Source: Actinomycetes bacterium (GTDB taxonomy: Bacteria; Actinomycetota; Acidimicrobiia; Spongiisociales; JAHEDJ01). Taken from it: 64,000 nucleotides of DNA. This document shows, piece after piece, positions 1 to 64,000 of the stretch. A program made the position numbers and the translations under genes. The notes beneath the pieces are model-generated. The model ran no database searches, was not told where the DNA came from, and saw nothing but the letters and a program-made list of their open reading frames with translations. Positions within the stretch are counted from its first letter, which is position 1; each line of letters begins with the position of its first letter. The stretch is from the NCBI GenBank assembly GCA_024641245.1, contig JAHEDK010000002.1, forward strand, positions 167,136 through 231,135, in the 5' to 3' direction.

Positions 1-816
1 GACGCCACACAGGTCGACATCGCTTTCATGGCGGAGTTGCAGCGCGACAACCGCAACCTCGGTGCGGAAGAGGTAACCCCGGCACTGCTGGCAATCCCCA
101 CCGACAAGCCACTCGTTGGAGATGCACAACACATCCTCAACGATTGGGCAACCATCGACGCCTACCAGCAGAGCGCTGATCTCCCGGGCGCCGCCTTGTA
201 TGCCGCGATATGGAGGAACGTGCTCCGGCTCACCTTCCACGACGAGATGCCGGAACGGTTCTGGCCAGACGGAGGCAGTCGCTGGTTCGAAGTGGTCAAC
301 AGCTTGCTCCGGCAACCGGCCAATGCCTGGTGGGACATAGCCTCCACCTCAGATGTGGAGGGTCGAGATGAGATCCTCGAGTTCGCCATCATCGCCGCGA
401 TGAACGAGTTGCGCGACGAACTCGGTGACGACCCGACTGAATGGCGATGGGGCGACCTGCACGAAGCGACCTTCCGGAATGCGACGTTCGGAGAGTCTGG
501 GATCCCTCCCCTGGAGTGGTTGTTCAATCGTGGCCCGTACGCAGTGGGCGGCGGCGGATCGATCGTTAACGCCACGAGTTGGAACGCCGCCGACGGCTAT
601 GAGGTCGTAGCACTGCCTTCGATGCGGATGATCGTCGATCTGTCCAACTTCGAGCGGTCGCGAACAGTCCACCCGACCGGTCAATCCGGGCACATCTACC
701 ACCCCCACTACATCGATATGGCAGAGTCATGGGTGCTCAACGACCTGCACCCGATGCATTGGGATCGCGGCTCGGTCGAAGCCGATGCGGAGGGAACGCT
801 GACGCTGAAGCCTTGA
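1..816 (+). CDS. penicillin acylase (Ntn-hydrolase) family protein, C-terminal ~270 aa; 5' end lies outside window
   Basis: Frame is open from nt 1; ORF 28..816 translation carries penicillin amidase C-terminal motifs (TFHDEMPERFWPDG..., SWVLNDLHPMHWDRG). Confidence 0.7.
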   Translation, partial: DATQVDIAFMAELQRDNRNLGAEEVTPALLAIPTDKPLVGDAQHILNDWATIDAYQQSADLPGAALYAAIWRNVLRLTFHDEMPERFWPDGGSRWFEVVNSLLRQPANAWWDIASTSDVEGRDEILEFAIIAAMNELRDELGDDPTEWRWGDLHEATFRNATFGESGIPPLEWLFNRGPYAVGGGGSIVNATSWNAADGYEVVALPSMRMIVDLSNFERSRTVHPTGQSGHIYHPHYIDMAESWVLNDLHPMHWDRGSVEADAEGTLTLKP

Positions 817-875
817 GAGCAGTAGGCAGTAGGCAATAGGCAACGGGTGTCTGGTGGATACGCGATACTGGGTGC

Positions 876-1748
876 GTGCGCGAGTACGAATCACCGAAGC
901 CGGCGGAACAGGAATACGGCACCTCGGACCTAGCCGACCGCCTCGACGCGATGAACATGGAGTCGGTCGAGCGGGTATTGCGGCGCGCGATACAGCTTCA
1001 GTTCGACGACGAGCACGGCCCGGACACGCTCAGTCCAGAACACATCGAGCGCATCGCCGGGGAGATCGGCATCGACCCTGCCCACGTCCGCCGGGCTCTC
1101 TTCGAAGAGGCCACCGCCTCCGAGCAAGTCGAAATGACACCTCTCGATCGGTTCCTGGCCCCGGTGCGCATGAAGGAACGCACCATGGTCGTGGGCGACC
1201 TCGCTGAGGTCACCAACACGGTCGACACCTGGCTCGAGAAGCACGAGGGGCTCCAGAAGCGGCGCCTGCACGGACGCGGGATCGTCTGGGAGAAGGATCC
1301 GTCGCCGGTCGCCTCGATTCGCATGGGACTCCACCTCGGCAAGGGCAGCGGAGCCTTGCGGGCGGTCGGACCGGTGACCCATCACGTTCACAGCGTCGAG
1401 CCCGGGAAGCATCTCGTCACGCTCGAAGCCGACACGAGCATCATCGGGAAGACTGCCAAAGGCCTCCTGGCGGCCGGCGCCGGATTGTCGGTTGTGCTGG
1501 CACTGGTGCTCGGCATCATGGGTGCCGGATGGGCCGCGCTTGGCGGCGCGGCGGTGGCGCTCGCCGTGTTCGGTGGCATAGCGGTCACCACGGCCAGACT
1601 GTGGTCCGGTCGCGTTCGCAACGGGCTCAAGCGTGCCCTCGACGCGATTCGCCTGCCGGACGTCAATCGTGTTCACGAATCGATCCTCGATCGGATCGAA
1701 CGGGCGCTCTCCACCGTTCGAGGGCGCGACACTCGCTCCAGGTATTGA
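876..1748 (+). CDS. hypothetical membrane protein (C-terminal Gly/Ala-rich TM segments)
   Basis: 290-aa ORF with two hydrophobic helices near the C-terminus; no recognisable family. Start could be an internal Met. Confidence 0.45.
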   Translation: MREYESPKPAEQEYGTSDLADRLDAMNMESVERVLRRAIQLQFDDEHGPDTLSPEHIERIAGEIGIDPAHVRRALFEEATASEQVEMTPLDRFLAPVRMKERTMVVGDLAEVTNTVDTWLEKHEGLQKRRLHGRGIVWEKDPSPVASIRMGLHLGKGSGALRAVGPVTHHVHSVEPGKHLVTLEADTSIIGKTAKGLLAAGAGLSVVLALVLGIMGAGWAALGGAAVALAVFGGIAVTTARLWSGRVRNGLKRALDAIRLPDVNRVHESILDRIERALSTVRGRDTRSRY

Positions 1749-1795
1749 GACCGAATCAGGCGGCGTACCATGGTGATAACAGAAAGGTCGTCGCC

Positions 1796-1876
1796 GTGAA
1801 GAAGCTACTCATCATCCTCGTCATAGGCGCCATCATTGCCCTCGTCATCAAGAAGGGCTGCGCCGACTCCACCTAG
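1796..1876 (+). CDS. possible 26-aa small hydrophobic peptide (VKKLLIILVIGAIIALVIKKGCADST)
   Basis: GTG start preceded by gaaagg 8 nt upstream; single TM-like stretch in an otherwise gene-free gap. Confidence 0.2.
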   Translation: MKKLLIILVIGAIIALVIKKGCADST

Positions 1877-2032
1877 CAGGGCTGCGAGGGAGACGCACGA
1901 GGTAACCGGCTCGAGTTCAGGAGACCGAGCATCGGGTTCTCACTGAGGTTCCGTGGAAGCCTGTTCACCACAACGTTGCCGGTCGAAGCACCGACCGGAA
2001 TCTCTCGAGACAGATGTGGGTTGACTCCCGAC

Positions 2033-2545
2033 ATGGACGAAAAGACACTTGCGGACTTCCGCCGCTCAAGAGACGAGTTCCTCGGCTCGAGCCGTCGGTC
2101 ACCCCTCCCTCGCCACCTGCGTCGTGACTTTGGCGGCCTGGACTACTTCGAGGGCAACGGTGCACTCGACCTCCATCTCGACTACCACCCGGTGGAGCCG
2201 ACTCCGGTCGAGATAGGAACATCGGACGGACACGTTCGTACGTACTATCGAGCTGCCAAGCTCAGCTTCAACATCGAAGGTGAGCCGGTCGAATTGACTG
2301 CGCTGCGCTCGCCCGGCCATCCCGGCCTATTCCTACCCTTCAGGGACGCTACCTCGGGTAGCGAGAGCTACGGGGCCGGACGCTACCTGGACCTCGAAGA
2401 CCCTGTCGACGGAAAGCTCCACGTCGACTTCAACCTGGCATACAACCCCTACTGCGCCTACTCAGATGACTACTCCTGCGCACTTCCACCCCATGAGAAC
2501 TGGCTGACGGTGCCCATCCGAGCCGGGGAGAGAAGCTTCAAGTAG
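2033..2545 (+). CDS. DUF1684 family protein
   Basis: Translation motifs ...GHPGLFLPFRDATSGSESYGAGRYLD..., CAYSDDYSC typical of DUF1684; start placed at the internal ATG (MDEKTL). Confidence 0.65.
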   Translation: MDEKTLADFRRSRDEFLGSSRRSPLPRHLRRDFGGLDYFEGNGALDLHLDYHPVEPTPVEIGTSDGHVRTYYRAAKLSFNIEGEPVELTALRSPGHPGLFLPFRDATSGSESYGAGRYLDLEDPVDGKLHVDFNLAYNPYCAYSDDYSCALPPHENWLTVPIRAGERSFK

Positions 2546-2718
2546 TGAAGCCACCTGCCATGTAGAGGGATATGAAGCAGAACAACGGCCGCGCCATACG
2601 TGACACGTGAGGGAATTCAACCGCATCACAACGCTGTCCGCGAAGTGATGGTGCTGGCGTGACCAACCCCCGCCGGAAAGCGTAGGGTGAATCGCGTCAC
2701 ACCTTGAGGAGGTAGACC

Positions 2719-3357
2719 ATGGTCACGTCTTCCGAGCCCTTCGCTGCTCGCCTGGACATCGACTACCCCGAAACGCTCGACAGGTTCACGACGTTCTTCC
2801 GGCTGATCTGGATCATCCCGATCGGTATCATCCTTTCCCTGCTCACCGCAACCGGCAACGAAACCGTGGCCGAGACCGGCGAACACATCGAACGGACGGG
2901 CCTCGGTATCACCGGAGGGCTCGCTCTCGCAACGATGCTGATGATCGTGTTTCGGATGCGGTACCCACGCTGGTGGTTTGACTTCGCTCGCGAGCTGACC
3001 CGCTTCGGAGCGCGGGTCGCTGCCTATTTCTTCTTGCTCACCGATCAGTACCCCTCGACCGTTGACGAGCAAGCGGTGCACCTCGAGATCGATTACCCCG
3101 ACGCGGAGCGAGACCTCAATCGCTGGCTGCCACTGGTGAAGTGGCTGCTGGCCATCCCCCACTACATCGTGCTCGCCGTACTGGCAGCCATCGGGATGGT
3201 CGTCTGGGTCATTGCCTGGTTCGCCATCCTCTTCACGGGACGCTATCCCCGCCCGCTCTTCGACTATCTGGTGGGCGTCGGCCGATGGGGACTGCGAGTG
3301 GAGGCGTACGCGTTCCTGCTGGTTACCGACGAATATCCGCCGTTCAGCCTCAAATAG
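2719..3357 (+). CDS. DUF4389 domain membrane protein
   Basis: Duplicated motif FFRLIWIIPIGII / LVKWLLAIPHYIVLAVL...GRYPRPLFDY typical of DUF4389; RBS gaggagg upstream. Confidence 0.65.
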   Translation: MVTSSEPFAARLDIDYPETLDRFTTFFRLIWIIPIGIILSLLTATGNETVAETGEHIERTGLGITGGLALATMLMIVFRMRYPRWWFDFARELTRFGARVAAYFFLLTDQYPSTVDEQAVHLEIDYPDAERDLNRWLPLVKWLLAIPHYIVLAVLAAIGMVVWVIAWFAILFTGRYPRPLFDYLVGVGRWGLRVEAYAFLLVTDEYPPFSLK

Positions 3358-4285
3358 GCCGTATCTCGCCCCTGTCGCGCCCGAGGAAGGCCTCAATGGC
3401 TCTGATCATGTGACCGGCATGCGTGAGGGGAGCTTCATGGCGAGCTCCGACCAGTTCCACCACCTCTGGATCGCGCAGCAGCGAGGCCAGTTCGTACTGG
3501 ATTTCGGGAAACATCAATTGATCCTCGGTGTTGATTATCACCAGGGCGGGTTGTTCCAGTTTGCCGATCCATGGGCGTGCATCGAAGCGGTTGACGGCTG
3601 CGCCTGCCAGCCAGTAGAGGTCGGGGTCCCGGTTCTGAAACTGCCAGTAGGCCCAGCGCAAGTGCCTGGGAAGCACCGCCCCGACGTTCGCAAGGTAGGC
3701 GGTTCTCGCCCGGGTGCCTTCGGACCTGCTGAGGCGATCGAAGGCCCTGGCCAGCACGATGACTCCCCCTCCCACGAATCGCTCGGCCGCCGAACGAGCA
3801 GGCCCGGCAGACGTGCCGGCCAGGATCAGCTTGTCGACTCGCTGTGGATGCCGGTGGGCCAGTTCGAGGGCGGCCAGTCCGCCCATCGAGTACCCGGCAA
3901 CGGAGGCCTGGTCGATTCCCAGCGCGGTCATGATGCCGGCCAGATCGTCGGCGAGGTCGGCGATCTCATAACGGGCTCGCAACAGATCCGACTTCCCGGT
4001 GTTCCGGCCGTCCGGCACGATCACCCGGTAGTTCTTGGCGAGCCTGCCGATCAACTTCCACCACACGACGAGACCATGATCCCCCCAGCCGTGGACGAGC
4101 ACCAGCGGCGGAGCTACCGGGTTGCCGGCCTCCCGAACGAAGAACTCATTGTCGCCGACGAACACAGACCGCCCGGGCAGGCGGAGCGGGTGTTCTTGCG
4201 CTTCGGCCGGTTTGAGTTGTGGCTCGGGGCCCAGAAGTCTCCAACCGGCCCACAACAAGATGAGCCGCTTCATCCAGCGCATCAT
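3350..4285 (-). CDS. alpha/beta-fold hydrolase
   Basis: HGWGDHG...GYSMGG nucleophile elbow and catalytic His near the C-terminus; N-terminal signal-like segment. Confidence 0.8.
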
Positions 4286-4731
4286 CGTGGCCCGCCCAGC
4301 GCGTCGCGGGCAAACACGTACTCATCCACAGGCCGGCCTTCAATCAGGTGCTCCTGGATGATCCGTTCCATGACCTCGGTCGTGACCGACCGGTACCAGA
4401 CGCCATCCGGATAGACGACGGCGATGGGTCCTTGCTCACAGATGCGGAAGCAGTCGGCCTTGGTCCTCAGCGCCACGGCCCCCCCGTCGATTCTTCCGAC
4501 CGGGGGCGGTTCGCCCATCGACCCCCGCCACGGGGGAGGCGCACTCGCCAACTCCAGGTCCTTCATGCGCCGCTTCACGTACTCCCATACCCTCGATGAC
4601 TCCTCATACGTCGAGCAGCGCGGCGTCGTCTGTTCTGCGCACAGGAACAAGTGGCGGCGCAAACCGCCGATGGATAGTGCCGAGGCGATCTTCTGCAGCC
4701 GTTCGTCGAGATGAAGCGGTCGGTCACTCAT
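4282..4731 (-). CDS. thioredoxin-like [2Fe-2S] ferredoxin family protein
   Basis: Cys pattern [12 protein letters not shown] ... [20 protein letters not shown] typical of the (2Fe-2S) ferredoxin / NuoE-like fold; overlaps the hydrolase gene by 4 nt. Confidence 0.6.
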
Positions 4732-4859
4732 GAGCCGTTCACGATACCGGGTTGACGGCGGGGCCTCGCCGGGTCTTGATGAAAAGCCGAGCGACTGACG
4801 GAGACGGTCGCGATCCGACCCGGCCGACTGCGCGGCCGATCGGTCTGATCGCAGCCCCT

Positions 4860-5906
4860 TCAGCTCAGGAGGCGGATGCCCGCTCCGGCCACGATTGACC
4901 CGATCACGGCCGCCGCTTCGGTCCGTTCGGCCTCGAGGGCAGCGAGAAGGAAGTCCAGACGATCGGGGTGGACCGAGATCAGCAGACCTCCCGACGTCTG
5001 TGCGTCGGCGAGTACATCTCTGAGTGGTGACCCGACGTCGCCGAAATCCACGTGATCGATCACGGCGGACATATTCCGTATGGACCCACCCGGCAGGATG
5101 CCCTGGGTGGCGAGGTCGAGCACCCCTTCGATCAGTGGAACCGAGGCGGCGTGGACCTCGGCGCCCACTTCCGCCGCCGATACCATCTCATGCAGATGGC
5201 CGAGCAGTCCGAAGCCGGTGACGTCCGTAGCCGCGTTGACCCCGACCGACGTCATGGCTCGGGCGGCCCCTTCATTGAGGGCGGCCATCACTTCGATGGC
5301 CCGCCTCTCCACCCCGGGATCCACACGGCCGTTCTTGATCGCTGTGGCGATGATGCCGGTACCCAGCGGTTTGGTCAGGACGAGTACATCGCCGGGTTGG
5401 GAGCCGGAGTTGGTGACGAGGCGGTCGGGCTCCACGATCCCGGTGATGGCAAAGCCGTACTTCGGTTCCGGATCGTCGATCGAGTGACCACCGACGAGCG
5501 TGCACCCCGCCAGTTCGAGCACAGCCGCGCCGCCGGCGATCACCTCTTCGAGCAAGTCGAAAGGCAGCGTGTCACGGGGCCATCCGACCAGCTGCAGGGC
5601 GGTGAGCGGAGTCCCTCCCATCGCGTACACGTCGGATAGGGCGTTGGCAGCCGCAATACGGCCCCAATCGTAAGGATCATCGACAACCGGGGTGAAGAAG
5701 TCGACCGTCTGGACGAGAGCCGTACCGCCGGGCTCGACGAACACGGCCGCATCGTCACTGGTCTCGAAGCCGACCAGGAGGTCCGGATGACGGGTGACCG
5801 GTGAGTTGCGCAAACGGCGCAGGACCTGCGCCAGCTCGTCAGAACCGAGCTTGCACGCTCAGCCGCTTCCGTGTGAGTACTGGGTCAGACGCGGTTTCAA
5901 GTCCAT
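4860..5906 (-). CDS. selD: selenide, water dikinase SelD; selenoprotein with in-frame UGA (Sec) at codon 16
   Basis: ORF track gives 4860..5813, but the frame continues upstream through a TGA at 5859-5861 (complement) to an ATG at 5904-5906 preceded by GGAGGTG. Read-through translation [29 protein letters not shown] matches the SelD N-terminal LTxYSHGxG(C/U)xCK motif. Confidence 0.85.
5816..5851 (-). promoter_or_regulatory. candidate SECIS hairpins downstream of the selD UGA
   Basis: mRNA stem AGCUCG/CGAGCU (loop GUUCUGA) starts 7 nt after the UGA; a second stem GGCGCA/UGCGCC follows. Confidence 0.35.
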
Positions 5907-6067
5907 CTTGGGCACCTCCTTCCTGGTCGCGAGCTGCTGGTCGCTCGTCAAGATGCCAGTTTGGCACGGCCCGGGAATACGGATGCCGTTTGCCTCTGGT
6001 CCCACTCGCTCGGTCTTGAGAAGCTGATCAGGTCATGTCGCCTTTTTCACGCGCTCGAGGCTCTCTC

Positions 6068-6553
6068 ATGGTGAAGGGAGAGTTGCAGGTGCAGGCAGAT
6101 GACGAGCAAGCCTTCACTCGTTTCGTCAAAGAGACGGAACCGCGGCTCTCCTATGCGCTGGCCGCCGCCTACGGGCCGGAGGTCGGCGCGGATGCAACCG
6201 CGGACGCCCTCACCTATGCGTGGGAGAACTGGGACAAGGTTCGGGTCATGAACAATCCAGCCGGCTATCTCTACCGGGTCGGCCAGAGCCGCTCTCGAAT
6301 CTACAGACGGCCACACCTGCTGTTTCCGGGCGTGGCGCCGTTGGAAATTCACGATGTGGAACCCGGACTACCCGGCGCACTCGAGTCCCTCACCCGCAAC
6401 CAGCGGGTGGCGGTAGTACTACTCAACGCACTCGAATGGACCGAGAACGAGGCCGCCGAGTTCCTCGGGGTCTCCCGTTCGACCGTTCGCACCCATGCAG
6501 AACGTGGAATGAACCGGCTGCGTGCCGCCCTGGAGGTGACCGTCGATGCCTGA
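6068..6553 (+). CDS. RNA polymerase sigma-70 factor, ECF subfamily
   Basis: Region 2 (DDEQAFTRFV...YALAAAYG) and region 4 HTH (AEFLGVSRSTVRTHAERGMNRLR); start placed at internal ATG 6068. Confidence 0.8.
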   Translation: MVKGELQVQADDEQAFTRFVKETEPRLSYALAAAYGPEVGADATADALTYAWENWDKVRVMNNPAGYLYRVGQSRSRIYRRPHLLFPGVAPLEIHDVEPGLPGALESLTRNQRVAVVLLNALEWTENEAAEFLGVSRSTVRTHAERGMNRLRAALEVTVDA

Positions 6554-7433
6554 CGTCGAAGTTCAACTGCGCACGTACTTCGATTCGAACGTCGAACGAA
6601 TCGACGCCGAAGATGTGGTAGCCGGAACTCGAGTCACCAGTCAGCTGAAGCGCTGGGACGTCCGGGCACGACACCCAATCCGGGTCGCTTCCGCATCTGC
6701 CGTGTTGATGACGGCCGCTATCGGCGCAGTCGCCGTCGGAGCCTGGGCGCTCGGGCGAGGGGGAAGCCGGATTGGAGAGGCCGTTACCACCCCCACTGCT
6801 GCACAACCGTTCGACACCATCGTCTGGCCCATATCGCTGATTGCCGCAGGCGTGGCGATTGCCGCGGCCGTTGTACTGATGACGAAGATGAGAAAGGGAA
6901 ACTCCATGGATACTCTGGAACGCCAAACACCCGAGGTGCGCATCGAGCACCTCCGCAAATCGAATCGCGGCCTGATAATCGCGCTGGTCGTGACAGTGCT
7001 GGCCCTGGCCGGCCTGGGCGGCTGGGTATTGTTCGACAAGGTGCTCGACACCGGCATCGAAGCCGACGTCCAGGCGCTGCTGGACGAGTTCCTCGCCAAC
7101 GCCAACGCGGGCGATCTCGAGGCGAACACCGATCTGTTCACATCCAGGGCGGCCTACATCGAGGGAGACGGCACCGTCTACCCGGCGCAGGACATCCCCG
7201 CGCACTGGGCAGACCTCGAAAGCCGCCTCGGGCAGTTCACCGGTGAGCAACTCGGTGATCCGCTGATCATCGAGGATCCCGATGCCAATCGCTACTTCGT
7301 TTCCATGCCGGGACAAGTCGGCTGGGGACGGGATCCCTACTTCAAGCACTTCCTGACGTTCGTCCTCACCGAGGTCGATGGGGAACTGAAGATCATCAGC
7401 CAGATGGTCAGTCCCCTCGACAACTGGCGCTAA
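6546..7433 (+). CDS. putative anti-sigma factor / membrane protein with C-terminal SnoaL-like (NTF2-like) domain
   Basis: Start overlaps the sigma-factor stop (ATGCCTGA); two TM helices; C-terminal ~130 aa resemble DUF4440/SnoaL-like folds. Confidence 0.5.
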   Translation: MPDVEVQLRTYFDSNVERIDAEDVVAGTRVTSQLKRWDVRARHPIRVASASAVLMTAAIGAVAVGAWALGRGGSRIGEAVTTPTAAQPFDTIVWPISLIAAGVAIAAAVVLMTKMRKGNSMDTLERQTPEVRIEHLRKSNRGLIIALVVTVLALAGLGGWVLFDKVLDTGIEADVQALLDEFLANANAGDLEANTDLFTSRAAYIEGDGTVYPAQDIPAHWADLESRLGQFTGEQLGDPLIIEDPDANRYFVSMPGQVGWGRDPYFKHFLTFVLTEVDGELKIISQMVSPLDNWR

Positions 7434-7439
7434 TCCGTC

Positions 7440-7474
7440 CAGAGCCCGGTGGAAGGGGGTCCACCGGGCTCTTC
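7440..7474 (+). terminator. intrinsic terminator-like hairpin (12-bp perfect stem gagcccggtgga/tccaccgggctc)
   Basis: Perfect inverted repeat immediately downstream of the stop at 7433, followed by ttctcgttctt. Confidence 0.5.
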
Positions 7475-7526
7475 TCGTTCTTGCGTCAGAGCCAGGCGCC
7501 ACGCGCCCAGAATTGACGCAAGAACG
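7469..7526. repeat. palindromic repeat element, copy A (arms TTCTTGCGTCA / TGACGCAAGAA, 25-nt GC-rich spacer)
   Basis: 19 nt (cttctcgttcttgcgtcag) are identical to copy D at 52819-52836; same architecture as copies at 51746-51795 and 52755-52871. Confidence 0.55.
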
Positions 7527-7538
7527 GTTAGGCGAGAG

Positions 7539-8456
7539 TCACCGGCCGGCGTCGAGCGGCACCTCCACCTCCGCTACCCCCCTCAGCTGAACCGACGCCA
7601 CCGCTCCCACGATCAGGACCATGCCGGCAATCTGAACAGAGGCCATCTTCTGGGCAAACATCATCCAGGCGGCGACGGCACCGATGACGGGTTCGGCCGT
7701 TGCGATGACGCCGACGAAGCCGGCGGAAGCTCGCCGCAATGCCTGGAGTTCGAGCATGAAGGGAATCGCCGTTCCGATGATGCCCAACCACGCCAACTCG
7801 ACCCAGACCCTCGGCGACAGGTCGGTCGGAAAGGACCACACCGGCTGAATTCCGGCCCACATCAGCGCCGAAATGGCGAACCCGTAGGCCATGATGCCTG
7901 ACGGCGGCATCGTTTGGCCGAGCCTCTCACCGATAATCAGATACGCGGCGAACGTCAGCGCTGCTGCCAACCCGGCCCCGACGCCGATGAGGTCGATGTC
8001 GGACACCCGCCACACCTCGGCAATGAGACCGGTCCCGATCAGCGCCACGTATGCCGCCCACCAGGTCGACCGACGAATGACTCTTCGTTCAACCCATCTC
8101 ATCCACAACAACACAACGATCGGCGCCAGGAACTGAAGTGTCATACCGGGCCCCACGCCGATGCGGTCGACCGCCTCGTAGTAAGCCGCGTTCACCGCCG
8201 TGAGACTCGCCCCGAACAGAAGCAACAGGGTCCACGAGGCTCGTGCATCCAGCTTTCCCCGAAACCACGCGTACGGCAGCAGTACGACAACGGCCACCAT
8301 CGCCCTCGACTGGGCTGCCCTCGCCGCGCTGATTTCGACGAGGGCGTCGCTGGCGATCGCACCGCTCACGCCGAAGAGCAGCGCGGCGGTAAACGCGTAC
8401 GCAAAGGCCGAACCTCGGATGTTTGTCTCGTGCACAGGGCTATCCTGCCCCGCCAT
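7539..8456 (-). CDS. EamA/DMT family transporter
   Basis: 10-TM profile with two EamA-like halves. Confidence 0.75.
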   Translation of the reverse strand: MAGQDSPVHETNIRGSAFAYAFTAALLFGVSGAIASDALVEISAARAAQSRAMVAVVVLLPYAWFRGKLDARASWTLLLLFGASLTAVNAAYYEAVDRIGVGPGMTLQFLAPIVVLLWMRWVERRVIRRSTWWAAYVALIGTGLIAEVWRVSDIDLIGVGAGLAAALTFAAYLIIGERLGQTMPPSGIMAYGFAISALMWAGIQPVWSFPTDLSPRVWVELAWLGIIGTAIPFMLELQALRRASAGFVGVIATAEPVIGAVAAWMMFAQKMASVQIAGMVLIVGAVASVQLRGVAEVEVPLDAGR

Positions 8457-8931
8457 GACCGATCAGACCACTTGGCTCACTCCTGCTGCACACAAGAAAC
8501 TCCAGGAGGAGTTCGAATCCCTCACCACCGAGGGCCGCATACACATCGAAGAACGCATCGCGGAAGCCCGCTCGCACGGCGACATCCGAGAGAATGCCGA
8601 CTACGACGCGGCGAAGAACGAACAGGGGATGATGGAAGCGCGGATTCGGCAACTGCGCCACCTGCTCGACACGGCCGAGATCCGTGAAGCCGAGGACAGT
8701 GGCGTTGTGCAGGTCGGCACGATCGTCACGGTCGTCGATTCAGATGGCAGTTCGACGGAGTATTTCGTCGCGCCGACCGAGAATCGAATCCCCGGGTTTC
8801 TGCTCGCCTCACCAACCGGACCGCTCGGAAGCGCTCTACTCGGTGCCGCGATCGGCGACCAGGTCAGCTATAAGGCCCCCGGCGGAACCTTCACCGTCAC
8901 AGTGGAAGCCGTTCGACCGTTCGAAAATTGA
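8455..8931 (+). CDS. greA: transcription elongation factor GreA
   Basis: Internal ATG of ORF 8200..8931 gives a 158-aa product: N-terminal coiled coil (IAEARSHGDIRENADYDAAKNEQ) and C-terminal FKBP-like domain. Confidence 0.85.
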   Translation: MTDQTTWLTPAAHKKLQEEFESLTTEGRIHIEERIAEARSHGDIRENADYDAAKNEQGMMEARIRQLRHLLDTAEIREAEDSGVVQVGTIVTVVDSDGSSTEYFVAPTENRIPGFLLASPTGPLGSALLGAAIGDQVSYKAPGGTFTVTVEAVRPFEN

Positions 8932-9054
8932 ATTACCGAGCGGTTCTAGGTTCCAACACTGCACGGAGAGATCCCCCGCCCAGGGTCAATTGCCAAGGGC
9001 CTCCTGCTGCCCGGTTAGCCTGAACCCGATCGACCCCGGCTTTGAGGCCCGCGT

Positions 9055-10461
9055 ATGAAACTTCGTCTCCACAGTCCCCGCGAGCTCGCCACCAGGCTCA
9101 GATTGACCGCGCGCCGCAACCCCGAAGAGGTAGAGGAATACCTCGATACCCACCATGAGGAATGGGAAGCGCTGGCGGAGGCGGACCCGCACGATGCCGC
9201 CGACATCCTCGAGGAACTAGGCGAACAAGCGGCCACCGACCTCATCGCCGATCTCGATCCGGACGACGCCGCCGACGTCCTCGAGGAAATGCGGGACGAC
9301 CTAGCTGCCGACATCCTCGAGGAGATGGACCCGGAGGATGCAGCTGATGTCCTCGAGGAGATGCCCGCCGACGAGGCAGTCGACATCATTCATCGCCTCG
9401 ATCCGGAAGCGCGGATGGAGCTCATCGCCAAGCTCGAGCCGTACTTCACCGACGAAGTCAGACAGTTGCTCGAGTACCCGACGGACACCGTCGGGGGCCA
9501 TATGACTTCATCGTTCGCCTCGCTGCCGCTCGGCATGACCGCAGGTGAGGCGATCGAGCGCATCCGGCAGCTGAACGAAGAGCTCGAAGATCTCTCCTAC
9601 GTCTACATCGTCGATGACGACCGCAAGCTCGTTGGTGTCTTGTCGTTCCGGGAACTGGTGTTCAATCGGCCGGGTGCCGGCCTCGCCGACGTGATGATCC
9701 CGAATCCCATTGGCGTCACTCCCCTCACCGATCGCGAAGAGGCCGCAGAGCTGGCCCAGCGCTACCACCTCTTCAGCCTCCCCGTCGTCGACGACAGTGG
9801 ACGGCTGATCGGCCGGCTCCCCAATGAGGAAATCATGGAGGCGATCCAACTGGAGGCCTCCGAGGACTTCGCGCTGGCGACCGGTGCCGGTGCCCACGAG
9901 ACGGTCTTCACGCCCGTGTTGGGCTCGGTCCGGATGCGGCTCCCCTGGCTCAGTCTCAACCTACTCTTCGCCCTGGTGGTCACATTCGTGATCGAACACC
10001 AAACAGGGATCATCAGTGAGGAGCCCATCCTGGCGGCGTTGATGCCCGTGATCGCCGGGCTCGGCGGCAACAGTGGGTTCCAGAGCCTGGCCGTGGTGAT
10101 CAGGGCCCTCGCCACCGATGACGTCCCGGGTGCTCAGATCTTTTCGGTGATGGGTAGACAACTCGCCATTGGTGTCCTGAACGGAGTGAACCTGGCGGTA
10201 ATCGCCGGGGCCCTCGCCATGTTCCTGATCAACACCGGCGTCTTCAACTCCAACTCGTCGCCCATCACGATGGGGCTTGCGGTGGGCATCGCCGCCTTCG
10301 GAAACGTGACTGTTGCCGGCTTCGCAGGGTCCGGCATACCACTTCTGCTGAGGAAACTTGGACTCGATCCTGCCCAGGCCTCGAGCATCTTCCTGACGTT
10401 GATCACCGACGTCGTCGGCTTCGGTGGGTTCCTGGCCATATCGGCCGCGATCTTGAGCTGA
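9055..10461 (+). CDS. mgtE: magnesium transporter MgtE
   Basis: Acidic N-domain, tandem CBS domains and five C-terminal TM helices (PVIAGLGGNSGFQSLAVVIRALA, LITDVVGFGGFLAI). Confidence 0.85.
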   Translation: MKLRLHSPRELATRLRLTARRNPEEVEEYLDTHHEEWEALAEADPHDAADILEELGEQAATDLIADLDPDDAADVLEEMRDDLAADILEEMDPEDAADVLEEMPADEAVDIIHRLDPEARMELIAKLEPYFTDEVRQLLEYPTDTVGGHMTSSFASLPLGMTAGEAIERIRQLNEELEDLSYVYIVDDDRKLVGVLSFRELVFNRPGAGLADVMIPNPIGVTPLTDREEAAELAQRYHLFSLPVVDDSGRLIGRLPNEEIMEAIQLEASEDFALATGAGAHETVFTPVLGSVRMRLPWLSLNLLFALVVTFVIEHQTGIISEEPILAALMPVIAGLGGNSGFQSLAVVIRALATDDVPGAQIFSVMGRQLAIGVLNGVNLAVIAGALAMFLINTGVFNSNSSPITMGLAVGIAAFGNVTVAGFAGSGIPLLLRKLGLDPAQASSIFLTLITDVVGFGGFLAISAAILS

Positions 10462-10602
10462 ACGCGGAAATCCGGGTCTCGGGGACCCGTTCATAGTTCT
10501 GGTTACAGAACCCGAGTTGATTGCTTCGACGTGAAGAGGTGTTTTCAGCGTGCCGGCACTCGCAAGCCTGAGCCGTTGCCCTCCGAATCGGCGTTATCCC
10601 TT

Positions 10603-12186
10603 CTAGCCCGTACGGCCCGGGAATTCCACAATGTCGGCGGTTCGGCTCATCAATCGATCGACCTCGATCATGGCTCGCACGACATTGGCATCGAACCGGC
10701 TGCCGGCGTGGGCACGCAACTCGGCAAATGCCTGCTCCGGCACCATCCGCGGCCGGTGTGGGCGGTCGGAGGTCATCGCGTCGTACGCGTCCGCCACCAA
10801 AACGATTCTGGCGAACAGCGGAATGTCCGCTTCCTTCAACCGGCGTGGATACCCCTCGCCGTCAAGTTGTTCGTGATGACATAACACGGCATTGGCAACG
10901 TCTTCGTGCACAGCTTCGGCTATCAAATCGAACCCGCTGGCCGCATGCGCGCGGATAGCCGCCCAATCCTCATCATTGAGTGATTCGGTCTTGAGTAACA
11001 CCGAATCGGGAACGGCTAGCATCCCGACATCGTGAAGTAGCCCCGTCAATCTGAGCCGTTCGAGCTCGAAAACCTTCAGTTCCAGAACCGTTCCAATCTG
11101 TGTCGACAGCTCCGCAACCCGCACCGAGTGATCGGCCAGCCACGGCGCCCGCATGCGCAAGGCGGCGAGCAACGTTCCAACAACGGGCGTCATCGAGGTG
11201 AGCGACCGGCCCGAGCCGGCAAACGCCGGGGCGCCACCACTCAGCTTCGTGCAATTCTTGCCCGCCCGCTTGGCCGAGTACAGCGCCCGGTCGGCGGCTT
11301 CGACGATGTCCTTGGCCGACTGTGCATCATGTGGGAAGACCGAAACACCGAGGCTGACCGTCACCTGCCCGACACCAGACATGGGCTGGTCGGCAACTGC
11401 CAGACGGATACGCTCTGCCGCCTGGATCGCCCCTTCGGCATCCGTTTCCGGCATGATGATCCCGAATTCTTCACCTCCAACACGGCAGGCGATGTCGACC
11501 TCCCGGATCTGCCTCCGAAACGCTTCACCCATTCCCCGCAGCACAGCATCGCCGGTGCTGTGACCGTAGTTGTCGTTGACCGCCTTGAAATCATCGATGT
11601 CTGCCATGACTACGGCCAGCGGACGGTCGTAGCGACGGGCGCGCTCGAGTTCCTCACTCAGTCGATCAAAGAAGTATCCATGATTCTTGAGGCCGGTTAG
11701 CCAATCGGTGACTGAGAGCGCCTGCAACTGCGTTACCGATTGTTCGAGTTCCTCGTTCCGCTCCCGCTCACGCTCATAGAGCCGGCTGATCTCCTCGAGC
11801 ACCGGTCTACTGGCCTCGGCCGAGAGAAGGCCGGAACCACTGGAAACAGCCCGGATCGCGCCGATCAGATCTGCAGGCTTGCCTTTCACGACATAGGCGG
11901 CAGTGCCGGTGGATACCATTTCGCCGAGATGGGCTACATCACCGAACGAGGCGATCGCGACAATCTCGAGGCGTTGAGCTGAGAGGTCGCGCAACCGCCT
12001 GGCTGCCGTAACAGCCCCCATACCGGGGAGCGCGACGTCGATGACGGCCACCGTCGGGGACATGACGCGAGCGCGCTGGATGGCTTCCTCACCGGTGGAG
12101 GCTTCCCCAACGACTTCGAAACCGGCTCCTGCCAGCACACTTGCCGTGGCGGCACGAGCAGTTGCATCGTCGTCGACGAGCATCAC
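10603..12186 (-). CDS. response regulator receiver - GGDEF diguanylate cyclase - HD-GYP phosphodiesterase hybrid
   Basis: REC (DVALPGMGAV), GGDEF domain (GHSTGDAVL...RVGGEEFGII), HD-GYP domain (LHDVGMLAVP...HHEQLDGEGYP). Confidence 0.85.
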   Translation of the reverse strand: MMLVDDDATARAATASVLAGAGFEVVGEASTGEEAIQRARVMSPTVAVIDVALPGMGAVTAARRLRDLSAQRLEIVAIASFGDVAHLGEMVSTGTAAYVVKGKPADLIGAIRAVSSGSGLLSAEASRPVLEEISRLYERERERNEELEQSVTQLQALSVTDWLTGLKNHGYFFDRLSEELERARRYDRPLAVVMADIDDFKAVNDNYGHSTGDAVLRGMGEAFRRQIREVDIACRVGGEEFGIIMPETDAEGAIQAAERIRLAVADQPMSGVGQVTVSLGVSVFPHDAQSAKDIVEAADRALYSAKRAGKNCTKLSGGAPAFAGSGRSLTSMTPVVGTLLAALRMRAPWLADHSVRVAELSTQIGTVLELKVFELERLRLTGLLHDVGMLAVPDSVLLKTESLNDEDWAAIRAHAASGFDLIAEAVHEDVANAVLCHHEQLDGEGYPRRLKEADIPLFARIVLVADAYDAMTSDRPHRPRMVPEQAFAELRAHAGSRFDANVVRAMIEVDRLMSRTADIVEFPGRTG

Positions 12187-12264
12187 TCGAATGTCCAGTG
12201 CAGTCCTCCGCGTCGATAGCTTCTGTGTTCCTATCGGCGCGAAACCGGCGATCGTTGAGGAACT

Positions 12265-12801
12265 CTATGAACCGATCTCGTAGCCTGGCACATCCTGGAA
12301 TGGGCCTTCGAAAGAGACCGACGTCCCGTCGACGAGCTTCAGCAGATAGTGGGCCTCGAGATCGGCCTTCTGGTCGTCGGTGAGATCGGCCGGGTCGGCG
12401 AGTACTAGTTCGAGCACCGAAGCGTCGTCGATCACGTGTGCCTCGGCGACGGGGCCGAACGTGTCAACGACATCGAGGATGAGCTGTTCTAGGTCGTGGT
12501 CCGTCACACCACTGCTGACGTCATCCAGGACGATCACGAGAAGATCACCGTTGTCACCGGGACTCCGATGGACGATCTCGTAAGTCGGCAGCGCGGCGAC
12601 CTCGAGCGTAGTAGTGGTCGAGTCACCTTCGTCTCCCTGTGTGTCGACTCCGTCCGCGTCGCCGGAGGTGTCGCCGCTCAGGATGCTCGTAGACGTCGCA
12701 GACGCCTCATCCGTGAGGGTCGTCGTGCTCTCGTCGTCTCCGCTGCACGCGGCTGCTGCCAGGAGAGCGATCAGAAATGGGATCAGAATTCGTATGCGCA
12801 T
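12265..12801 (-). CDS. hypothetical lipoprotein (acidic, Thr/Asp-rich)
   Basis: Signal peptide with lipobox LLAAAAC; start set at MRIRILIPF. Confidence 0.45.
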   Translation of the reverse strand: MRIRILIPFLIALLAAAACSGDDESTTTLTDEASATSTSILSGDTSGDADGVDTQGDEGDSTTTTLEVAALPTYEIVHRSPGDNGDLLVIVLDDVSSGVTDHDLEQLILDVVDTFGPVAEAHVIDDASVLELVLADPADLTDDQKADLEAHYLLKLVDGTSVSFEGPFQDVPGYEIGS

Positions 12802-12873
12802 GACCCTCCAACGTACACGACCATCGCCAAAGTTCCCTATCAACCTGCGTGCGGGAGGGGTAGGATCTGACAG

Positions 12874-14187
12874 GTGAGGCGGATTTGCTGGGAATTCGTG
12901 CTGGTTTTACTCGTGTTTGTTGCGTCGACGGGTCCTGTTGTCGCGCAAGAAACGACAGATCTGCCGACCTGCGCCCCGATCACGCTTGAGGACCTGTTTC
13001 CCGAGTTGTATGCACCGGAGGAACCGGCGGCGGATGACTCGGCTGCCGAAGCCCCGGTGGCGGCGGAAGAACCGCCCGCTGATGCACCGCCGGTAGAGGA
13101 GCCACCCGCGGATATACCGCCGGCAGGCGAGCCTCCTGCCGAAGCTCCACCCCCCGTCGAGGAACCGGCTGAACCCGCCTGCACGCCATTCGTCTACAAC
13201 CTCGACTACCCGGTGGCCGGCAAGTCGGTGGCGGTGTCCTCGTTCGGCGCAGATCGCTCCGACCACCAGCACGCCGGCAACGATATCGCGGCGGCGTCTC
13301 TCACCCCGGTAGTGGCTGCGGCAAGCGGACGGGTTTCCTGGGTCGCTCCGGAGTGCTGCGCGCTGGCCATCCGCCATGACGACGGCTGGACGACCTGGTA
13401 CATCCACCTCAACAACGATACGTTCGGCACAGATGACGGCCTCGGGTGGGGGATCGCGCCGGGGCTGGCGGTGGACACACCGGTTGTGGCCGGACAAATC
13501 ATCGGCTGGGTCGGCGATTCCGGCAATGCCGAAGACTCGCAGCCGCATCTCCATTTCGAGTTGCGGGATCCGTCGGGAACTGCAGTCGACCCGGCGTCCA
13601 GCCTCTCGGCAGGCCGGCAGCGAACGGAGACCCAGGACTTCCGGGGACCATTCGCCGACGACGATGGAAGCCCGTTCGCAGAGGCGATCTCGACACTGAC
13701 ATCGGTGGGGCTTCTAGCGGGATGTGGCGACGATCCGGCCGCCTTCTGCCCCGATACACCGATGACCGGCCTCGAGATTGCCACTCTGGTAGAGCGCATC
13801 ACCGACCTCGACATCACCAACGTACGCCTGGCGAGAAGTCCGGAAGGTCCCTGGCAAGACAGGATGAGGGCGCGAACCGGTTTCGTCCGGCCACCCCGCG
13901 CGTTGTCATCGTGCGCCCTCAGGGCGTTCTGCACCGACGCTCTCATCACCTTTGAAGATCTGAGAGAGCTTGCGGCCCTCCTACAGGAAATGACCTCAAC
14001 CGACCTCGACACGCTCATGACCGTCGAGGATCTGGCGGGTTCGCTGTTGGAGCAGAGCGATGGCAGCACACCGCTCGCCTACTGCAACGCCTCTCTCACC
14101 CGCTACGTTACGAATGGAGAAATGGCAGAGATGATCGCCAGGGCGCTGGGACTGGTCGGCCCACCGCCGTGTGATCAGATCGAGTGA
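12874..14187 (+). CDS. secreted M23 family metallopeptidase with N-terminal Pro/Glu-rich repeat
   Basis: Signal peptide; (E/A)PPA-type repeats; M23 motifs HQHAGNDIAA...GDSGNAEDSQPHLHFEL. Confidence 0.7.
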   Translation: MRRICWEFVLVLLVFVASTGPVVAQETTDLPTCAPITLEDLFPELYAPEEPAADDSAAEAPVAAEEPPADAPPVEEPPADIPPAGEPPAEAPPPVEEPAEPACTPFVYNLDYPVAGKSVAVSSFGADRSDHQHAGNDIAAASLTPVVAAASGRVSWVAPECCALAIRHDDGWTTWYIHLNNDTFGTDDGLGWGIAPGLAVDTPVVAGQIIGWVGDSGNAEDSQPHLHFELRDPSGTAVDPASSLSAGRQRTETQDFRGPFADDDGSPFAEAISTLTSVGLLAGCGDDPAAFCPDTPMTGLEIATLVERITDLDITNVRLARSPEGPWQDRMRARTGFVRPPRALSSCALRAFCTDALITFEDLRELAALLQEMTSTDLDTLMTVEDLAGSLLEQSDGSTPLAYCNASLTRYVTNGEMAEMIARALGLVGPPPCDQIE

Positions 14188-15008
14188 GCAGCTGCCAGAA
14201 CGCGCTCCCTGAACGCTGCTCCCAATGCAGGCGTCACCGATCCGCCGGCGAACCTACGCTCCCCCACCCGGCTGACCGGCATCACCTCTTTCACGGTCGA
14301 CAGGACGAAGAACTCTTGCGCACGCTCGAGTCGTACGATCGGGAACCGGCCCTCCCGCACTTCGATACCGAGATCGGCAGCCACCTCCATGGTCACCGTT
14401 CGAGTGATCGAGCTGAGAATGCCGAGATCGAGTGAAGGGGTCTCAACCACTCCGTCGACGACCCAGCCGACCGAATTCGTCGGACCCTCGAGCATGATCC
14501 CTTCCCGACTGATCAGCAATGCGTCGTCGAATCCTGCGGATTTCGCCATGCGCACGGACGCCATGTTTGGTCCGTATGACAGGCCCTTCACTCCTGCCAG
14601 CTCCCATGGAAACCCACCAGAGTGCCATGGGGCTGATATCTCAATCAGCGCCATGGACGGCGGAAGGATCGGCAGTTCCTCCCAAAAGACGATCAGCCTC
14701 GGTGGGGCGTCGATGTGGGCATCGGTACCGCCCCTGGTGGCGATCACGCGCACCACACAGTCCCCACCGTCGGCGGCGGCAGTCGCTACCCAATCGGTGA
14801 TCAAGCTTCGATCCGGCAGCATCGCCTCCATACCGAGAACAGCCGCGCTGTTCATGAGCCGATCGAGGTGAGCGTCGACGGCGAAGGCGACACCATCGTA
14901 TGACCGGAGAGCCTCAAAGCAGCCATCACCTCGTACGACTCCCCAGTCGAACACGGAGATGGAGGCAGTAACGGGGTCGACCTCTTTGCCATCGATCAGG
15001 ACTCGCAT
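14175..15008 (-). CDS. class IV aminotransferase (branched-chain aminotransferase / aminodeoxychorismate lyase family)
   Basis: Fold-type IV motifs (VFDWGVVRGDGCFEALR, ...SREGIMLEGPTNSV); start at MRVLIDGK. Confidence 0.75.
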   Translation of the reverse strand: MRVLIDGKEVDPVTASISVFDWGVVRGDGCFEALRSYDGVAFAVDAHLDRLMNSAAVLGMEAMLPDRSLITDWVATAAADGGDCVVRVIATRGGTDAHIDAPPRLIVFWEELPILPPSMALIEISAPWHSGGFPWELAGVKGLSYGPNMASVRMAKSAGFDDALLISREGIMLEGPTNSVGWVVDGVVETPSLDLGILSSITRTVTMEVAADLGIEVREGRFPIVRLERAQEFFVLSTVKEVMPVSRVGERRFAGGSVTPALGAAFRERVLAAAHSI

Positions 15009-15111
15009 GCGTGAGAGGCTAGCGCTGGTGGGGAAGAGGCAGAAGGCCATCAGCCCCACGGAGGTGGCGGAGGAACTCGGTACTGCGGCGATCTCCGTGT
15101 GTTCGGAATCA

Positions 15112-16821
15112 CTAGCGGCCCTGATACCCGTTCGTGATCGGGAGCCTGCGGTCCTTTCCGAACGCTTTCGTCGTGATCTTCACGCCCGGGGCAGCCTGCC
15201 GCCGTTTGTACTCGTTCTGGTCGACCAAGCGCGCCACGCGGGCAACGACGTCCGGGGCGAAGCCACGAGCAACTACACCGGCTACCGACAGGTCATCCTC
15301 GACGTATGCTCTCAGAATCCCATCGAGCTCGTCGTAATCGGGAAGGCTGTCGCTATCCAGTTGGTCGGGACGCAACTCAGCCGACGGAGGTTTCTCGATG
15401 ATGGAAGGAGGGATCACCTCGCGCTCAGTGTTACGCCATAAGGCCAGGCGGTAGACAAGGGTCTTGAGGACGTCTTTCAGGACCGCGTATCCGCCTGCCA
15501 TGTCCCCGTAGAGAGTGGCATAGCCGACCGCCATCTCAGACTTGTTTCCGGTCGCCACGACCATCCCTCCGAATTTGTTGGAGACCGCCATGAGGATGGC
15601 GCCCCGGATCCGGGCCTGCAGGTTTTCCTCGGCCACTCCAAACGGCTCTCCTGCAAACACGGGCATCAGCGTGCGGAGATAGGCCTCGAACACGTCGTCC
15701 ATCGGCACGACCTCAAAGCGAATCCCCAATCGTTCGGCGAGGTCACGTGAGTCGGTAACCGAACCATCGGAACTGAAGCGAGAAGGCATTGAGATCCCCA
15801 GCACATGCTCTGGCCCCAGGGCATCGGCGGCGATGACTGCAGTCAGTGCGGAATCGATGCCCCCGGAGAGCCCGATTACTACATGGTGGAAGCCGTTCTT
15901 GCGTACATAATCACGCAGTCCAACCACAAGCGCCCCGTAGACCTCCGCCTCGGGTGGTTCGAGTAGCGGGACCGGCGCAACCGGTTCGAGTGGGCGACGT
16001 TCGGCCCGGTCGGATGAGATCGAGTCGATGACGCGATTCGATCGCCTGTCGGAGATCGGCACGTCAACGACAAAGAAGTGCTCGACGAACTGGGGTGCCC
16101 TGTAGAGAAGAGTCCCGTCGGCTGTCAGCACGAGACTGGCACCATCGAAGACCAACTCGTCCTGCCCCCCGACCTGATTGACGTATACCAGAGGAACGCC
16201 TGCCTCGAGGGCGCGCTGCCGCAACATCTCTTCGCGCTCGGTGGCCTTGCCGTAATGGAACGGCGAGGCGTTGATGTTCAGCAAAACCTGTGCCCCACCG
16301 GCTGCTTGTTGCGCTGGAGGCCCGTCGGCAACCCAGATGTCCTCGCAGACGGAGACGCCCGCGGCAACTCCGTCCAATCCCCACAGGGCAGCTTCGTTGC
16401 CGCCGCGGATGAAGTAGCGGGTCTCGTCGAATACGCCGTAATCGGGCAGCAGGACCTTGTGATACACCCCCCGCACCGCGCCGTCGTACAGAAGTCCTGC
16501 TGCATTGGCCAGCGTTCGCTCCATTGCATCGCCGGTGGGAACGCGTCCGCCCCCTGCCCTATCGACGAATCCGACCACCGTCACTGCTCGGCGGGAAGCC
16601 GAAGCCAGACGGTGGAGCACCTCGAGGTTGGCGTCGATGAACCCCTGCCGCAGCAACAGGTCCTCGGGCGGGTAGCCGGTGATGGCCAGCTCAGGCAGGA
16701 CCAGCACATCTGCCTGCTGTTCCTCGGCCCTGGACATTGCTTCGAGGATCTTCACTTCATTGCCCGGGAGGTCGCCGACAACCAGATCGAGTTGCGCACC
16801 CGCTACGCGAAGGTTTTGCAT
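15112..16821 (-). CDS. nadE: glutamine-dependent NAD+ synthetase
   Basis: N-terminal CN-hydrolase domain (LVLPELAITGYPPEDL) plus C-terminal NAD synthetase PP-loop (GLSGGIDSAL). Confidence 0.9.
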   Translation of the reverse strand: MQNLRVAGAQLDLVVGDLPGNEVKILEAMSRAEEQQADVLVLPELAITGYPPEDLLLRQGFIDANLEVLHRLASASRRAVTVVGFVDRAGGGRVPTGDAMERTLANAAGLLYDGAVRGVYHKVLLPDYGVFDETRYFIRGGNEAALWGLDGVAAGVSVCEDIWVADGPPAQQAAGGAQVLLNINASPFHYGKATEREEMLRQRALEAGVPLVYVNQVGGQDELVFDGASLVLTADGTLLYRAPQFVEHFFVVDVPISDRRSNRVIDSISSDRAERRPLEPVAPVPLLEPPEAEVYGALVVGLRDYVRKNGFHHVVIGLSGGIDSALTAVIAADALGPEHVLGISMPSRFSSDGSVTDSRDLAERLGIRFEVVPMDDVFEAYLRTLMPVFAGEPFGVAEENLQARIRGAILMAVSNKFGGMVVATGNKSEMAVGYATLYGDMAGGYAVLKDVLKTLVYRLALWRNTEREVIPPSIIEKPPSAELRPDQLDSDSLPDYDELDGILRAYVEDDLSVAGVVARGFAPDVVARVARLVDQNEYKRRQAAPGVKITTKAFGKDRRLPITNGYQGR

Positions 16822-16862
16822 AGGCGTAGCTTAGGAACGCGTCAACCAACGCAAGGGCGGGA

Positions 16863-19790
16863 ATGAACGGCAATCGGTCACCATCGCGATACGGCATCTG
16901 GCCTGAACTCGCCCTGCGCCTTGCGCGGGCCGGGTGGCTCACCAACGGTGTGGTCGACGAACCGGCCGTTCCCCTCTTGCGCGCCGTCCGTTCTGGGCCC
17001 GATCCGGAGGGTGCACTCGAGCGGATCGCCGCCATCCTCGAGCGAGATCCGGGGGTCGCCGCCCGGACCCTGGAGGATCTCCAGTTCGGTCTCGCACTGG
17101 TGGCTGTGGCAGGAGCCAGCCGGGTTCTCTCTCAACGAGTGCTGCTCGAGCCGGCCATGCTGCCGGGACCGCACGATTCCTCTCCCCGGCCGCCCGATTT
17201 GCATGACATGCATCCCGAAGCCCTGAGAGCCGTCCGGCGCTTTGTTCAGACCTCGATGCTCGGAATCGCCGTGCGCGACCTCATGGGCTACGACGACCTG
17301 CCCGCCGTCGGTAGAGCACTGGCGGTGCTGGCAGACTCGGCGGCGACGTTCGCACTCGAATCCGCCCATAACCAGGTGCGCACAGCGCCGCGCTACGCAG
17401 ATATGCCACCCGTCCCTATCGCGGTCATAGCTATGGGGAAATGGGGTGGCCTGGAACTCAACTACTCCTCGGATATCGACGTTCTGTTCGTTCACGGCAA
17501 CCCCTCGTCCCTGGATGCCGGGCGCGCAACTGAGTACGCCGGAAGAGTCAGCGCGACCTTCATGGCCACACTCTCCCAGGTCACCGCCGATGGTTCCGCC
17601 TATCGAGTCGACGCCGATCTTCGACCGGAAGGGAAGAACGGTCCGCTGGTGCGCACCGTGGAGTCGTACCGCGCCTATTACGAGCGCTGGGCCAGCACCT
17701 GGGAGTTCCAGGCCCTCATCAAAGCCCGCCCGGCGGCCGGTGATGTGGCGCTCGGTGCTTCCTTCCTGGCCGCCATCGAACCGTTTGTCTATCCGGAGAC
17801 ACTCGACCCATCGGCCGTGCGAGAGGTCCGGGAGATGAAGGGACGCATCGAGGGACGAGCCGCCGAACAGGGAATCGACGAGGCCGAGATCAAGCGTGGA
17901 ATCGGGGGAATCCGGGACGTCGAATTCGCGGTGCAACTGCTGCAGTTGGTGCACGGGAGATTCGATCCCCACTTGCGTTCGCCCAACACGCTGAGGACCC
18001 TTCGCACACTCGCCGATGAAGGGTATGTCGGCCGGCCAGACGCAGAGGCAATGGCAACCGCCTACGTGTGGTTGCGCACCCTCGAACACCGGATCCAGCT
18101 GGTGGACCTTCGCCAAACCCACATGCTCCCCATACCCGCCTCTGAGCGCGAACGTCTCGCCAAGGCGATGACCTACCGGGACGGCGCCGCGGGATCCGCC
18201 CTAGCCTCATTCGAGCGTGATCTCGTCACGCACCGGAGCGTGGTGCGAACCATTCACGAGCGCCTGTTCTACCGCCCGCTGCTCGAGGCCTTTGCCGCCT
18301 CCCCGACCATCGCACTCACACCAGAAGGTGTGGCGCGCCAACTCTCGGCCCTCGGGTTCCGGGACGTTTCCGGGGCGCGTCGGGCGGTGGTGGATCTAAC
18401 CGCAGGTCTGTCGAGGCGTTCGAAGCTCATGCAGCAAACGCTCCCTCTGTTGCTCGAGTGGCTGTCACGGTCGCCGGATCCCGATCTGGGTCTCGAGCAA
18501 CTTCGCGTTCTAGTCACGACCACGAAGGACAACGCACCGCTGGTCGCGATACTTCGTGACAATCCGGTGGCGGCGGAGCGACTGTGCTATCTGCTCGGGG
18601 CCAGCCGCGTTGCCGGTAGGTTCATCGACCGCATCCCGCGCTTCCTCCCGGAACTCGGTGACGACAGTCGCATTCGCCGACCTATGAACCCGGCTGAGGT
18701 GAGAACGGACGCAGTCGAGTACGTCATGTTGCGTCCGACACATGAACGCCGATTGAACGCATTACGGAGATACGTCCGCAGCGCAACGCTGCGCATTGTG
18801 GCCAGGGATCTGCTCGACCTGGGCGGGGAACTACCGCCGGCCAGGGAGCTCTCGGACCTGGCGGACGGAGCCGTCGGCGCTGCCTTGCAGATTGCAGGGG
18901 ATGAATTCAGAGGTACGCCAAGTGCCGGGCTTCCATTCTCAGTCATTGCCATGGGCAAATGGGGAGGTCGGTTTCTCGACTACCCATCTGATCTCGATGT
19001 TCTCTTCGTCTACGAGGCCGCCGAAAACCTCCACGGGGAGCCTGCTCGCAGAGCTGCCGACGAACTCGCCCGCCGGTTCAGCGCCGCGCTGGGAAAGGTG
19101 ACCCCGGAAGGCATTGCCTTTAGAGTCGATCCCGGGCTGCGGCCCGAGGGCAAGGACGGCCCCCTCGCCCGCACACTGGACGGATACCGACAGTATTACG
19201 AGCGCTGGTCGGCGGTGTGGGAACACCAGGCGCTCATCAGGGCCCGCTGTGTGGGCGGCGATGCGGAACTTGGCGAACGATTCGTTGCCATGGCAGGGGA
19301 ATTCGCATTTCCGGATCGACTCTCATCGGAGGCCGTCCGCGAGATCCGCACGATGAAGGCTCGTATCGAGGCCGAGCGGATACCTCCCGGCGAGGATCCC
19401 GACTTCCATTTCAAACTGGGCAGAGGAGGTCTGGTCGATGTCGAATTCCTCGTGCAACTACTGCAGATGCGCCGCGGAGCGGTGGTGCCGGCCTTGCGCG
19501 CTCCGGCGACGCTCGAGGCTATAGCCGGAGCCGTCGACGCGGATCAGCTGACTGCCCAGGAAGGCGACAGCCTCACGGCGGCCTACCAGTTCTGCACGAA
19601 GATCCGCAACCGCCTCTACATCCAGACGGGCAGGGACATCGGCTCGCTGCCGACCGATCCGACCGAGCTCGCCCGCCTCGCCTTGTCACTCGGCTATCGA
19701 GGAGGCTCGGTCGGCAAGCTGCGTGAGGACTACCGCAGGGTGACGCGCCGGGCCCGTCGAGTCTTCGAACGACGATTCTATGAGGATTGA
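16863..19790 (+). CDS. glnE: bifunctional glutamine synthetase adenylyltransferase / adenylyl-removing enzyme GlnE
   Basis: 975 aa with two nucleotidyltransferase repeats (AMGKWGG...SDIDVLFV and AMGKWGGR...SDLDVLFV). Confidence 0.9.
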   Translation: MNGNRSPSRYGIWPELALRLARAGWLTNGVVDEPAVPLLRAVRSGPDPEGALERIAAILERDPGVAARTLEDLQFGLALVAVAGASRVLSQRVLLEPAMLPGPHDSSPRPPDLHDMHPEALRAVRRFVQTSMLGIAVRDLMGYDDLPAVGRALAVLADSAATFALESAHNQVRTAPRYADMPPVPIAVIAMGKWGGLELNYSSDIDVLFVHGNPSSLDAGRATEYAGRVSATFMATLSQVTADGSAYRVDADLRPEGKNGPLVRTVESYRAYYERWASTWEFQALIKARPAAGDVALGASFLAAIEPFVYPETLDPSAVREVREMKGRIEGRAAEQGIDEAEIKRGIGGIRDVEFAVQLLQLVHGRFDPHLRSPNTLRTLRTLADEGYVGRPDAEAMATAYVWLRTLEHRIQLVDLRQTHMLPIPASERERLAKAMTYRDGAAGSALASFERDLVTHRSVVRTIHERLFYRPLLEAFAASPTIALTPEGVARQLSALGFRDVSGARRAVVDLTAGLSRRSKLMQQTLPLLLEWLSRSPDPDLGLEQLRVLVTTTKDNAPLVAILRDNPVAAERLCYLLGASRVAGRFIDRIPRFLPELGDDSRIRRPMNPAEVRTDAVEYVMLRPTHERRLNALRRYVRSATLRIVARDLLDLGGELPPARELSDLADGAVGAALQIAGDEFRGTPSAGLPFSVIAMGKWGGRFLDYPSDLDVLFVYEAAENLHGEPARRAADELARRFSAALGKVTPEGIAFRVDPGLRPEGKDGPLARTLDGYRQYYERWSAVWEHQALIRARCVGGDAELGERFVAMAGEFAFPDRLSSEAVREIRTMKARIEAERIPPGEDPDFHFKLGRGGLVDVEFLVQLLQMRRGAVVPALRAPATLEAIAGAVDADQLTAQEGDSLTAAYQFCTKIRNRLYIQTGRDIGSLPTDPTELARLALSLGYRGGSVGKLREDYRRVTRRARRVFERRFYED

Positions 19791-19877
19791 TCCCGGCGAC
19801 GCGGGCCGACCCTGAAGCCGATACCATTGCGTCCCCGCCGGTTTTGTCACTCCGTCGGCGCGGTCAGGAAGGCAGCG

Positions 19878-21053
19878 ATGAATACCGATGTGAAGCGACT
19901 ACAGAAGATCGTCCGCGAGATCGCTCCGACCGCCATTGATCTCCGCAGGAAGATCCACGCCAATCCCGAACTGGGAAATGCAGAGCACGAAACGACGGCG
20001 CTGGTTGATGCGACACTGCGCGACGTCGGTATCCGGCCACGAGTCCGACTCGGGCACACCGGACTGACGGCTGATCTCGGAGAAGGAGGCACCCTGGTCG
20101 GGTTCCGTGCAGATCTCGACGCGTTGCCGATCACCGAGGCAACCGGCCTTTCGTTTGCCTCGACCAACCCCGGCGTGATGCACGCATGCGGACACGACGG
20201 CCACACCGCCATCGGCCTCGGCATTGCCCTCGCCTTGTCGGAGTACGGGAAGTTGCCGGGGCGAGTCCGATTCATATTCCAGCCTGCTGAGGAGATCTTC
20301 CCGGGTGGTGCCTTCGACATGGTGCGCGAGGGCGTGGTCGAAGATGTCTCTGCGCTGATTGCCTTTCACATGGATCCGACGCTGGCTGCCGGAAAGGTGG
20401 GCCTCAAGATTGGAGCCATCACGAGCTCGTCTGATCGCTTCGAGATCACGATCAGCGGACCGGGAGGTCACACAGCACGACCTCATGAAACGGTCGACGC
20501 CGTATATGCCGCCGGACGGGTGGTGACCGAACTGCCAACGCTCCTCAACCGGACGCTCGATGCCAGGACGCCGATGTCGCTCGTTTTCGGGACAATCCAC
20601 GGAGGCAAGGCCGACAACGTCATACCGACCAGCGTGACAATGACGGGAACGGTTCGCATCCTGGACAAGGGCACGTGGGATTCAATGCCGGATCGCGTGC
20701 AGACGCTTGTTCGGGAGATCGTGGCACCGGTCCACGCCACCGCAGATGTGCACTACCAACGGGGAATACCCCCGGTGATCAACGATGCCGGCGTGCTGTC
20801 CGAGGTCGAGTTCGCCATTCACGAGGTACTCGGGACCCAGGCTGTAGCGGCGACGCATGCCAGCCTCGGGGCGGAGGATTTCGCTCGCTTCCTCGACCTC
20901 GTGCCCGGAGCGTTGCTTCGCCTCGGTTCTGCGGGATACGACGGGAAGGTCGACCTGCACTCCGCCGCATTCGACATCAACGAAGACGCAATCGAGCACG
21001 GAATCCTGGTCGGCGCGGCGAGCCTGCTGCGATTGATGCAGTGCAAGTGGTAG
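19878..21053 (+). CDS. M20D family amidohydrolase (hippurate hydrolase / N-acyl-amino acid amidohydrolase-like)
   Basis: HACGHDGHTA metal-binding motif and overall M20 architecture. Confidence 0.8.
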   Translation: MNTDVKRLQKIVREIAPTAIDLRRKIHANPELGNAEHETTALVDATLRDVGIRPRVRLGHTGLTADLGEGGTLVGFRADLDALPITEATGLSFASTNPGVMHACGHDGHTAIGLGIALALSEYGKLPGRVRFIFQPAEEIFPGGAFDMVREGVVEDVSALIAFHMDPTLAAGKVGLKIGAITSSSDRFEITISGPGGHTARPHETVDAVYAAGRVVTELPTLLNRTLDARTPMSLVFGTIHGGKADNVIPTSVTMTGTVRILDKGTWDSMPDRVQTLVREIVAPVHATADVHYQRGIPPVINDAGVLSEVEFAIHEVLGTQAVAATHASLGAEDFARFLDLVPGALLRLGSAGYDGKVDLHSAAFDINEDAIEHGILVGAASLLRLMQCKW

Positions 21054-21170
21054 GGAATCGCGTCACCACTCGTTCATCGATTGCCATTGTCGTTTGGCGA
21101 CTGGGCCTGCCAAACCCCAGAACCCAGAACCTAGAACTCAGAACGGGCTCCAGGTACCAGGTACCAGATG

Positions 21171-22193
21171 TCAATCCGCCAGCTTGAACCCCTCCGCGGA
21201 TAGGGCATGGCTCAGAGCTTCCGCCTCGCCGGGGCGAACAGAAAGCGTCAAGACACCTCCGCCACCCTGCGGACCGTGGCGAAGTTGGAGGTCACGCACA
21301 TCAACGGAGCTGAGGGCAAGTGCGCGGCCGACCGCCGCCAGTTCACCGGGATGGTCTTCGAGAATCACCCGTACTGCCATGACCGGCGGGGCGAGTGTCC
21401 GGCGCAAATCCCTCGCTCGCTCCAGGAACTGCATCACGCTCGACTCCGACTCCACATCGTCTGCGATTTCGCCGAGGCGGAGCGCGAAACTCCGGAGTTC
21501 GGAAACAACCGCCGCTCGGTTCTCCCCCAACAACTCCGACCACAGCGCCGGATCTGACAACGCCACCCGCGTCAAGTCGCGGAAGCTACCGGCCGCTAGG
21601 GGAAGAGCCTCGGTATGGCGCTCGGCCTCACCGAGCAGGGTGGCGGCGAGGACCTGCGGGAGGTGACTGACGATCGCCACGGCTAGATCGTGATCGGCAG
21701 CAGACATGCGAACCGGGTTTGCACCCAGCGACACAACGAGGTTCTCCACCCGACTCAGATCGTCGGGGTCGGCGCCATCCTCGACAACGACCCAGCTCGC
21801 CCCACGAAACAAGGCACCCGAGGCGGCACCGGGACCCGATTGTTCGCGCCCGGCCATCGGGTGGGTGCCGACGAAATGATCGAGATGGTTCGCCGCCCGG
21901 CAGATCGGATCCTTCACACCGGCAACGTCGATCACCAGCCCATCCGTGGAGAGGTCGCCGATAGTGGCGATGACGGCGCGGGGTGGACCGGCCAGCACGA
22001 TCAAGGCCGCGCCCTGGATCGCGGCAACCGTCGATGGGGCGGAGGCATCGAGCGCGCCCGCCTCGAGGGCGGTGATGAGCGCTGAGTCGTCCGGGTCCCA
22101 GCCCGTCACATTCCATCCGGTCTGCCGCAGCGCCAGGCCGATTGATGCGCCGATCAAACCCGTTCCGACCACGGCTGCCGATCGAGCCGTCAC
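21171..22193 (-). CDS. tyrA: prephenate dehydrogenase TyrA with C-terminal ACT domain
   Basis: Rossmann motif VVGTGLIGASIG; C-terminal ACT-like segment; 4-nt overlap with upstream DAHP synthase gene. Confidence 0.8.
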   Translation of the reverse strand: MTARSAAVVGTGLIGASIGLALRQTGWNVTGWDPDDSALITALEAGALDASAPSTVAAIQGAALIVLAGPPRAVIATIGDLSTDGLVIDVAGVKDPICRAANHLDHFVGTHPMAGREQSGPGAASGALFRGASWVVVEDGADPDDLSRVENLVVSLGANPVRMSAADHDLAVAIVSHLPQVLAATLLGEAERHTEALPLAAGSFRDLTRVALSDPALWSELLGENRAAVVSELRSFALRLGEIADDVESESSVMQFLERARDLRRTLAPPVMAVRVILEDHPGELAAVGRALALSSVDVRDLQLRHGPQGGGGVLTLSVRPGEAEALSHALSAEGFKLAD

Positions 22194-23212
22194 CCCTGGA
22201 GACCGACCGCCGCAACAAGCTTGCGGATCGACACCATCAACTCGGCGAACTCCTCGGGCAGCAAGGCCTGGGCTCCATCGACTTTGGCGAGTTCCGGATC
22301 GGGATGAACATCCACCATGAACCCGTCGGCGCCGGCCGCCACCGCCACCCTCGAAAGTGGAGCGACGAGATAGCGATGACCGGCTGCGTGGGACGGATCG
22401 ACGATCACAGGGAGATGCGAAAGGCTCTTCAATATCGGCACCGCCGTGATGTCCAGCGTGTTGCGCGCCGCAGTCTCGAAGGTTCTGATTCCGCGCTCGA
22501 CCATGATGATCTCGTGATTGCCCTCTTTATAGATGTATTCGGCGGCGTTCAACCACTCCTCGATCGTGGCGGTGAACCCTCGCTTGAGCATCACCGGTCT
22601 GGCTTGCCGCCCTACCTCGGTGAGCAGCGTGTAATTGGCCATATTGCGGGTCCCAACCCGCAGAATGTCGGCATACGAGGACACCAGCTCGATGTCGCGC
22701 GGATCGAGTATCTCGGCGACGAACGGCATGTCGAATTCCTCGCGAGCTTCGGCCAGCATCTCGAGCCCGGCCTCGCCGAGACCCTGAAACGAGTACGGCG
22801 AAGTGCGGGGTTTGAACGCATCTCCGCGCAGGACCGTCGCCCCCGCCTTCTTCACGGCCTCGGCGGCCCTGAACAGGAGGTCGCGGCTCTCAACCGCACA
22901 CGGGCCCGCAATCGCCGTGAAGGTACCGCCCCCGATCGCAACGCCGCGCGTATCGATCACCGTGTCTTCCTCCTGGAAGTCACGGCTCACGAATTTGAAG
23001 GGTTTGAGAACGGGCACGGCTCGCTCGACACCCGGCATCGCCTCCCAGGGGAGCTGCTGGATGAGGACGCGATCACCGAGTGCTCCGATGACGGTCCTCA
23101 GTCGACCCTCAGAAATATGCGCCTGTGAGTCGATACTCTCCAAACGCTCCACTACGTGGGCGATGTCGGCAGGGGTCGCGTCTTTCTTCATGACGATGAT
23201 CATGGCGCTCAT
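22190..23212 (-). CDS. 3-deoxy-7-phosphoheptulonate (DAHP) synthase, type I-beta with N-terminal regulatory domain
   Basis: AroF/KDSR fold motifs (IAGPCAVES..., VDPSHAAG) with ~80-aa N-terminal ferredoxin-like extension. Confidence 0.85.
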
Positions 23213-23532
23213 TGTCGCAGCGTTTCATCACCTGCGGGATCGCCGAACCCGCTGTCGGCCAGTGCAAGTGCGCGTATAGTCGCTCCGTGCGGCATCGCGG
23301 CCCGGAGCCCCTCGGCCACTTCATCGACAACGCGTGGATCCCACAGGCTGAACAACACAGCTCCGGTTTCATCACCACCAAACAATGCCAGCCTGCATTG
23401 CGGATCTTCGACGAACTCGTCGGTCAACTCCTGCAGCCAATCGGCCGGCAGATCGGGAGGTGACTCGAGAAGGAGCGCTCGCATCTGCGGCATGGTAACG
23501 ACCGAATGAACCCGTCGTCCGGACACGTACAC
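23209..23532 (-). CDS. hypothetical protein
   Basis: 107-aa ORF overlapping the DAHP synthase start by 4 nt; no recognisable motif. Confidence 0.35.
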   Translation of the reverse strand: MYVSGRRVHSVVTMPQMRALLLESPPDLPADWLQELTDEFVEDPQCRLALFGGDETGAVLFSLWDPRVVDEVAEGLRAAMPHGATIRALALADSGFGDPAGDETLRQ

Positions 23533-23540
23533 TTGAGCGC

Positions 23541-24488
23541 ATGAGGCGGATCATGGTGACGGGAGCGGCGACGTGGACGGGCGGCCGCCTCATTCAGAGA
23601 CTCGAGGGTCAACCCGACGTCGAGGTCATCGCAGTCGACGAGTTGCGCCCGAGCGTCGAGTTCAGCTCGCCGATGCACGAACTGGCCATCGACGAACTCG
23701 AGTTCGCTCACTTCTTCCTGGACGCCCGGCCACATGCGTTGGTCCATCTGCAAGCCGTCGATCGGGCGGCGATCCTCGGGCGAGAGAAATCGCACAGCCG
23801 CGTCGTGATGGGTGCACATGGATTGTTCGGCGCCCTGCAGCGATGCACAACGGTCGAGACGGTAGTCATGAAGTCTGATTCCGCGTTCTACGGATCGGGA
23901 CCACGGCAACCCTCCATCCTGACCGAATCAACCGAACCGAGGCGCACAGCCAGCGCCCACACCAGAAGTATCCGCGACATCGAGGAGCTCCTCGCCGAGG
24001 TAGCCGGCGACCTTCCCGCGGTGACCTTCACGACTCTGCGCATCGCCCCCATCATCGGAGCGGAGATCGGGAACCCGATCAGCCGATACCTCCAACTGCC
24101 CGTCGTTCCAACCCTCCTGGGATACGACCCGCGGATGCAGGTCATCTTCGAAGAGGACGCAGTCTCAGCCCTCTTGCATGCTGTGGCCCGGCCGGTTTCC
24201 GGGACCTTCAATATCGCCGCCGATGGTCAGCTGTACCTCAGCCGGATCCTCAGATTGGGCCGCCGCCTCGCCCAACCGCTTCCCGCCCCGCAGCATCGGG
24301 CAACCATGCGGGCACTGCGAGCACTCGGCAACCCATTCCCCGGCAATCTCGAGGACTACCTTCGAAACGGCCGCGTCATGGACACGACGCTGATGAAAGA
24401 ATCGTTCGGGTGGAAACCAAAGCTCACCGCCCGTCAAGCCGTCCTGGCCTCCTATGGGCGCGTCCGCAGTCCCGGGACATCGTCGTGA
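23541..24488 (+). CDS. NAD-dependent epimerase/dehydratase family protein
   Basis: N-terminal VTGAATWTGGRL Rossmann motif; SDR-extended architecture. Confidence 0.7.
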   Translation: MRRIMVTGAATWTGGRLIQRLEGQPDVEVIAVDELRPSVEFSSPMHELAIDELEFAHFFLDARPHALVHLQAVDRAAILGREKSHSRVVMGAHGLFGALQRCTTVETVVMKSDSAFYGSGPRQPSILTESTEPRRTASAHTRSIRDIEELLAEVAGDLPAVTFTTLRIAPIIGAEIGNPISRYLQLPVVPTLLGYDPRMQVIFEEDAVSALLHAVARPVSGTFNIAADGQLYLSRILRLGRRLAQPLPAPQHRATMRALRALGNPFPGNLEDYLRNGRVMDTTLMKESFGWKPKLTARQAVLASYGRVRSPGTSS

Positions 24489-25684
24489 GCGACTCAATCT
24501 CCGGTCTGCTAGGACGTTTGAGCCGGGACGAACTCAGGGCATTCGCTCGCGCCGCCGATATTCGCGGGCGCTCAACGATGACGAAGGAACAGCTCATTGC
24601 TGCACTGCAACTGGCCCTGCAGCCCCCACCCGAGGAATCCGAGAGAGTGCGAGCTTCGATGCCGTCACTGCCGGATCTGTCCGAAGCGCGCCGCCGCCGG
24701 ATTTCCGCCGGCCGTCGGTTCGAGTGGATGGTTGACAGGCGCAGATCGTGCACGCTGCGGACTATCGAGGGCTTCTCCTGCGGCCTTCCTGCCATTGCCG
24801 AACACGAGCGCTGCGCACTCCATGGGGGGATCGACATCTCCGACCTGGCGGTGCCGGCCGCCGGCCATCTCGGGGCAGACACCTGGCCCGCCCTAATCCG
24901 CCATCTCCTGCTTGCTTCGTACGACAACGATGCCCTCGGGCTCGACCCCGTCGTATCGGAGATGATCTGGCACATTGCCAACTTCCTCTACTTCGAGTAC
25001 TTCAGGGTGGAGGTCGAGGGAATCGAGAACGTGCCGGCAAAGGGGGCAGGCGTCCTGGTGAGCAACCATGCCGGCGCCTTCATCCCCTACGACGGGATGA
25101 TGCTGCAACTCGCCGTCGTCAACGAGGCCGAACTCCCCAGGCGGGTCCGCGTGGTCGGGACCGAGATCCTCAACCTCGTTCCCTTCCTCTCGCACCTCTA
25201 CCGGAAGGCCGGGGCGGCCTTTGCCAGCAAAGAGGACGCTCGCTGGGTACTCAATCACGGCTACCTGCTCGGTGCCTTTCCTGAGGGCGTTCCGGCCTTC
25301 CAGAAACCGCACGCCGAGGCATACCAACTCCGCAGGTTCGGCCGGGGAGGGTTCGCCGCGCTCGCTATCGAGGCCGGAGCTCCGATCATCCCGGTCGCCA
25401 TCGTCGGATCTGAAGACGTCCATCCGGCGCTCTTCAGCTCTCGTCGCCTGGCTCAGTTGTTCAAGCTGTTCTTCCCGCAGCAGCGGGTCGAGGAGATCGG
25501 TGTATTCCTCAACCCGATTCCTCTGCCCGTCAAGTGGCGAATCAGATTTCTCGAGCCCATCGAGATGCCAGGACCCGGCGTCCCGACCGATCGGCTCACA
25601 GTCCTCGAAATCGCCGAGCAGACTCGCGAGGTCATTCAGCTTGCCCTCGACGACATGCTGGAAGACCGCGGTTCGGTCTTCTGA
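24485..25684 (+). CDS. lysophospholipid acyltransferase (PlsC family) with N-terminal Rho_N/SAP-like domain
   Basis: GTG start overlapping the upstream stop (GTGA); acyltransferase motifs VSNHAG...FPEG...IPVAIVG. Confidence 0.75.
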   Translation: MSDSISGLLGRLSRDELRAFARAADIRGRSTMTKEQLIAALQLALQPPPEESERVRASMPSLPDLSEARRRRISAGRRFEWMVDRRRSCTLRTIEGFSCGLPAIAEHERCALHGGIDISDLAVPAAGHLGADTWPALIRHLLLASYDNDALGLDPVVSEMIWHIANFLYFEYFRVEVEGIENVPAKGAGVLVSNHAGAFIPYDGMMLQLAVVNEAELPRRVRVVGTEILNLVPFLSHLYRKAGAAFASKEDARWVLNHGYLLGAFPEGVPAFQKPHAEAYQLRRFGRGGFAALAIEAGAPIIPVAIVGSEDVHPALFSSRRLAQLFKLFFPQQRVEEIGVFLNPIPLPVKWRIRFLEPIEMPGPGVPTDRLTVLEIAEQTREVIQLALDDMLEDRGSVF

Positions 25685-25771
25685 ACCGGTTCGGGAGCAG
25701 CTCACGGCCTTAGTCGGGTCGCTGTACGGGCGCCGCTTGCAATAGTTAGCAGCCTGCGTTATATTGCTAAT

Positions 25772-26155
25772 GTGAGTGATAAACAGGAAGAGAGCTCGGG
25801 AATAGCCGAACTCGGGACGTTCATCCGCCAGCAACGCGAACGTTCCAAGATGTCACTTCGAAGACTGGCCGACCGGGCGGGGATTTCGAATCCTTACCTC
25901 AGCCAGATCGAACGAGGGTTACGGAAACCATCGGCCGAAATCCTGAAATCACTCGCACGGGAGTTGTCGATACAGGCGGAATCGATGTACGTGAGGGCAG
26001 GATTGCTCGACGAAGGCTTCTCACCCCCGACGGTTGTCGAGGCGGTCGAGGCAGACCCGACATTGAGCACCCGTCACAAACAAGTATTGCTCGAGCTCTA
26101 CCGGACTCTCATCGAGGTCGGTGGGGTCGAGCCGGACAATAAGGAGACACCATGA
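25772..26155 (+). CDS. XRE-family helix-turn-helix transcriptional regulator
   Basis: HTH_3 motif (MSLRRLADRAGISNPYLSQIERG). Confidence 0.7.
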   Translation: MSDKQEESSGIAELGTFIRQQRERSKMSLRRLADRAGISNPYLSQIERGLRKPSAEILKSLARELSIQAESMYVRAGLLDEGFSPPTVVEAVEADPTLSTRHKQVLLELYRTLIEVGGVEPDNKETP

Positions 26156-26712
26156 TCGAAACGAAGAAGGCGTTCTACGCCGCCGTCGGCGCCCCGCTGG
26201 TCGGTTTGAAGCGGACCGGTGATGCACTGAAGGAACTCTCAGACAAGCTGACCGAGCGGTTTGGTGACGTGAGCGAGAAGCTCACCGACGATGCTCGCAA
26301 GGAGTTCGACCTCTGGGCCGACGAAGGCGAGAAACTCATCGGCAAGATCTCCGAGCAGAAGGTCGTTGAAGACCTGAGTGCCCGGGTCGATCTCGACGAG
26401 ATCCAGGAACGCGTCGGAAAGCTGCGGGACCAACTCGAGGACATCCTCACCTCGTGGCGCGAATCGTTCTCACCGAGCGAGACGATCGAGAAGCCGGTGG
26501 TCGAGGTCGAGAAGAAGCCGGTTGCCAAGAAGCCGGCGGCCAAGACCGCGGCGGCGAGAAAGCCGGCCGCCAAGACGGCTCCGACCAGGAAACCTGCTGC
26601 CAAGAAGGCTCCCGCGTCGAAACCCGCCGCCAAAAAGCCCGTAGCCAAGGCAACCACAGCCAAGAAGCCCGTAGCCAAGAAGCCGGCCGCCAAGGCAACC
26701 GCAGCCAAGTAG
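26152..26712 (+). CDS. heparin-binding-haemagglutinin (HbhA)-like / histone-like lysine-rich protein
   Basis: N-terminal coiled-coil resembling mycobacterial HbhA (MIETKKAFYAAVGAPLVGL...), C-terminal (K)KPAAK repeats; start overlaps XRE stop (ATGA). Confidence 0.6.
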   Translation: MIETKKAFYAAVGAPLVGLKRTGDALKELSDKLTERFGDVSEKLTDDARKEFDLWADEGEKLIGKISEQKVVEDLSARVDLDEIQERVGKLRDQLEDILTSWRESFSPSETIEKPVVEVEKKPVAKKPAAKTAAARKPAAKTAPTRKPAAKKAPASKPAAKKPVAKATTAKKPVAKKPAAKATAAK

Positions 26713-26817
26713 CGGATCGTCCCGGCATGAACGTTGTTGAGGGCCCCTCGGGGCCCTCAACTCGAAGAGAGTGTGCCGTCGATGCACGGCCGGTGCCAGA
26801 CGGGCACCGGCCCGTTT

Positions 26818-27222
26818 CTAATGCTTGACCAGAGGATCGAGGTCTTTGGCGAACTCGATCCAGCGTGAGACCATCGATTCGGTGGGAAGCCGCCGGACGA
26901 GCTTCTTCTTCTCGTTGATCTCGACCATCTTGTTCGTGAGAGAGGTCGCATTCCGGCGGCGGAGTTCCTTGATCGTGTCGACACCAGCAGCCTCGAGCAG
27001 ATCGGAGTACTCGCCGCCGATTCCTTTGCATCTCATCAAGTCGGCGCGGTTGACCCATTCGAGGATCTGCTTCTCGGTGAATCCGGTGGCGGCGGCCAAC
27101 GCTTTGCGACCATTGCGATCGGCGGCTCGCTTCATGAGCGCTTCGGTCGTTCGTATCCCGTTCTTCCTCAGCTTCGTAGCAGTGCGTTGCGCGATCCCCT
27201 CAACGGCGTCGATTGACGGCAC
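26818..27222 (-). CDS. DUF4332 domain protein
   Basis: Helix-hairpin-helix-like repeats (IDAVEGIAQRTATKLRKNGIRTTEAL / LMRCKGIGGEYSDLLEAAGVDTIKEL). Confidence 0.6.
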   Translation of the reverse strand: MPSIDAVEGIAQRTATKLRKNGIRTTEALMKRAADRNGRKALAAATGFTEKQILEWVNRADLMRCKGIGGEYSDLLEAAGVDTIKELRRRNATSLTNKMVEINEKKKLVRRLPTESMVSRWIEFAKDLDPLVKH

Positions 27223-27315
27223 TCCCGCTCCTTTCCCGGTGACTCATCGAGATAGCTCCTCGCCTCGCCGAGGCCTCTTCTCGCCGGCCAGCCTACCGAA
27301 TTCGCCAACCACCCG

Positions 27316-27906
27316 TCAGCTGCGTGGTTGGAGTTCGGCGACGTCGTCCGGCGTGTCGACGTCGCGTGGTGGCATGTGCTCGACCCATACCTCACGTACC
27401 CATTCCGGGTGGGCCTGCAAGAGCCGCTGCGCTCCGGTGTCGCCTTCGAGGCTCATCAGCCGGGTCCAAAGTGAGCGGTCGACGATGACCGGGTTCGACC
27501 ACGTGTACCGGTACCTGGGGACAACGGCCGGCCGTTTCTCTCGTTTGACCACGGTGAGCATCTCAGCGACAACGTCTGCACGAATATCGGGCTGGTCGCC
27601 CATCACGAGCAAGACCTTGTCGGCTCGCGAATCCCTCGTCAGGGAGTCCAGACCCACTCGAAGCGACGAGGCGATGCCTTCCTCGTACTCATCGTTGATC
27701 ACCACGGAAGAATCGCCGAAGGCTACACCATCGAGCACAGCCTCAGCTTCGTGACCGATCACAACCCAGATCTCATCGATTCCAAACGATCGCGTACGCT
27801 CTATAACATGCCCGAGCAACGTTCCCTCTCCCCATGGAAGCAGTTGCTTGGGCGACCCCAGACGGGTGGAGGAGCCTGCGGCGAGAATGAGCGCGGCGAC
27901 CGACAT
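27316..27906 (-). CDS. MobA-like NTP transferase (molybdenum cofactor cytidylyl/guanylyltransferase family)
   Basis: LILAAGSSTRLGSPKQLL motif; start moved to internal ATG (MSVAAL). Confidence 0.7.
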   Translation of the reverse strand: MSVAALILAAGSSTRLGSPKQLLPWGEGTLLGHVIERTRSFGIDEIWVVIGHEAEAVLDGVAFGDSSVVINDEYEEGIASSLRVGLDSLTRDSRADKVLLVMGDQPDIRADVVAEMLTVVKREKRPAVVPRYRYTWSNPVIVDRSLWTRLMSLEGDTGAQRLLQAHPEWVREVWVEHMPPRDVDTPDDVAELQPRS

Positions 27907-27961
27907 CGAATCCCTTCGGTGTGACGAGGCACCACTATACGGCCGGCGCAACCACCCGGAA

Positions 27962-29014
27962 TCAGTCGGCGGATGGCAGGCTCGACGACCTGCCCGTGCC
28001 GGTGGCGTGCCGGACGAGGACCATCTCCGCCAGAATCTCCACCGCCGTTTCGCGGGCACCATTGGCTCCGAGGTCGAGTCCGATCGGCCCGTGAATCCTT
28101 TCCAGCGCAGATGGTGGTACTCCAGCCCCGGCTAAACGTTCCAGTCGCTTGGCGTGCGTTTTGCGGCTGCCCATCGCGCCCAGATATCGAACATCTCTGG
28201 CAAGCGCAGCCTGGACCACCGGATCTTCGTACCGGGGATCGTGCGACAGTACAACCACGAAGGTGCGCTCATCAAGGGCCAGCCGGTCCACGACTTCCTC
28301 GGGCCAGGCGGTGATGACTTCCCGAGCATCAGGAAACCGATCTGGAGTTGTGAACGCCGACCGCGGATCGCACACGGTCACGGAGAAACCGGCGCAAGCC
28401 GCCAGCGCACTCAGAGTCTGGCCGATTTCAACGGCACCGAAGATCACCAACCTCGGCGGCGGAGCAACGGGTTCGACGAACACTTCACTTCCGGCCACCG
28501 AGGTGATCGTGGGATGCTCGGTGTCCATCACGAGCCGGACCAAGGGCAGGATCGCCTCCACCACCTCCTCGGAGAGGTCCGTCGCGATCAGACCGAGTTC
28601 GTGATCGAAAATACCCCGCGTTCCTGCGCTCGGCCCGTCGACGACGGAGGCGAGCGACCCGGACCGCTGAGAAGCAACGTATTTCCCGACCTCGTCGATC
28701 CGAAACCGATCTATGAACACATCGATGACGCCGCCACAGGACAACCCGACCTCGAATGCAGCCTCATCCGATATGCCGTAGCCGACGAGCTTGCTTTGGC
28801 CGCTCTCGAGCACCTGCTGAGCATGTAGGAACACGTCGTTCTCGACGCATCCGCCCGAGACGGAGCCCTCCATGTCACCGGCCGACGACACCAGGAATCT
28901 GCTGCCGAGCGGTCGGGGCGCCGGACCCTGAACGCGAACGAGGGTGGCGGCCGCGACGGCCTTCCCTTCGGCCTCCCACCGCCGGGCCACCTCGACGCTC
29001 CGTACGAGGTCCAC
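27962..29014 (-). CDS. XdhC/CoxI family molybdoenzyme maturation protein
   Basis: XdhC_CoxI N-domain (SSAGDMEGSVSGGCVE) and Rossmann-like C-domain; start placed at internal GTG (29014) to avoid a 90-nt overlap with the M15 peptidase gene. Confidence 0.7.
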   Translation of the reverse strand: MDLVRSVEVARRWEAEGKAVAAATLVRVQGPAPRPLGSRFLVSSAGDMEGSVSGGCVENDVFLHAQQVLESGQSKLVGYGISDEAAFEVGLSCGGVIDVFIDRFRIDEVGKYVASQRSGSLASVVDGPSAGTRGIFDHELGLIATDLSEEVVEAILPLVRLVMDTEHPTITSVAGSEVFVEPVAPPPRLVIFGAVEIGQTLSALAACAGFSVTVCDPRSAFTTPDRFPDAREVITAWPEEVVDRLALDERTFVVVLSHDPRYEDPVVQAALARDVRYLGAMGSRKTHAKRLERLAGAGVPPSALERIHGPIGLDLGANGARETAVEILAEMVLVRHATGTGRSSSLPSAD

Positions 29015-29019
29015 CCGGA

Positions 29020-30225
29020 TCAGCCCTCGAGGAGATGATCGGGGACGTGGTTCCACTCGAAATGACCGCCGTCCGTGTAGGTCCAACCGCCACCCCAGGC
29101 AAAACCCCATTTCTGAAAGATGGCGGCGATATCAGGATCCATACCGATCCGGCCCCCATATGGGTTGTCACTCGGATTGATGTCGATGGCTATGCCCCAC
29201 GTGTGGCGGGAGACGGCGCCCCCTTTGTCCCCCCCACGGATCAGGCGCGGGTTGAAGCAACCGCCGGCGATCTGGAAATCCTGCCGATCGATGTGCGCCC
29301 ACAGGCCTTCATTGATGAGCTCATCGATAGCGGAGCGCAGATAGGGGACGACGACACGATGGCAGCGGAACGGCCCGAGTAGCGGGAGGGTGACGTTGAC
29401 GATGTTCTCGTCTTTCCATGTCTGGTCAATCACGACCCGATCGCCGTCGCCGGTGGGTCGGTAGGAGAACTCACCGAACTTCTCTTTGACGAGCACCGTC
29501 GGCATGACCCCGTCTGGGTCGGCCGGATCATCGCGACTTGAAATCCTCAGCCTGATGTCGGGAAGGCGTGTCCAGAGATCGATCACGATTTCGTCCTGAG
29601 CGCGAAATCCCCATACCGCCATCGACGACTTGCGCTCGAATCCAAAGGACGCCGCAACGGCCTCTGAGAAGACGAGTTCGCTCCACCAGACGGCCTCGTC
29701 CGGGGCGATGGCGCCTACGACCAATCGCTGCCTCGAGCCGTCCCATCCGACGAACTCGACATCGTCGCCGACCTGTGCACCGCGCAGATTCGCCGACGTC
29801 TCCCCGAATACGAGGGTGCCCGCGCGCAGCGCGGCGGCGACGTCACCTCCGATCAGCGGCGCAGCACGGCCCGGGTCGACCGCCAGCGAGGACATGGGGA
29901 TGAAGTAGCCGGGATCGGGCTCCTGTACGACAACTCCGGCGCGATAGACGCCGGTGAGCTGAATCGTCCCACGATGGAGCGCAACAGATCGAGCACCGTG
30001 CTCCGCTGCCACGCCGACGACAGCCAGTTCGGCTTCTGTTGACAGTCCCCCCGGCTCAGTTACACCGATCACCGCGGATCCCAGGGTCCCGCTGGCGGCG
30101 ACCGCGGGAGCCAGCGGTAGACCGAGAACCATCGCCAGCACCATGGCCACGGAAATCGTCGCACGTAAGTGGATGCCCACCGGACGGGCGAAAGCAGCCG
30201 CCCCGGCTGAAGTCCCGAGTTTCAC
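29020..30225 (-). CDS. secreted peptidase M15 family protein (VanY / D-Ala-D-Ala carboxypeptidase-like C-terminal domain)
   Basis: Signal/TM at N-terminus; C-terminal HTWGIAIDIN...GGHFEW metal-binding motifs. Confidence 0.7.
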   Translation of the reverse strand: MKLGTSAGAAAFARPVGIHLRATISVAMVLAMVLGLPLAPAVAASGTLGSAVIGVTEPGGLSTEAELAVVGVAAEHGARSVALHRGTIQLTGVYRAGVVVQEPDPGYFIPMSSLAVDPGRAAPLIGGDVAAALRAGTLVFGETSANLRGAQVGDDVEFVGWDGSRQRLVVGAIAPDEAVWWSELVFSEAVAASFGFERKSSMAVWGFRAQDEIVIDLWTRLPDIRLRISSRDDPADPDGVMPTVLVKEKFGEFSYRPTGDGDRVVIDQTWKDENIVNVTLPLLGPFRCHRVVVPYLRSAIDELINEGLWAHIDRQDFQIAGGCFNPRLIRGGDKGGAVSRHTWGIAIDINPSDNPYGGRIGMDPDIAAIFQKWGFAWGGGWTYTDGGHFEWNHVPDHLLEG

Positions 30226-30264
30226 AAGGCCAGCGTACCCTCCACCAAGTCGACAAGAACTGTT

Positions 30265-30375
30265 TTCTCAGCAATACAAGAGCGCGAAAACGCGCCACAG
30301 CATTGCGGAGAAAGCGTGTAGGAGATTCTCAGCAATACAAGAGCGCGAAAACGCGCCACAGCATTGCGGAGAAAG
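30265..30375. repeat. two perfect 50-bp direct repeats (period 61), each an imperfect palindrome around gcgcgaaaacgcgc
   Basis: Units at 30265-30314 and 30326-30375 are identical (ttctcagcaatacaagagcgcgaaaacgcgccacagcattgcggagaaag); arms ttctcagcaatac / gcattgcggagaa are near-complementary. Confidence 0.85.
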
Positions 30376-30378
30376 TGT

Positions 30379-31620
30379 CTATCTCAGGCGGAATCGGGCG
30401 ACCGTCTCAACATGGAATGATTGCGGGAACATGTCGACCGGAACCGCGTAATCGAGGTTGTAACCCATCTCCCCGAGCAGCCGGGCATCACGGGCCAGGC
30501 TGGCAGGATCACAGGCAACGTACGCGATCGTCCGCGGCGTCGATCTGGTGATCGAAGCAACGCCGTCGGCGCCCAGACCCGACCTAGGTGGATCACAGAC
30601 GACCACCGTCCACTCGCCCCGGGTGAATCCATCAACCGTCGAAGCCACGACCTCCACCTCGATGCCTGCCGTTGCGCGGTTGTGAACAAGGTCGTCGACA
30701 GCCATTCCTGCGGACTCGACCGCCAGCACGCGTCCTGCGCTCCGCCCCACCGTCAAGCTGAAGAGGCCTCCGCCGGCATACGCATCGAGCAATGTGTCAG
30801 CAGGCGTGACCCCGAGGGCAGCACGTACGAGGTCCACCAGAACTTCCGCGCCCGCAGTGTTGTTCTGAAAGAAAGCCGAAGCCGTCACCCGGAACGCCGT
30901 GTCACCAATCGTCTCTCTGAGAAAGGGATCACCGCTGATCGCTTCGGGGCGCCCCCGCCTGACCCTGCACACCGGGAACGACCAATCGTGTGCGGCCTCA
31001 GGAACGGGGCCCGACACGACCGCCAACCGATCACCGGTATTGATCCCCGCCCGAAGAGTGACGCGATGCATCGGACTGAGGTCGCCCATCTCATCGAGCA
31101 TGGCGCGGAGGGGCTCCGCCAGCAGCGGGCATTCATCCAGCATCTCGAGCTCGCGCGTGCGCCGAAGGTGCAGGGCGGGTCGACCTTGTTGAACGCGGAA
31201 GTCCATTCGATTTCGATAGCCGAACGCAGGGCCGGGCGTCACCGTCTGGCGAACATCGGGATCGTCGATCTTCCCGAGGTGGCGCAGTTGGCCGATCACA
31301 ACGCCGCGTTTCCACACCGCCTGGATCTCACGGGCGGCGAACTGCCACTGGCACCCACCGCAGCGACCGAAGTGCCGACAGGCCGGGGCTATTCGATCTT
31401 CGGAAGGTTCCACGATCGACAGGAGCGCAGCTCGCGACCAGGAACCGCGCTCTTCGAGGACCTCGACATCAACGACTTCCTCGGGAAGCGCGCCGTCCAC
31501 AAACACGGCTTTTCCGTCGAGGCGGCCGACGGCCTCACCTCCGTGCGCCATGTCGTGAATGCGGATCGTGGTCAGGGCAACACCTCGTCGAGGATCTCCA
31601 CCAGCGAACCCTGCAGCCAC
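30379..31620 (-). CDS. 23S rRNA (uracil-C5)-methyltransferase, RumA/RlmD-like (TRAM + 4Fe-4S + SAM-MTase)
   Basis: TRAM domain (HGGEAVGRLDGKAVFV), Cys cluster CRHFGRCGGCQWQ, SAM motifs (LDAYAGGGLFSL) and nucleophile Cys (VACDP). Start may be the internal ATG at 31551. Confidence 0.8.
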   Translation of the reverse strand: MAAGFAGGDPRRGVALTTIRIHDMAHGGEAVGRLDGKAVFVDGALPEEVVDVEVLEERGSWSRAALLSIVEPSEDRIAPACRHFGRCGGCQWQFAAREIQAVWKRGVVIGQLRHLGKIDDPDVRQTVTPGPAFGYRNRMDFRVQQGRPALHLRRTRELEMLDECPLLAEPLRAMLDEMGDLSPMHRVTLRAGINTGDRLAVVSGPVPEAAHDWSFPVCRVRRGRPEAISGDPFLRETIGDTAFRVTASAFFQNNTAGAEVLVDLVRAALGVTPADTLLDAYAGGGLFSLTVGRSAGRVLAVESAGMAVDDLVHNRATAGIEVEVVASTVDGFTRGEWTVVVCDPPRSGLGADGVASITRSTPRTIAYVACDPASLARDARLLGEMGYNLDYAVPVDMFPQSFHVETVARFRLR

Positions 31621-32024
31621 GACAAGTAGTCGAAGAGCGCCTGATCCGATTCCCGCTCAGCGCCGCCGGGTAGCTCTGCGCGCGCCGATTGCACGAGACG
31701 CGCTTCGGTCAATACCCGAAGCCACGCCTCCGCCTCCGCGGTGGAAAGCACAACACCCTCGACGCCTCCTTCCACGGTCAGCGCGAAGGCGGATCGATCG
31801 GCCGCCCGACCGTGCTGCAGTTCGCTCTCCAACAGCCGGCAGAACTCGGCGTCGGCTTCGTCATCAAGGGGATACGCCCGCAACGCCAGGCGCTCGGCCG
31901 CCGGATCCGGGTCGAACCTGCCAACAGAATCGAGCAAGGTCGGGACGAGTGATAGCAACTCGACTTCCCAGGGAGCCAGCGTCATTCGGACCCCACCCGC
32001 GCACGGCGCAAAAGGTTCACTCAT
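31572..32024 (-). CDS. DUF2017 domain protein (ClpS-associated)
   Basis: Conserved downstream partner of clpS in actinobacteria; 4-nt start/stop overlap with clpS. Confidence 0.55.
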   Translation of the reverse strand: MSEPFAPCAGGVRMTLAPWEVELLSLVPTLLDSVGRFDPDPAAERLALRAYPLDDEADAEFCRLLESELQHGRAADRSAFALTVEGGVEGVVLSTAEAEAWLRVLTEARLVQSARAELPGGAERESDQALFDYLSWLQGSLVEILDEVLP

Positions 32025-32251
32025 GCCCGCTCCAGCGTTGCGTCTAGGCCATGGACTCTTAGCCGGAAGCAGGTCAGTTCAACGTGTTCGCGGGCACCGG
32101 CGGCCACGGCGGCGCTCCCGCGGCGGTGAATGTCGAGCATCAGAGAAGTGGCATCGCTCCTGGTCAGATTGAGAAGGCGCCGGAAAACATAGGCAACGTA
32201 GGCGGCCAGATTGACCTCGTCGTTCCACACGATCACATTCCACGTTTCCAT
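32021..32251 (-). CDS. clpS: ATP-dependent Clp protease adaptor ClpS
   Basis: 76-aa protein with the ClpS core (VIVWNDEVNLAAYVAYVF...LDIHRRGSAAV). Confidence 0.85.
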   Translation of the reverse strand: METWNVIVWNDEVNLAAYVAYVFRRLLNLTRSDATSLMLDIHRRGSAAVAAGAREHVELTCFRLRVHGLDATLERA

Positions 32252-32260
32252 ACCGCGACG

Positions 32261-32515
32261 CTAGTGGACTGGTGGGCGGCGGGTCGCCGGCTGCGCCGGC
32301 GGCTGTAGGCATCTCGCCACCGCCCGCACCCGCGACTCTTCGATCGACATCTCGAAATCGACGCGCGCCACCCGCCATTCCCGGCCGAACTTGACGGCAG
32401 GCAGACGACCGGAACGCAGCACACCGGACACGACGAAGGTCGACACATCCATGCAGTAACAGATATCGGCAACCGACAACCATTCTCTGGCAATAGCAAC
32501 CTCGATGTGATTCAT
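32261..32515 (-). CDS. helix-turn-helix (excisionase/MerR-like) DNA-binding protein
   Basis: LSVADICYCMDVSTFVVSGVLRSGRLPAVKFGREWRV resembles excisionase-family HTH_17; start at MNHIEV. Confidence 0.45.
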   Translation of the reverse strand: MNHIEVAIAREWLSVADICYCMDVSTFVVSGVLRSGRLPAVKFGREWRVARVDFEMSIEESRVRAVARCLQPPAQPATRRPPVH

Positions 32516-32639
32516 AGCGCCAGGCGCAGTCCCGCCGGCGGCTCTACGGCAAGCGCCGCTCACCTCGCGAAAACCCACCTTCACTCATTCCTCATCGACA
32601 CTGTTGTATATCGTATTCTATCGCTATCTGCCCTCAAGG

Positions 32640-32957
32640 ATGCACAGCATGGATCCACTAAGACATCCGGACCTCATCGAAGTATCTCGCCACCTTCGCC
32701 GGCAATGGGAACGAGTAGTCGAAGCAGAGCAGGCGGCCGCCCGGGCAACGTGGTTACGCCGGCGCACGCTGAGAGATCGCCTGATCGACGCCGAGGACCG
32801 TGGAGAGCAAGCAACCCTTTGGTGCATTGACGGCCGGGCCTCCACCGGCCTCGTGGGTGCGGTCGGTTCGGATCATGTCGTGTTACTCACAGGCGATCGG
32901 AGCCGTTTCGTCCTCCTGCACCAGATCGTCGCGGCCGGATTCGAAGCCGCCGAATGA
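32640..32957 (+). CDS. hypothetical protein
   Basis: ORF whose stop overlaps the ParA-like gene start; no motifs. Confidence 0.35.
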   Translation: MHSMDPLRHPDLIEVSRHLRRQWERVVEAEQAAARATWLRRRTLRDRLIDAEDRGEQATLWCIDGRASTGLVGAVGSDHVVLLTGDRSRFVLLHQIVAAGFEAAE

Positions 32958-33988
32958 ACCGCCCACGCATGGCCACGGTCCTGTCGGCGCGGGAATGGGA
33001 GCCGAGGCTGGTAGATGCAGCCCGGCGCGATCCGATCGTGAGGATCGTGCGTCGGGCGTATGAACCACAAGACCTGGAGCGCGCCGCACCACTCGACATC
33101 GTGGTGGTTGGATCCGAAACCTCATGGATAACATCCAATCGGATCCGGTTGATACGCCGGAGCGGAACGCACGTCATCGGCGTCTATCCAACAGGCGACG
33201 GACCTGGGCACGAACTCCTTCGTCGAGGCGGCGTCGACGTCGCATTGCCGGACACAACCACCCCGGAAGACCTGTTGAGTGCAGCGTCGGTGGTCGCGGC
33301 GCAGTCCCTAGCTCCGGTAGGCCGGGGCCGGCTCATCTCAGTCACGGGCCCGAGGGGGGCTCCGGGTCGAACAGAAATCGCCGTCTCCGTCGCGTACGCC
33401 ATCGCCGAACGCATCTCGACCGCGATCGTCGACCTCGACACCGAAGCCCCCGGGGTCACCTTCCGGATGGGGTTCGAACCCGGCGCCAACCTCATTGATA
33501 TCGCCGACGCCATCCGCACGACAGATCGACTCGTGGCACGGGATATCCGCCCGAACCTGACGGCGATCGGTGGGCCCGTCCCGCTCCGGACCGACCCCTC
33601 AAACAGGCTCGGAATCGCCGCACTCCTCGACGCCGTCCTGGCAGCATTCCCAGTCACCGTTGCGGATATCGGGCCGTGGAGGCCGGATCACTCGATCCTG
33701 GCCACCAGCGACGCGGCCGTCGTTGTATGTGACGCCTCCCCCATGAGTCTCATCAGAGCAGTGCAGTTCGTTCGCGACTGGGAGGGGCCAATTCCATACG
33801 TTGTCATCAATCGCGTCGGATCTGCGCAGGAGGAGGACATTCTTCGTTCTGCAAGAAGAGCAATGGGATTGGAGCCCCACACCCTCATTCCTGAGCTCTC
33901 GATTATCGATGGACGGGAAGGGCCGGCGCTCCGGCATCTCCTCGAATCCCTCGCAATCGACCTCCTGGCCGGCCCGCTCGATCTATGA
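32954..33988 (+). CDS. ParA/MinD/CpaE-like P-loop protein with degenerate Walker A (both Lys replaced by Arg) and N-terminal receiver-like domain
   Basis: ISVTGPRGAPGRTEIAVSVAYAIA aligns to KGGxGK[ST] but reads PRGAPGRT. Confidence 0.55.
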   Translation: MNRPRMATVLSAREWEPRLVDAARRDPIVRIVRRAYEPQDLERAAPLDIVVVGSETSWITSNRIRLIRRSGTHVIGVYPTGDGPGHELLRRGGVDVALPDTTTPEDLLSAASVVAAQSLAPVGRGRLISVTGPRGAPGRTEIAVSVAYAIAERISTAIVDLDTEAPGVTFRMGFEPGANLIDIADAIRTTDRLVARDIRPNLTAIGGPVPLRTDPSNRLGIAALLDAVLAAFPVTVADIGPWRPDHSILATSDAAVVVCDASPMSLIRAVQFVRDWEGPIPYVVINRVGSAQEEDILRSARRAMGLEPHTLIPELSIIDGREGPALRHLLESLAIDLLAGPLDL

Positions 33989-34101
33989 TCGGCGACGGCC
34001 CGGAGTCACAACTTCAAGGGCCGTTGGACCCTGTGCCGCGTTGACCTTTGGCAATACGGTGAAGGGCGGAGAGGAACAACTCAACTACATCGGGAGCCGC
34101 T

Positions 34102-34584
34102 GTGGCAGGAATGAGCCGTCGGACTTTCTTGAGTCGCGCCACCGCGTCGATTGTCGGCGGGATCGGCGCGCTGATGGGCATCCCCACGGTTGCCTATCTC
34201 ATTTCTCCTGCCAAGGCTCGCGGTGGTCTTGGAGTCGAGGCGATCCCGCTCGGGCCTACCAACAAAGTGCCAATCGGGGAACCCACCCTCTTCAAAGCAA
34301 CCATCGAGCGCAAGACCGGATGGGTCACGCAGGCCGAAGAGCTCGCCTTCTACGTCTTCACAGAAGACGGGCGCAACTTCACGGCACTGTCCAACGTTTG
34401 CACGCACCTTGGCTGCCGGGTGCGGTGGGTCGGCAACGAGAAACAGTTCTTCTGCCCTTGCCACAATGCCGTCTTCACCGAAACCGGGAAAGTGGTTTCG
34501 GGCCCACCGCCCAGAGCCCTAGACCAGTACGAGCTGTCGGTTGAAGGTGACCAGTTGTTCGTCGTCGGGAAGGTCGAAGCATGA
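34102..34584 (+). CDS. Rieske [2Fe-2S] iron-sulfur subunit of cytochrome bc/b6f-type complex (set 1), Tat-exported
   Basis: Twin-arginine signal (SRRTFLS); Rieske boxes CTHLGC and CPCHNAVF. Confidence 0.9.
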   Translation: MAGMSRRTFLSRATASIVGGIGALMGIPTVAYLISPAKARGGLGVEAIPLGPTNKVPIGEPTLFKATIERKTGWVTQAEELAFYVFTEDGRNFTALSNVCTHLGCRVRWVGNEKQFFCPCHNAVFTETGKVVSGPPPRALDQYELSVEGDQLFVVGKVEA

Positions 34585-35270
34585 TCCAGAAGCTCAGTGC
34601 TTGGTTCGAAGAGCGGATGGGATGGAAGCCGATCTGGACGGCACTGGCGCTCCGCAACATCCCCAAGGTCAACTGGCTGTACACGCTGGGCAGCGCCACG
34701 CTCCTCGTCACAGTGAACCAGATTCTGACCGGCATCCTCCTCACCATCTACTACGTCCCCAGCCCTCAGGATGCCTACAACAGCGTTGCCTTCATAACGA
34801 ACGAGATCACTGCCGGCTGGCTCATCAGAGGGCTGCATCATTGGGGTGCCAGTGCGATGGTCGTCCTGGCCGGACTCCACATGCTGCGGGTGGTCTTCCA
34901 CGGCGCCTATAAGTTCCCCCGCGAAATCACCTGGTTCACCGGACTCGGCCTCCTGGCCGTGACGATGGCCTTCGGATTCACCGGGTACTTGCTGCCGTGG
35001 GATCAGAAGGCTTACTGGGCTACCACGGTGGGTACCCGAATGCTGGAGGTGACACCCGTCATCGGTGATTGGCTGCTCCGGATCGCCCGCGGTGGGGAAG
35101 AGCTGTCGGCCGTGACGCTCACCCGGTTCTACGGAACCCATGTATGGGTGCTCCCGTCGGTGCTCCTGCTACTCCTGGGTATCCACCTCTTTCTGGTCGT
35201 CCGCGTCGGCATCAGCGCACCTCCGACACCCAAGGAGACAGACGAGAAGCCCAAAGTGTGGTTCGAATAA
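34581..35270 (+). CDS. cytochrome b6-like subunit (N-terminal half of cytochrome b), set 1
   Basis: Four TM helices with haem-ligand His pairs (GLHHWGASAMVVLAGLHMLRVVFHG; THVWVLPSVLLLLLGIHLF); ATGA overlap with Rieske gene. Confidence 0.9.
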   Translation: MIQKLSAWFEERMGWKPIWTALALRNIPKVNWLYTLGSATLLVTVNQILTGILLTIYYVPSPQDAYNSVAFITNEITAGWLIRGLHHWGASAMVVLAGLHMLRVVFHGAYKFPREITWFTGLGLLAVTMAFGFTGYLLPWDQKAYWATTVGTRMLEVTPVIGDWLLRIARGGEELSAVTLTRFYGTHVWVLPSVLLLLLGIHLFLVVRVGISAPPTPKETDEKPKVWFE

Positions 35271-37669
35271 TGAAACGCGAAGAACGCTCCAAATACCTCG
35301 AGGAGTACGCAGAGGACAAGAAGAAGGGCATCCCGTTCTTCCCGGACGCCGTGTTCAAGGACGTCCTGGTTGCATTGATCGTGTTGATCATTCTCATCGG
35401 CCTCGCCTACTTCGCAGGCGCCCCGCTCGAAGAACGTGCGAATCCATCCGACAGCGACTACACACCTCGACCGGAGTGGTACTTCCTCTGGCTCTTCCAA
35501 CTGCTCAAGTACTTTCCGGGCAACCTCGAGTTCGTCGGCGTCATCCTCCTGCCTGCCCTCGGATTCGCCATCCTCTTCGCCATGCCGTACCTGGACAGGA
35601 CCAAGCTCCGTCACTTCCGCAACCGCAGTTGGGTGATGGCATCAACCGGCGTCGCCGTGGTAGCCATGGGGTTTCTCACAGTCCAATCCATCAGGGAGAC
35701 CCCGGCGCCGGCCGACGTGAGCGGCACCATCAACGCCGCCGTTCTCTTCACCGAGAATTGCTCCGTATGCCACGGCACATCGATCGATGTCCCGACCGGG
35801 ATAAACCTGCATGAGACGATTGCCGGGGGTCACGAGGGGATGCCGGCCTTCGCAGCCACTCTGTCGACCGATGAAATCGATGCCCTCGCAGGATTCCTGG
35901 TCTCTCCGCAGGGAGGGGCGATATTCACCGCCAACTGCGCGGCATGCCACGATTCGAGTGACCTCGCCGCCGCCACCCCGTTCCAGCTCCAGGACGCCCT
36001 GAATCAAGGCACCGCCTACGCGCCGCATGATGGACTCGACATACCCGACTGGTCCGAGGTCCTCTTCGGCCAGGATCGAACCGCGCTCCTCAACTTCTTG
36101 CTTGCTCCGGACGGCCAGCGCCTCTACACGCTCTACTGCTCCGAATGTCACGGAACCTCGATCAGCTGGGAAGGGGAACGAGACGAACTCGAAGCGCTCA
36201 TCCGCCAGGGCGGCAACCACCTCGAGATGACCCAGTGGAGGGACGTGCTGCCGGAGGACCAGATCACCGAACTCGCTCTGTTCGTCGTCGAACCATCCAC
36301 GGCTCCCGGGGGCGAGCAACTGTTTGCACAGCACTGCTCGAGTTGTCACGGCGTGCGGGTGCCGAGCGCTCCCGACATAGAAACCGCCTACAACATCATC
36401 GCCGACGGTGCAGAGCACCGATCGATGCCTGTCTGGGGCGACGTTCTCACCGAGGAGCAGCTAACCGCACTCACAACCTACACGCTCGAAGCCAGTCGCG
36501 GCACACCGGTCATCGTCGGCCAGCAACTGTTCGGTCAATTGTGCTCGTCGTGCCACGGTGACTTCGGTGAAGGCGGCCCGAACCCCGCCGACCCCATCAG
36601 AATCATCCCTCCGATCAGTACGGCGAGCTATTTGGAGACCCGGGACGACGCCACGTTGCGCGCCATCATCTCAAAGGGTCAGTCGGACCAGGGCATGTCG
36701 CCTTTCCTGGAGAGCGAAGGTGGACCGCTGACCGAGGACGAGGTGAATGCCGTGGTTGCGTTCCTCCGTTCGTGGGAATCGGATCCGCCGGTCGATTTGC
36801 CGCCCGATCTTGCCCGTGGACCCGTCGCGGGTGGAAGCGTGCAGGTGTATGCGGCGTTCTGCGCCCAATGCCACGGAGCAGATGGGGCAGGCGGCCCCGA
36901 TTTGGTCGGTCCTTCCTTGACCTCGGCAGAATTCCAGGATTCCTTCACCGATGAGCAACTGCACGAGGCCATCGACCTCGGCCATGCTGCTACTTCGATG
37001 ATCGCCTGGGGCGAGGTCCTCACCGCCGATCAGATCCAGGGACTCGTCGACCACATCCGCTCGCTGGGCGGACGCGGTACCCTGCAGACGATCGTCTACG
37101 AACGCGACATTGCTCCGATCTTCCAGGCGTCTTGCGCCGGTTGCCACGGGTCGTCGGGGGGTTGGGATGCATCCACCATGGAGTCCGTGATCGGCAGCGG
37201 AAGCAGCGGGCCGGCCGTCGTCGCCGGCGATCCCGACGGGAGTCATCTCGTGCAGCGCCTTCGTGGCGAGGGCAACTTGATGCCCCCGGCCGGAGCGCTG
37301 CCGGACAACCAACTCGATCTGATCGTGCAATGGATTGCCGGGGGAGCAACCGCCGAAGTGACAACAGGCGACGCGCAATCCGGCGGCGGCGACATCGGTG
37401 ATTACACGTGGACGAAGGATGTCCAGCCGATCCTGCAGGCCAGTTGCGCGGCCTGCCACGGATCGTCCGGGGGTTGGTACGCGGGGACGTACAGCTCCAC
37501 GATCAACAGCGGCGACAGCGGTCCGGCCGTCGTCCCTGGGAATGCCGACGACAGTTCGATGATCCAACGACTGCTCGGCAACGGCAACCTGATGCCGCCG
37601 GGAGCTCCGCTTTCGGAAGAACAGATCGCCGTCCTGATCTACTGGGTCAACAGCGGCGCCAAGGAATAG
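35270..37669 (+). CDS. cytochrome b subunit IV (PEWY-containing) fused to an octahaem c-type cytochrome domain
   Basis: N-terminal 150 aa = subunit IV (TPRPEWYFLWLF; 3 TM). Then eight CxxCH motifs (CSVCH, CAACH, CSECH, CSSCH, CSSCH, CAQCH, CAGCH, CAACH); the last two sit in repeated CxxCHGSSGGW...GNLMPP modules. Start overlaps the upstream stop (TAATG). Confidence 0.85.
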   Translation: MKREERSKYLEEYAEDKKKGIPFFPDAVFKDVLVALIVLIILIGLAYFAGAPLEERANPSDSDYTPRPEWYFLWLFQLLKYFPGNLEFVGVILLPALGFAILFAMPYLDRTKLRHFRNRSWVMASTGVAVVAMGFLTVQSIRETPAPADVSGTINAAVLFTENCSVCHGTSIDVPTGINLHETIAGGHEGMPAFAATLSTDEIDALAGFLVSPQGGAIFTANCAACHDSSDLAAATPFQLQDALNQGTAYAPHDGLDIPDWSEVLFGQDRTALLNFLLAPDGQRLYTLYCSECHGTSISWEGERDELEALIRQGGNHLEMTQWRDVLPEDQITELALFVVEPSTAPGGEQLFAQHCSSCHGVRVPSAPDIETAYNIIADGAEHRSMPVWGDVLTEEQLTALTTYTLEASRGTPVIVGQQLFGQLCSSCHGDFGEGGPNPADPIRIIPPISTASYLETRDDATLRAIISKGQSDQGMSPFLESEGGPLTEDEVNAVVAFLRSWESDPPVDLPPDLARGPVAGGSVQVYAAFCAQCHGADGAGGPDLVGPSLTSAEFQDSFTDEQLHEAIDLGHAATSMIAWGEVLTADQIQGLVDHIRSLGGRGTLQTIVYERDIAPIFQASCAGCHGSSGGWDASTMESVIGSGSSGPAVVAGDPDGSHLVQRLRGEGNLMPPAGALPDNQLDLIVQWIAGGATAEVTTGDAQSGGGDIGDYTWTKDVQPILQASCAACHGSSGGWYAGTYSSTINSGDSGPAVVPGNADDSSMIQRLLGNGNLMPPGAPLSEEQIAVLIYWVNSGAKE

Positions 37670-37811
37670 TCAATACGAAGCACTCAACACGAGGTGCGGC
37701 GTTCGGCCCGTCGCGATTCGACACTCCGTCGGGTCGGGTTGCTACTCTCCACCGCACCCCGGCGCCGAGCCGGGAGTCGTACAGTAGGGTGTCGACGACG
37801 GAGCATCTGGT

Positions 37812-39608
37812 ATGGAGAAACTTCACTTCTTCGACGAGAACATCCCCTGTCTCGCCGCCTGTCCGGTCAACACGAATGCCGGCATGTACGTTGCCGCCAT
37901 CGCAGACGGACAGGATGAACTGGCCTATCTAACCGCTCGCCTCCCCAACCCGTTCGCCTCCGTCTGCGGTCGGGTTTGTGCGGCGCCATGCGAGGACGCC
38001 TGTCGGCGCGGCGAAATCGACAAGCCCATCGCCATCCGGGCGCTCAAGCGATTCGTCACCGATCAATTCGGCGTCGAATCCGGCATGGATACCTACCGGC
38101 AGGTCGCCGCCCCTGCTCTCGAGTCGCGATCACAAAGCGTCGGGATTGTCGGAGGGGGCCCGGCCGGCCTGGCCGCCGCCCACGACCTCCGCCGCCTCGG
38201 CTACGGCGTCACGCTGTACGAAGCCACCGGTCAGCTCGGCGGCATGATGCTGCTGGGGATCCCCGAGTACCGCCTTGATCGATCCCTCCTGGCGGCGGAG
38301 ATCAAGGCCATCACCGACCTGGGCGTCGAGGTTCGGTTGAACACGAAACTCGGCGATGGCATCACGCTCGATGACCTCCGCCGGCAGCACGATGCCCTAT
38401 TCGTGGCCATCGGGGCGACCCTCGGACGCGGACTCGACCTCGAAGGCCACGACGCAGACGGGGTGTTGAAGGCGATCGAGTACCTGATCAACGCCAACCA
38501 GGGGTTCGCAACCGACGTCGGTCAGAAGGTGGTCGTAATCGGTGGCGGCGACGTGGCGATGGATGCAGCAAGGACCGCGCTACGAGCTGCAACCTACGAT
38601 GAGATCGCCCGCCGCCATGCCGAATACGACGAAGAGGACGGGCGCTCATCCATGACGGAAGCCCTCGACGTGGCTCGCACGGCTGCCCGGACTGGTGCTC
38701 AGGACATAACCATCATGTCACTCGAGGCCAAACACGAGATGCCGGCGTCGGAGTTCGAGGTCGAAGAGGCCGAGCACGAGGACATCAAGTTTGTCAACCG
38801 GCGCGGTCCCGCCCGGATACTCACCGCCGATGGCAAGGTCACCGGCATCGAGACGATCGGGGTCACGCGCGTTTTCGACGAGAACGGCCGGTTCTCCCCT
38901 GAATTCGACGATGCAGATCGGCTGACGCTGGAGGCAGACACCATCATCATGGCTATCGGCCAGGCGATCGATGTTGAGGCACTGGGAGCGAACGGCCCTG
39001 AGTTGAGTCCTCGCAAGACAATCCAAGTGGGTGAGGACAGCCTGGCGACTTCGCTTCCGATGGTATGGGCCGGCGGCGATGCAGCCAGGGGCCCGCGCAC
39101 TCTCATCGATGCGATCGCAGACGGCCGGATTGCGGCCCGTGAGATCCACGAGGCGTTTGGCGGCAGCTTCGCCGAGCAGGATACCGGAACCATGGTGCAA
39201 CTGGACCAGTTCCACCGTCTCGACGACATCTACGACCGGGTCCCCCGGGTCGCCGTGCCCACGCTGCCGACGGACCGGCGCATCGGTCTGGCAGAAGTCG
39301 AAACAGGGTTCACCGTCGAAGAGGCCAGGTGTGAGGCACAGAGGTGTCTGCGCTGCTTCGCCAACATCCTGCTCGATACCGACATTTGTGTTTTATGCGC
39401 GCTGTGCGCCGACGTCTGCCCGCTCGACCTGATTTCGCTGGTTCCCTCGGAGGACATTCACCCAGACGAGCCGGGTGGCACGGCGTTAATGTTGAACGAG
39501 CAAAGCTGCATCCGTTGCGCGCTGTGTATTGAGCGATGCCCGACAGATGCACTGTCGATGGGACTGTGGACCGGAGTGGGAGTGCCGAAATTGGGAGCAC
39601 CGGTATGA
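37812..39608 (+). CDS. GltD-like FAD/NAD(P)H-dependent oxidoreductase with N-terminal Fe-S domain and C-terminal 2x[4Fe-4S] ferredoxin domain
   Basis: N-terminal Cys cluster (CLAACPV...CGRVCAAPCEDAC), FAD motif GIVGGGPAGLAAA, NAD(P) motif VVVIGGGDVAMDAA, C-terminal CLRCF...CVLCALCADVCP and CIRCALCIERCP. Confidence 0.85.
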   Translation: MEKLHFFDENIPCLAACPVNTNAGMYVAAIADGQDELAYLTARLPNPFASVCGRVCAAPCEDACRRGEIDKPIAIRALKRFVTDQFGVESGMDTYRQVAAPALESRSQSVGIVGGGPAGLAAAHDLRRLGYGVTLYEATGQLGGMMLLGIPEYRLDRSLLAAEIKAITDLGVEVRLNTKLGDGITLDDLRRQHDALFVAIGATLGRGLDLEGHDADGVLKAIEYLINANQGFATDVGQKVVVIGGGDVAMDAARTALRAATYDEIARRHAEYDEEDGRSSMTEALDVARTAARTGAQDITIMSLEAKHEMPASEFEVEEAEHEDIKFVNRRGPARILTADGKVTGIETIGVTRVFDENGRFSPEFDDADRLTLEADTIIMAIGQAIDVEALGANGPELSPRKTIQVGEDSLATSLPMVWAGGDAARGPRTLIDAIADGRIAAREIHEAFGGSFAEQDTGTMVQLDQFHRLDDIYDRVPRVAVPTLPTDRRIGLAEVETGFTVEEARCEAQRCLRCFANILLDTDICVLCALCADVCPLDLISLVPSEDIHPDEPGGTALMLNEQSCIRCALCIERCPTDALSMGLWTGVGVPKLGAPV

Positions 39609-40342
39609 CATTGGGCCAACGAATCCGCGAAAGCACGATAGGTCGTTCGATCTGGCGCGCCACCGACCGAACCACCGAACGCGACCAGGCGGCCGGTCAC
39701 TGGGCGAACTTCTTTCTGCACATCTACCCGGTGAAAGTGCGCAAGAAGGAGATCACGTTCCGCTATTCCTGGTATCTAGGTGTGGCGTCGGTGGTCCTGT
39801 TCGGATCGCTGATCGTTTCGGGCATCTACCTGATGTTCTTCTACGTCCCGTCGCCTGCCCAGGCCTACGGCGACATCCTCAACCTGCAAACGCGGGTCGC
39901 GTTCGGACAGTACATCCGCAACGTGCACCGCTGGTCGGCTCACCTCATGGTGCTGGTGGTGGCCGCGCACATGGCCCGGGTGTTTTATCGAGGGGCATAC
40001 AAGAAACCCCGCGAATTCAACTGGGGTATCGGCGTGATCCTCCTCGTGCTCACGCTGCTCCTTTCGTTCACCGGCTACCTGCTCCCCTGGGACCAGCTCG
40101 CCTACTGGGCGGTCACGGTCGGCACCGAGATGGCCGCCTTCGTCCCGCTGATCGGGGACACCGTCAAGGAAATGATGCTGGGTGGGCCGGTGGTTGCTTC
40201 GTCGACGCTGCTGCGGTTCTACGTTCTGCATGTCGCCGTTCTGCCCACGGCTGTCGTTCTCCTCATCACAATCCATATGTGGAGATGGCGCAAAGACAGC
40301 ATGCTCGACGCGGCGAAGGAGGGTGTTGATGTCGACGCCTAG
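39605..40342 (+). CDS. cytochrome b6-like subunit, set 2
   Basis: His pairs (NVHRWSAHLMVLVVAAHMARVFYRG; FYVLHVAVLPTAVVLLITIHMW); ATGA overlap with upstream gene. Confidence 0.9.
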   Translation: MTLGQRIRESTIGRSIWRATDRTTERDQAAGHWANFFLHIYPVKVRKKEITFRYSWYLGVASVVLFGSLIVSGIYLMFFYVPSPAQAYGDILNLQTRVAFGQYIRNVHRWSAHLMVLVVAAHMARVFYRGAYKKPREFNWGIGVILLVLTLLLSFTGYLLPWDQLAYWAVTVGTEMAAFVPLIGDTVKEMMLGGPVVASSTLLRFYVLHVAVLPTAVVLLITIHMWRWRKDSMLDAAKEGVDVDA

Positions 40343-40865
40343 ACCAGATCAGGAAAATCCTGAGATCGTCGCCGGACAACGGGTGCTCGGGGTTGTTCCA
40401 GGCAAGCCGCCGGGCGGCGACCGCAAGGTTCTGAGCGAGCAGGAACCGGTCATGGTCTGGCCGCACCTACTCGTCCGCCACGGGGTGGCGGCGCTGGTGG
40501 TCATCGCCGTCGTTCTGGTGCTTGCCATATTCTTCGATGCCCCGCTGCGTGAGATCGCCAACCCCACGCTGACGCCCAACCCGGAAAAGGCCCCCTGGTA
40601 TTTCGCGGCGCTCCAGGAGCTGCTCTCGATGTTCCATCCGCTGGTGGCCGGTGTGCTGGTCCCGGGCGCCATCGTCCTCGGGCTCTTCGCGCTTCCGTAT
40701 GTGGATCGGACTTCGACGATCGAGCCGCGGTTCCGCAAGGTGGCGGTGGCGACGTTCACGATCTTCATGGTCGTGTGGATAGTCCTGACGGTTATCGGAT
40801 TCGCCTTCCGCGGCCCCAACTGGGGTTGGGTGTGGCCATGGCAAGAGTGGTACGGAGAGCTATGA
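40329..40865 (+). CDS. cytochrome b subunit IV-like protein, set 2 (Qo-site motif variant APWY)
   Basis: Three TM helices; NPEKAPWYFAALQELL in place of the canonical PEWY; coupled start (overlaps upstream stop). Confidence 0.8.
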   Translation: MSTPRPDQENPEIVAGQRVLGVVPGKPPGGDRKVLSEQEPVMVWPHLLVRHGVAALVVIAVVLVLAIFFDAPLREIANPTLTPNPEKAPWYFAALQELLSMFHPLVAGVLVPGAIVLGLFALPYVDRTSTIEPRFRKVAVATFTIFMVVWIVLTVIGFAFRGPNWGWVWPWQEWYGEL

Positions 40866-41368
40866 GCAACGGAATCGGTCGGAGAGAATTCCTATCCCGG
40901 GCCTGGAAGTGGGGTGCCGCCCTCATCGGTGTCGCCGGCGGTTGGACCACGTGGGATATCCTGCAGCCCCGGGTCACCGGAGGCTTTGGTGGCGTCATCA
41001 AGACCAAGGCAGCCGACACAGTGCCGGACACCAACGTCGAATCCATCCGGGCCGCCAGAACCTACCTGACGAAGATCGACGGGCAGGTTGTAGCCCTCTC
41101 CGAGAAATGCCCGCACCTCGGTTGCCGGGTGCCGTGGTGTGATTCGTCCGGACAGTTCGAGTGCCCGTGCCACGGCTCGGTCTTCAACCGGGCGGGCGAG
41201 TACCGCGCAGGGCCCGCTCCCCGCGGAATGGACCGCTACGAGTTCGAGACGATCGACGGCATCGTCTACGTAGACACCGGAGCACCGGTATCCGGGCCGG
41301 CAATCGGTGTGGAGACCCTCAACGAACCCGTACGAGGGCCATCGTGTGAGGACAGCTCCCATGGGTGA
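40862..41368 (+). CDS. Rieske [2Fe-2S] iron-sulfur subunit, set 2, Tat-exported
   Basis: RREFLSR twin-arginine signal; CPHLGC and CPCHGSVF boxes; ATGA overlap. Confidence 0.9.
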   Translation: MSNGIGRREFLSRAWKWGAALIGVAGGWTTWDILQPRVTGGFGGVIKTKAADTVPDTNVESIRAARTYLTKIDGQVVALSEKCPHLGCRVPWCDSSGQFECPCHGSVFNRAGEYRAGPAPRGMDRYEFETIDGIVYVDTGAPVSGPAIGVETLNEPVRGPSCEDSSHG

Positions 41369-41825
41369 GCGTCCGGTTGACCAGGAACTCGAACAGTCGA
41401 CCGTCAGATGGATGCAGGCCGGACTGGCCCTGATGGTCGTCCTGGTGCTGGCGTTTCCCGCCTACCGGCTCCTCGAACCTACCAACCGCGAAGAAGCACG
41501 CGACCTCTTGACGGAAGAACTCGCCGTCCAGGGCGAAGAGCTATTCGCGGGGCAGTGCGCCTCCTGTCACGGCGAAAAGGGGCTGAATGGACCGATCGGT
41601 CCGTCGCTCAACTCGAAGCAGTTCCTGGAGGCGGCCACCGACAGCCAGATCATCAGCCTCGTCTCGGTCGGCGTCCCGGGCTCTCAGATGGGCGCCTACT
41701 CGATCGACTTCGGAGGCCCACTGACACTCGAGCAAATCACCGGCATCGCAACCTATCTGCGCTCGCTGGAGAAAGACGCCCCGGACAATCCTGACTGGCG
41801 AGCAGTAGTAACGCCGGGGAGCTAG
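41361..41825 (+). CDS. membrane-anchored monohaem class I cytochrome c
   Basis: N-terminal TM helix; single CASCHG haem motif with downstream Met ligand region; start overlaps Rieske stop. Confidence 0.75.
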   Translation: MGERPVDQELEQSTVRWMQAGLALMVVLVLAFPAYRLLEPTNREEARDLLTEELAVQGEELFAGQCASCHGEKGLNGPIGPSLNSKQFLEAATDSQIISLVSVGVPGSQMGAYSIDFGGPLTLEQITGIATYLRSLEKDAPDNPDWRAVVTPGS

Positions 41826-41948
41826 TCGCGGGTTGCTAGTCGCGGGTTGCTAGCTCACAGGCGACCCTCTCGCGCGTTTCTCCCCCGCACCGGCGGGGGA
41901 GATGCCGAGGTCCACGAGGCAGAGGGGGTTACTCGCGACCGCGACCCG
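41826..41948. terminator. convergent-gene terminator region with 14-bp tandem repeat (gctagtcgcgggtt x2) and perfect hairpin tctcccccgc-accg-gcgggggaga
   Basis: Lies between the + strand cytochrome c gene and the - strand ccmE; strong GC hairpin readable on both strands. Confidence 0.5.
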
Positions 41949-42371
41949 CTACGCGTCCGTCGGGACCTCGTAGGGGTGCCCTTCGTCCTCGGGCGCTTGG
42001 TACTGCTCGTCGTGTTTGACGACCAGCTGGTCGCTGCGGAAGACGTCACCGTCCCAGGCGCCTTCGACGATCGCACCGACGCCTTCGCGGAACAGTTCCG
42101 GTGGGGCTCCCTGGTGCACGATGTGCACTTCATGGGCACCGTCGGACACGGTGAACTCGACTCCATCCGAGGTGGCAACCAGTGTCCCGACTTCGACCTG
42201 ACCGCCGAGCCGGAACCGCTCACCATCGGGGAACTGAGCCCTCTGCTCGATAGCTTCGTTGGGGGTCAAGTAGTAGACGAGGTTCTCGCCGAGGCTGAGA
42301 AACACCATCCATCCGATGATCACAACGATCGCTCCGATGGCGGGAAGTACGAACCAGCGATATCGAGTCAT
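41949..42371 (-). CDS. ccmE: cytochrome c maturation haem chaperone CcmE
   Basis: N-terminal anchor, OB-fold, haem-binding His in LVVKHDEQYQAP. Confidence 0.9.
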   Translation of the reverse strand: MTRYRWFVLPAIGAIVVIIGWMVFLSLGENLVYYLTPNEAIEQRAQFPDGERFRLGGQVEVGTLVATSDGVEFTVSDGAHEVHIVHQGAPPELFREGVGAIVEGAWDGDVFRSDQLVVKHDEQYQAPEDEGHPYEVPTDA

Positions 42372-42372
42372 G

Positions 42373-42486
42373 TCAGCCCTCCACCCGGCGGCGGACGCTG
42401 CGCAGGCGCACAGTCAAGAACACCGCATATCCGATCATGAAGCCGTACACCACCGTGTAGGCAAAAACGACCCATCCGTTAGACAT
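42373..42486 (-). CDS. ccmD: haem exporter protein CcmD (37 aa)
   Basis: Unannotated small ORF MSNGWVVFAYTVVYGFMIGYAVFLTVRLRSVRRRVEG between ccmC and ccmE; single TM plus basic tail as in CcmD; overlaps ccmC stop and abuts ccmE start. Confidence 0.6.
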   Translation of the reverse strand: MSNGWVVFAYTVVYGFMIGYAVFLTVRLRSVRRRVEG

Positions 42487-43204
42487 CTCGCACCTTCTCG
42501 AGGTTGGGAGCCGTGATGGCGGCACCGGCGGGCGTGGCATCAGCGGCGGCGGATTGTTCTTCGAGTTGTTCCTCGCCCCTGGCGATGGCCGTCTTGACGC
42601 TCATGAAGGCGAGATAGACCACGGTGAACGCTCCAACGTTGCTGAGCAACGCCAGCAGGATCTCTCCATCGATCGGAGAATCCGGTCGCACCACCGTGAT
42701 CCCCTGGTGCAACGTGCGAACGATGATCACCGAAACGTAGGACAGCGGCACGAGGAAGAAGGCCACGATGCCCAGCACCGCGGATCTCGTCGCCCGCATG
42801 GCCGGGTCGGGAATGCTGCGGCGCAAAGCCAGGTAACCGAGGTAGACGAAGAACATGAGGGCCGTCGTCATCATGCGGGCATCGCCCCAGTCCCAGAACG
42901 TCCCCCACACCGGGTAACCCCAGATCATGCCGGTCATGAGCGCCAGCGCGGTGAAGAACACGCCGACCGAGACGCTGGACTCGGCGATTCGATCGTAAAC
43001 GGGCTTGCGTCTCGCCAGCCACAGGATCGAGGCGGCGAACGTCACAAGAAACGAGAGGTAGGCAAGCCACGCCGAAGGTACGTGCACGTACATGATGCGG
43101 GTGTAGTCGCCCTGCAACTGATCGAGCGGCGCCTGGCCACCGAAGTAGAAGCCGACCAGCACCGCTGCCAGTGCGATCAACCCGAGTATTCGATGTCTAT
43201 TCAA
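42479..43204 (-). CDS. ccmC: haem exporter / haem lyase subunit CcmC
   Basis: WGTFWDWGD (WWD domain) motif and 6 TM helices. Confidence 0.9.
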   Translation of the reverse strand: MNRHRILGLIALAAVLVGFYFGGQAPLDQLQGDYTRIMYVHVPSAWLAYLSFLVTFAASILWLARRKPVYDRIAESSVSVGVFFTALALMTGMIWGYPVWGTFWDWGDARMMTTALMFFVYLGYLALRRSIPDPAMRATRSAVLGIVAFFLVPLSYVSVIIVRTLHQGITVVRPDSPIDGEILLALLSNVGAFTVVYLAFMSVKTAIARGEEQLEEQSAAADATPAGAAITAPNLEKVRDV

Positions 43205-43881
43205 CGTGAGGCCTCCTCGAGGAATCGGGCGGTCAGCACACCTACCACTGCCAGCCCGAGTACCACGGCAAGTAGCAGAAGGATGGGAGTGAGGATACTT
43301 GACTTCTGAGCCAACGCTTCATACGTCTGTGATGCTCCGACGAGCAGCGGCAACGCCAGCGGTGCCACCAGCAGCGGTGCCAGCGTGTTACGAGAGCGCA
43401 GACCGGCCGTGATACCGGAGGCGAGCGTACCGATGAGCGCCAGGCCGACGGCCATCAGCAGAAGGACCAAAATCAGGATCGCCCACCCCTCTACCGGGTC
43501 CGGGTTGTAGAGGATGATCGTGGCGGGCGCAAGCACTCCTTCGAACACGAGCAACAGGAGGACGCTCGCCACAACCCTGCCCGCGAACTGCGCGGCCGGG
43601 TCCACGCCGAGCAACACCATCATCTCGCGATTGGCCGAACTCTCTGTGGCCGACTGGCGGAACGTGACCAGCATCCCGAACAGCAGGGTCACGACCCAGA
43701 ACATGCCCGGTCCGATCGAGGCGATGAGTGGACGGTCGGTCCCGATCGCCAGCGGGATGAGCAGCAGCGCAACCGCTCCAAACGGGATCGTGATGTTCAG
43801 GACCTCGCCGGTCCGTCCTTCGACCCGCAGATCCTTCAACCCGATCTCATATGCCTGGCCCCAGAACGACGGACCGCTCAT
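43201..43881 (-). CDS. ccmB: haem exporter membrane protein CcmB
   Basis: CcmB-type 6-TM ABC permease; 4-nt overlaps with ccmC and ccmA. Confidence 0.85.
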   Translation of the reverse strand: MSGPSFWGQAYEIGLKDLRVEGRTGEVLNITIPFGAVALLLIPLAIGTDRPLIASIGPGMFWVVTLLFGMLVTFRQSATESSANREMMVLLGVDPAAQFAGRVVASVLLLLVFEGVLAPATIILYNPDPVEGWAILILVLLLMAVGLALIGTLASGITAGLRSRNTLAPLLVAPLALPLLVGASQTYEALAQKSSILTPILLLLAVVLGLAVVGVLTARFLEEASR

Positions 43882-44534
43882 GATGAGCTCCCCGCGATCA
43901 CGATCCCACCCGTCAGCTCATAGGTCGATTGCACCAGCGGCAGCATGCGATCGAGTTCGTGGGACACGAAGACGGCGGCGCCACCACGGGAACGGACGTT
44001 CTCGACAACTGCGTCGACGAGTTGTCCGGCCTCTCGATCTAGTCCGGCGTGGGCCTCATCGAGCAGCAGTAGGTCGGGCCTGGTGAGAATCACCCTGGCG
44101 AACTCAACTCGCCGCTGCATACCATGCGACGACTGCTCCGCCCGCCGGTGCTTCGCCCCACCCAGCCCGACCACGTCGAGCATCTCATCTACCCGCTCGT
44201 CAGTGTGGCCCGACAACCGGGCGACGAAGGCGAGATTCTCACGCAGCGTCAACTGCGGGTAGAGCGCCGGTTGATGGCCGATCAGCGCGATCCGGCGCCG
44301 GATCGCAAACGCCGTCGCTTCGCCCATCTCGGTGCCGAACACCGCCACCGAGCCCTCCGTCGGTCGCAGCAACGTGGCCAGCACCCGGAGCAGCGTCGAC
44401 TTTCCCGAACCATTCGGCCCAACGATCCCGGCTGCCTCCCCGGACGGTACCGCCAGCTCCACGCCCTTCAATACCGGCACCCGGCCGTATCGAACGGCGA
44501 CGCCGTGCAGCTGCACTGTGGGAGGTGTGGACAT
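43878..44534 (-). CDS. ccmA: haem ABC exporter ATPase CcmA
   Basis: Walker A GPNGSGKST, signature and Walker B LLLDEA; start set at internal ATG (MSTPPTVQLHGV). Confidence 0.85.
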   Translation of the reverse strand: MSTPPTVQLHGVAVRYGRVPVLKGVELAVPSGEAAGIVGPNGSGKSTLLRVLATLLRPTEGSVAVFGTEMGEATAFAIRRRIALIGHQPALYPQLTLRENLAFVARLSGHTDERVDEMLDVVGLGGAKHRRAEQSSHGMQRRVEFARVILTRPDLLLLDEAHAGLDREAGQLVDAVVENVRSRGGAAVFVSHELDRMLPLVQSTYELTGGIVIAGSSS

Positions 44535-44804
44535 GACAGACGAGTGTACGCACGCAGCTTCGGGCGCCGAAACGCGACCCCGGATAAACACCACCCGTTC
44601 TCTCCCTTTCGCCACCTTTTCAGGGTTTTATGGCGGGTTTCAACCCAGGCAGGGCCCAAGTGCCCCAGGGCGCGAGGACTTTGCGCTGTTGGTGTGTTTC
44701 CGATATACCCGTATCCTCTGCAATGAGAAACGGGGGACCGACCCTGAATCGCCGCCGGAACGGCTCATTCACACGGTGATCCCCATGGAGGAAGGCACAG
44801 CAAA

Positions 44805-46844
44805 ATGAACGCGACCCTCGGGTATCTCTCGATCCTGGCCGCAGTGGTGGGAGCGCTCGGTATCACCGTGCGGGGTTTCATCGCGATGCGTGATCCGGAG
44901 CGGGCGAACAAAGGGTATCTGGGGTTGCCCGTCATACTGTTCGTGTCCGGAGCCGTCGGCGCAATGTTCTTCCTGGAACTCGGGCTTCTCACCGACGACT
45001 TCTCGATCAAGTACATCGCCAACAACTCCTCGACCACCACCCCGTTTCTCTTCAAGGTCGCCTCTGGATGGGCATCGCTGGAGGGATCGATCGTTTTGTG
45101 GGGTCTGGTCCTGGCCGGCTTCACATTCGCCGTATACGCACGGTTCTTCAGAAGCGAAAGCGGCGACCGGCTCGCAGCAGGGGCTCTGGCGATCATGGGG
45201 CTCATCTCTCTTTACTTCTTCGGGCTAATGGCCACAATCTCCGACCCATTCGCTCGCTGCGTGCAAACGTTCAGCGACGGTGTCGGTTGTGTGACCGGCG
45301 AGAACGCGATCCTCGCCAACGTGATCTCCTCCCCGATCGAAGGGCGCGGCGCCAACGCACTGCTCCAGAACCATTGGCTCATGGCCCTGCATCCACCAAC
45401 GCTCTACGTCGGCTATGTCGGGCTCAGCGTCCCCTTTGCGTTTGCCATCTCGGCGCTCCTCCTCAAAACCACCGGGGCGGCCTGGCTGACCCGGACCCGC
45501 AACTGGACGGTGTTCGCCTGGATGTTCCTCACTGCCGGCATTGTTCTCGGTGGGCTCTGGTCGTATGAGGTGCTCGGCTGGGGCGGCTACTGGGCATGGG
45601 ACCCGGTTGAGAACGCCTCCTTCATGCCGTGGCTGGTCGCGACTGCCTTCTTGCACTCGTCTGTCGTGCAGGCGAGGCGCGGGATGCTGCAGTCGTGGAA
45701 CTTCGTCCTCGTCATCACGACCTTCGCGCTCACGATTCTCGGCACCTTCTTGACCCGCTCCGGCGTAATCGTTTCGGTTCACAGCTTCTCGCAGTCCGCC
45801 ATCGGGCCTGCCCTGTTGATCTTCCTGGTGGTCGTGCTGCTGGGATCGCTCGGGCTCTTCGCGTCAAGGGCTCACACCATCGCCTCTTCTCCCCGGCTCG
45901 ATTCACTCAGCAGCCGGGAAGGGGTGTTCTTGTTCAACAACCTTCTGCTCACCGTGTTCGCGTTCATGGTGCTGACAGGGACGCTCTACCCGCTCTTCGT
46001 TGAGGCGTTCTCCGACTCGACGGTGGGCGTCGGTCGTCCGTTCTTCGATCGCATGGCGATCCCGTTGTCCTTCCTGTTGCTGCTGGCGATGGGCATCGGA
46101 CCGGTCTCGCCCTACCGGGCGGCGAGCGCCCGCGTCGTGTGGGAGCGGATTCGCTGGCCCGTCCGGGTTGCCCTCGGCGCCGCCGCGCTGGCCGTCGTGT
46201 TCGGCTATCGGAACTCGTTCCTGCTGCTCGGTGTTCTGGCCGCCGTGTTCGTCATGGGCGTGATCATCCGCAACCTCTACGACGCCGCCCGGACCAGGGC
46301 AGACAAACTCGGTATCGGACGGAGACAGGCCGCCGCCCGGATCATGCGCGGCGACCCGCACTATTGGGGTGGCCAGATCTCCCACCTGGGCGTTGCGATA
46401 CTGGCACTGGGCATCGCCTTCTCAGCCAACCTGTCGGAGACCGCCACGGTGACCATCGACGCCGGAGATACGGTCAACTTCGCCGGCTTCGAGGTGACCT
46501 ACGAACAGGAGTTCAGCCGCCAGGAACCGGGCCGGTTCGTCACCGGAGCAGACATCACGGTGACCCGGGACGGGTCGGTCGTCGGTACGTACCAGCCACG
46601 GCTGAATCAGTACGGCAACACGCGGGAATCGATCGCCACCCCAGAGGTCGACACCATGTTCTCAGGCGACCTGTACCTCTCGCTCCGCAGCATCGATCCT
46701 TCATCCGTGACCCTCGAGGTCTATTGGTTCCCGTTCATCTGGCTCATCTGGGTTGGAGGCTTCCTGGCGGCCGCCGCCGGGGTCTGGGGATTCGCGGTCA
46801 AGAAGCCCGAACGTTCGGTTGCACGGGACGACACGCGTGTCTGA
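44805..46844 (+). CDS. ccmF: cytochrome c-type biogenesis protein CcmF
   Basis: WGGYWAWDPVEN WWD motif; ~15 TM; RBS ggaggaagg. Confidence 0.9.
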   Translation: MNATLGYLSILAAVVGALGITVRGFIAMRDPERANKGYLGLPVILFVSGAVGAMFFLELGLLTDDFSIKYIANNSSTTTPFLFKVASGWASLEGSIVLWGLVLAGFTFAVYARFFRSESGDRLAAGALAIMGLISLYFFGLMATISDPFARCVQTFSDGVGCVTGENAILANVISSPIEGRGANALLQNHWLMALHPPTLYVGYVGLSVPFAFAISALLLKTTGAAWLTRTRNWTVFAWMFLTAGIVLGGLWSYEVLGWGGYWAWDPVENASFMPWLVATAFLHSSVVQARRGMLQSWNFVLVITTFALTILGTFLTRSGVIVSVHSFSQSAIGPALLIFLVVVLLGSLGLFASRAHTIASSPRLDSLSSREGVFLFNNLLLTVFAFMVLTGTLYPLFVEAFSDSTVGVGRPFFDRMAIPLSFLLLLAMGIGPVSPYRAASARVVWERIRWPVRVALGAAALAVVFGYRNSFLLLGVLAAVFVMGVIIRNLYDAARTRADKLGIGRRQAAARIMRGDPHYWGGQISHLGVAILALGIAFSANLSETATVTIDAGDTVNFAGFEVTYEQEFSRQEPGRFVTGADITVTRDGSVVGTYQPRLNQYGNTRESIATPEVDTMFSGDLYLSLRSIDPSSVTLEVYWFPFIWLIWVGGFLAAAAGVWGFAVKKPERSVARDDTRV

Positions 46845-47250
46845 TTCGATTCGCAAGATCGCGGCGGCGGTGGTGACTATCGGCCTGGCGGTTGTCGTCG
46901 TAATCGGCCTCATCCAGGGCGACCGAACCGATGAAGATCGCGCCCGGTCCATCGGCTCCAGAGTGAAGTGTCCCGTTTGCCAGGGCGTAGCCATTGCCGA
47001 TTCTCCTTCGGAAACTGCCAGAGCGATGATGGACGTCGTCGAAGAGCGAATCGCAGACGGGTGGTCGGACAGACAGATCATCGACTACTTCGCGGAGCGC
47101 TACACCGACAGCATCGTCATCGACCCGCCCTTCAGCGGGAATACGCTGCTCGTCTGGCTGCTGCCGATCCTGGCAGTAGTCGCAGGCTTCTTCATGATCT
47201 TCTCCCGGCGCAAGACGCCGGTGCCAAAACCCGATGAGGTGAAACAGTGA
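46837..47250 (+). CDS. ccmH: cytochrome c-type biogenesis protein CcmH (CxxC)
   Basis: VKCPVCQG motif, C-terminal TM; GTG start overlapping ccmF stop. Confidence 0.75.
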   Translation: MSDSIRKIAAAVVTIGLAVVVVIGLIQGDRTDEDRARSIGSRVKCPVCQGVAIADSPSETARAMMDVVEERIADGWSDRQIIDYFAERYTDSIVIDPPFSGNTLLVWLLPILAVVAGFFMIFSRRKTPVPKPDEVKQ

Positions 47251-48080
47251 GCAACTTCAACCAGGAGTCATACGATCGGGCGGTCGCCCGCAAGGAACTG
47301 GCCTTGACCGATCTCGAAGAGCTGGCCCAGCAGGTGGACGACGGTGAGATCGACGCGCCCACCGCGGCAGGACTCCGGAGCGGCTACGAGGCTGAACTCG
47401 GCGCGGCCGAAGCCGAACTGGCCAGACTCGGTCCACCGCCCACTCCCAAGAAGTCGCCCGGTCAAGCGTCGACCAAACGTGCGCCGAGCGAGAACGGACG
47501 GCCGGCCCGGAAGTCGAGCGACTTGAATACTCGTCTGCTGGTCGGCGCCGGCATTCTCATCGTCGCCCTCGTCGTGATTCTCATCTCGGTCCAGAATTCG
47601 GCGCAGCCGGATCCGGCCGCGATGGGCACCCAGGTGACGACGGCAAGCGGCGAGGACCCCTGCGCGGAGCTGGCCGACGCGTTGACCAGTCACTCCGACA
47701 ACGGCTTTCGTCTCGCACTGGCCGACTGCTACGCAGACGTCGGAAACGCCATGTCGGCGATCGAGCACTACCGGGCCGTCGCCGATGCCGAAGGTGCCGC
47801 CGACGGCGAGGTCGCACGGGCAAACGTGGGACTCGGCTTCCTCAACCTTCAAATCGGTGAGCTCGCCAAGGCCGCCGACTACATGCGCGTGGCGCTCGAG
47901 CGCGACGCCGCCAACGTCGAAGCTCAATACTTCCTGGGCATGATGCTCGTCTACGACCTCGGCGATCCGGCCGCAGGAGCCCCATATCTCGAGTCGGTAC
48001 TCGCAACTCCCGACCTGCCGGAGACGGTGATCCTCGAAATCCAGGCAGCGCTCGATGTCGCGGCGGGCGAGGGCTCATGA
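47247..48080 (+). CDS. CcmI/CycH-like TPR protein
   Basis: N-terminal coiled-coil, single TM, C-terminal TPR repeats; translationally coupled between ccmH and ccmG. Confidence 0.55.
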   Translation: MSNFNQESYDRAVARKELALTDLEELAQQVDDGEIDAPTAAGLRSGYEAELGAAEAELARLGPPPTPKKSPGQASTKRAPSENGRPARKSSDLNTRLLVGAGILIVALVVILISVQNSAQPDPAAMGTQVTTASGEDPCAELADALTSHSDNGFRLALADCYADVGNAMSAIEHYRAVADAEGAADGEVARANVGLGFLNLQIGELAKAADYMRVALERDAANVEAQYFLGMMLVYDLGDPAAGAPYLESVLATPDLPETVILEIQAALDVAAGEGS

Positions 48081-48685
48081 CCAACACGGACCTCGCCGTC
48101 GAGCCGACCCCGGAAGCACCGCAACGCAACCTCAAACTGTGGATAACGACCGGCCTGGCGGCGGTGGCCTTCATCGCGCTCGCCCTCGTGTTCAACAGCC
48201 GGTTTGGCGTTGACCCCCGGGTCGTCGAATCCCCGCTCATCGGGCAACCCGCCCCGAACCTCGAACTCGAGGTTCTCGAGCAGGACGCCATCTCTGGCCC
48301 CATGGCAATGTCGGAATTTCGCGGCAGCGTGGTCGTGGTCAACTTCTTCGCCTCTTGGTGCATCCCCTCCTGTCGCGATGAGCACCCCCATCTCACCGCG
48401 GCCGCCGCCGACTACGCCGACCGCGGCGTCCGGTTCGTTGGAATAGCCACCAGCGACACACCCGAAGACACACGCGGGTTCCTCGACGCGCTCGGGTGGG
48501 GAACCAACTACACCTACCTCAACGATCCCGATGCCAGGGCAGGAGTCGAGTTCGGCACATTCGGAGTTCCCGAAACGTTCGTGATCGACCGGGAGGGGCT
48601 CGTCACGCACAAGTTCACGGGGCCGGTCACATACGATGAACTGGTCGTCGAGTTGGAGAAGGCGTTGACCGAGACGGGTTCATGA
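48077..48685 (+). CDS. thiol:disulfide interchange protein CcmG/DsbE-like (thioredoxin fold) with atypical WCIPSC (CxxxC) active site
   Basis: N-terminal anchor and TlpA/ResA-like fold; active site reads W-C-I-P-S-C, checked in the DNA (tgg tgc atc ccc tcc tgt). Confidence 0.75.
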   Translation: MTNTDLAVEPTPEAPQRNLKLWITTGLAAVAFIALALVFNSRFGVDPRVVESPLIGQPAPNLELEVLEQDAISGPMAMSEFRGSVVVVNFFASWCIPSCRDEHPHLTAAAADYADRGVRFVGIATSDTPEDTRGFLDALGWGTNYTYLNDPDARAGVEFGTFGVPETFVIDREGLVTHKFTGPVTYDELVVELEKALTETGS

Positions 48686-48794
48686 CGGCGTGCCCGGGAC
48701 AAATGGCCCCACCGTCGAGGCACTAGGCTCCTATGCGCCGCCGGAAGGTCGGGCGAACATTGGTCCGGCGTAGGATCCTGCAGGGGAGACAGGG

Positions 48795-49484
48795 ATGCAG
48801 AGAACAAACGAGCTGACACAAGGCGCGCGGCGGCTGGCCTGGTTGACACTTTTGACGCTCGCATGGTTGTTGTGGATGAGTCAGGCGGCCGCCCACGCCC
48901 AGGAACTCCCGGTACGGGATGATCCGTTCTGGAAGACGGACACCTGCCTCGGCTGCCATCAGCAGTCGGACCTGTCGGTGACGCTGCCATCCAACGAGAC
49001 GCTGCGCCTCGCCGTGTATAGAGGCGCGTACGAAGATTCGGTGCATGGTCGAACAGGAGTGGCCTGCCGCAATTGCCATCTCGACATCACGGGGTATCCG
49101 CACCCTGATCTCACCGCCGGAAGCCTGGCCGAGTTCTCAGAACAGCAGGCCAGTTCTTGCGAGATGTGTCACCGTGACCACTACGGCAAAGTGGCGGATG
49201 AGCTGCATGAGGAGTCCGGTGGGTTGCTGTGCTTCGAGTGTCATGATCCGCACACCACCGGCACCGGCTCCGTCTCGGCAGAAGTGCAAGCCTCCTGCAA
49301 CGCCTGCCACTCCGAGGGTATCGCCATTCCTGTCGAGGGGATTCATGCCGCGCCCGAGGTACCTGTCGCGGAGACCACAAGCGGCGTTACAATCCTGCTC
49401 ATCCTCGGCGGAATCTTCGTCGGTTTCGTCGTCCTCGTCTGGCTGGCGACGGTGGCTTGGCGTGTCGTGCGCGACCGAAGCTGA
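48795..49484 (+). CDS. pentahaem c-type cytochrome with signal peptide and C-terminal TM anchor
   Basis: Five CxxCH motifs (CLGCH, CRNCH, CEMCH, CFECH, CNACH); hydrophobic C-terminus ILLILGGIFVGFVVLVWLATVAW. Confidence 0.8.
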   Translation: MQRTNELTQGARRLAWLTLLTLAWLLWMSQAAAHAQELPVRDDPFWKTDTCLGCHQQSDLSVTLPSNETLRLAVYRGAYEDSVHGRTGVACRNCHLDITGYPHPDLTAGSLAEFSEQQASSCEMCHRDHYGKVADELHEESGGLLCFECHDPHTTGTGSVSAEVQASCNACHSEGIAIPVEGIHAAPEVPVAETTSGVTILLILGGIFVGFVVLVWLATVAWRVVRDRS

Positions 49485-49625
49485 TCGGGCCCGTTTCCGC
49501 AGGTTAGCTTGTAGCAATTCCCAATCTTGTGCGCCCTTTCACATGGGTCGAATGACCCTACGCGATCTGCGCGCGGATCCGTCATCATGTCGGTACACGA
49601 GTCGAGTAGCTCCCGGGGAGGAAGC

Positions 49626-51698
49626 ATGAGTCGATTTCGACACACACGCTTGGTTGTGCTTGTCGCCCTGCTGATGGTCTTAGCGGCCTGCACGAGCAGC
49701 GCCGACGACACCACCACTACGGGAGCGGAAGGGTCAACGCCCACGACAGCTCCACCGGTCGTCGAGCCGGCGGAATCCGAGCTCGTGGTTCCGTTCCTAG
49801 CGGCCTGGGTCGGTTCTGGACACAACGACGCGACTGCTGAAGCCTTCGTGCACTGGAATGAGGACGACCCCCAGGTCATTCCGACCAGTTGCGCGAAGTG
49901 CCACAGCACCCCCGGTCACCTCGATTTCCTCGGAGCCGACGGCAGCCCGTTCGGCAGCGTTGAAGCCGACGCCCCCATCGGGACCACGATCCAATGCGAA
50001 GCGTGCCACAACGATGTCACGATCTCCCTGGACAGCGTCGTGATGCCATCGGGTCTCGAACTCACCGGCCTCGGCGACGAATCCCGTTGCATGAACTGCC
50101 ACCAGGGCAGGGAGTCCAAGATCAGCGTGGACGCATCGATTACCGAAGCGGGCGTCGAAGAGGACACCGTCTCCGAGGATCTGGGTTTCCGGAACATCCA
50201 CTACTTCGCGGCTGCCGCCACCAAATACGGTACCGAAGCCAAGGGTGGCTATGAGTACGAGGGCAAGACGTACGATGCGTTCTTCGTCCACGTCGAGGGA
50301 TACTCGACCTGTATTCAGTGCCATGATCCGCACACGCTGGAACTGAAGATCGCCGAATGCTCGACATGCCACACCGGTGTCGCCACGGTTGAGGATCTCC
50401 GAGATGTCCGTATGCCGGGATCACTCGTCGACTTCGACGGAGACGGGAATCTCGAAGAGGGCATCTACTACGAACTCGAGGGCGTGCGGGGACTCTTGCT
50501 CCAGGCCATTCAGGCGTATGCCTCCGAGGTGGCGGGAACCGGCATCACCTACGATGCCAACGCCTACCCGTACTTCTTCGATGAGGCCGGCAAGGGCTTT
50601 GGCGCGTGGACCCCGCGTCTGCTCAAAGCGGCGTACAACTATCAGGTGTCCCTCAAGGACCCGGGAGCATTCGCGCACGGTGGCAAGTACATCCTCGAGT
50701 TGATGTACGACTCGATCGAGAACCTCAACGAAGCCATCTCGTCGCCCATCGACATGACGGCGATGCACCGAATCGACCACGGGCACTTCGCCGGGTCCGA
50801 GGAAGCCTTCCGGCACTGGGACGAGGATGGCGCCGTGCCGGCTTCGTGCTCACGGTGCCACTCGGCTGGAGGCGTGCCGCTGTATCTGCAGGAAGGCGTG
50901 ACGATAACCCAGCCAACTTCCAACGGGTTCAACTGCTCGACGTGCCACAACAGCACGAGCGAGTGGACCCGGTATGAGGTCCTCGATGTGACCTTCCCGA
51001 GCGGTGCGACTATCGACAGCGGCGACCAGAACGCCAACCTTTGCATGACCTGTCACCAGGGCCGTGAATCCGGCGCAAGCGTCGACCGGCGGATCGGAGA
51101 CACCGGGGCGGATACCGTCAGCGACACACTTGGCTTCATCAACGTGCACTACCTGCCGGCGGGCGCCACGCTCTTCGGCAGCGAGGCAGCGGGTGGCTAC
51201 CAGTACGCCGGGCAGACCTATGCCGGAGCCAACGATCACCCCATCGCCACGTGCACGGGTTGCCACAGCGCCCACACACTACAGGTTGAGGTTGAGGCCT
51301 GCGGGGGTTGCCATCAGGGGACGAACTCTGAAGAAGACCTGCAGGACATCCGCATCACCGCCGGCGACTTCGATGGTGACGGCGACGAGGCCGAGGGCAT
51401 CGCCGGAGAGGTCGAGACCATGCGCGAAGCCCTGCTGGCGGCGATGCAGGCGTATGCGGACGCCACGGACGGCGTGAGCCCGATCGTGTACGACGCCCAC
51501 GCCTATCCGTACTTCTTCAACGACGCCGGTGAGAGCTATTCGACCTGGACGCCGCGTCTGCTGAGGGCCGCCTACAACTACCAGTACGCAACGAAGGACC
51601 CTGGTGCGTTCGCCCACAACCCGGCCTACGTGCTCGAGTTGTTGTATGACTCGCTGGCGGACATCGGCGCCGACGTGACGGGGCTGATCAGGCCGTAG
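49626..51698 (+). CDS. decahaem c-type cytochrome lipoprotein (two tandem pentahaem halves)
   Basis: Start ATG after GGAGGAAG; lipobox LAAC; ten CxxCH motifs; residues ~90-400 and ~400-690 are clear internal duplicates (e.g. YPYFFDEAGKGFGAWTPRLLKAAYNYQ vs YPYFFNDAGESYSTWTPRLLRAAYNYQ). Confidence 0.85.
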   Translation: MSRFRHTRLVVLVALLMVLAACTSSADDTTTTGAEGSTPTTAPPVVEPAESELVVPFLAAWVGSGHNDATAEAFVHWNEDDPQVIPTSCAKCHSTPGHLDFLGADGSPFGSVEADAPIGTTIQCEACHNDVTISLDSVVMPSGLELTGLGDESRCMNCHQGRESKISVDASITEAGVEEDTVSEDLGFRNIHYFAAAATKYGTEAKGGYEYEGKTYDAFFVHVEGYSTCIQCHDPHTLELKIAECSTCHTGVATVEDLRDVRMPGSLVDFDGDGNLEEGIYYELEGVRGLLLQAIQAYASEVAGTGITYDANAYPYFFDEAGKGFGAWTPRLLKAAYNYQVSLKDPGAFAHGGKYILELMYDSIENLNEAISSPIDMTAMHRIDHGHFAGSEEAFRHWDEDGAVPASCSRCHSAGGVPLYLQEGVTITQPTSNGFNCSTCHNSTSEWTRYEVLDVTFPSGATIDSGDQNANLCMTCHQGRESGASVDRRIGDTGADTVSDTLGFINVHYLPAGATLFGSEAAGGYQYAGQTYAGANDHPIATCTGCHSAHTLQVEVEACGGCHQGTNSEEDLQDIRITAGDFDGDGDEAEGIAGEVETMREALLAAMQAYADATDGVSPIVYDAHAYPYFFNDAGESYSTWTPRLLRAAYNYQYATKDPGAFAHNPAYVLELLYDSLADIGADVTGLIRP

Positions 51699-51745
51699 CG
51701 TGACAGAGGGGGCCGGGCACACACCCGGCCCCCTCGTTGTTCCCC

Positions 51746-51795
51746 CTTCTTGCGTCACTTTGGGGCTCGATGTGCCCGGAAGTGACGCAAGAAGT
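51746..51795. repeat. palindromic repeat element, copy B (13-bp perfect arms cttcttgcgtcac / gtgacgcaagaag, 24-nt spacer)
   Basis: Same arms as copies at 7469-7526 and 52755-52871; abuts the 3' end of the DUF559 gene. Confidence 0.55.
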
Positions 51796-51796
51796 C

Positions 51797-52720
51797 TCAA
51801 GCAGCCTGGTGGATCGCGGCCAGGACTTCCGCAACAACGGAATCCGGCCGGCCAATCAGGTCCCACCAGGTGTATCGAAGCGTTCTCCAGCCGAGTAGCT
51901 CTGTCTGGTTCTGGATCACGCGGTCTCTGCGAAACGTGGGGCGATCCATGTGAAACGCTTCGGAGTCGAGTTCGATCCGCAGGCGGTGCTCGATGAAGGC
52001 GAAGTCGGCCCGGCATACGAACGTCCCGTCAGGGTTTCTGATCTCCACCTGTGGCGTCGGTTGCGGCGTACGGAGCCCCCACGACCGGCGAAACAGATCT
52101 TCCAGTTCGCTCTCGGTGACGCCATCCCAGTGGAGCCGCTGCTCGACGAACGGCCGTATGACCCCGACTCCCCTGCGGCCGCGCCTGGCGACCCGGCCGA
52201 CCAGCGCGGCAACACCTTCGAGCGTAAAGCTCCGAGTTCTCAGACCTCTATCGAGAGCCGACTCGACCAGCCACGGCGCGCTGGCGCCCAGATCGACGAC
52301 CGTTCGGACCGGAGTGGTCACCGGGATACCCGAGACCTCCGCCGAGTCCTCGGGAGCGAGATCGGTCGACTCGTGAACGACGAACTCCTGATGCGCCCGA
52401 TTCCAGCGGGGCATCACTACCTCGATGCGCGGAGGCTTGCGATCAACCAGGCCGTGCAGGAATGCAGCGGTCTGGTGGGAGGCCAGCGCCAGATCGCCTG
52501 CGGTCGTGGTCGCGATGAGCACGGCCTGATGCCAGTCGCGCGGCACGGCGGGGAAAACGTACGTGCGGTAGGCCACCCGCTCGAGCACTCCGCGGGACGT
52601 CAAACCTTTCAACTGATCTGAGCTGAGCCCTGCCTCAATGACAGCAGCACGATCGACTACGCCGTGTCGCAAGGCGGCCCTCTGAGTGAGAATCTGCAAC
52701 GGTGTCATGCCCAACACCAT
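51797..52720 (-). CDS. DUF559 endonuclease-domain protein (AbiEi-like N-terminal HTH + Vsr/RE-like fold)
   Basis: C-terminal DUF559 motifs (VEIRNPDGTFVCRADFAFIEHRLRIELDSEAFH) of the widely amplified actinobacterial family; start set at MVLGMT. Confidence 0.7.
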   Translation of the reverse strand: MVLGMTPLQILTQRAALRHGVVDRAAVIEAGLSSDQLKGLTSRGVLERVAYRTYVFPAVPRDWHQAVLIATTTAGDLALASHQTAAFLHGLVDRKPPRIEVVMPRWNRAHQEFVVHESTDLAPEDSAEVSGIPVTTPVRTVVDLGASAPWLVESALDRGLRTRSFTLEGVAALVGRVARRGRRGVGVIRPFVEQRLHWDGVTESELEDLFRRSWGLRTPQPTPQVEIRNPDGTFVCRADFAFIEHRLRIELDSEAFHMDRPTFRRDRVIQNQTELLGWRTLRYTWWDLIGRPDSVVAEVLAAIHQAA

Positions 52721-52754
52721 CAAGGTTGGGTGTGACAAATCCCGAACCCAGTGA

Positions 52755-52871
52755 ACTTGCGTCAGAAACGGGCGCCGGCCGCCCCAAACTGACGCAAGAA
52801 AGGGATAGGGGCGCCACCTTCTCGTTCTTGCGTCAGTGTTCCGAGCAACGGGCCCAGAAGTGACGCAAGAA
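52755..52871. repeat. palindromic repeat element, tandem copies C and D
   Basis: acttgcgtcag...ctgacgcaagaa (52755-52800) and ttcttgcgtcag...gtgacgcaagaa (52825-52871), each with a 23-nt GC-rich spacer. Confidence 0.55.
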
Positions 52872-52939
52872 TGAGGAGAGACAGAGAAGTGGGGAGCCTT
52901 TCGGCTCCCCACTTCGGGTGTTCGTTAAGCGACTCTTGT

Positions 52940-53935
52940 CTACGGCAGGCGGCCTGCTCCGTGGCAACTCACGCAGAGGGCATCCGGGATGTTCTTCAGC
53001 AAGTACGCCTTGGTAGACGTATGCGGATAGTCGAAGGATGTCCCATCATCGGGATTGCCGTGGCAGCGCGTGCAGCGCGGATGGTTGTTGTGCGTTTCCG
53101 AGTCCACTCTTGGCTCGTGGCACGATCCGCACCACGCATCCGACCCATCCCGTCCGTCCCACACCAGTGGTGCGTTGGCGAACTGGAAGTTCGGGTTGCG
53201 CGACAACAGCTTGTACCCGTAGGCGTACGAAGTGAAGGCATCACCGTCGGAGTCCTCGAGCGTCGCGTAAGCACAGGCAGCGTTGAATCCGTCTCCAAGC
53301 ACCACCGCGCCATCAGCGGCTGCGCACCAATGCCAGACACCTTCGGCCCCGTCGAAATCGAGGGCCAAAGGAGCACCCCTGCTACCAGCGGCAACAGTTG
53401 TGCCCTCATCGGCAGGGTATACCCACTTGTTGATCAATTGGCCGAAGTCACCGTGTGGCGTGTGGCAGGTGCCGCACGACAACGAGCCTTCGACGGCCGA
53501 GTTCGTAGTACGGCCGTCATACCCGAAAATGAACGCACCATCAGGGCTCACCGAAGCCCCCGGCGTGTGTCCGTTCCCCAGGTTGGAGCTGTACACAGCC
53601 CGATCCGAGGCGGTACCCGACGGCGCTGCCGCCGACCAACCAGGTCGCGGACCTGTGGGATCGGCGCCCATATAGCTATGGCAGGTCGCACAGACGGCCT
53701 CGATGCTGGACAACGCCATCAACGCGTAGGCGCCGGCGGCGTCGTGCACGTCGTGACACTGCAGGCAGAAGTCCGTCGAGGCGCTGTAGCCACCGTGGGG
53801 CGACACGTTGCCGTCATAGGGATCTCCTAGTGCTGGTGGCTCCGTCGGCGTCTGCGCGACGGCAGCCGTCATCGGCACCAACAACGCAGCCACCATGCAG
53901 ACAACGAGACCGACGGTTCGTATTCGTCGTCTCAA
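52940..53935 (-). CDS. secreted hexahaem c-type cytochrome
   Basis: TTG start 5 nt after GGAGG; signal peptide ...AAVAQ; six CxxCH (CLQCH, CATCH, CGTCH, CGSCH, CTRCH, CVSCH). Confidence 0.75.
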   Translation of the reverse strand: MRRRIRTVGLVVCMVAALLVPMTAAVAQTPTEPPALGDPYDGNVSPHGGYSASTDFCLQCHDVHDAAGAYALMALSSIEAVCATCHSYMGADPTGPRPGWSAAAPSGTASDRAVYSSNLGNGHTPGASVSPDGAFIFGYDGRTTNSAVEGSLSCGTCHTPHGDFGQLINKWVYPADEGTTVAAGSRGAPLALDFDGAEGVWHWCAAADGAVVLGDGFNAACAYATLEDSDGDAFTSYAYGYKLLSRNPNFQFANAPLVWDGRDGSDAWCGSCHEPRVDSETHNNHPRCTRCHGNPDDGTSFDYPHTSTKAYLLKNIPDALCVSCHGAGRLP

Positions 53936-54249
53936 TTCACCCTCCTCCCGATCGGGCGCTAGCCCGACGTCATGGGAGCCGACCGCTCCCTCCAGTCCCT
54001 TTCCAAACCGTTCCCCGTGCCGCCCTGCGACTCGGGGTGCCCAATCAACGATCAGGATAATCAGACCTTTTAGGTCAAAATATGCCGATAGCACTTGGCG
54101 TATTCATCACTCTATGTGTTTGTCGACACGGCGTCAAGTTGGAGAAGGGCCCCATAACGACAGGGCCGTTCGGCCCTATCAACGAGGCACACCGCACTAC
54201 CGAAATCGGCCGGAACAGGTATTATTTATCTCAGGGTGGCGGAGGATAA

Positions 54250-55752
54250 TTGACCAAACTCGTCAAGTTTCGAGTAATGGGTGTATTTCGTCAGCGGATC
54301 GTGCTTGCGACCACGCTGAGCGTTTTCTTCGGCGTTCTCACGTTCCTGCCGGCTGCAGCCGGGCCCGGCCAACCCGCGGACGCAGCAGCAAGTTCGATGC
54401 CCCTCACAATCCTTGCGATGGCGCAGGCAGCTGAGTTCCCGGATCCCCACGGCCTCCTCAACGCCAACAGCAACGGGTGTCTCTCCTGCCACGACACACA
54501 CGACGCGCCCGGGCCGGCGTTGCTGGCAACTGCCACCGAAAAGGAAGCCTGCTACCGGTGTCACGATGGGAGCGGTGCCACGGCCAACATCCGGGCAGCA
54601 TTCGGTGAGTCGATACTCGGGGAGAGTACCCAACGTTCATACCATCCCCTCCCCCACGCGCTCGACGGATACTCGGTAACTTGTGGCGACTGCCACACGC
54701 CGCATCAGGCTCGATCCGAGTTCACGAAGCTCCTGCGTATCAACGACGGTTCCGGCGGCTGGGTCTACTCGCCGACCGACACACCGATTGGCAACACCTA
54801 CTGCTACCGGTGCCACGGCACCGATTCTCCATTCCCCGCACCATTCGGCGATCAGACCACGTTCGAGGGAGGCGTACACCAGGTGCTCGGTGGCGATCCT
54901 CCCTCGGGATCGGGCATCCAGTGCGTGAACTGTCACGACGGCCACGGTTCGGCCTACCCGGGCCTCTCGCAACAAGAGGCCACCTGCTTCACCTGCCACA
55001 ACACGGCAACGCCCAACACCAACCCCGATCTGCCCTTCGACACCACCGAACTCGAGTACGCCTTCACGGCCGTAGCCAACGACTACGACGCCACCGACGC
55101 CGACGGCTTGATTCGCATCTACCACCACCCCATCGGCGACGATGAACAAGACGGCGGGAGCCGTCGGGTCGAGTGCGCCTCATGCCACAACGCTCATCGA
55201 GTTGACCGCGACTACTCAGGAACTGGGAGCAAGATTTCGAATCCGGGAGACACCCGGGGGGACGTCGCCATTACGTGGACGGACGGCACGTTCACCCGGG
55301 GCACCATCTCACAGTTTTGCGTTGCGTGTCACCAGGACCCGGCCACGACCGCTCCAATCAACGCCGGCACCTGGGTCCCCTACGACATACGGCTCACCGA
55401 CGACTCAGCCGTCCTCAACGGGAGCGGCGGACCCCACGACACTTTCGACGCAACGTACTATTTCACCAACGAACGGTCTGACCACGGTGCGGGCGCCCAA
55501 CTCGCCTGCACCGCCTGCCACGACCCGCATGGCTCATCGAACGCCTACATGTTGCGCGAGAATGTGATCAGCCCTGGCGGAGCGGGTGTGCCCGCCGGCA
55601 CCGTCGGCCCTCGGGTGACCGGATTCGTCGATGAGGACACCCCAGAACAACAGACAATCCTCTCGGGCTTCTGTGGCAGCTGCCACGGCGATCACCACAC
55701 CCCCAACAGGCTCTGCACACAGTGCCACAATCACGGATCGCCGCGGTTCTGA
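54250..55752 (+). CDS. secreted undecahaem c-type cytochrome
   Basis: Signal peptide; 11 CxxCH motifs (CLSCH, CYRCH, CGDCH, CYRCH, CVNCH, CFTCH, CASCH, CVACH, CTACH, CGSCH, CTQCH). Start may be the ATG at 54277. Confidence 0.85.
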   Translation: MTKLVKFRVMGVFRQRIVLATTLSVFFGVLTFLPAAAGPGQPADAAASSMPLTILAMAQAAEFPDPHGLLNANSNGCLSCHDTHDAPGPALLATATEKEACYRCHDGSGATANIRAAFGESILGESTQRSYHPLPHALDGYSVTCGDCHTPHQARSEFTKLLRINDGSGGWVYSPTDTPIGNTYCYRCHGTDSPFPAPFGDQTTFEGGVHQVLGGDPPSGSGIQCVNCHDGHGSAYPGLSQQEATCFTCHNTATPNTNPDLPFDTTELEYAFTAVANDYDATDADGLIRIYHHPIGDDEQDGGSRRVECASCHNAHRVDRDYSGTGSKISNPGDTRGDVAITWTDGTFTRGTISQFCVACHQDPATTAPINAGTWVPYDIRLTDDSAVLNGSGGPHDTFDATYYFTNERSDHGAGAQLACTACHDPHGSSNAYMLRENVISPGGAGVPAGTVGPRVTGFVDEDTPEQQTILSGFCGSCHGDHHTPNRLCTQCHNHGSPRF

Positions 55753-55811
55753 TGACAGACCCGACCTCCATCACCCGGCGAATGCCATTGGGCCCTACAG
55801 GACACAATTCG

Positions 55812-55860
55812 ACCGCGGGTACCGTCGCGTTAGGACCCGCGGGTGCTGTCAGGAACCGCG
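55812..55860. promoter_or_regulatory. three related CCGCGG-core palindromes (accgcgggt, ACCCGCGGGT, aaccgcggat) upstream of the Rrf2 gene; candidate operator array
   Basis: Perfect 10-bp palindrome at 55836-55845 flanked by two 9/10 variants at ~24 and ~18 nt spacing, ~80-120 nt upstream of the Rrf2 start. Confidence 0.35.
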
Positions 55861-55936
55861 GATTGGGCCACATGGGAGAGAGGCGAGGGCCCGCAATGGT
55901 TTGTGAATGCCGTGAGTGGTCGAGAGGGGGCCCACG

Positions 55937-56362
55937 GTGTTGATCACCCGCGAGGTCGACTACGCCGTGCGCTGTGTTCTCGACGTAGCCCGCACCGGGC
56001 ACACCTCCACCGGAGCAGTCGCCGAACGGGCCGGGATACCCCCATCGATCCTCGGGCGCATCGTGGCGGCTGTATCGAAAGCCGGCATACTCACTACCAG
56101 ACGAGGAGTCAAAGGCGGCATCGATCTTGCGCGCGATCCAAGCGAGATCAGCCTGCTTGACGTCATAGAGGCGGTGCAAGGTCCGCTCTTCGTCAACATC
56201 TGCTGCGAGCATCCCGAAACCTGTGACGCCGCTACCAACTGTCCGATCCGACCCGTCTGCGAGGACGCCTTCGACGAGCTGAGACGGGTCTTCTCGGTGA
56301 CCTACGACACATTGCTCAACGGCGGCCACGTTCCTCTCCGCCCGTTCGTCCAAGAGGAGTAG
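55937..56362 (+). CDS. Rrf2 family transcriptional regulator (IscR/NsrR-like, three-Cys cluster)
   Basis: N-terminal wHTH (TREVDYAVRCVLDVA...STGAVAERAGIPPSILGRIV) and Cys cluster CCEHPETC...C...C; GTG start after GAGAGGGGG. Confidence 0.8.
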   Translation: MLITREVDYAVRCVLDVARTGHTSTGAVAERAGIPPSILGRIVAAVSKAGILTTRRGVKGGIDLARDPSEISLLDVIEAVQGPLFVNICCEHPETCDAATNCPIRPVCEDAFDELRRVFSVTYDTLLNGGHVPLRPFVQEE

Positions 56363-56423
56363 GCGTGTATTACCTGGGGACCATTGCGGCCTATAGCGCA
56401 CCCCATCTCGTCGGGTTTTCGCG

Positions 56424-57296
56424 ATGAAGCGACGAACCCAGCTTTACGCGCTCGGCGGACTCCTCATTGTTGTTTCGTTTGCCGCCTGGCGGTTGACGGA
56501 CGATCCGGCAATCGAACCACCGCTGATCCCGATCGCAGCAACCGCCGTGGTCGCAGACTCCGACTTCGACGCGTGCCTCGAGTGCCACGACGACATCGAG
56601 CAATCCCTCCAAGCCGGACTGGTGCAACTCATCGGATTTCGACACGAAGAGCACTTCTCGAATTCCGGCGACGTCGGTTGCGGCAACTGCCACGGTCTCG
56701 ACACGCACGATCGCACCCCGCCGCAGGCACCGACCATGGAGGATTGTTTTTCGTGCCACCTCGACGCCGGGCCGGCTGCCGAGTTGCCGTGTCTCCGCTG
56801 TCACGACAACGCCACTGTGCCACCGCCGCAGAGCCACTTCACCTCAGAGTGGCGCGACGTTCACGGCTCCGGCGCCCTGCTCAGCCAGTCGCTGTGCGAG
56901 ACCTGCCACTCGCGACAAGATTTCTGCACGGCGTGCCACGGTGTCGATATTCCGCATCCAGACGGATGGACCGGCTATCCACACGCACGTGCGACGTTCG
57001 ATTCGGGCATCGAGTCGTGTGCACGCTGCCACGAGCGCGGTCCGGAACTGACGGCTCGCGACGAATGTGACGGCTGCCACCATCCGCAGAACCCCGCAGA
57101 ACCCATCTGGAAGGATGCTCACCCAGAGGTGGTCCGAAGCCAGGGTGGCTCGACGTGCTTCGAGTGCCACGACCCCAACACATGCGCCACATGTCACACA
57201 TCGGGAGTTGAAGACTTCTCCGCCGATCTCAACCGGCTCGAAGTGCCCGGCCCACCAAAGGTCACGGAGTCACCGCCCGAGGACGGTGACTCGTGA
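56424..57296 (+). CDS. membrane-anchored decahaem c-type cytochrome
   Basis: N-terminal TM; ten CxxCH motifs (CLECH, CGNCH, CFSCH, CLRCH, CETCH, CTACH, CARCH, CDGCH, CFECH, CATCH). Confidence 0.85.
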   Translation: MKRRTQLYALGGLLIVVSFAAWRLTDDPAIEPPLIPIAATAVVADSDFDACLECHDDIEQSLQAGLVQLIGFRHEEHFSNSGDVGCGNCHGLDTHDRTPPQAPTMEDCFSCHLDAGPAAELPCLRCHDNATVPPPQSHFTSEWRDVHGSGALLSQSLCETCHSRQDFCTACHGVDIPHPDGWTGYPHARATFDSGIESCARCHERGPELTARDECDGCHHPQNPAEPIWKDAHPEVVRSQGGSTCFECHDPNTCATCHTSGVEDFSADLNRLEVPGPPKVTESPPEDGDS

Positions 57297-58309
57297 GTCT
57301 GTCCCCGGTACCCATCGGACCGGCGGGACGCTCGCCCGGAATCCCATTCCCGGCACCACCGACCGCCCTCCGGCGATTCTCAACGCAACCACCGCCACCT
57401 CCCGACGGCGAGCCATCTCGCCGTCCCGAGCTTCGTGCCCTCGGTGACGGGGCGGGCTCGGGAAGGGACAACAGGGCATCGGAGCCACGCGGGTCTCGCT
57501 GGCTTCGGCGCCTCGTCATCATCGTCGCGACCGTCGGCGCCCTCGTATTCGTCGCCTCCTGGAGCTACGCCTCGTCATCGCGCAACATGTGCGGAAGCTG
57601 TCATAGCGTCTCGGCGGCTGCAGAATCCGCCGGTGATTCGGTGCACGCAGATATCCCGTGCCTCGCCTGCCACAGGCAAGCGGGCATCGTCGGAGCGTTC
57701 ACCTACCTCCCTGTGCTGCTGCGCGAGTCTGTTCACGAGCTGACTGGACTCTCTATCGCCGAAGGAGTGCTCGACCCCGTCGGATGTGGTTCTTGTCACT
57801 CTTTCCTATCCGACGCGGCGGCGCGAGGCGATCATCCGGACGAGACAGCAGAATGCTCGTCCTGCCACGGCAACGTAGCCCACCCGGGAGCCGGGACGGC
57901 TCCGGAAGGGGACGGCCATCCGTCCGGGTTCTTCGCTTTCCACGGCCGGGATTCCGTCGCTTCGCCCGGATCATGCGCAGAATGCCATAAGAACGACTTC
58001 TGCTCGGCCTGCCACTTCCGCACGGAGTATCCGCATCCGGAAACCTGGACGTCGCTCCATGGTCCGGCGTCAATCGAAGGCGGCCCCGCTGCTTGTGTGA
58101 TGTGCCACGAGCCCACGTACTGTTCGAGCTGTCACGGCGCCGACATCCCCCATCCGGACAACTGGTTCGAGATCCATCATCGGGCAACCGACCCGGCAGT
58201 CGGGTCGGCCTGCCTATCGTGCCATGCAGCCTCCGAGTGCTCCTCCTGCCACGTCCGGCACTCAGTTCACAACGAGCAAGGGCTCTACCAGTGGGACCTC
58301 AAGCCATGA
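57293..58309 (+). CDS. membrane-anchored decahaem c-type cytochrome with NapC/NirT/NrfH-like N-terminus
   Basis: Pro-rich cytoplasmic tail, single TM then CGSCHS immediately after it (NapC/NrfH-like topology); ten CxxCH in total; start overlaps upstream stop. Confidence 0.8.
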   Translation: MSLSPVPIGPAGRSPGIPFPAPPTALRRFSTQPPPPPDGEPSRRPELRALGDGAGSGRDNRASEPRGSRWLRRLVIIVATVGALVFVASWSYASSSRNMCGSCHSVSAAAESAGDSVHADIPCLACHRQAGIVGAFTYLPVLLRESVHELTGLSIAEGVLDPVGCGSCHSFLSDAAARGDHPDETAECSSCHGNVAHPGAGTAPEGDGHPSGFFAFHGRDSVASPGSCAECHKNDFCSACHFRTEYPHPETWTSLHGPASIEGGPAACVMCHEPTYCSSCHGADIPHPDNWFEIHHRATDPAVGSACLSCHAASECSSCHVRHSVHNEQGLYQWDLKP

Positions 58310-59157
58310 AAGGCATCCGGGTGCTCATGACTGTGGTCCTCACTCTCGTACTCGCTGAGGTGACGCTCGTGGCCTTCGTGACCTTCTCCGAGGATGCCCG
58401 GGGCGCGGTCACCGACGCGTGGGCCAAGACCGTGAACGCGTGGGCCGGCTCGGAGGAGCGGGCAGGCAATTTCGAGCTGCTCCTGTCGTCTGCAGACGAG
58501 TTCGCTGCTGAATGGGTCCAGCCATTGTGGAGCGCGCCGGAGGCGGCTCCGGCCGGCACCGGATTCTCCGAATGCGTGACCTGCCACACGGATTACGCCG
58601 AACGTCGCCTGTTCACCGGCGTCTTCATGAATCATCCACTGCATTCGGAGTTGGGAATCGCGTGCGCCGAATGCCACACCGACGTTGCGCATCCCCTCCC
58701 TCTCCCTCCGGCCGAAGAGACTTGTGCAGGGTGCCACAATCAAGTCGAACGAGACGGCCCGGCCTCCGACTGTAGCTATTGCCACAAACCTGGCTCGCTG
58801 GCGCACTATCAGTCACTTGGCGTTCCCGACGGAGCCGCCAACTGCAGCACCTGCCACCTTCCGGATTCGTTCGGGCACACCGATCAGCACGCCTTGACGG
58901 TTACTCCAAGCTTCGATGGAACCGATTCCGCCGTCTGCCTCAACTGCCATCAGGCGGCCGCCTGCGCTCGATGCCATGATTCCTCCCACCCGGCCGACTG
59001 GGTATCCCTTCACGGCGCAGAGGTCCAGGACGCCGGTACCGGCGCCGGCTCCTGCGCGGCGTGTCATTCGACAAACTGGTGCGCTGGAGCCTGCCACCTG
59101 AGTGGAACTCTCCAGGGCGGCAGGCTGCTCCCCCTACCGATCGGAGACGATGACTGA
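58306..59157 (+). CDS. membrane-anchored multihaem c-type cytochrome (8 CxxCH + 1 CxxxCH)
   Basis: N-terminal TM; CVTCH, CAECH, CAGCH, CSYCH, CSTCH, CLNCH, CARCH, CAACH plus WCAGACH (CX3CH); ATGA-type overlap with upstream gene. Confidence 0.8.
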   Translation: MKGIRVLMTVVLTLVLAEVTLVAFVTFSEDARGAVTDAWAKTVNAWAGSEERAGNFELLLSSADEFAAEWVQPLWSAPEAAPAGTGFSECVTCHTDYAERRLFTGVFMNHPLHSELGIACAECHTDVAHPLPLPPAEETCAGCHNQVERDGPASDCSYCHKPGSLAHYQSLGVPDGAANCSTCHLPDSFGHTDQHALTVTPSFDGTDSAVCLNCHQAAACARCHDSSHPADWVSLHGAEVQDAGTGAGSCAACHSTNWCAGACHLSGTLQGGRLLPLPIGDDD

Positions 59158-59819
59158 TGGCGAATCGACGAACCTTGCTCGTGCTCGTGGGCACGATCGG
59201 TGCGGTGGCAGCTGCTGCGGCCATCTGGATCGTAGGCGGCGCCGATCCGGATCCACTCATCGCCGAGGTGGATGGGATTCCGATCCGGCAATCACAAGCG
59301 GACTCGCGGATTGAAGGCATCGCCTCGATTCACGGCGACATCACGACGACGCTCGGTAGCGAGTGGAGAGCCACCGTGCTGCAGTCCCTCGTCGATGACG
59401 TGATCGTTCAGATCGAAGCCGACCGGAGATCCCTCGAACCGACCGATGCCGATCTCGAACAAGCAGTCGCCGATACCAAGGCAATGGTGGGTACCGATGC
59501 GGACTGGGAGATCTGGCTTACGGACCAGGGGCTCGACGACGAGGAAGTTGAGCGGCGCCTGACCACCCAGATCAGGACCAACCGTGTGTACGACGCGGTC
59601 ACCGCCGATGTGACTATCGCGCGCACCGACCTCGAGGCCTACTACGAGGCGAACCTCGACCAGTTCACCGTCGACGGCGCCGTCAGAGAACTCTCCGAGG
59701 TCGAAGAGCAAATCAAGGTGGCCGTTGAAAGCATGATGCGAGATCGCGTCTACGCCGAGTGGATCGACGCCCGCCGGGCCGAAGTCATCCTGGAGGTGGT
59801 GCACGATGACTGGCGATAG
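59157..59819 (+). CDS. SurA N-terminal-domain-like periplasmic chaperone (membrane anchored)
   Basis: N-terminal TM; SurA_N/PpiD-like helical domain; start overlaps upstream TGA. Confidence 0.5.
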   Translation: MANRRTLLVLVGTIGAVAAAAAIWIVGGADPDPLIAEVDGIPIRQSQADSRIEGIASIHGDITTTLGSEWRATVLQSLVDDVIVQIEADRRSLEPTDADLEQAVADTKAMVGTDADWEIWLTDQGLDDEEVERRLTTQIRTNRVYDAVTADVTIARTDLEAYYEANLDQFTVDGAVRELSEVEEQIKVAVESMMRDRVYAEWIDARRAEVILEVVHDDWR

Positions 59820-60480
59820 GCAACCCGCCGACAGGGAGCAGAATGTCAACGTCCTCCTGGTCATTGTCGGCTTGTTGACGCTCCTCGTGGTCGGGCTCGG
59901 TGCAGCCGTTGTCTTCATCCAACTCAACTCCGATCCGGTCCCCCAGACGGTTGCCGAACGGGACCTCAATCTCTGGCTGCGCCTCGCCGACGACAATCCT
60001 GATGCCGTATGGGCACAGGTCGGCCTGGGGCAAGCACACCTGGCAGGCCAGGATATGGAGGCCGCCCGGGCTGCCTTCGCAGCGGCCCTGGCCATCGATC
60101 CGGCTTCGCCGGAAGCACTGTTCCAGATGGGGCTCCTCGTCCGAGCAGAGGATCCGAATCTGGCCGTCGATTACCTTCGGCGAGCCGTCGAAGCCGCAAC
60201 GGGAGCAGACAAGGCGCGCCCGAACCTGGCGCTCGGAGATCTTCTGATGGAGCGAGGCGACTGGGAAGCGGCGCGGCTGGCCTATGAGTCGTCCATAGCC
60301 AATCTCCCCTTCCTATTGCCCGCGCACCTGGGACTTGCCCGGTCCCTCGAAGCGCTCGGTGACTCCGACGGTGCCCTTGCCGCCTACCTCCAGGCCTCGG
60401 CCTTCGATCCGACGGATCCCGAGATCAAGGAGGCGATCACTCGCCTCGGAGGCACCCAACCCGAGACAACGAACCCGTAG
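59806..60480 (+). CDS. membrane-anchored TPR-repeat protein
   Basis: Single TM followed by 3-4 TPR-like repeats. Confidence 0.6.
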   Translation: MTGDRQPADREQNVNVLLVIVGLLTLLVVGLGAAVVFIQLNSDPVPQTVAERDLNLWLRLADDNPDAVWAQVGLGQAHLAGQDMEAARAAFAAALAIDPASPEALFQMGLLVRAEDPNLAVDYLRRAVEAATGADKARPNLALGDLLMERGDWEAARLAYESSIANLPFLLPAHLGLARSLEALGDSDGALAAYLQASAFDPTDPEIKEAITRLGGTQPETTNP

Positions 60481-60488
60481 GAGCACCG

Positions 60489-61655
60489 ATGGACAGACCA
60501 CCACCAGGACCGATTGCGCACCAGCCACCGCCGTCTCCAGCGCCGGAATCGGGCAATGCCACCCAGACCACTCGCCGCCTAATGATCGGCATGATCATCG
60601 TGCTGTCACTCGCTGCCATCGGCCTGCTCATCCTCCTCCTGTTGCTCCTTCGATCCGGGGAGGAGCCCCAGTCGCTGGCGATGCCCGACGATTGCCCGCT
60701 CGACATCTCCCGCTCGGTATACGGATACGGAGCGGAGTTGGATCAGTTGCTCAACAAGCCGCTGGCCGTCACATTCGACGGCAGTGAGAACCTCTGGGTC
60801 TCCGATACCGGGAACGGGCGGGTCCTGGCACTCGACACCGATGGGAACCTTCTCAGAATCATCGGCACCGAGGAGGGGGCCGGCCGAATGTTCAGCCCGT
60901 ATGGCCTCGCCTTCGATGAGACCTACCAACGGCTCTACGTTGCCGACTGGACAGCCCGATTCGTGTTCATCTATTCGCCGGACGGGCGGTACATCGAGCG
61001 CATACCCGCAGATGACCAGGATTTGACGATCTTCGGCGAAGCCGGGTTCACGCCGTTCCATGTCGAGGTATGGGGGGCGCAGATAATCGTCTCCAGCAAC
61101 GATGGGCTGTATTTCTTCGACCGGGCGGGGCATGTCACCGACCACTGGGGCCAACGTGGGGCTGAGGCCGGGGAGTTTGCGTTCCCCGATGCCTTCGACA
61201 TCGACCGCACCGCCGGAACGTTCTACGTCGCGGACACTCTCAATCGTCGGGTCGTCGCACTCGATTCCGCAGGCGAAGTCCTGTGGATCTCCGGCCGGCC
61301 AGACCAGGCAGGGGCAATCACCGGGTTCTGGCAGCTCCCGCGGTCTATCACCGTCGGGCAGGACGGAAATGTGTACGTCGTCGACACATTCAGGGCGCAG
61401 GAGAAGTGCTCCGGGATGGGACACGTTGTGGTGCTCGATCCCGGCGGCGAACTCGTCTCCGAATTTGGAGCGGCCGGCAGCCAGGAATGGGCGTTCAGTT
61501 TCCCGGAGAAGCTCGCAATCGGTCCAAACGGTACATTCGGGCTCGCTGACCGAGAAAAGGGTCGCGTGGTGGTGTTCGACGTTGGACAGCTTCCACCGGC
61601 CGACGAGTCCGAGGCGGACAAGTACCTGCAATCGTTCACCCGCTTCGATGATTGA
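60489..61655 (+). CDS. membrane-anchored NHL-repeat (six-bladed beta-propeller) protein
   Basis: Pro-rich N-tail, TM, then repeated NHL-type blades (VSDTGNGRVLALDTDGN, YVADTLNRRVVALDSAGE, YVVDTF...). Confidence 0.75.
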   Translation: MDRPPPGPIAHQPPPSPAPESGNATQTTRRLMIGMIIVLSLAAIGLLILLLLLLRSGEEPQSLAMPDDCPLDISRSVYGYGAELDQLLNKPLAVTFDGSENLWVSDTGNGRVLALDTDGNLLRIIGTEEGAGRMFSPYGLAFDETYQRLYVADWTARFVFIYSPDGRYIERIPADDQDLTIFGEAGFTPFHVEVWGAQIIVSSNDGLYFFDRAGHVTDHWGQRGAEAGEFAFPDAFDIDRTAGTFYVADTLNRRVVALDSAGEVLWISGRPDQAGAITGFWQLPRSITVGQDGNVYVVDTFRAQEKCSGMGHVVVLDPGGELVSEFGAAGSQEWAFSFPEKLAIGPNGTFGLADREKGRVVVFDVGQLPPADESEADKYLQSFTRFDD

Positions 61656-61799
61656 GGGTGACGGACCCGGGCCGAAGGCCCAATCATCAAAGGTGTTCCT
61701 GACCCTTTAGTAAGTGACTCAGGTCCCTGGAGCGGCCGGCAGGTCATGCGATAGCTTGACGAGGAGAGATCGGACCAACAACCGATCCCGGAGAGATCG

Positions 61800-62909
61800 A
61801 TGCGCACCAAGCTGCAAGGGTTCGCTCTGTGGGGGATGCTGTTCTTTGCCGTCGTCGGACTCACGGCCCTGTCGGCCGACCCGGCCTCAGCGCAGGATTC
61901 CGCCGACTCGGAAGTCAACAACTACTGCCTGGGATGCCACGAATCCGGGAACATCATTCTCACGTTCCCGTCGGGGGAGATGCTTCCCGCCGTGGTGCCG
62001 CGTACCGTTTTCGACGCCTCTATCCACGGTCAGGTCGGCCTCACCTGCATCGCCTGTCATACCGATATCGGGCAGTACCCACACGACCCCATGTCGGCCG
62101 TCACCCGGCGAGACCTGGCGATCGAGTTGTACACCACGTGCTTCAACTGCCACGAGAGCGAATACACCGACACGCTCGACAACATGCACACCGAAGCTCT
62201 CGCCGGCGGCAACCGGGAAGCCGCCGTCTGCACCGACTGCCACGGCGCTCACAACGTCACCCACCCCAGCGTCGACACAACGGCCATCCCGCGCACCTGC
62301 CGGAACTGCCACTCCGAGATCTACGACCTGTACGCCGGCAGCATCCACGGTGCCGCCCTACTCGAACACGACAATCAGGACGTTCCAAGCTGCACGAGTT
62401 GTCACGGCGTCCACAGTGTTGAAGGACCCTCGCACTCGCAATTCCACCTGTTCTCACCGAAAATCTGCGAGGACTGCCACGCCGATGAAGCTCTCATGGG
62501 CAAGTACGGGATCAGCACGGCGGTCTTCGACACCTACGTAGCCGATTTCCACGGCACGACGGTCATGCTCTTCGAGGAACTGGCGCCCGACCAGAAGACC
62601 AACTCGCCGGTCTGTATCGACTGCCACGGCGTGCACAACATCCTGGCCGCCAACGAGGTCGACTCGACCGTCTACAAGGAGAACCTGCTCCTCACCTGTC
62701 AGCGGTGCCACCCAGACGCCACCGCCAACTTCCCCGACTCGTGGATGAAGCACTACCAACCGACCTCCGACCAGGCGGTCCTTGTCTGGCTGGTCAATTG
62801 GTTCTACCGACTCGTCATCCCCGGCGTCGTGGGGGGCATGCTCGTCTGGGTGACGATCGACGGCATTCGCCACTTGCAGCATCGACGGAAGGCGGCCGAG
62901 AGTGTCTGA
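61800..62909 (+). CDS. nonahaem c-type cytochrome with signal peptide and C-terminal TM anchor
   Basis: Nine CxxCH motifs (CLGCH, CIACH, CFNCH, CTDCH, CRNCH, CTSCH, CEDCH, CIDCH, CQRCH); C-terminal hydrophobic helix VIPGVVGGMLVWVTI. Confidence 0.85.
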   Translation: MRTKLQGFALWGMLFFAVVGLTALSADPASAQDSADSEVNNYCLGCHESGNIILTFPSGEMLPAVVPRTVFDASIHGQVGLTCIACHTDIGQYPHDPMSAVTRRDLAIELYTTCFNCHESEYTDTLDNMHTEALAGGNREAAVCTDCHGAHNVTHPSVDTTAIPRTCRNCHSEIYDLYAGSIHGAALLEHDNQDVPSCTSCHGVHSVEGPSHSQFHLFSPKICEDCHADEALMGKYGISTAVFDTYVADFHGTTVMLFEELAPDQKTNSPVCIDCHGVHNILAANEVDSTVYKENLLLTCQRCHPDATANFPDSWMKHYQPTSDQAVLVWLVNWFYRLVIPGVVGGMLVWVTIDGIRHLQHRRKAAESV

Positions 62910-64000
62910 CGTCCTTGAGCGCGCAGCAGTCGACGTCGAACTGGACGATCGGATACTGCGTTTTGGAAAGGCGGATCGCATCGAGCATGCGGTCCAGGTA
63001 ATCAGCTTCGCCGGCCTCGGCCTCACTGGGCTGATCCAGAAGTTCTTCGAGTCGGCGATTTCTCAGTGGTGGATTGAGTTCCTTGGTGGGTTGCCACAGG
63101 TGCGCGTCATTCATCGCTGGCTGGCGACCATCCTCATGCTCGCCGTCATCTGGCACTTCGGTAAAGCCGGATATCGCACGTACGTCGAACGGCGACCGCG
63201 AGCCATGGTCCCGAGCAAGCGCGACTGGATTGCCATCAAGGAATCGATCGCGGTGCTGGCGGGACGGCGTCACGAACCTGTGAAACAAGGTCGATTCACG
63301 TTCGCGGAGAAGGTCGAGTACTGGTCGTTCGTCTGGGGCACCGTCTTGATGATCGCCACCGGCTATATGCTGTGGAACCCGATTTCCACCGCCAAGTTCC
63401 TCCCCGGTGATTTCATCCCGGCCGCCAAAGCGGCACACGGTGGAGAAGCGATCCTGGCTGTGCTGGCCATCCTCGTCTGGCACATCTACCACGTGCACAT
63501 CAAGCATTTCAACAAGAGCATCTTCACCGGCTACATCAGCCGGGCAGAGATGATCGAAGAACATGGCCTCGAACTCGAGGCGATGGAGGCGGGCAAGACC
63601 GGTCCGCAGGCGACACAAGCCGAGATTGTGGAGCGGCGGCGCAAGTTCCTTCCCGCCTTCGGTGTTGTGGCGGTCCTCATGATGGCCGGCATCTACTGGT
63701 TCGTGAGCTTCGAGGATACGTCGATCGCCACCATCGAGCCCATCGAAAACGTGGTGGCATACAAGCCACTGCCTCCTGAACAGCAGAGCGGCCCGGCGCT
63801 TTCTGGTGACAATCCGCTCCCGACCATCGTCATCCCCGACACCACCCTCCCCACCGAGACGACGGTGCCGCAGGGTGAAGTCACATGGGCCACGGTTGGG
63901 CCCGTTCTGGCCGATAGCTGCGGTACGTGCCATTCGGCCTCGAACTCCATGGGCGGGCTCGACCTTTCGTCGTACGAGGGGGCGCTGGGTTCCGAGGGAG
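62902..64000 (+). CDS. FdnI/HydC-type dihaem cytochrome b membrane subunit with C-terminal c-type haem (CGTCHS) extension; 3' end outside window
   Basis: Absent from the ORF track because the frame runs off the window; GTG start overlaps the upstream stop. Four TM helices with conserved His (RIEHAVQVISFAGLGLTGL; HRWLATILMLAVIWH; YWSFVWGTVLMIATGY; AAHGGEAILAVLAILVWHIYHVH), then Pro/Thr linker and CGTCHSASNSMGGLDLSSY. Confidence 0.7.
   Translation, partial: MSDVLERAAVDVELDDRILRFGKADRIEHAVQVISFAGLGLTGLIQKFFESAISQWWIEFLGGLPQVRVIHRWLATILMLAVIWHFGKAGYRTYVERRPRAMVPSKRDWIAIKESIAVLAGRRHEPVKQGRFTFAEKVEYWSFVWGTVLMIATGYMLWNPISTAKFLPGDFIPAAKAAHGGEAILAVLAILVWHIYHVHIKHFNKSIFTGYISRAEMIEEHGLELEAMEAGKTGPQATQAEIVERRRKFLPAFGVVAVLMMAGIYWFVSFEDTSIATIEPIENVVAYKPLPPEQQSGPALSGDNPLPTIVIPDTTLPTETTVPQGEVTWATVGPVLADSCGTCHSASNSMGGLDLSSYEGALGSEG

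Follow-up and report, generated by a model that had tools for sequence, protein, structure and literature searches.

A probable selenocysteine-containing selenophosphate synthetase gene with two conserved hairpins downstream of its in-frame UGA in an Acidimicrobiia-like genome

The frame of a selD gene on the minus strand of the 64,000-nucleotide stretch of DNA analysed here (the window) runs through a TGA triplet close to its 5' end. Does this triplet end a short upstream frame and leave a shortened selD behind it, or is it a selenocysteine (Sec) codon in the active site of selenophosphate synthetase? SelD has been recognised as a selenoprotein since the 1990s, and we take the proteins of Haemophilus influenzae, Aquifex aeolicus (PDB 2yye/2zod family), Clostridia, delta-proteobacteria, Rubrobacter and Actinomarina to be examples of the Sec-containing form. 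Together with FdhA, SelD is the most widespread bacterial selenoprotein (PMC1794560, PMC5029168), a prevalence that Peng et al. 2016 confirmed over 5,200 genomes (PMC5029168). The deep-Sep work likewise finds SelD to be a selenoprotein in many organisms (PMC12013277). The documented range of the two families takes in the Actinobacteria and the Acidimicrobiia. Mariotti et al. 2015 recovered the bSECIS elements of Sec-containing SelD genes by RNAz (PMC4561486), and a 2026 preprint describes Sec-type SelD in Actinomarinales, an order of the Acidimicrobiia (bioRxiv 10.64898/2026.04.03.716425). We have examined the reading frame, the RNA downstream of the TGA, the related loci and the surroundings of the gene.

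Reading frame and predicted product of selD

The first-pass annotation had drawn a full-length selD with an ATG start and an in-frame TGA, and direct reading together with translation confirms all of its coordinates (Table 1). At the start of the gene the minus strand reads GGAAGGAGGTGCCCAAG-ATG. Fifteen sense codons separate this ATG from the TGA, the codons GCG TGC AAG CTC follow in the unchanged frame, and the frame terminates at a TGA stop at 4862-4860. The mechanical ORF list breaks this frame into two pieces: a selD of 317 aa that starts at TTG 5813, and a separate 48-aa ORF upstream that ends at the in-frame TGA. When the UGA is read as a stop, gene callers drop the first 31 codons of selD. 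That ORF prediction had shortened the gene, as was claimed, is thus borne out, and the protein databases carry the same cut for the whole clade. The closest homologues (P0001-P0023 and P0027; 76-98% identity) have 316-320 aa and are cut at or near the TTG point, and a further entry, P0127, is identical to the 317-aa shortened ORF of the window. More distant database homologues (58-63% identity) have a length of about 347 aa.

Table 1. Positions of the selD features and of neighbouring genes in the window; hairpin nucleotides are counted from the U of the in-frame UGA (nt 1).
Feature	Position	Strand	Description
Full-length selD CDS	4860..5906	(-)	348 codons plus stop, predicted Sec at codon 16; by translation
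Shine-Dalgarno AGGAGGTG	5913..5920	(-)	6 nt before ATG; by direct reading
Predicted true start codon ATG	5904..5906	(-)	N-terminus aligns with E. coli SelD N-terminus
In-frame UGA, predicted Sec16	5859..5861	(-)	equivalent of E. coli Cys17
Cys18 and Lys19 codons	5850..5855	(-)	E. coli Cys19 and Lys20, catalytic loop; 3u0o alignment
Internal Leu32 codon TTG	5811..5813	(-)	false start of the mechanical ORF call
Hairpin 1	5833..5851	(-)	AGCUCG / GUUCUGA / CGAGCU; nt 11-29; folding: 6 bp, -8.4 kcal/mol
Hairpin 2	5816..5832	(-)	GGCGCAG / GUC / CUGCGCC; nt 30-46; folding: 7 bp, -11.3 kcal/mol
Alpha/beta hydrolase gene	3350..4285		start overlapped by stop of the 149-aa gene
149-aa protein gene	4282..4731	(-)	downstream of selD
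ECF sigma gene	6035..6553	(+)	upstream of selD, opposite strand
295-aa membrane-protein gene	6546..7433	(+)	overlaps ECF sigma gene
XdhC-family maturation-factor homologue	27962..29110	(-)	183 bits, cut-off 350
GltD-like NAD(P)-binding Fe-S flavoprotein	37812..39608	(+)	sub-threshold similarity to YgfK-type proteins
c-type cytochrome genes and CcmF	35069..37669, 44805..46844, 54250..55752, 61800..62909	(+)	right half of the window
NHL-repeat protein	60489..61655		right half of the window

The product of the full frame is a predicted enzyme, selenophosphate synthetase SelD (selenide,water dikinase). With the stop replaced by Cys for profile scoring, the 348-aa product reaches 405.7 bits against the SelD equivalog TIGR00476 (cut-off 125) and 379.7 bits against PRK00943 / NF002098 (cut-off 299). 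Its two domains, AIRS (PF00586, residues 51-158) and AIRS_C (PF02769, residues 170-345), give full-length coverage. Residues 6-345 align with residues 7-341 of the E. coli SelD structure 3u0o (E = 6e-85), and the Aquifex SelD structure (2yye) is matched as well. In the former alignment the loop SHGSG-U-ACK falls on E. coli SHGAG-C-GCK, so that U16 corresponds to C17 and K19 to K20. Since the stop lies on Cys17 and the following C-K on Cys19-Lys20, the UGA is located within the catalytic glycine-rich loop. The proposal that this gene is SelD with a UGA in the GxG(U/C)xCK loop at Cys17 is well supported by the TIGR00476 score and the 3u0o alignment. In established SelD biochemistry a glycine-rich loop with the equivalents of Cys17 and Lys20 counts as required for catalysis. 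Among the GTDB species representatives scanned, the named genomes with the most similar SelD are MAGs of Acidimicrobiia, at 62-63% identity, and the organism is thus probably an uncultured actinobacterium that belongs to this class or stands next to it.

Related loci and the hairpins downstream of the UGA

We collected 167 related loci, 80 of them from GTDB species representatives, 80 from metagenomes and 7 from exact look-ups. The homologous codon is TGA in 124 of them (Sec-type) and TGC or TGT in 35 (Cys-type); it is unresolved in the remaining 8. TGA carriers are found in the Acidimicrobiia and other Actinomycetota, in Gemmatimonadota, Methylomirabilota, Chloroflexota and Latescibacterota, in Anaeromyxobacter and other delta-proteobacteria (Myxococcota-type) and in Firmicutes such as Desulfosporosinus. 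The Cys-type SelD proteins of Streptomyces, Mycobacterium and Rhodococcus are orthologous (54-56% identity) and have the same catalytic loop, but their genes have a Cys codon where the UGA stands here.

A plausible start upstream of the TGA is common among the Sec-type relatives. A purine-rich motif precedes the in-frame start in 76 of the 99 Sec-type loci scored and was not found in the other 23. In the close and the Acidimicrobiia-type relatives GGAGG or GGAGGTG stands just before an ATG or GTG, 10-17 codons 5' of the TGA. The close clade L082-L088 (81-83% identity) has kept the TGA, with a GGAGG-type ribosome binding site and an ATG or GTG 13-16 codons upstream of it.

The residues that follow the Sec codon in the TGA loci are ACK (98), ASK (15), GCK (10) and AAK (1), and the Lys of the Cys-Lys pair is invariant in Sec-type relatives. 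In the C-A-G-U-A-S-K variant Ser takes the place of the second Cys and a Cys stands three residues before Sec, while the G-U-G-C-K variant occurs in Firmicutes (loop-variant loci L025-L027, L030, L031, L041, L050, L054, L075; L008, L010, L021, L038, L078). The peptide D/E-L-A-Q-V-L-R, encoded at hairpin 2, follows downstream in nearly all variant loci examined.

Two hairpins had been reported within 40 nt downstream of the UGA. Both are present (Table 1), but they extend to 43 nt past the codon. The fold z-score of the single sequence against shuffles is modest, at about -1.9. Despite this, the pattern goes beyond chance, since the TGA is found again in 124 independent loci and hairpin 2 in 108, each time at an unchanged position without gaps.

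The 69 nt around the codon align without gaps in 38 Sec-type sequences (A1) and in 22 Cys-type sequences (A2). In A1 the two-hairpin structure pairs 87% of the cells, compared with just 28-43% when the register is slid. Nine of its 14 pairs are changed on both sides, and the observed covariation was reached by none of 500 shuffles. In the Cys-type alignment the same structure is paired to 61%, and hairpin 2 to only 53%. Counted over unique sequences, hairpin 2 is formed with at least 6 of 7 pairs in 79 of 91 Sec-type and in 3 of 33 Cys-type genes; over all loci the figures are 108 of 124 and 3 of 35, so that hairpin 2 is missing from nearly all actinomycete Cys-type genes. For hairpin 1 the corresponding numbers (at least 6 of 7 pairs, unique sequences) are 65 of 91 and 7 of 33. 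Median folding energies of hairpins 1 and 2 are -7.2 and -9.6 kcal/mol in Sec-type genes, compared with -2.1 and -2.1 kcal/mol in Cys-type genes.

The hairpin 1 pair 22-30 is seen as GC, CG, AU and GU. The hairpin 2 pair 39-49 occurs as GC (64), CG (9), UA (6) and AU (2); here the third base of an Ala codon (GCG, GCC, GCU, GCA) changes together with the first base of an Arg, Gly, Ser or Cys codon. Since this Ala third base is synonymous, its covariation points to a constraint on the RNA and not on the protein. Conservation of the peptide A-Q-V-L-R amounts to 70-97% in Sec-type genes, compared with only 27-51% in Cys-type genes. Hairpin 1 discriminates less well between the two types, being 70% paired in Cys-type genes; its pairing (A-U, G-C, U-A, C-G) stems in part from the K-L...E-L codons that are common to Cys-type genes. 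RNAalifold alone returned just 5 pairs of hairpin 2, and hairpin 1 was only seen in an explicit pair count. The loop of hairpin 2 lies at nt 37-39; in the bSECISearch consensus the distance from UGA to apical loop is reportedly 16-37 nt. Searches against Rfam gave no SECIS match (RF00031, RF01988-RF01990 and others) in the whole window at the gathering threshold, and the segment 5760-5930 returned at E <= 10 two chance-level matches to unrelated families (E > 3). Rfam is reported to cover bacterial SECIS elements poorly (bioRxiv 10.64898/2026.04.03.716425), so that nothing can be concluded from this null result. The suggestion that the hairpins are plausible SECIS elements is strengthened by these comparisons, as they are specific to Sec-type genes and contain covarying pairs.

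The model SECIS for comparison is that of E. coli fdhF, read here from NC_000913.3; the UGA of this gene stands at codon 140, and its minihelix for SelB binding, GGUUGCAGGUCUGCACC, covers nt 15-31. This minihelix and hairpin 2 of the window, GGCGCAGGUCCUGCGCC, have the core GCAGGUC..CUGC in common. Both are G+C-rich hairpins of 17 nt that lie within the coding region, on the 3' side of the UGA, and in both the loop starts with G-U. The GGUC-type loop of the fdhF SECIS (G23/U24) is found in the window as well (GCAGGUCCUGC, compared with GCAGGUCUGC in fdhF), and the hairpin 2 loop starts with G-U in 122 of the 124 Sec-type loci. There are also distinct differences. Hairpin 2 begins at nt 30, after a 26-nt spacer, while the fdhF minihelix begins at nt 15 after 11 nt, a shift of 15 nt. 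The stem in the window is a perfect 7-bp helix without a bulge, whereas the fdhF stem has a bulged U. The loop of hairpin 2 has 3 nt in the minimum free energy fold and 5 nt if the closing G-C pair opens. Unlike in E. coli fdhF, the spacer is filled by a conserved 19-nt hairpin. Since hairpin 2 shares the fdhF core and the G-U of the loop, it is likely the SelB-binding minihelix of a bacterial SECIS, as predicted from sequence and pairing. Hairpin 1, which fills the extra distance, likely serves as a spacer or as the lower element of the SECIS.

What can be seen in the data is a conserved architecture, a minihelix fixed at nt 30-46 with a 19-nt hairpin in the gap. A more far-reaching idea would be that the SelD signal constitutes a distinct, phylum-spanning bipartite SECIS that is functionally unlike fdhF-type elements. 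We regard this as unlikely. If it were true, folding of hairpin 1 or its unwinding by the ribosome might set the effective distance of the minihelix to the UGA, and SelD synthesis could answer to selenium or SelB supply differently from genes with fdhF-type elements.

Reading of the UGA codon

We consider it highly probable that the locus encodes a Sec-containing SelD and that the UGA is a genuine Sec codon. Translation would start at ATG 5906, and Sec would be inserted at the UGA, where E. coli SelD has Cys17. The two-hairpin element inside the coding sequence would act as the recoding signal. SelB would bind hairpin 2 (nt 30-46) much like the minihelix of E. coli fdhF, with hairpin 1 (nt 11-29) occupying the space between the UGA and hairpin 2.

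That Sec, and not another residue, is inserted at the UGA is what we infer from the RNA signal and from the homologues. Reading through the UGA without Sec, by a near-cognate Trp or Cys tRNA or by a suppressor tRNA, in a genome devoid of Sec machinery and with the hairpins as a generic stimulator, seems to us very unlikely, although it fares best among the alternatives. The Sec machinery was not seen in the window, and a mechanism of this type has been proposed for the hairpin-stimulated UGA in Hymenoptera SPS1 genes (PMC4561486). However, hairpin 2 has the GGUC-type SelB loop of fdhF, with its G-U kept throughout nearly all Sec-type loci. The UGA site alternates with Cys alone among the resolved homologues, which is the classic Sec/Cys signature. 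Furthermore, no bacterial precedent for such read-through is found in PMC1794560, PMC4561486, PMC5029168 and PMC9312934.

We give even less weight to the reading of the TGA as a real stop, with a 15-residue leader followed by a SelD shortened from TTG 5813, or with selD as a pseudogene. ORF calling and all database entries of the clade, which give 316-319 aa, speak for it, as does the fact that Sec machinery was not found in the examined parts of the window. The shortened product would, however, be devoid of the loop with the equivalents of Cys17 and Lys20, and no Shine-Dalgarno sequence was found before TTG 5813 when the upstream sequence was read directly. The supposed leader is a homologue of the N-terminal end of SelD, and its evolution is that of a coding sequence. 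In 91 unique Sec-type sequences the ten codons that precede the TGA have majority-base frequencies of 0.81 at codon position 1, 0.90 at position 2 and 0.53 at position 3; of the codon differences from the window, 431 are synonymous and 234 non-synonymous. The fixed positions of the motif R-L-T-x-x-S-H-G-x-G are conserved to 92-100% in Sec-type genes, as in Cys-type genes. Variation at third positions combined with a conserved motif indicates that the upstream piece is translated; this pattern is the signature of a translated N-terminus, and neither of a leader nor of an untranslated region. Whether a separate small ORF precedes selD had been named as a check on the first annotation, and the coding-type constraint over the upstream codons speaks for an upstream frame that belongs to selD. 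Finally, independent nonsense mutations cannot explain why 124 loci over several phyla have the same TGA.

The chance that the TGA is a TGC or TGT, Cys codons one base away from it, misread in sequencing or assembly is negligible, as the codon is repeated in L081, which comes from a separate assembly and is identical downstream, in L082-L087, six contigs of an 83%-identical relative, and in over 100 further assemblies, and as hairpins specific to Sec-type genes co-occur with it. On these grounds the readings as a small separate ORF, as a pseudogene and as a sequencing error were rejected.

Read as a Sec-containing SelD, the gene shows no difference of substance from the bacterial Sec-containing SelD proteins described before: it belongs to the same family and has the UGA at the same position (GxG-U-xCK, the Cys17 equivalent). 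These genes likewise have the SECIS in the coding sequence just 3' of the UGA, and they likewise show the Sec/Cys alternation and the shortening by gene callers (PMC1794560, PMC4561486). Since Sec-type SelD is documented in the literature, the finding is a known feature correctly recognised in a new sequence, ordinary and already known, and a Sec-type selD at this locus adds nothing new to selenium biology. Its main value lies in the annotation fix: the 316-319 aa proteins of the clade are without the catalytic loop, and the true product would be one of 348 aa with Sec16.

Selenocysteine machinery and neighbouring genes

A Sec codon requires a decoding apparatus, and the 64-kb window was searched for it. 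ARAGORN detected no tRNA of any kind in it, and hence no tRNA-Sec. Of the roughly 59 candidate ORFs of the window about 39, including all that are big enough for SelA or SelB, were scanned with NCBIfam and Pfam, and no SelA, SelB, SelU/YbbB, YqeB/YqeC or FdhA was found among them. As the examined parts of the window gave no Sec machinery, its presence is something we infer: it is reasonable to place selA, selB and tRNA-Sec elsewhere in the genome. The organism is very likely a selenocysteine user, and other TGA-interrupted genes of its genome therefore merit re-examination.

The first-pass annotation had also suggested that Se-dependent formate dehydrogenases or reductases could occur in this context. 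This suggestion found no support in the window. Two scans for TGA-interrupted frames revealed no second credible in-frame TGA within the 64 kb, and selD alone survived; the other matches of the first scan were rejected as antisense shadows or ordinary gene ends. Evidence for a selenium-cofactor trait was likewise not obtained, as two window genes considered for it stay below the selenium-family cut-offs. One codes for an XdhC-family maturation-factor homologue, and no YqeB match accompanies it. The other is the GltD-like flavoprotein (Table 1).

The position of tRNA-Sec relative to selD was compared over the fetched loci. ARAGORN found a tRNA-Sec (anticodon UCA) within 10 kb of selD in 20 of the 167 loci, every one of them Cys-type (L014, L044, L051, L056, L059-L061, L064, L066, L067, L071-L074, L076, L079, L094, L151, L153 and L166), so that tRNA-Sec is often a close neighbour of Cys-type genes. 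No tRNA-Sec was found in the fetched flanks of the 124 Sec-type loci, which extend up to 10 kb, many contigs being shorter. The Sec-type selD thus seems to sit outside a sel gene cluster, in a comparison where the Cys-type set is dominated by actinomycetes and is phylogenetically non-independent.

Around selD the window and the 83%-identical relatives have the same genes in the same order: GlnE, NadE, a class-IV aminotransferase, a GGDEF regulator, MgtE, EamA, selD, a 149-aa protein and an alpha/beta hydrolase. Two differences were observed. An ECF sigma gene and the membrane-protein gene that overlaps it are inserted upstream of selD in the window and are missing in the relatives L082-L087; the membrane-protein gene has no family match and might code for an anti-sigma factor. 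A 393-aa MFS transporter that lies between selD and the 149-aa gene in L082-L087 is not present in the window (4732-4859). The 149-aa protein itself occupies the same position as the 149-aa gene in the close clade. It contains C-x8-C and C-x3-C motifs and matches thioredoxin-like [2Fe-2S] ferredoxins weakly (NF041612, 51 bits, below cut-off).

Further ORFs identified in the window code for MgtE, a GGDEF/HD response regulator, NAD synthase, GlnE, an amidohydrolase, DAHP synthase, prephenate dehydrogenase, RlmD, the XdhC-like factor, the GltD-like flavoprotein, CcmF and several multihaem cytochromes. The cytochromes include a protein of 866 aa with multiple cytochrome c domains, one of 500 aa with a doubled CXXCH, and a DmsE-like decahaem-type protein. 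Together with the haem lyase CcmF, they give this region the look of a module for electron transfer in the periplasm or outside the cell, in a genome of Acidimicrobiia type; an NHL-repeat protein is encoded in the same half of the window.

A last observation concerns the Logan contig SRR12825369_226823 (L081, 1848 nt), compared with window positions 4470-6310. It is 100% identical to the window from about TTG 5813 downstream, and 5' of the SECIS/TGA region it is unrelated, with 20-30% ungapped identity. There it codes for a different SelD N-terminus (VAVKLTEFSHGSG-U-ACKLGPDEL) that resembles L089. The breakpoint falls within the SECIS that is conserved across species, so that L081 may be a chimera of the assembly or may have arisen by recombination at this conserved element of the RNA.

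Follow-up and report, generated by a model that had tools for sequence, protein, structure and literature searches.

Two complete Rieske/cytochrome b cores follow each other at positions 34102-41825 of the window, the 64-kb stretch of Acidimicrobiia DNA analysed here, together with an octahaem cytochrome fusion and a GltD-like flavoprotein. Do these genes specify one enzyme or two? The original prediction had favoured one, a nine-gene operon encoding a single heterodimeric bc super-complex in which both cores, the octahaem subunit and the flavoprotein cooperate. The analysis reported below leads to another answer. The locus is made of two respiratory Rieske/cytochrome b complexes placed back to back, which are evolutionarily independent modules, and module 2 is a new representative of an already known enzyme class instead of a part of a single novel nine-gene machine. 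The more detailed description, with two independent quinol-oxidising complexes of which module 1 is of the QcrABC style with a PEWY motif and module 2 is anammox-like, NAD(P)-linked and of the APWY type, is considered reasonably probable. Two consecutive bc cores need not mean one hetero-complex, and a tempting reading is corrected in this respect.

Gene content and organization of the locus

The open reading frames and domains originally described are in agreement with the Pfam and NCBIfam profile searches, and the corresponding features are collected in Table 1. The gene total is eight and not nine, all genes being on the same strand; the list accompanying the prediction likewise amounts to eight.

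Table 1. Features of the two modules and of the element between them (SUIV, subunit IV; cyt, cytochrome).
Feature	Position	Strand	Description
Module 1 Rieske (Rieske1)	34102-34584	+	160 aa; PF00355, 1e-12
Module 1 cyt b6 (cytb1)	34581-35270	+	229 aa, four-helix; PF00033, 7e-50
Module 1 SUIV + cyt c fusion (SUIV1)	35270-37669	+	PF00032, 2.5e-11; PF13442, 7 stretches; PSCyt1 x2
Conserved non-coding element	37714-37811	+	98 nt, directly 5' of the GltD-like ATG
NAD(P)-binding Fe-S flavoprotein	37812-39608	+	598 aa, GltD/NfnB-like, predicted cytoplasmic
Module 2 cyt b6 (cytb2)	39605-40342	+	245 aa; PF00033
Module 2 SUIV (SUIV2)	40329-40865	+	178 aa, 3 TM helices; PF00032
Module 2 Rieske (Rieske2)	40862-41368	+	168 aa; Tat-type GRREFL signal; box II CPCHGSVF
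Module 2 cyt c	41361-41825	+	154 aa, membrane-anchored, class-I, one CxxCH (monohaem)

The 4-nt ATGA overlaps at 34581, 39605 and 40862 were borne out by the junction check, and further overlaps of 1 nt at 35270, about 14 nt at 40329 and 8 nt at 41361 were observed. The sole gap is indeed the one at 37670-37811, but it is not an empty spacer since most of it is occupied by a conserved non-coding block. This element hardly varies between the window and its four closest relatives (loci L001, L002, L006 and L012), in contrast to the diverging 3' coding end beside it. It contains a sequence resembling an extended -10 box, TGCTACTCT, together with a variable hairpin and a Shine-Dalgarno sequence (GGAG). 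From these motifs it could possibly be a promoter plus 5'UTR, which is offered as a guess. A scan of 33700-42500 for promoter and terminator consensus sequences returned nothing over shuffle expectation and nothing in the gap, and an Rfam search of 37600-37900 returned no family match. A structured RNA in the gap was also considered and is not supported because the fold is not more stable than shuffled sequences (z = -0.23) and covariation among the five close sequences is limited to 3 of 32 pairs. Read-through co-transcription of both modules across the gap may occur.

Distribution and independence of the two modules

The eight proteins were compared to 24 related Acidimicrobiia genome loci using TBLASTN. 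Module-2 genes were found wherever the locus sequence reaches, at 65-91% identity, and module 1 was found only in L001, L002, L006 and L012. An upstream flank of 1.2 kb or more is available for 19 Acidimicrobiia loci; in 17 of them, and in L032, module 2 is not accompanied by module 1. In ten loci and in L032 the neighbour of module 2 is a divergent COX2-COX1-SCO1 operon, with a gene for a TM-anchored cytochrome c located 5' of the module. A search of the 64-kb window for a COX1 homologue found none. The monohaem cytochrome c is the last module-2 gene in the Acidimicrobiia loci with sufficient downstream flank. The Anaerolineales locus L029 displays module 1 alone, with no GltD-like gene and beside ccm and multihaem genes, homologues of which (46-55%) are present in the window at 49527-51698 and 61800-64000. 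The 344-aa ORF at 32954-33988 was tried as a counterpart of the cytochrome c gene located 5' of GltD in other Acidimicrobiia and was rejected for lack of similarity. The latter cytochrome c (L009:6030-7001) resembles the octahaem fusion only as class-I cytochromes do in general.

The notion of a single operon is not supported by this distribution, each module being found without the other. The arguments that a single super-complex could invoke are the co-directional genes, tightly coupled within each half and separated by just 142 nt, the conservation of the same arrangement in the four closest relatives, and the terminator not detected in the gap. That adjacency is however limited to a single shallow clade, whose GltD-like proteins are about 90% identical, either half is found alone elsewhere, the conserved non-coding element lies between the halves, and the multihaem partners of module 1 are common to Anaerolineales. 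In addition, the two cores are distant paralogues, with cytochromes b that are just 46% identical and that fall in the PEWY-cyt c clade (with TLGS) and in the APWY clade (with an N-terminal His), respectively. A heterodimer uniting them is thus highly improbable, and the octahaem fusion, which had been attributed to the NAD(P)-linked complex, belongs to module 1.

[quoted passage not shown] The gene order (Rieske, four-helix cytochrome b, SUIV fused to class-I cytochrome c), the PEWY Qo motif (RPEWYF) and the low-potential-type Rieske signature are common to both. Rieske1 has a Tat-type SRRTFL signal and a box II of sequence CPCHNAVF, in which Ala at the redox-tuning Ser position constitutes this signature; it is 58% identical to the Rieske protein of L029. 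Cytb1, 69% identical to the L029 cytochrome b, is devoid of N-terminal extension and displays TLGS where the CxGG motif of haem c_n would be, a variant known from Rubrobacter and Conexibacter (PMC5600118). The SUIV1 fusion contains three TM helices and exactly eight CxxCH motifs in class-I cytochrome c domains, the last two of which are PSCyt1-type. Its homologues share 73-87% identity with it within a small Acidimicrobiia clade; hundreds of further proteins of about 700 aa, the named ones being from Anaerolineales, are about 53% identical. Module 1 differs from the Bacillus complex by its eight haem domains (one in Bacillus), by TLGS (CxGG in Bacillus) and by its nearest relatives, which are these Anaerolineales fusions encoded within multihaem cytochrome clusters. 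The actinobacterial QcrCAB bc1 complex, defined by a long QcrB, a QcrA and a dihaem QcrC above the NCBIfam cut-offs, was not recognized at the locus: the two scores obtained were 125 and 113 for NF050120 (cut-off 500), 44.7 and 22.5 for NF050121 (275) and 68 and 33 for NF050122 (200). Module 1 would be a menaquinol:cytochrome c reductase whose SUIV is lengthened by an eight-haem class-I cytochrome c chain, and it would most likely supply electrons to the network of multihaem cytochromes whose genes lie downstream.

Module 2 and the anammox R/b complexes

The first gene of module 2 encodes a flavoprotein with a Fer4_20 domain (residues 10-86), a Pyr_redox_2 domain (110-438) comprising the FAD and NAD(P) Rossmann folds, and a 2x[4Fe-4S] domain (526-580). 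The N-terminal Fe-S cluster and the two C-terminal 4Fe-4S clusters announced by the original prediction are present, but the total has to be raised to about four sites: six N-terminal Cys, a C-terminal RCLRC motif that had not been listed, and two ferredoxin CxxCxxCxxxCP motifs. The best PDB matches are NfnABC (9bov/9bp5) and FwdF (5t5i), the top one reaching 303 bits (E = 6e-89). The protein shares the Fer4_20 domain and the FAD and NAD(P) Rossmann core with the Bfu-type NfnABC and with GltD/NfnB. It departs from them as a stand-alone subunit, with RCLxC and the 2x[4Fe-4S] ferredoxin domain at its C-terminus, whose gene is coupled to that of a membrane cytochrome b and not to soluble Nfn/Bfu partners.

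A soluble metabolic enzyme (GltD or a subunit of an Nfn-type transhydrogenase) located beside bc genes by chance would account for the GltD/NfnB type of the top family models and for the source annotations, which read 'glutamate synthase beta subunit-like oxidoreductase'. The scores are nevertheless far under the equivalog cut-offs of both GltD (201.6 versus 447.7 for TIGR01317; 226.8 versus 482.95 for TIGR01318) and gltA (279.7 versus 471.75 for TIGR01316). No gene for the glutamate synthase large subunit (GltB) is present within the cluster, neither GltB nor NfnA is found nearby, and the flavoprotein gene is joined to cytb2 by a 4-nt overlap. The linkage to Rieske/cytochrome b genes is moreover kept in four named lineages and two metagenome contigs: it is observed in every Acidimicrobiia locus and, in other phyla, in Nitrospinota, Desulfomonilaceae and Brocadiales-type contigs, as well as in the metagenome contigs L027 and L028. 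A chance neighbour is accordingly extremely unlikely, and the original view that the gene is not that of an ordinary glutamate synthase subunit, and that it is bc-linked elsewhere, can be maintained. A Scalinduaceae paralogue (L030) does not adjoin bc genes; the wider flavoprotein family is therefore not exclusively bc-associated. The GltD-Rieske-cytochrome b-cytochrome c linkage adjoins clade II nosZ in L026 (Desulfomonilaceae) and L028, and lies beside a cytochrome c gene in the Nitrospinota locus L025. Terminal-reductase neighbours would be expected if a high-potential branch is coupled with one leading to NAD(P).

The cluster, motif and PDB comparisons all designate the anammox R/b-3 complex (Kuste4569-4574) as the closest described analogue, as had been proposed. 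Judging from sequence, module 2 is the same kind of enzyme as R/b-2 and R/b-3, in a minimal form. Brocadiaceae/Wunengus and Scalinduaceae proteins were among the best 150 matches in a search of 1.84 billion cluster representatives. The Kuenenia sequences were represented by the Brocadiales-type locus L031, whose cytochrome b carries the published His43/Arg247 numbering and whose gene order is Rieske, NAD(P) oxidoreductase, cytochrome b, SUIV, multihaem c and HAO-like. The flavoprotein is 36% identical to the L031 NAD(P) oxidoreductase (E = 7e-109, residues 4-586 versus 17-572), and the cytochrome b, SUIV and Rieske proteins are 44%, 42% and 30% identical to their L031 counterparts. Two of the top PDB entries of the flavoprotein, 9bp5 and 5t5i, coincide with the structural homologues given for Kuste4570 (PMC12954380).

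In cytb2, an N-terminal extension contains the invariant residue His39 (NFFLHIYPVKV), and a WRWRKD motif is present at the C-terminus. The alignment with the L031 cytochrome b pairs His39 with His43 and Arg229 with Arg247, and both residues are absent from cytb1. The histidine is conserved without exception across 14 Acidimicrobiia sequences, one from Nitrospinota, one from Desulfomonilaceae and one further sequence. In Kuste4571, His43 and Arg247 have been modelled to bind an extra haem b at the interface (PMC12954380), and an extra haem b may likewise be expected in module 2 from this AlphaFold3 modelling by others and from residue conservation. The APWY Qo motif of SUIV2 (NPEKAPWYF) does not vary between the window and the 19 loci compared. 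The best PDB matches of Rieske2 are 9rk3 and 9rk4, that is Kustd1480 and Kuste4569. Its redox-tuning position is occupied by Ser, versus Ala in Rieske1. Kustd1480 carries Ser114/Phe116 in box II, and the anammox Rieske homologues were measured at +303 and +335 mV (PMC12954380). The Ser-type box II, as in Kustd1480, suggests that the potential of Rieske2 is raised.

Module 2 thus has in common with R/b-3 a split b6-type cytochrome b with a separate SUIV, the APWY motif, a homologous flavoprotein gene inside the cluster, the His and Arg residues of the proposed interface haem and the Ser of the Rieske protein. With R/b-2 (Kustd1480-1485) it shares the Rieske box II CPCHGS.F and an NAD(P) oxidoreductase subunit, the subunits other than Rieske being compared by description; R/b-2 differs by a hexa- or octahaem cytochrome c. 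Several features distinguish module 2 from R/b-3. The flavoprotein gene comes first and the Rieske gene follows that of SUIV. SUIV2 has three TM helices, whereas the L031 SUIV (240 aa) has five, owing to two extra hydrophobic segments. The NAD domain of the flavoprotein contains an insertion of about 45 aa (around 258-300) absent from the anammox protein. A monohaem class-I cytochrome c takes the place of both the multihaem c and the HAO-like octahaem protein, no HAO-like gene being present in the module-2 cluster, and sister lineages have a haem-copper oxidase as the genomic partner. Finally, cytb2 displays YLGV where the L031 cytochrome b has CMGG, the CxGG site of haem c_n, and the other Acidimicrobiia orthologues are also devoid of this Cys. 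The n-side electron path of module 2 may differ from that of anammox because the haem c_n cysteine kept by the anammox cytochrome b is missing.

From its motif and its best similarity to the cytochromes b of L031 and L025, we infer that cytb2 belongs to the APWY clade (Kao & Hunte 2014, PMC4122944), also described as subfamily G (Dibrova 2013/2017). This clade resembles module 2 in its APWY motif, split cytochrome b, patchy multi-phylum distribution and co-occurring NAD(P)-binding Fe-S oxidoreductases. It is found in deep-branching Actinobacteria, including one Acidimicrobidae strain, and many of its members retain CxGG, unlike cytb2. The statement that such an arrangement had not been described in Actinobacteria was overstated, as it is preceded by two reports: split PEWY/APWY cytochromes b in Rubrobacteridae and Acidimicrobidae (Kao & Hunte 2014, PMC4122944), and NAD(P)-binding Fe-S oxidoreductases adjoining subfamily-G cytochromes b 'in many other cases' (Dibrova 2017, PMC5600118). 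The top NCBIfam match of cytb2 and SUIV2 is Geobacter ExtOPQ (Rieske, cytochrome b, membrane protein). Identity of module 2 with this system was rejected since the scores are below cut-off (ExtP, 260.5 bits versus 290; ExtQ, 61.8 bits versus 150) and the ext cluster encodes a porin and cytochromes with 10 and 12 haems but no NAD(P) oxidoreductase (PMC5877670).

Proposed electron flow in module 2 and its significance

The gene, domain and motif content, the anammox-type homology, the conserved linkage and the independence of the modules were computed here; from these we infer the physical assembly of module 2, its extra haem and the direction of its electron flow. By analogy with the anammox complexes, module 2 would bifurcate quinol electrons towards NAD(P)+. 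To our knowledge, no NAD(P)-linked Rieske/cytochrome b complex from any organism has been biochemically characterised. Even in the anammox case, bifurcation to NAD(P)+ is just a proposal (PMC12954380).

The mechanism can be outlined as follows. The cytoplasmic flavoprotein would be docked at the n-side of an APWY-clade b6-type complex and the APWY Qo site would oxidise menaquinol. One of the two electrons would be transferred through the Ser-type, higher-potential Rieske cluster to the monohaem cytochrome c and then to a terminal oxidase. The second would pass through haems bL and bH, possibly the extra haem b located between both His39 of the cytochrome b dimer, the 2x[4Fe-4S] clusters, two further Fe-S sites and FAD, and would finally reduce NAD(P)+, in a reaction expected to be reversible.

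Most descriptions of Acidimicrobiia portray aerobic heterotrophs, for which making NAD(P)H from quinol is not an obvious necessity, and the opposite direction is therefore plausible. The flavoprotein would then be the electron input, from NAD(P)H to FAD, Fe-S clusters and b haems, in a membrane-anchored NAD(P)H:quinone or NAD(P)H:cytochrome c oxidoreductase; in a confurcating variant, cytochrome c and NAD(P)H would together reduce menaquinone at Qo. Such a flow is thermodynamically downhill and agrees with the haem-copper oxidase neighbour in lineages regarded as aerobic heterotrophs, where NAD(P)H is a donor and not a scarce product. Subfamily-G cytochromes b have been read as membrane anchors of cytoplasmic oxidoreductases by Dibrova et al. 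(PMC5600118), and reverse operation has been proposed for APWY complexes by Kao & Hunte (PMC4122944). The full Qo machinery (Rieske, APWY SUIV and cytochrome c) is however strictly conserved and would be superfluous for a simple NAD(P)H:quinone reductase, and the raised potential suggested by the Ser-type Rieske, as measured in anammox, would favour a strong forward driving force. Reversed operation, confurcation included, is regarded as rather unlikely. The forward scheme in its most specific form can also be advanced only tentatively: a widespread NAD(P)-linked APWY enzyme, wired in Acidimicrobiia to a haem-copper oxidase, would bifurcate menaquinol electrons to produce NAD(P)H via an inter-monomer haem b held by His39, with O2 pulling the high-potential electron.

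Rieske/cytochrome b complexes with an NAD(P) oxidoreductase were discovered in anammox bacteria, which are slow-growing and genetically intractable enrichment cultures. The window, the 24 loci and L032 provide a stripped-down enzyme of five subunits, or six where the upstream cytochrome c gene is present, with one haem c per cytochrome c subunit and without HAO-like protein or haem c_n. This minimal enzyme is common in Acidimicrobiia, is normally paired with a haem-copper oxidase and offers a simpler target for cryo-EM, enzymology and expression in a heterologous host, work which could show if a bc-type Qo site drives NAD(P)+ reduction and if the predicted extra haem b exists. If true, bifurcation by module 2 would offer the 'low-potential' electron of bc complexes a third fate and would allow reverse electron flow by a route independent of the proton-motive force.

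Gene content and separability of the two modules

The G+C content of the window is 62-65%, and proteins 97-100% identical to those encoded there come from Acidimicrobiia MAGs. Eight coding regions, all on the forward strand, are found at 34102-41825 (see table). The original prediction had proposed a nine-gene operon, of which the domain content agrees with the Pfam and NCBIfam assignments but the number of genes does not. The 4-nt overlaps at 34581, 39605 and 40862 were confirmed as ATGA, and 37670-37811 is the single gap (142 nt), separating module 1 (Rieske1, cytb1 and the SUIV1 fusion) from module 2 (flavoprotein to monohaem cytochrome c).

Features of the window and of related loci (coordinates are window positions unless a locus is named)
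Feature	Position	Strand	Domains or remarks
Rieske1	34102-34584	+	Pfam, NCBIfam
cytb1, four-helix cytochrome b6	34581-35270	+	Pfam, NCBIfam
SUIV1 (subunit IV) fused to cytochrome c	35270-37669	+	Pfam, NCBIfam; exactly eight CxxCH; six Cytochrome_CBB3/class-I type and two PSCyt1 type domains
Gap element	37714-37811		98 nt, non-coding
Flavoprotein, GltD/NfnB-like, 598 aa	37812-39608	+	Fer4_20, Pyr_redox_2, 2x[4Fe-4S] ferredoxin domain
cytb2, second cytochrome b6	39605-40342	+	Pfam, NCBIfam
SUIV2	40329-40865	+	Pfam, NCBIfam
Rieske2	40862-41368	+	Pfam, NCBIfam
Monohaem cytochrome c, membrane-anchored	41361-41825	+	Pfam, NCBIfam
Cytochrome c island	41949-64000		
ccmE, ccmC, ccmB, ccmA	41949-44615	-	
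ccmF, ccmH, ResA-like gene	44805-48685	+	
Multihaem cytochromes of 229, 723, 384, 500, 290 and 369 aa			5, 10, 6, 11, 10 and 9 CxxCH, respectively
Homologues of module 1 neighbours in Anaerolineales	49527-51698; 61800-64000		three island genes
ORF with AbiEi antitoxin C-terminal and REase_MTES_1575 domains	51797-52912	-	
Cytochrome b/ferredoxin/FlpD/cytochrome c fusion	L009:1254-3713	-	
Cytochrome b/ferredoxin/FlpD/cytochrome c fusion	L032:3205-5526	-	
EB_dh (ethylbenzene-dehydrogenase-type haem-binding) protein, 319 aa	L025:2070-3029		Nitrospinota
Flavoprotein-bc cluster and clade II nos genes	L026:7001-15863		Desulfomonilaceae
Flavoprotein-bc cluster and clade II nos genes	L028:7001-15959		metagenome contig

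The relationship between the modules was examined by comparing the eight proteins, using tblastn, to 24 genome loci retrieved for the flavoprotein. All are MAGs, labeled Acidimicrobiia or other Actinomycetota in 19 cases, simply 'bacterium' in four and Gemmatimonadales in one (L003). The module 2 block is present wherever the fetched sequence covers the position, with 65-91% identity. The module 1 block adjoins it only in L001, L002, L006 and L012, the closest relatives (flavoprotein identity of about 90%). In ten other loci, as well as on a 4.16-Mb contig (L032), the region upstream of module 2 is occupied by a divergent COX2-COX1 operon including SCO1 copper chaperones, and a gene for a TM-anchored monohaem cytochrome c (about 240-320 aa) precedes the flavoprotein gene with a TGATG overlap. 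Homologues of the octahaem fusion displaying 73-87% identity are restricted to a small Acidimicrobiia clade; the next tier consists of hundreds of proteins of about 700 aa at about 53% identity, the few taxon-named ones being from Anaerolineales. In one such locus (L029) the Rieske, cytochrome b6 and SUIV-multihaem genes stand alone, with ccmF, ccmE and multihaem cytochromes alongside and no GltD-like gene after the trio. Finally, cytb1 is 69% identical to the cytochrome b of this locus and only 46% identical to cytb2. Judged by these differences in distribution, neighbours and cytochrome b identities, the modules have separate evolutionary histories and each keeps conserved partners of its own, and the idea of a heterodimeric or single complex built from both finds no comparative support.

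The COX2-COX1 operon adjoining module 2 ends, in many Acidimicrobiia, with the gene of a 770-820-aa fusion protein in which an N-terminal, b6-like cytochrome b is joined to a 2x[4Fe-4S] ferredoxin domain and an FlpD/MvhD-like domain, with cytochrome c at the C-terminus. Besides the two tabulated genes, homologues occur in L004, L010, L013, L019 and L020; no published description of this protein was found.

The gap element directly ahead of the flavoprotein ATG is near-invariant in five sequences of the window's clade, in which the neighbouring 3' end of the octahaem fusion gene diverges. It displays TGCTACTCT (extended -10-like), a hairpin whose sequence varies, TCGAC/CGTCG as short inverted repeats and, nine bases upstream of the ATG, GGAG as a Shine-Dalgarno motif. 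No match was found in Rfam, and its fold is no better than that of shuffled controls. The element is a putative promoter/5'UTR of module 2.

Module 2 and the anammox Rieske/cytochrome b complexes

When 1.84 billion cluster representatives were searched with the flavoprotein using phmmer, the matches listed included full-length relatives with 39-50% identity, some of them in clusters assigned to Nitrospinota, Nitrospirota, Myxococcota, Desulfomonilaceae, Tectomicrobia, Scalinduaceae and Brocadiaceae/'Ca. Wunengus'. The flavoprotein gene directly adjoins Rieske and cytochrome b genes in five of the six neighbourhoods examined and is unlinked to bc genes in the sixth, a Scalinduaceae paralogue (L030). 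It is followed by a long cytochrome b, Rieske and cytochrome c in Nitrospinota (L025), by Rieske, cytochrome b and cytochrome c in L026 and L028, and by Rieske in L027. The Brocadiales-type locus L031 displays the order Rieske, flavoprotein, cytochrome b, a 240-aa SUIV, multihaem c and HAO-like octahaem, identical to that of kuste4569-4574 (R/b-3 of Kuenenia).

The analogy with anammox complexes drawn in the original prediction is supported, as the flavoprotein (36% identity over its full length, E = 7e-109), cytb2 (44%, E = 3e-66), SUIV2 (42%) and Rieske2 (30%) are each homologous to their L031 counterparts; cytb1 reaches only 38% with the L031 cytochrome b. [quoted passage not shown] The L031 cytochrome b has His43 and Arg247 at the exact residue numbers of that study, and His39 (NFFLHIYPVKV) and Arg229 (WRWRKD) of cytb2 align with them. 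His39 is invariant in every aligned sequence from Acidimicrobiia, Nitrospinota, Desulfomonilaceae and L028, and the entire N-terminal segment carrying it is missing from cytb1. By sequence, Rieske2 matches the crystal structures of Kustd1480 and Kuste4569 (9rk3 and 9rk4) best in the PDB, and Rieske1 matches cyanobacterial PetC best. Rieske2 and all its orthologues contain CPCHG[S/T].F, with Ser everywhere except for Thr in two loci; this matches the Ser/Phe pattern of Kustd1480, for which a midpoint potential of +335 mV was measured (PMC12954380). Rieske1 has Ala at this redox-tuning position, a pattern typical of low-potential menaquinol-type Rieske proteins, and the midpoint potential of Rieske2 is predicted to lie well above its own. 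The flavoprotein best matches NfnABC (9bov/9bp5) and FwdF (5t5i), and the Kuenenia study reported the same two PDB entries as structural homologues of Kuste4570 (PMC12954380). The quinol oxidation (Qo) site motif of SUIV2 is an invariant APWY (NPEKAPWYF), the motif that marks the 'APWY clade' defined by Kao & Hunte (PMC4122944).

Module 2 nevertheless differs from the anammox complexes in gene order and in several components. The CMGG of the L031 cytochrome b is replaced by YLGV in cytb2, which thus lacks the CxGG site of haem c_n; SUIV2 has three TM helices instead of five; the cytochrome is monohaem instead of hexa- or octahaem; and the HAO-like subunit of L031 and R/b-3 is absent. The flavoprotein also carries, at residues 258-300 approximately, a charged insertion of about 45 aa in the NAD(P)-binding domain (RAATYDEIARRHAEYDEEDGRSSMTEALDVARTAARTGAQ), common to the Acidimicrobiia, Nitrospinota and Desulfomonilaceae homologues and absent from the anammox type. 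An RCLxC motif (C512, C515; region 507-536), normally located at the start of the Fer4_20 domain in GltD/NfnB, is found at its C-terminus, just ahead of the 2x[4Fe-4S] ferredoxin domain, as in anammox and other homologues; the N-terminal domain has only six Cys. The cluster-binding elements thus look circularly permuted relative to Bfu-type NfnA.

Sequence features indicate twin-arginine signals on both Rieske proteins and an N-terminal anchor on the cytochrome c; no signal peptide or TM segment was detected in the flavoprotein sequence. In the established b6f topology, both termini of a four-helix b6 are on the n-side, and His39 and Arg229 would therefore lie at the position at which the flavoprotein has to dock. 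In the best-supported reading, module 2 would work according to the model put forward for anammox (Kartal 2013; summarised in PMC12954380), with bifurcation at the Qo site. One electron would travel up-potential from Rieske to cytochrome c and a terminal reductase, which would be a haem-copper oxidase in sister Acidimicrobiia, NosZ in Desulfomonilaceae and an HAO-like enzyme in anammox bacteria; the other would pass from the b haems through the Fe-S chain and FAD to NAD(P)+. Operation in reverse, either with NAD(P)H as donor or by confurcation as the 'reverse operation' proposal of Kao & Hunte (PMC4122944) implies, is a possible, though less likely, alternative; bifurcation is favored by the Ser-type Rieske and because the module is consistently paired with terminal enzymes of very high potential.

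In L026 and L028 the genes directly downstream of the flavoprotein-bc cluster are clade II nosZ (nos_propeller) and nosD, and for this reason some clade II N2O reductases may receive their electrons from such an NAD(P)-linked bc complex. Rieske/cytochrome b genes of clade II nos clusters are mentioned in the literature, but no mention of the flavoprotein was found. Sigma-54 activators are encoded ahead of the module in L026 and L027. In L025 the flavoprotein gene directly follows the EB_dh gene, which in turn has a sigma-54 two-component regulator on its upstream side.

Module 1 and the cytochrome c island

The gene order of module 1 (Rieske, cytochrome b6, SUIV-cytochrome c), its PEWY motif, its low-potential-type Rieske signature and the TLGS replacing CxGG in cytb1, as in the short cytochromes b of Rubrobacter and Conexibacter, place it with the PEWY-cytochrome c menaquinol:cytochrome c reductases of the Bacillus QcrABC type, from which it differs by its eight-haem extension.

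Downstream of module 2, a complete Ccm System I (cytochrome c maturation) is split over both strands and followed by at least six multihaem cytochromes totaling 51 CxxCH. No haem-copper oxidase gene is present within the 64-kb window. The island also encodes an NHL-repeat protein, an Rrf2 regulator and a cytochrome b561-like protein with a PSCyt1-type haem motif, whose gene continues beyond the window end. The location of the AbiEi/REase_MTES_1575 ORF amid the multihaem genes hints at the insertion of a mobile or defence element.

The neighbours of the L029 trio have homologues (46-55% identity) among three island genes, and this clustering with module-1-type bc genes suggests a common extracellular or periplasmic electron-transfer system, possibly laterally transferred. 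Both in Anaerolineales and in the window, module 1 has multihaem cytochromes and ccm genes as its conserved partners; most plausibly it serves this multihaem network as an entry from, or exit to, the quinol pool.

Place of module 2 among known systems

Systems of this kind are already known from comparative genomics and anammox proteomics, and split PEWY and APWY cytochromes b were listed in 2014 for deep-branching Actinobacteria, including one Acidimicrobidae strain (PMC4122944). Ilumatobacter coccineus YM16-304, a cultured member of the Acidimicrobiia, appears in that list with split PEWY/APWY cytochromes b. For Acidimicrobiia, no publication was found that describes the flavoprotein-bc module, reports how minimal it is in composition or notes that it is paired with a haem-copper oxidase. 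Module 2 is therefore a further member of a known, uncharacterised class, and its main value is to provide a simpler model in which the NAD(P)-bifurcation hypothesis can be tested.

Follow-up and report, generated by a model that had tools for sequence, protein, structure and literature searches.

The fusion gene and its operon

The DNA analysed here (64,000 nt, referred to below as the window) carries three closely spaced genes on the + strand, coding for a Rieske [2Fe-2S] subunit (34102..34584, 160 aa), a four-helix cytochrome b6-type subunit (34581..35270, 229 aa) and a fusion protein in which subunit IV is followed by six class-I cytochrome c domains and then by two PSCyt1 modules (35270..37669, 799 aa plus stop). 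The stop codon of the Rieske gene overlaps the start of the b6 gene, and the fusion gene starts with an ATG that overlaps the TGA of the b6 gene as ATGA; such overlaps at stop and start codons fit the organization of a single operon. As found by ORF scanning, the frame of the fusion gene is unbroken across 35069..37669; the ATG at 35270 is the start in 119 of 119 aligned homologues, and the two other frames of the same DNA contain 22 and 8 stops. The computed mass of the product is 84.7 kDa for the apoprotein and about 89.7 kDa with eight haems.

The subunit IV module (residues 1-143; 35270..35698) has three transmembrane (TM) helices, at about 26-49, 86-108 and 120-143, on which hydropathy and the AF2 model agree. 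It contains the Qo motif PEWY (residues 68-71; 35471-35482) and matches Pfam PF00032 (Cytochrom_B_C) over residues 57-158 (E 2.5e-11, 44 bits versus a cut-off of 20.7). PDB entries of similar sequence represent either the C-terminal portion of cytochrome b or b6f subunit 4; 1q90_D (E 5.8e-6) is one of them. A subunit IV with PEWY and three TM helices, running in one frame into a long tail, is what the sequence-only reading had proposed for 35270-37669, and the 799-aa ORF with its PF00032 match bears this out. With three helices and an N-terminus that, like that of b6f subunit IV, is on the n-side, the tail would face the p-side. In the databases, members of this family are labelled merely 'c-type cytochrome' or 'mono/diheme cytochrome c'.

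The Rieske protein (Pfam Rieske, E 1e-12) carries SRRTFL as its twin-arginine signal, with CTHLGC and CPCHNAVF as cluster motifs; its top NCBIfam match is the b6f iron-sulfur subunit, below cut-off. The b6 protein (Pfam Cytochrome_B, E 6.8e-50) scores 239 bits against NCBIfam cytochrome b6, below the cut-off of 325. Its four His ligand positions align with those of a b6 reference sequence. It contains no Cys at all and has YTLGS in the CxGG position, which implies that there is no covalent haem c_n. The same TLGS motif has been reported for the short cytochrome b of Rubrobacter and Conexibacter (PMC5600118). Neither Ser nor Tyr is found behind CPCH in the Rieske protein. We take this absence to mark the low-potential Rieske type. 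In the classes of Kao & Hunte (2014), Rieske proteins without Ser/Tyr after CPCH are likewise of the low-potential type (PMC4122944).

Eight one-haem domains in the tail

The tail contains eight CxxCH motifs, at residues 164, 223, 290, 356, 425, 531, 622 and 726, which together account for all 16 cysteines of the protein. In 20,000 shuffles of its sequence the mean number of motifs was 0.007 and the maximum was 1, so the eight p-side motifs counted in the first reading are not a product of chance. They are spaced by 59-106 residues, with one class-I-like domain each. Pfam Cytochrome_CBB3 matches in 7 stretches (E 6.6e-68), and Cytochrom_C matches as well; both begin at about residue 154, right behind the third helix. 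PSCyt1 (PF07635) is above the Pfam gathering threshold (E 2.3e-14, 54.2 bits versus 22) in two stretches, and the suggested resemblance of the last two modules to PSCyt domains is thus upheld by domain annotation.

The six class-I domains D1-D6, delimited with the Cytochrome_CBB3 and Cytochrom_C matches, occupy 35729..37069, with their CxxCH motifs at 35759-35773, 35936-35950 and 36137-36151 (D1-D3) and at 36335-36349, 36542-36556 and 36860-36874 (D4-D6). The joints between them are short, conserved and P-x-G-containing, the sole poorly conserved and low-confidence stretch being 512-518, before D6. In the alignment of homologues, the candidate distal ligands of D1-D6 are the invariant Met 191, 320, 386, 476 and 577; D2 has no conserved Met and displays an invariant His253. 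A candidate Met ligand is therefore conserved in seven of the eight haem domains, which is the class-I His/Met pattern. Among the haem domains, D1 and D5 have the top conservation scores (0.81 and 0.80), against 0.74 for subunit IV.

The first PSCyt1 module, D7 (residues 606-700; 37085..37369), has its CxxCH at 37133-37147 and Met671 within GNLMPP. A flexible Gly/Ser/Asp-rich linker follows (residues 701-710; 37370..37399; pLDDT below 50), with the lowest conservation of the whole protein (0.35). The C-terminal head, D8 (residues 711-799; 37400..37666), has its CxxCH at 37445-37459 and Met775, and contains the best Pfam PSCyt1 stretch (726-777). D7 and D8 have CHGSSGGW and GNLMPP in common and had been called near-identical, which overstates the case: at the protein level 46 of 89 residues agree (52% identity), at the DNA level about 68%, and such low values point to an old duplication. 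D8 aligns with the lone PSCyt1 module of the 7-haem form of the family, from which the D7 copy is missing. Linkers set the conserved core apart from heads whose copy number varies (1, 2 or 4), and those of a 10-haem relative (P0015) are longer and G/S/T/P-rich.

A packed multihaem fold of the c3/c7, MtrC, NrfB or octahaem HAO/OTR kind was considered and rejected: the motifs are wide apart, seven Met are invariant, and in the Pfam c7, c3 and MtrC matches no individual stretch passes. Foldseek gave single-domain c552/c6-like matches only. The AF2 model has a pTM of 0.35, at which domain placement and the Rieske-to-haem-1 and haem-to-haem distances are not readable from it. As judged from motif spacing and ligand pattern, the tail is predicted to be eight separate one-haem class-I-like domains, seven with a Met candidate, and not a bis-His packed octahaem; the term 'octahaem cytochrome c domain' used at first is misleading in this respect.

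Conservation and hosts of the fusion

The fusion is a real, conserved gene, here from an uncultured member of the Acidimicrobiia. More than 1,600 clusters of proteins, formed at 90% identity, have its architecture, and a metagenome scan confirmed at least 536 stretches of the family, which is therefore common in environmental data. The best 120 homologues have 7-10 haem motifs each, with PEWY in 119 and PDWY in one, and the Qo motif is at residue 68 in 119 of these closest 120. Haem counts in the family are 7, 8 (Acidimicrobiia) or 10, the named 7-haem hosts being Anaerolineales MAGs. Closer to the window, the identical 799-aa protein is present in the independent Logan assembly of run SRR12825431, and the same fusion was found at 74-81% identity in four further Acidimicrobiia loci. 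Because the source of the window is a metagenome-assembled genome, a frameshift or chimera that joined a subunit IV gene to a separate cytochrome gene had to be considered, but nothing was found in its favour; in the face of the Logan copy, the four acidimicrobial loci, the 120 homologues and the metagenome stretches, the chance of such an artefact is negligible, and the fusion withstands the frameshift test by which it could have been refuted.

Genomic neighbourhood

The surroundings of the fusion gene were read from the window, from related loci and from 25 metagenome loci of at least 8 kb each, in which neighbours were counted with a query panel. The Rieske gene adjoins the fusion gene in 24 of the 25 loci and the b6 gene in all 25. 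System I ccm genes, assigned by Pfam, are present in the window at 41949..48685 (ccmE, ccmC, ccmB and ccmA on the - strand; ccmF, ccmH and a ccmG-like thioredoxin gene on the + strand, with a 277-aa + strand ORF among the latter); this is the machinery needed for p-side attachment of the eight haems. ccm genes likewise border the operon in the related loci L001, L005, L006 and L010 and, among the 25 metagenome loci, in 7.

At 49527..51698 (+) lies a gene for a 10-haem cytochrome (10 CxxCH in two 5-haem halves) with a lipobox-like LAAC, which might be a partner of the fusion protein. It is 54% identical to the product of a gene adjoining the 7-haem operon in the Anaerolineales locus L006, and homologues occur in 6 of the 25 loci; a 732-aa multihaem gene holds the corresponding position in L009. 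A search of the PDB for a relative of the 10-haem cytochrome found none. A large multihaem island is also present in the window.

Other quinol-linked cytochromes are frequent neighbours: a NapC/NirT-type cytochrome ending in PSCyt1 adjoins the operon in 17 of the 25 loci and a b561-type protein with the same kind of end in 14. In the 7-haem loci the NapC/NirT-type, b561-type and Rieske/b6 modules are found side by side.

In the window, a gene for a GltD-like NAD(P) oxidoreductase lies 142 bp downstream of the fusion gene; it precedes and overlaps a second Rieske/b complex, of the APWY type, so that the window has one PEWY and one APWY complex. The same succession is seen in L001 and L003 and, in part, in L002, L004 and L008. 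Most 7-haem loci are devoid of this NAD(P)-linked second complex, with weak matches to its b6 and Rieske subunits (b6_2/Rieske2) in 2 of 25.

Comparison with known complexes

Rieske/cytochrome b complexes are central to respiration, and the route by which electrons leave them differs by lineage. Bacillus QcrABC is reported, by Yu, Hederstedt and Piggot in 1995 and by Yu and Le Brun in 1998, to be a b6c-type menaquinol:cytochrome c reductase, in which QcrC joins subunit IV to just one cytochrome c domain and is a one-haem protein of about 255 aa. The Bacillus b6 subunit has a Cys (CxGG) that binds haem c_i covalently. The complex of the window is similar in its split cytochrome b, in its three-TM subunit IV with a class-I cytochrome c directly behind the last helix, in its gene order (Rieske, b6, subunit IV-c) and, presumably, in having a host without closed periplasm. 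It differs by the length of the fusion protein, with eight CxxCH and a PSCyt1 end where QcrC has one haem domain, by a b6 without a Cys for haem c_i/c_n and with YTLGS at the aligned position, and by PEWY where PDWY is typical of Firmicutes (PMC4122944).

Split cytochrome b, PEWY and a class-I cytochrome c on the C-terminal part define the 'PEWY-cyt c' clade of Kao & Hunte (2014), the fusion of subunit IV/cytochrome b to a class-I cytochrome c being a clade-wide trait (PMC4122944). [quoted passage not shown] By its split cytochrome b (34581-35270 / 35270-37669), its PEWY and its fused class-I cytochrome c, the complex of the window fits the description of the PEWY-cyt c clade; its putative placement there is based on motifs and architecture, with indirect support from the TLGS held in common with the short cytochrome b of Rubrobacter and Conexibacter. 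Fusion of the C-terminal part of a split cytochrome b to a class-I cytochrome c is thus already known, and the fusion gene of the window is a much longer version of it. Kao & Hunte speak of 'a class I cyt c domain' and do not mention 6-10 haem tails or PSCyt1 ends (PMC4122944); our literature search found no account of a 6+n haem tail that has PSCyt1 heads, borne by flexible linkers, at its end. As to the unusual Qo-side exit route of the sequence-only reading, a tethered exit is the most reasonable interpretation, but given the PEWY-cyt c precedent it is less unusual in kind.

Tandem class-I domains serving as built-in cytochrome c are also a feature of the actinobacterial dihaem QcrC (bcc-aa3 complexes, e.g. 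PDB 7q21 and 7e1w), whose hosts have no soluble cytochrome c. There, however, QcrC forms a subunit by itself, anchored independently and binding two haems, and the cytochrome b is long, unsplit and of the PDWY type (PMC4122944). The fusion protein was not retained as a member of this family: D5-D6 (residues 411-572) resemble it (NF050122, E 7e-19) with 68.1 bits versus a cut-off of 200.

The anammox complexes Kuste4569-4574 and Kustd1480-1485 have a b6-like four-helix cytochrome b, a subunit IV-like protein, a hexa-/octahaem cytochrome c that replaces cytochrome f, and an NAD(P) oxidoreductase (PMC12954380). The GltD-like oxidoreductase and second complex directly downstream in the window are reminiscent of these. 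In anammox bacteria the multihaem protein stands alone as a subunit anchored by a helix, subunit IV is a five-helix protein, and the presence of c_N haems is discussed (PMC12954380). In the fusion complex, by contrast, the multihaem part is joined to a three-helix subunit IV, and the NAD(P)-linked partner would belong to the APWY complex.

A b6f complex of the cyanobacterial/chloroplast type was discarded: the scanned operon and flanking proteins gave no match to cytochrome f (PetA), and b6 has no Cys. The NCBIfam b6, subunit IV and PetC models are all below their cut-offs for the window proteins. As for PSCyt1 ('Planctomycete cytochrome C'), it is described at the N-terminus of large planctomycete proteins with PSCyt2 and PSD. 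Here it is, on the contrary, a C-terminal, repeated end-piece of quinol-linked membrane cytochromes, and the fusion family gives the domain a first functional context.

A proposed tethered electron outlet

The reading we prefer, and to which we give somewhat better than an even chance, is that the fusion protein would serve a menaquinol-oxidising b6c-type complex as a tethered outlet for electrons, in bacteria presumed to be monoderm. What the analysis establishes is the gene with its domain makeup, conservation and surroundings; the attachment and ligands of the haems, their potentials, the sequence and direction of transfer and the partner are inferred. The Rieske, b6 and fusion proteins would form a b6c-type quinol:cytochrome c oxidoreductase, the quinol being, by lineage, probably menaquinol. 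The Qo site, including the PEWY of subunit IV, would oxidise the quinol and pass one electron to the Rieske cluster, and the Rieske head would reduce haem 1 in D1, which starts about 10 residues past the last TM helix. D1 is placed where Bacillus QcrC has its single cytochrome c domain and may thus act as cytochrome c1/f; its having the highest conservation among the haem domains is expected of a Rieske-docking domain. From there the electron would hop through five further, closely joined class-I domains to the PSCyt1 heads on their flexible linkers, and these would deliver it to anchored extra-membrane partners (multihaem or lipoprotein cytochromes, terminal reductases or oxidases). The covalent tether would stand in for soluble cytochrome c in bacteria without closed periplasm. 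With 7-10 one-haem class-I domains on subunit IV, such wires would rank among the longest tethered high-potential ones of quinol oxidases, although the 'high-potential' character given to the tail from the start would follow from the type of ligand only.

In support of an outlet, all three core parts (Rieske, cytochrome b6 and subunit IV) have their matches, and the tail would be on the side at which haem is attached by the Ccm system encoded nearby, the p-side. The gene overlaps, the His/Met pattern of the tail, the conserved core with its variable number of heads, the adjoining PSCyt1-ended cytochromes and the PEWY-cyt c precedent speak for it too. Actinobacteria are monoderm. A Chloroflexi relative has been described as presumably monoderm (PMC5808234). 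A few points count against it. Locus L005 is labelled Gammaproteobacteria, a diderm group; the label may be a binning error. Without Met and with His253, D2 may be a link at far lower potential. Passing electrons from His/Met haems to typical bis-His multihaem proteins of low potential would be uphill, and the multihaem cytochromes encoded nearby may therefore not serve as acceptors. Besides, the 10-haem lipoprotein adjoins in no more than the six loci given above, and no terminal oxidase or reductase gene adjoins the operon consistently.

An extension of the outlet, tentative and on the whole improbable, is that PSCyt1 would be a plug-compatible head, carried on a tether by several quinol-oxidising modules and used to feed one shared extracytoplasmic acceptor network. 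The modules would be Rieske/b6c with its 6-haem stalk, NapC/NirT-type and b561-type, in Anaerolineales and Acidimicrobiia, which are abundant and presumably monoderm, and the acceptors would be lipoprotein and multihaem cytochromes reaching through the wall. Quinol oxidases of the Geobacter inner membrane include the NapC/NirT-like ImcH, CbcL, which combines a b-type part with multihaem c, and the bc-type CbcBA (bioRxiv 10.1101/2021.04.15.440034; PMC6295460). There too varied quinol-oxidising modules feed extracytoplasmic cytochromes; the analogy is one of layout only, for the Geobacter modules belong to a diderm envelope and have neither Rieske proteins nor PSCyt1 ends. If true, the shared head would make a monoderm counterpart of the ImcH/CbcL/CbcBA outlets, with the first Rieske/b complex wired directly into extracellular electron transfer, and would explain how respiratory electrons are distributed in wall-enclosed bacteria without periplasm.

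Other possible roles for the tail

Independently of any multihaem cytochromes, the tail could be an internal bridge to a haem-copper oxidase within a fixed supercomplex, as dihaem QcrC is in bcc-aa3, and be used for oxygen respiration only. CuA and cbb3 oxidases usually receive their electrons from class-I His/Met domains; D5-D6 show similarity to CcoP (TIGR00782, E 2e-32) in addition to QcrC, both below cut-off, and QcrC chains of Corynebacterium and Mycobacterium supercomplexes are among the weak Foldseek matches. We nevertheless regard such a bridge as unlikely: no oxidase gene adjoins the operon in the window, nor was one seen among the genes called in the inspected loci (the 25-locus panel having no oxidase query), eight domains with variable flexible heads exceed by far what it needs, and what is conserved next to the operon is further quinol-linked cytochromes that have the identical type of PSCyt1 end.

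Electrons might also flow the other way: taken from Fe(II), Mn(II), a cathode or a partner cell, they would come in at the PSCyt1 heads and, by pmf-driven reverse flow, reach the quinone pool; in Acidimicrobiia they would then be used by the adjacent NAD(P)-linked Rieske/b complex. Reverse operation of Rieske/b complexes has been proposed for Acidithiobacillus ferrooxidans and for p-cresol oxidation in Geobacter metallireducens (cited in PMC4122944). The GltD-like oxidoreductase and APWY complex that follow the operon resemble the anammox complexes for which a role in NAD(P)H formation has been proposed (PMC12954380), and the large multihaem island would suit such an inlet. Against it, the NAD(P)-linked complex is missing from most 7-haem loci, the window contains no carbon-fixation or lithotrophy markers, and the direction of flow is not readable from sequence. 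Taken jointly, entry of electrons by this route and their use by the second complex appear quite improbable.

Finally, the tail could be mainly a capacitor, a redox sensor or a catalyst and no conduit, for instance if the haem of D2, where the invariant His253 replaces Met, formed a site for peroxidase activity or nitrite reduction; genes for a histidine kinase and a GerE-type regulator often adjoin the operon (the regulator in 12 of the 25 loci). This is very improbable, since no CxxCK or distal pocket signature was seen, all eight sites being plain CxxCH, the kinases are separate genes, and the order and count of the domains are kept like those of a chain.

The fusion gene and its product

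The fusion gene (35270-37669, +) lies within a single, unbroken open frame (35069..37669, +). It starts at the ATG at 35270, used throughout the family, whose overlap with the stop codon (TGA) of the preceding gene reads ATGA. Its product is 799 aa long, with a computed mass of 84.7 kDa without haem and of about 89.7 kDa with eight haems. Residues 1-143 contain three hydrophobic helices and the PEWY motif (68-71), and match Pfam Cytochrom_B_C above threshold; the PDB matches of this part are the C-terminal third of cytochrome b and b6f subunit 4. All 16 cysteines of the protein belong to eight CxxCH motifs in the remaining 650 residues; over 20,000 shuffled versions of the sequence, the motif occurred 0.007 times on average and at most once. 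In this tail, Pfam finds six class-I cytochrome c domains (D1-D6) and two PSCyt1 modules (D7 and D8; 54 bits versus a gathering score of 22). The sequence-only reading, i.e. one frame coding for a three-helix PEWY subunit IV, eight CxxCH motifs and two PSCyt1 modules, is therefore borne out by the frame, by hydropathy and by the Pfam annotation that it had proposed as a check. It had also described the two PSCyt1 modules as near-identical, which does not hold: D7 and D8 have their haem and Met motifs in common but are 52% identical as protein and about 68% as DNA, so that the duplication is old.

When a structure of the whole architecture was sought in PDB with phmmer, the matches were confined to C-terminal parts of cytochrome b, b6f subunit 4, CcoP and small c552s; Foldseek, too, matched the fusion protein in single domains only. 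An AF2 model of the full protein, in which a rod or a packed arrangement was looked for, had a pTM of 0.35 and yielded no domain arrangement. All three subunits of the complex stay below the cut-off of every NCBIfam model (the nearest are cytochrome b6 and ExtP), and this is why databases label the fusion just 'c-type cytochrome'.

Spread of the fusion

The fusion might have been created in assembly, by a frameshift or by a chimera, and a frameshift was one of the two things that the sequence-only reading had named as capable of overturning it; the chance of this is negligible, since an identical 799-aa protein is encoded on an independently assembled contig (Logan run SRR12825431) and the fusion is conserved in homologues. 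The gene was also found in four more loci at 74-81% identity, with neighbours that are fully syntenic as far as the contigs reach; two of these loci are labelled Acidimicrobiia MAGs. Further afield, a search of a 5.8-billion-protein collection, in which scoring was limited to the 8,000 candidates with most words in common, gave at least 1,625 clusters at E <= 1e-10; the suggested check for the same fusion in related genomes is thus positive. A metagenome scan confirmed at least 536 further stretches.

Among the best 120 of these at least 1,625 clusters, 102 have seven CxxCH motifs in about 700 aa (the named members are Anaerolineales MAGs), 17 have eight in about 800 aa (named members, Acidimicrobiia MAGs) and one has ten in 1,056 aa. 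All 119 complete members among these 120 have PEWY or PDWY at residue 68.

Anatomy of the family

In the alignment of 119 members, the subunit IV module is conserved (0.74), and D1 (0.81) and D5 (0.80) are the most conserved domains, above subunit IV itself. D1, the best conserved haem domain, starts about ten residues past helix 3, after a joint (residues 144-153) that is weakly conserved and modelled with low confidence; a second weak joint is at residues 512-518. D1 to D6 are linked by short conserved P-x-G turns, D1-D4 being of about 65 aa each and D5 and D6 of about 90 aa. The PSCyt1 modules number one, two or four per member. Conservation (0.35) and model confidence (pLDDT below 50 at residues 701-710) are both lowest in the G/S/T/P-rich linkers between them. 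Judging from the alignment, the invariant Met residues of the tail (191, 320, 386, 476 and 577, plus the Met of the MPP motif in each PSCyt1) can be placed as candidate distal ligands; D2 has an invariant His (His253) and no conserved Met.

The broader group is modular, as was revealed when subunit IV plus D1 served as HMMER query against 1.84 billion cluster representatives: fusions of subunit IV with 1, 2, 3, 4, 5, 6, 7 or 8 haem motifs exist, some of the entries being broken by contig ends. Complete variants include two with two and five c domains followed by PSCyt1 (P0133 and P0128, respectively), and a third with seven haem motifs, none of PSCyt1 type (P0179).

A different and still larger multihaem fusion at the Qo-side end of cytochrome b was met in P0199, an 810-aa cluster representative. 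There, an unsplit long cytochrome b, with PEWY around residue 290, is fused to a stretch with 17 CxxCH motifs, most of them paired at close spacing.

The b6 and Rieske subunits

The b6 subunit (34581-35270, 229 aa) has His at the four b-haem ligand positions, as aligned to a b6 reference. Though of the split, b6-like form, it contains no cysteine and has YTLGS at the position of CxGG; it cannot, therefore, bind haem c_n/c_i covalently. TLGS in place of CxGG was also noted in the short cytochromes b of Rubrobacter and Conexibacter (Dibrova et al. 2017, PMC5600118). In the Rieske protein (34102-34584), a twin-arginine signal, the two cluster motifs and the disulfide cysteines are all present, and the Ser and Tyr after CPCH are missing (CPCHNAVF). 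The absence of these two residues is a mark of low-potential, menaquinol-type Rieske proteins. Classes of Rieske potential are treated in PMC4122944.

Surroundings in the window

A promoter and terminator scan of 33.6-42.1 kb gave nothing beyond the shuffled expectation, so the limits of the operon are set by gene overlaps only. The operon begins a cytochrome island of nearly 30 kb. At 142 bp downstream of the fusion gene is a GltD-like FAD/NAD(P) oxidoreductase gene (37812-39608; Fer4_20 and two [4Fe-4S] motifs), which overlaps the start of a second Rieske/b complex (39536-41825) made of a b6, a subunit IV with APWY for PEWY, a Rieske protein (CPCHGSVF) and a one-haem cytochrome c. The unit 37812-41825 is kept whole in two related loci (L001 and L003) at 74-93% identity; in two others (L002 and L004) the GltD-like gene is about 90% identical and the contigs end inside the unit. 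The layout of this NAD(P)-linked second complex recalls Kustd1480-85 and Kuste4569-74 of anammox bacteria (PMC12954380), and also the APWY clade of Kao & Hunte.

A complete System I ccm set follows (41949-48685), and then, at 48795-62909, at least eight multihaem cytochrome genes together with those for an Rrf2 regulator and for TPR, SurA-like and NHL-repeat (beta-propeller) proteins. The cytochromes comprise two 10-haem proteins, one a lipoprotein composed of two 5-haem halves and the other with a TM helix at its N-terminus, a 5-haem protein with a TM helix at its C-terminus, an 11-haem protein and no fewer than four others. This part resembles a set of genes for extracellular electron transfer, here in an actinobacterium.

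Two other genes were noted. In the middle of the island, on the opposite strand, an AbiEi-antitoxin-like/MTES_1575 nuclease-like gene (51797-52912, -) could have been inserted as a mobile or defence element. Next to the Rieske gene, on its upstream side, a 344-aa open reading frame without Pfam match (32954-33988) is kept in position and sequence in L001-L003, at 57-68% identity.

Surroundings in related loci

Neighbours were counted in 25 metagenome loci, each of at least 8 kb. The fusion gene is accompanied by b6 in all 25 and by the Rieske gene in 24. A NapC/NirT-type multihaem protein is present in 17, a pair formed by a multihaem c and a b561-type (Ni_hydr_CYTB) protein in 14, and in 14-17 of the 25 the Rieske gene is immediately preceded by these NapC/NirT-type and b561-type genes. 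Less frequent are a GerE-type response regulator (12 of 25), ccmF and an NrfC-like Fe-S protein (7 each). The second complex is usually absent from Anaerolineales-type loci.

The 10-haem lipoprotein of the window is 54% identical to its homologue in the Anaerolineales locus L006, a divergence equal to that of the fusion protein itself. A homologue adjoins the operon in only 6 of the 25 loci, which weakens the case for an obligatory partner.

In several loci, the 7- or 8-haem gene is followed immediately by genes for a HisKA_3 sensor kinase and a GerE/NarL-type response regulator (L006, 12149-14186; L010, 12369-14340; L011, 4500-6615), the L010 kinase having a four-helix-bundle Mcp40H-20 sensor domain. 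These pairs hint at regulated expression, possibly nitrate- or redox-responsive.

Comparison with known systems

The fusion, genuine, abundant and as yet uncharacterised, elaborates on a known design and introduces no new principle. It would work like Bacillus QcrC, D1 occupying the place of the cytochrome c domain of QcrC. The complex is nevertheless not of the Bacillus QcrABC type, given its eight haems, its PEWY and the lack of a Cys for haem c_i. It also differs from b6f, having neither cytochrome f nor haem c_n; the fusion protein is not an actinobacterial QcrC (68 bits versus a cut-off of 200), and its tail is not a packed octahaem cytochrome. [quoted passage not shown] For Actinobacteria, Kao & Hunte (2014, PMC4122944) listed five split cytochrome b pairs, the sources being three Rubrobacteridae strains and an Acidimicrobidae strain, Ilumatobacter; the pairs, with PEWY or APWY, group either with the APWY clade or with the PEWY-cyt c clade. 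The window has one complex with each of the two motifs.

An incomplete literature search gave no description of a subunit IV with a 6+n haem tail (7-10 haem fusions included) or of PSCyt1-ended quinol oxidases. ARMA_0580 of Ardenticatena maritima (74 kDa, seven-haem, surface-located) was considered as a characterised homologue of the 7-haem form; the published table gives it 430 aa and one TM helix, so it is a different protein.

A possible role for the tail

We lean towards the tail being the tethered electron outlet of a b6c-type quinol:cytochrome c oxidoreductase, which the three overlapping genes would encode. This reading starts from what was observed, namely gene structure, conservation and neighbourhood, and from there infers haem attachment, ligation, potentials, the direction of flow and the partner. 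From the three-helix topology, and by analogy with b6f subunit IV, the C-terminal tail should be on the p-side, where Ccm would attach the haems. In the manner of c1 or f, D1 would accept the electron that the Rieske head delivers; D2-D6 would form a conserved stalk, and the PSCyt1 modules, with their varying number and floppy linkers, could be mobile heads reaching for partners. If a class-I domain measures about 2.5-3 nm (our own estimate), eight would span up to about 20 nm, comparable to a Gram-positive wall. Such a tether would suit hosts without a closed periplasm, and Actinobacteria are monoderm. For a Chloroflexi relative, a monoderm envelope was presumed (PMC5808234). Electron transfer from His/Met haems to typical low-potential bis-His multihaem cytochromes would be uphill, so that the adjoining multihaem proteins may be parallel routes rather than acceptors.

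We consider it rather unlikely that the tail is a fixed bridge like that of bcc-aa3, leading to a haem-copper oxidase: variable, flexible heads are ill-suited to such a bridge, and no oxidase genes were seen beside the operon in the loci inspected. Conversely, the tail could be an inlet, through which external donors would supply the NAD(P)-linked complex by reverse electron flow. The Acidimicrobiia layout makes this attractive, but that complex is missing in most 7-haem loci, and the inlet appears to us less probable still. A capacitor, sensor or catalyst is a very improbable role.

PSCyt1-ended cytochromes in related loci

Besides the fusion protein, three other kinds of membrane cytochrome have a terminal PSCyt1 above the Pfam threshold: b561/Ni_hydr_CYTB, NapC/NirT and, in L005, a TM-anchored form with a poly-Thr linker. 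PSCyt1-ended cytochromes were located in L006 (5667-8541), L009 (7093-8787), L010 (5846-8737) and L005 (6148-7608). PSCyt1 could then be a shared plug linking several quinol oxidases to one extracytoplasmic network, an idea that we put forward tentatively and on which we would not wager. If true, it would make the system a monoderm analogue of the ImcH/CbcL/CbcBA outlets of Geobacter.

The locus L005 (CAXMQV010000107.1), labelled as an uncultured Gammaproteobacteria MAG, has the 7-haem operon (50% identity) together with a CcmF that shares 61% identity with that of the window; it is either a binning error or a case of horizontal transfer into a diderm. Downstream, NrfC-like and NrfD-like genes occur along with a PSCyt1-ended cytochrome and a class-I cytochrome with four haems.
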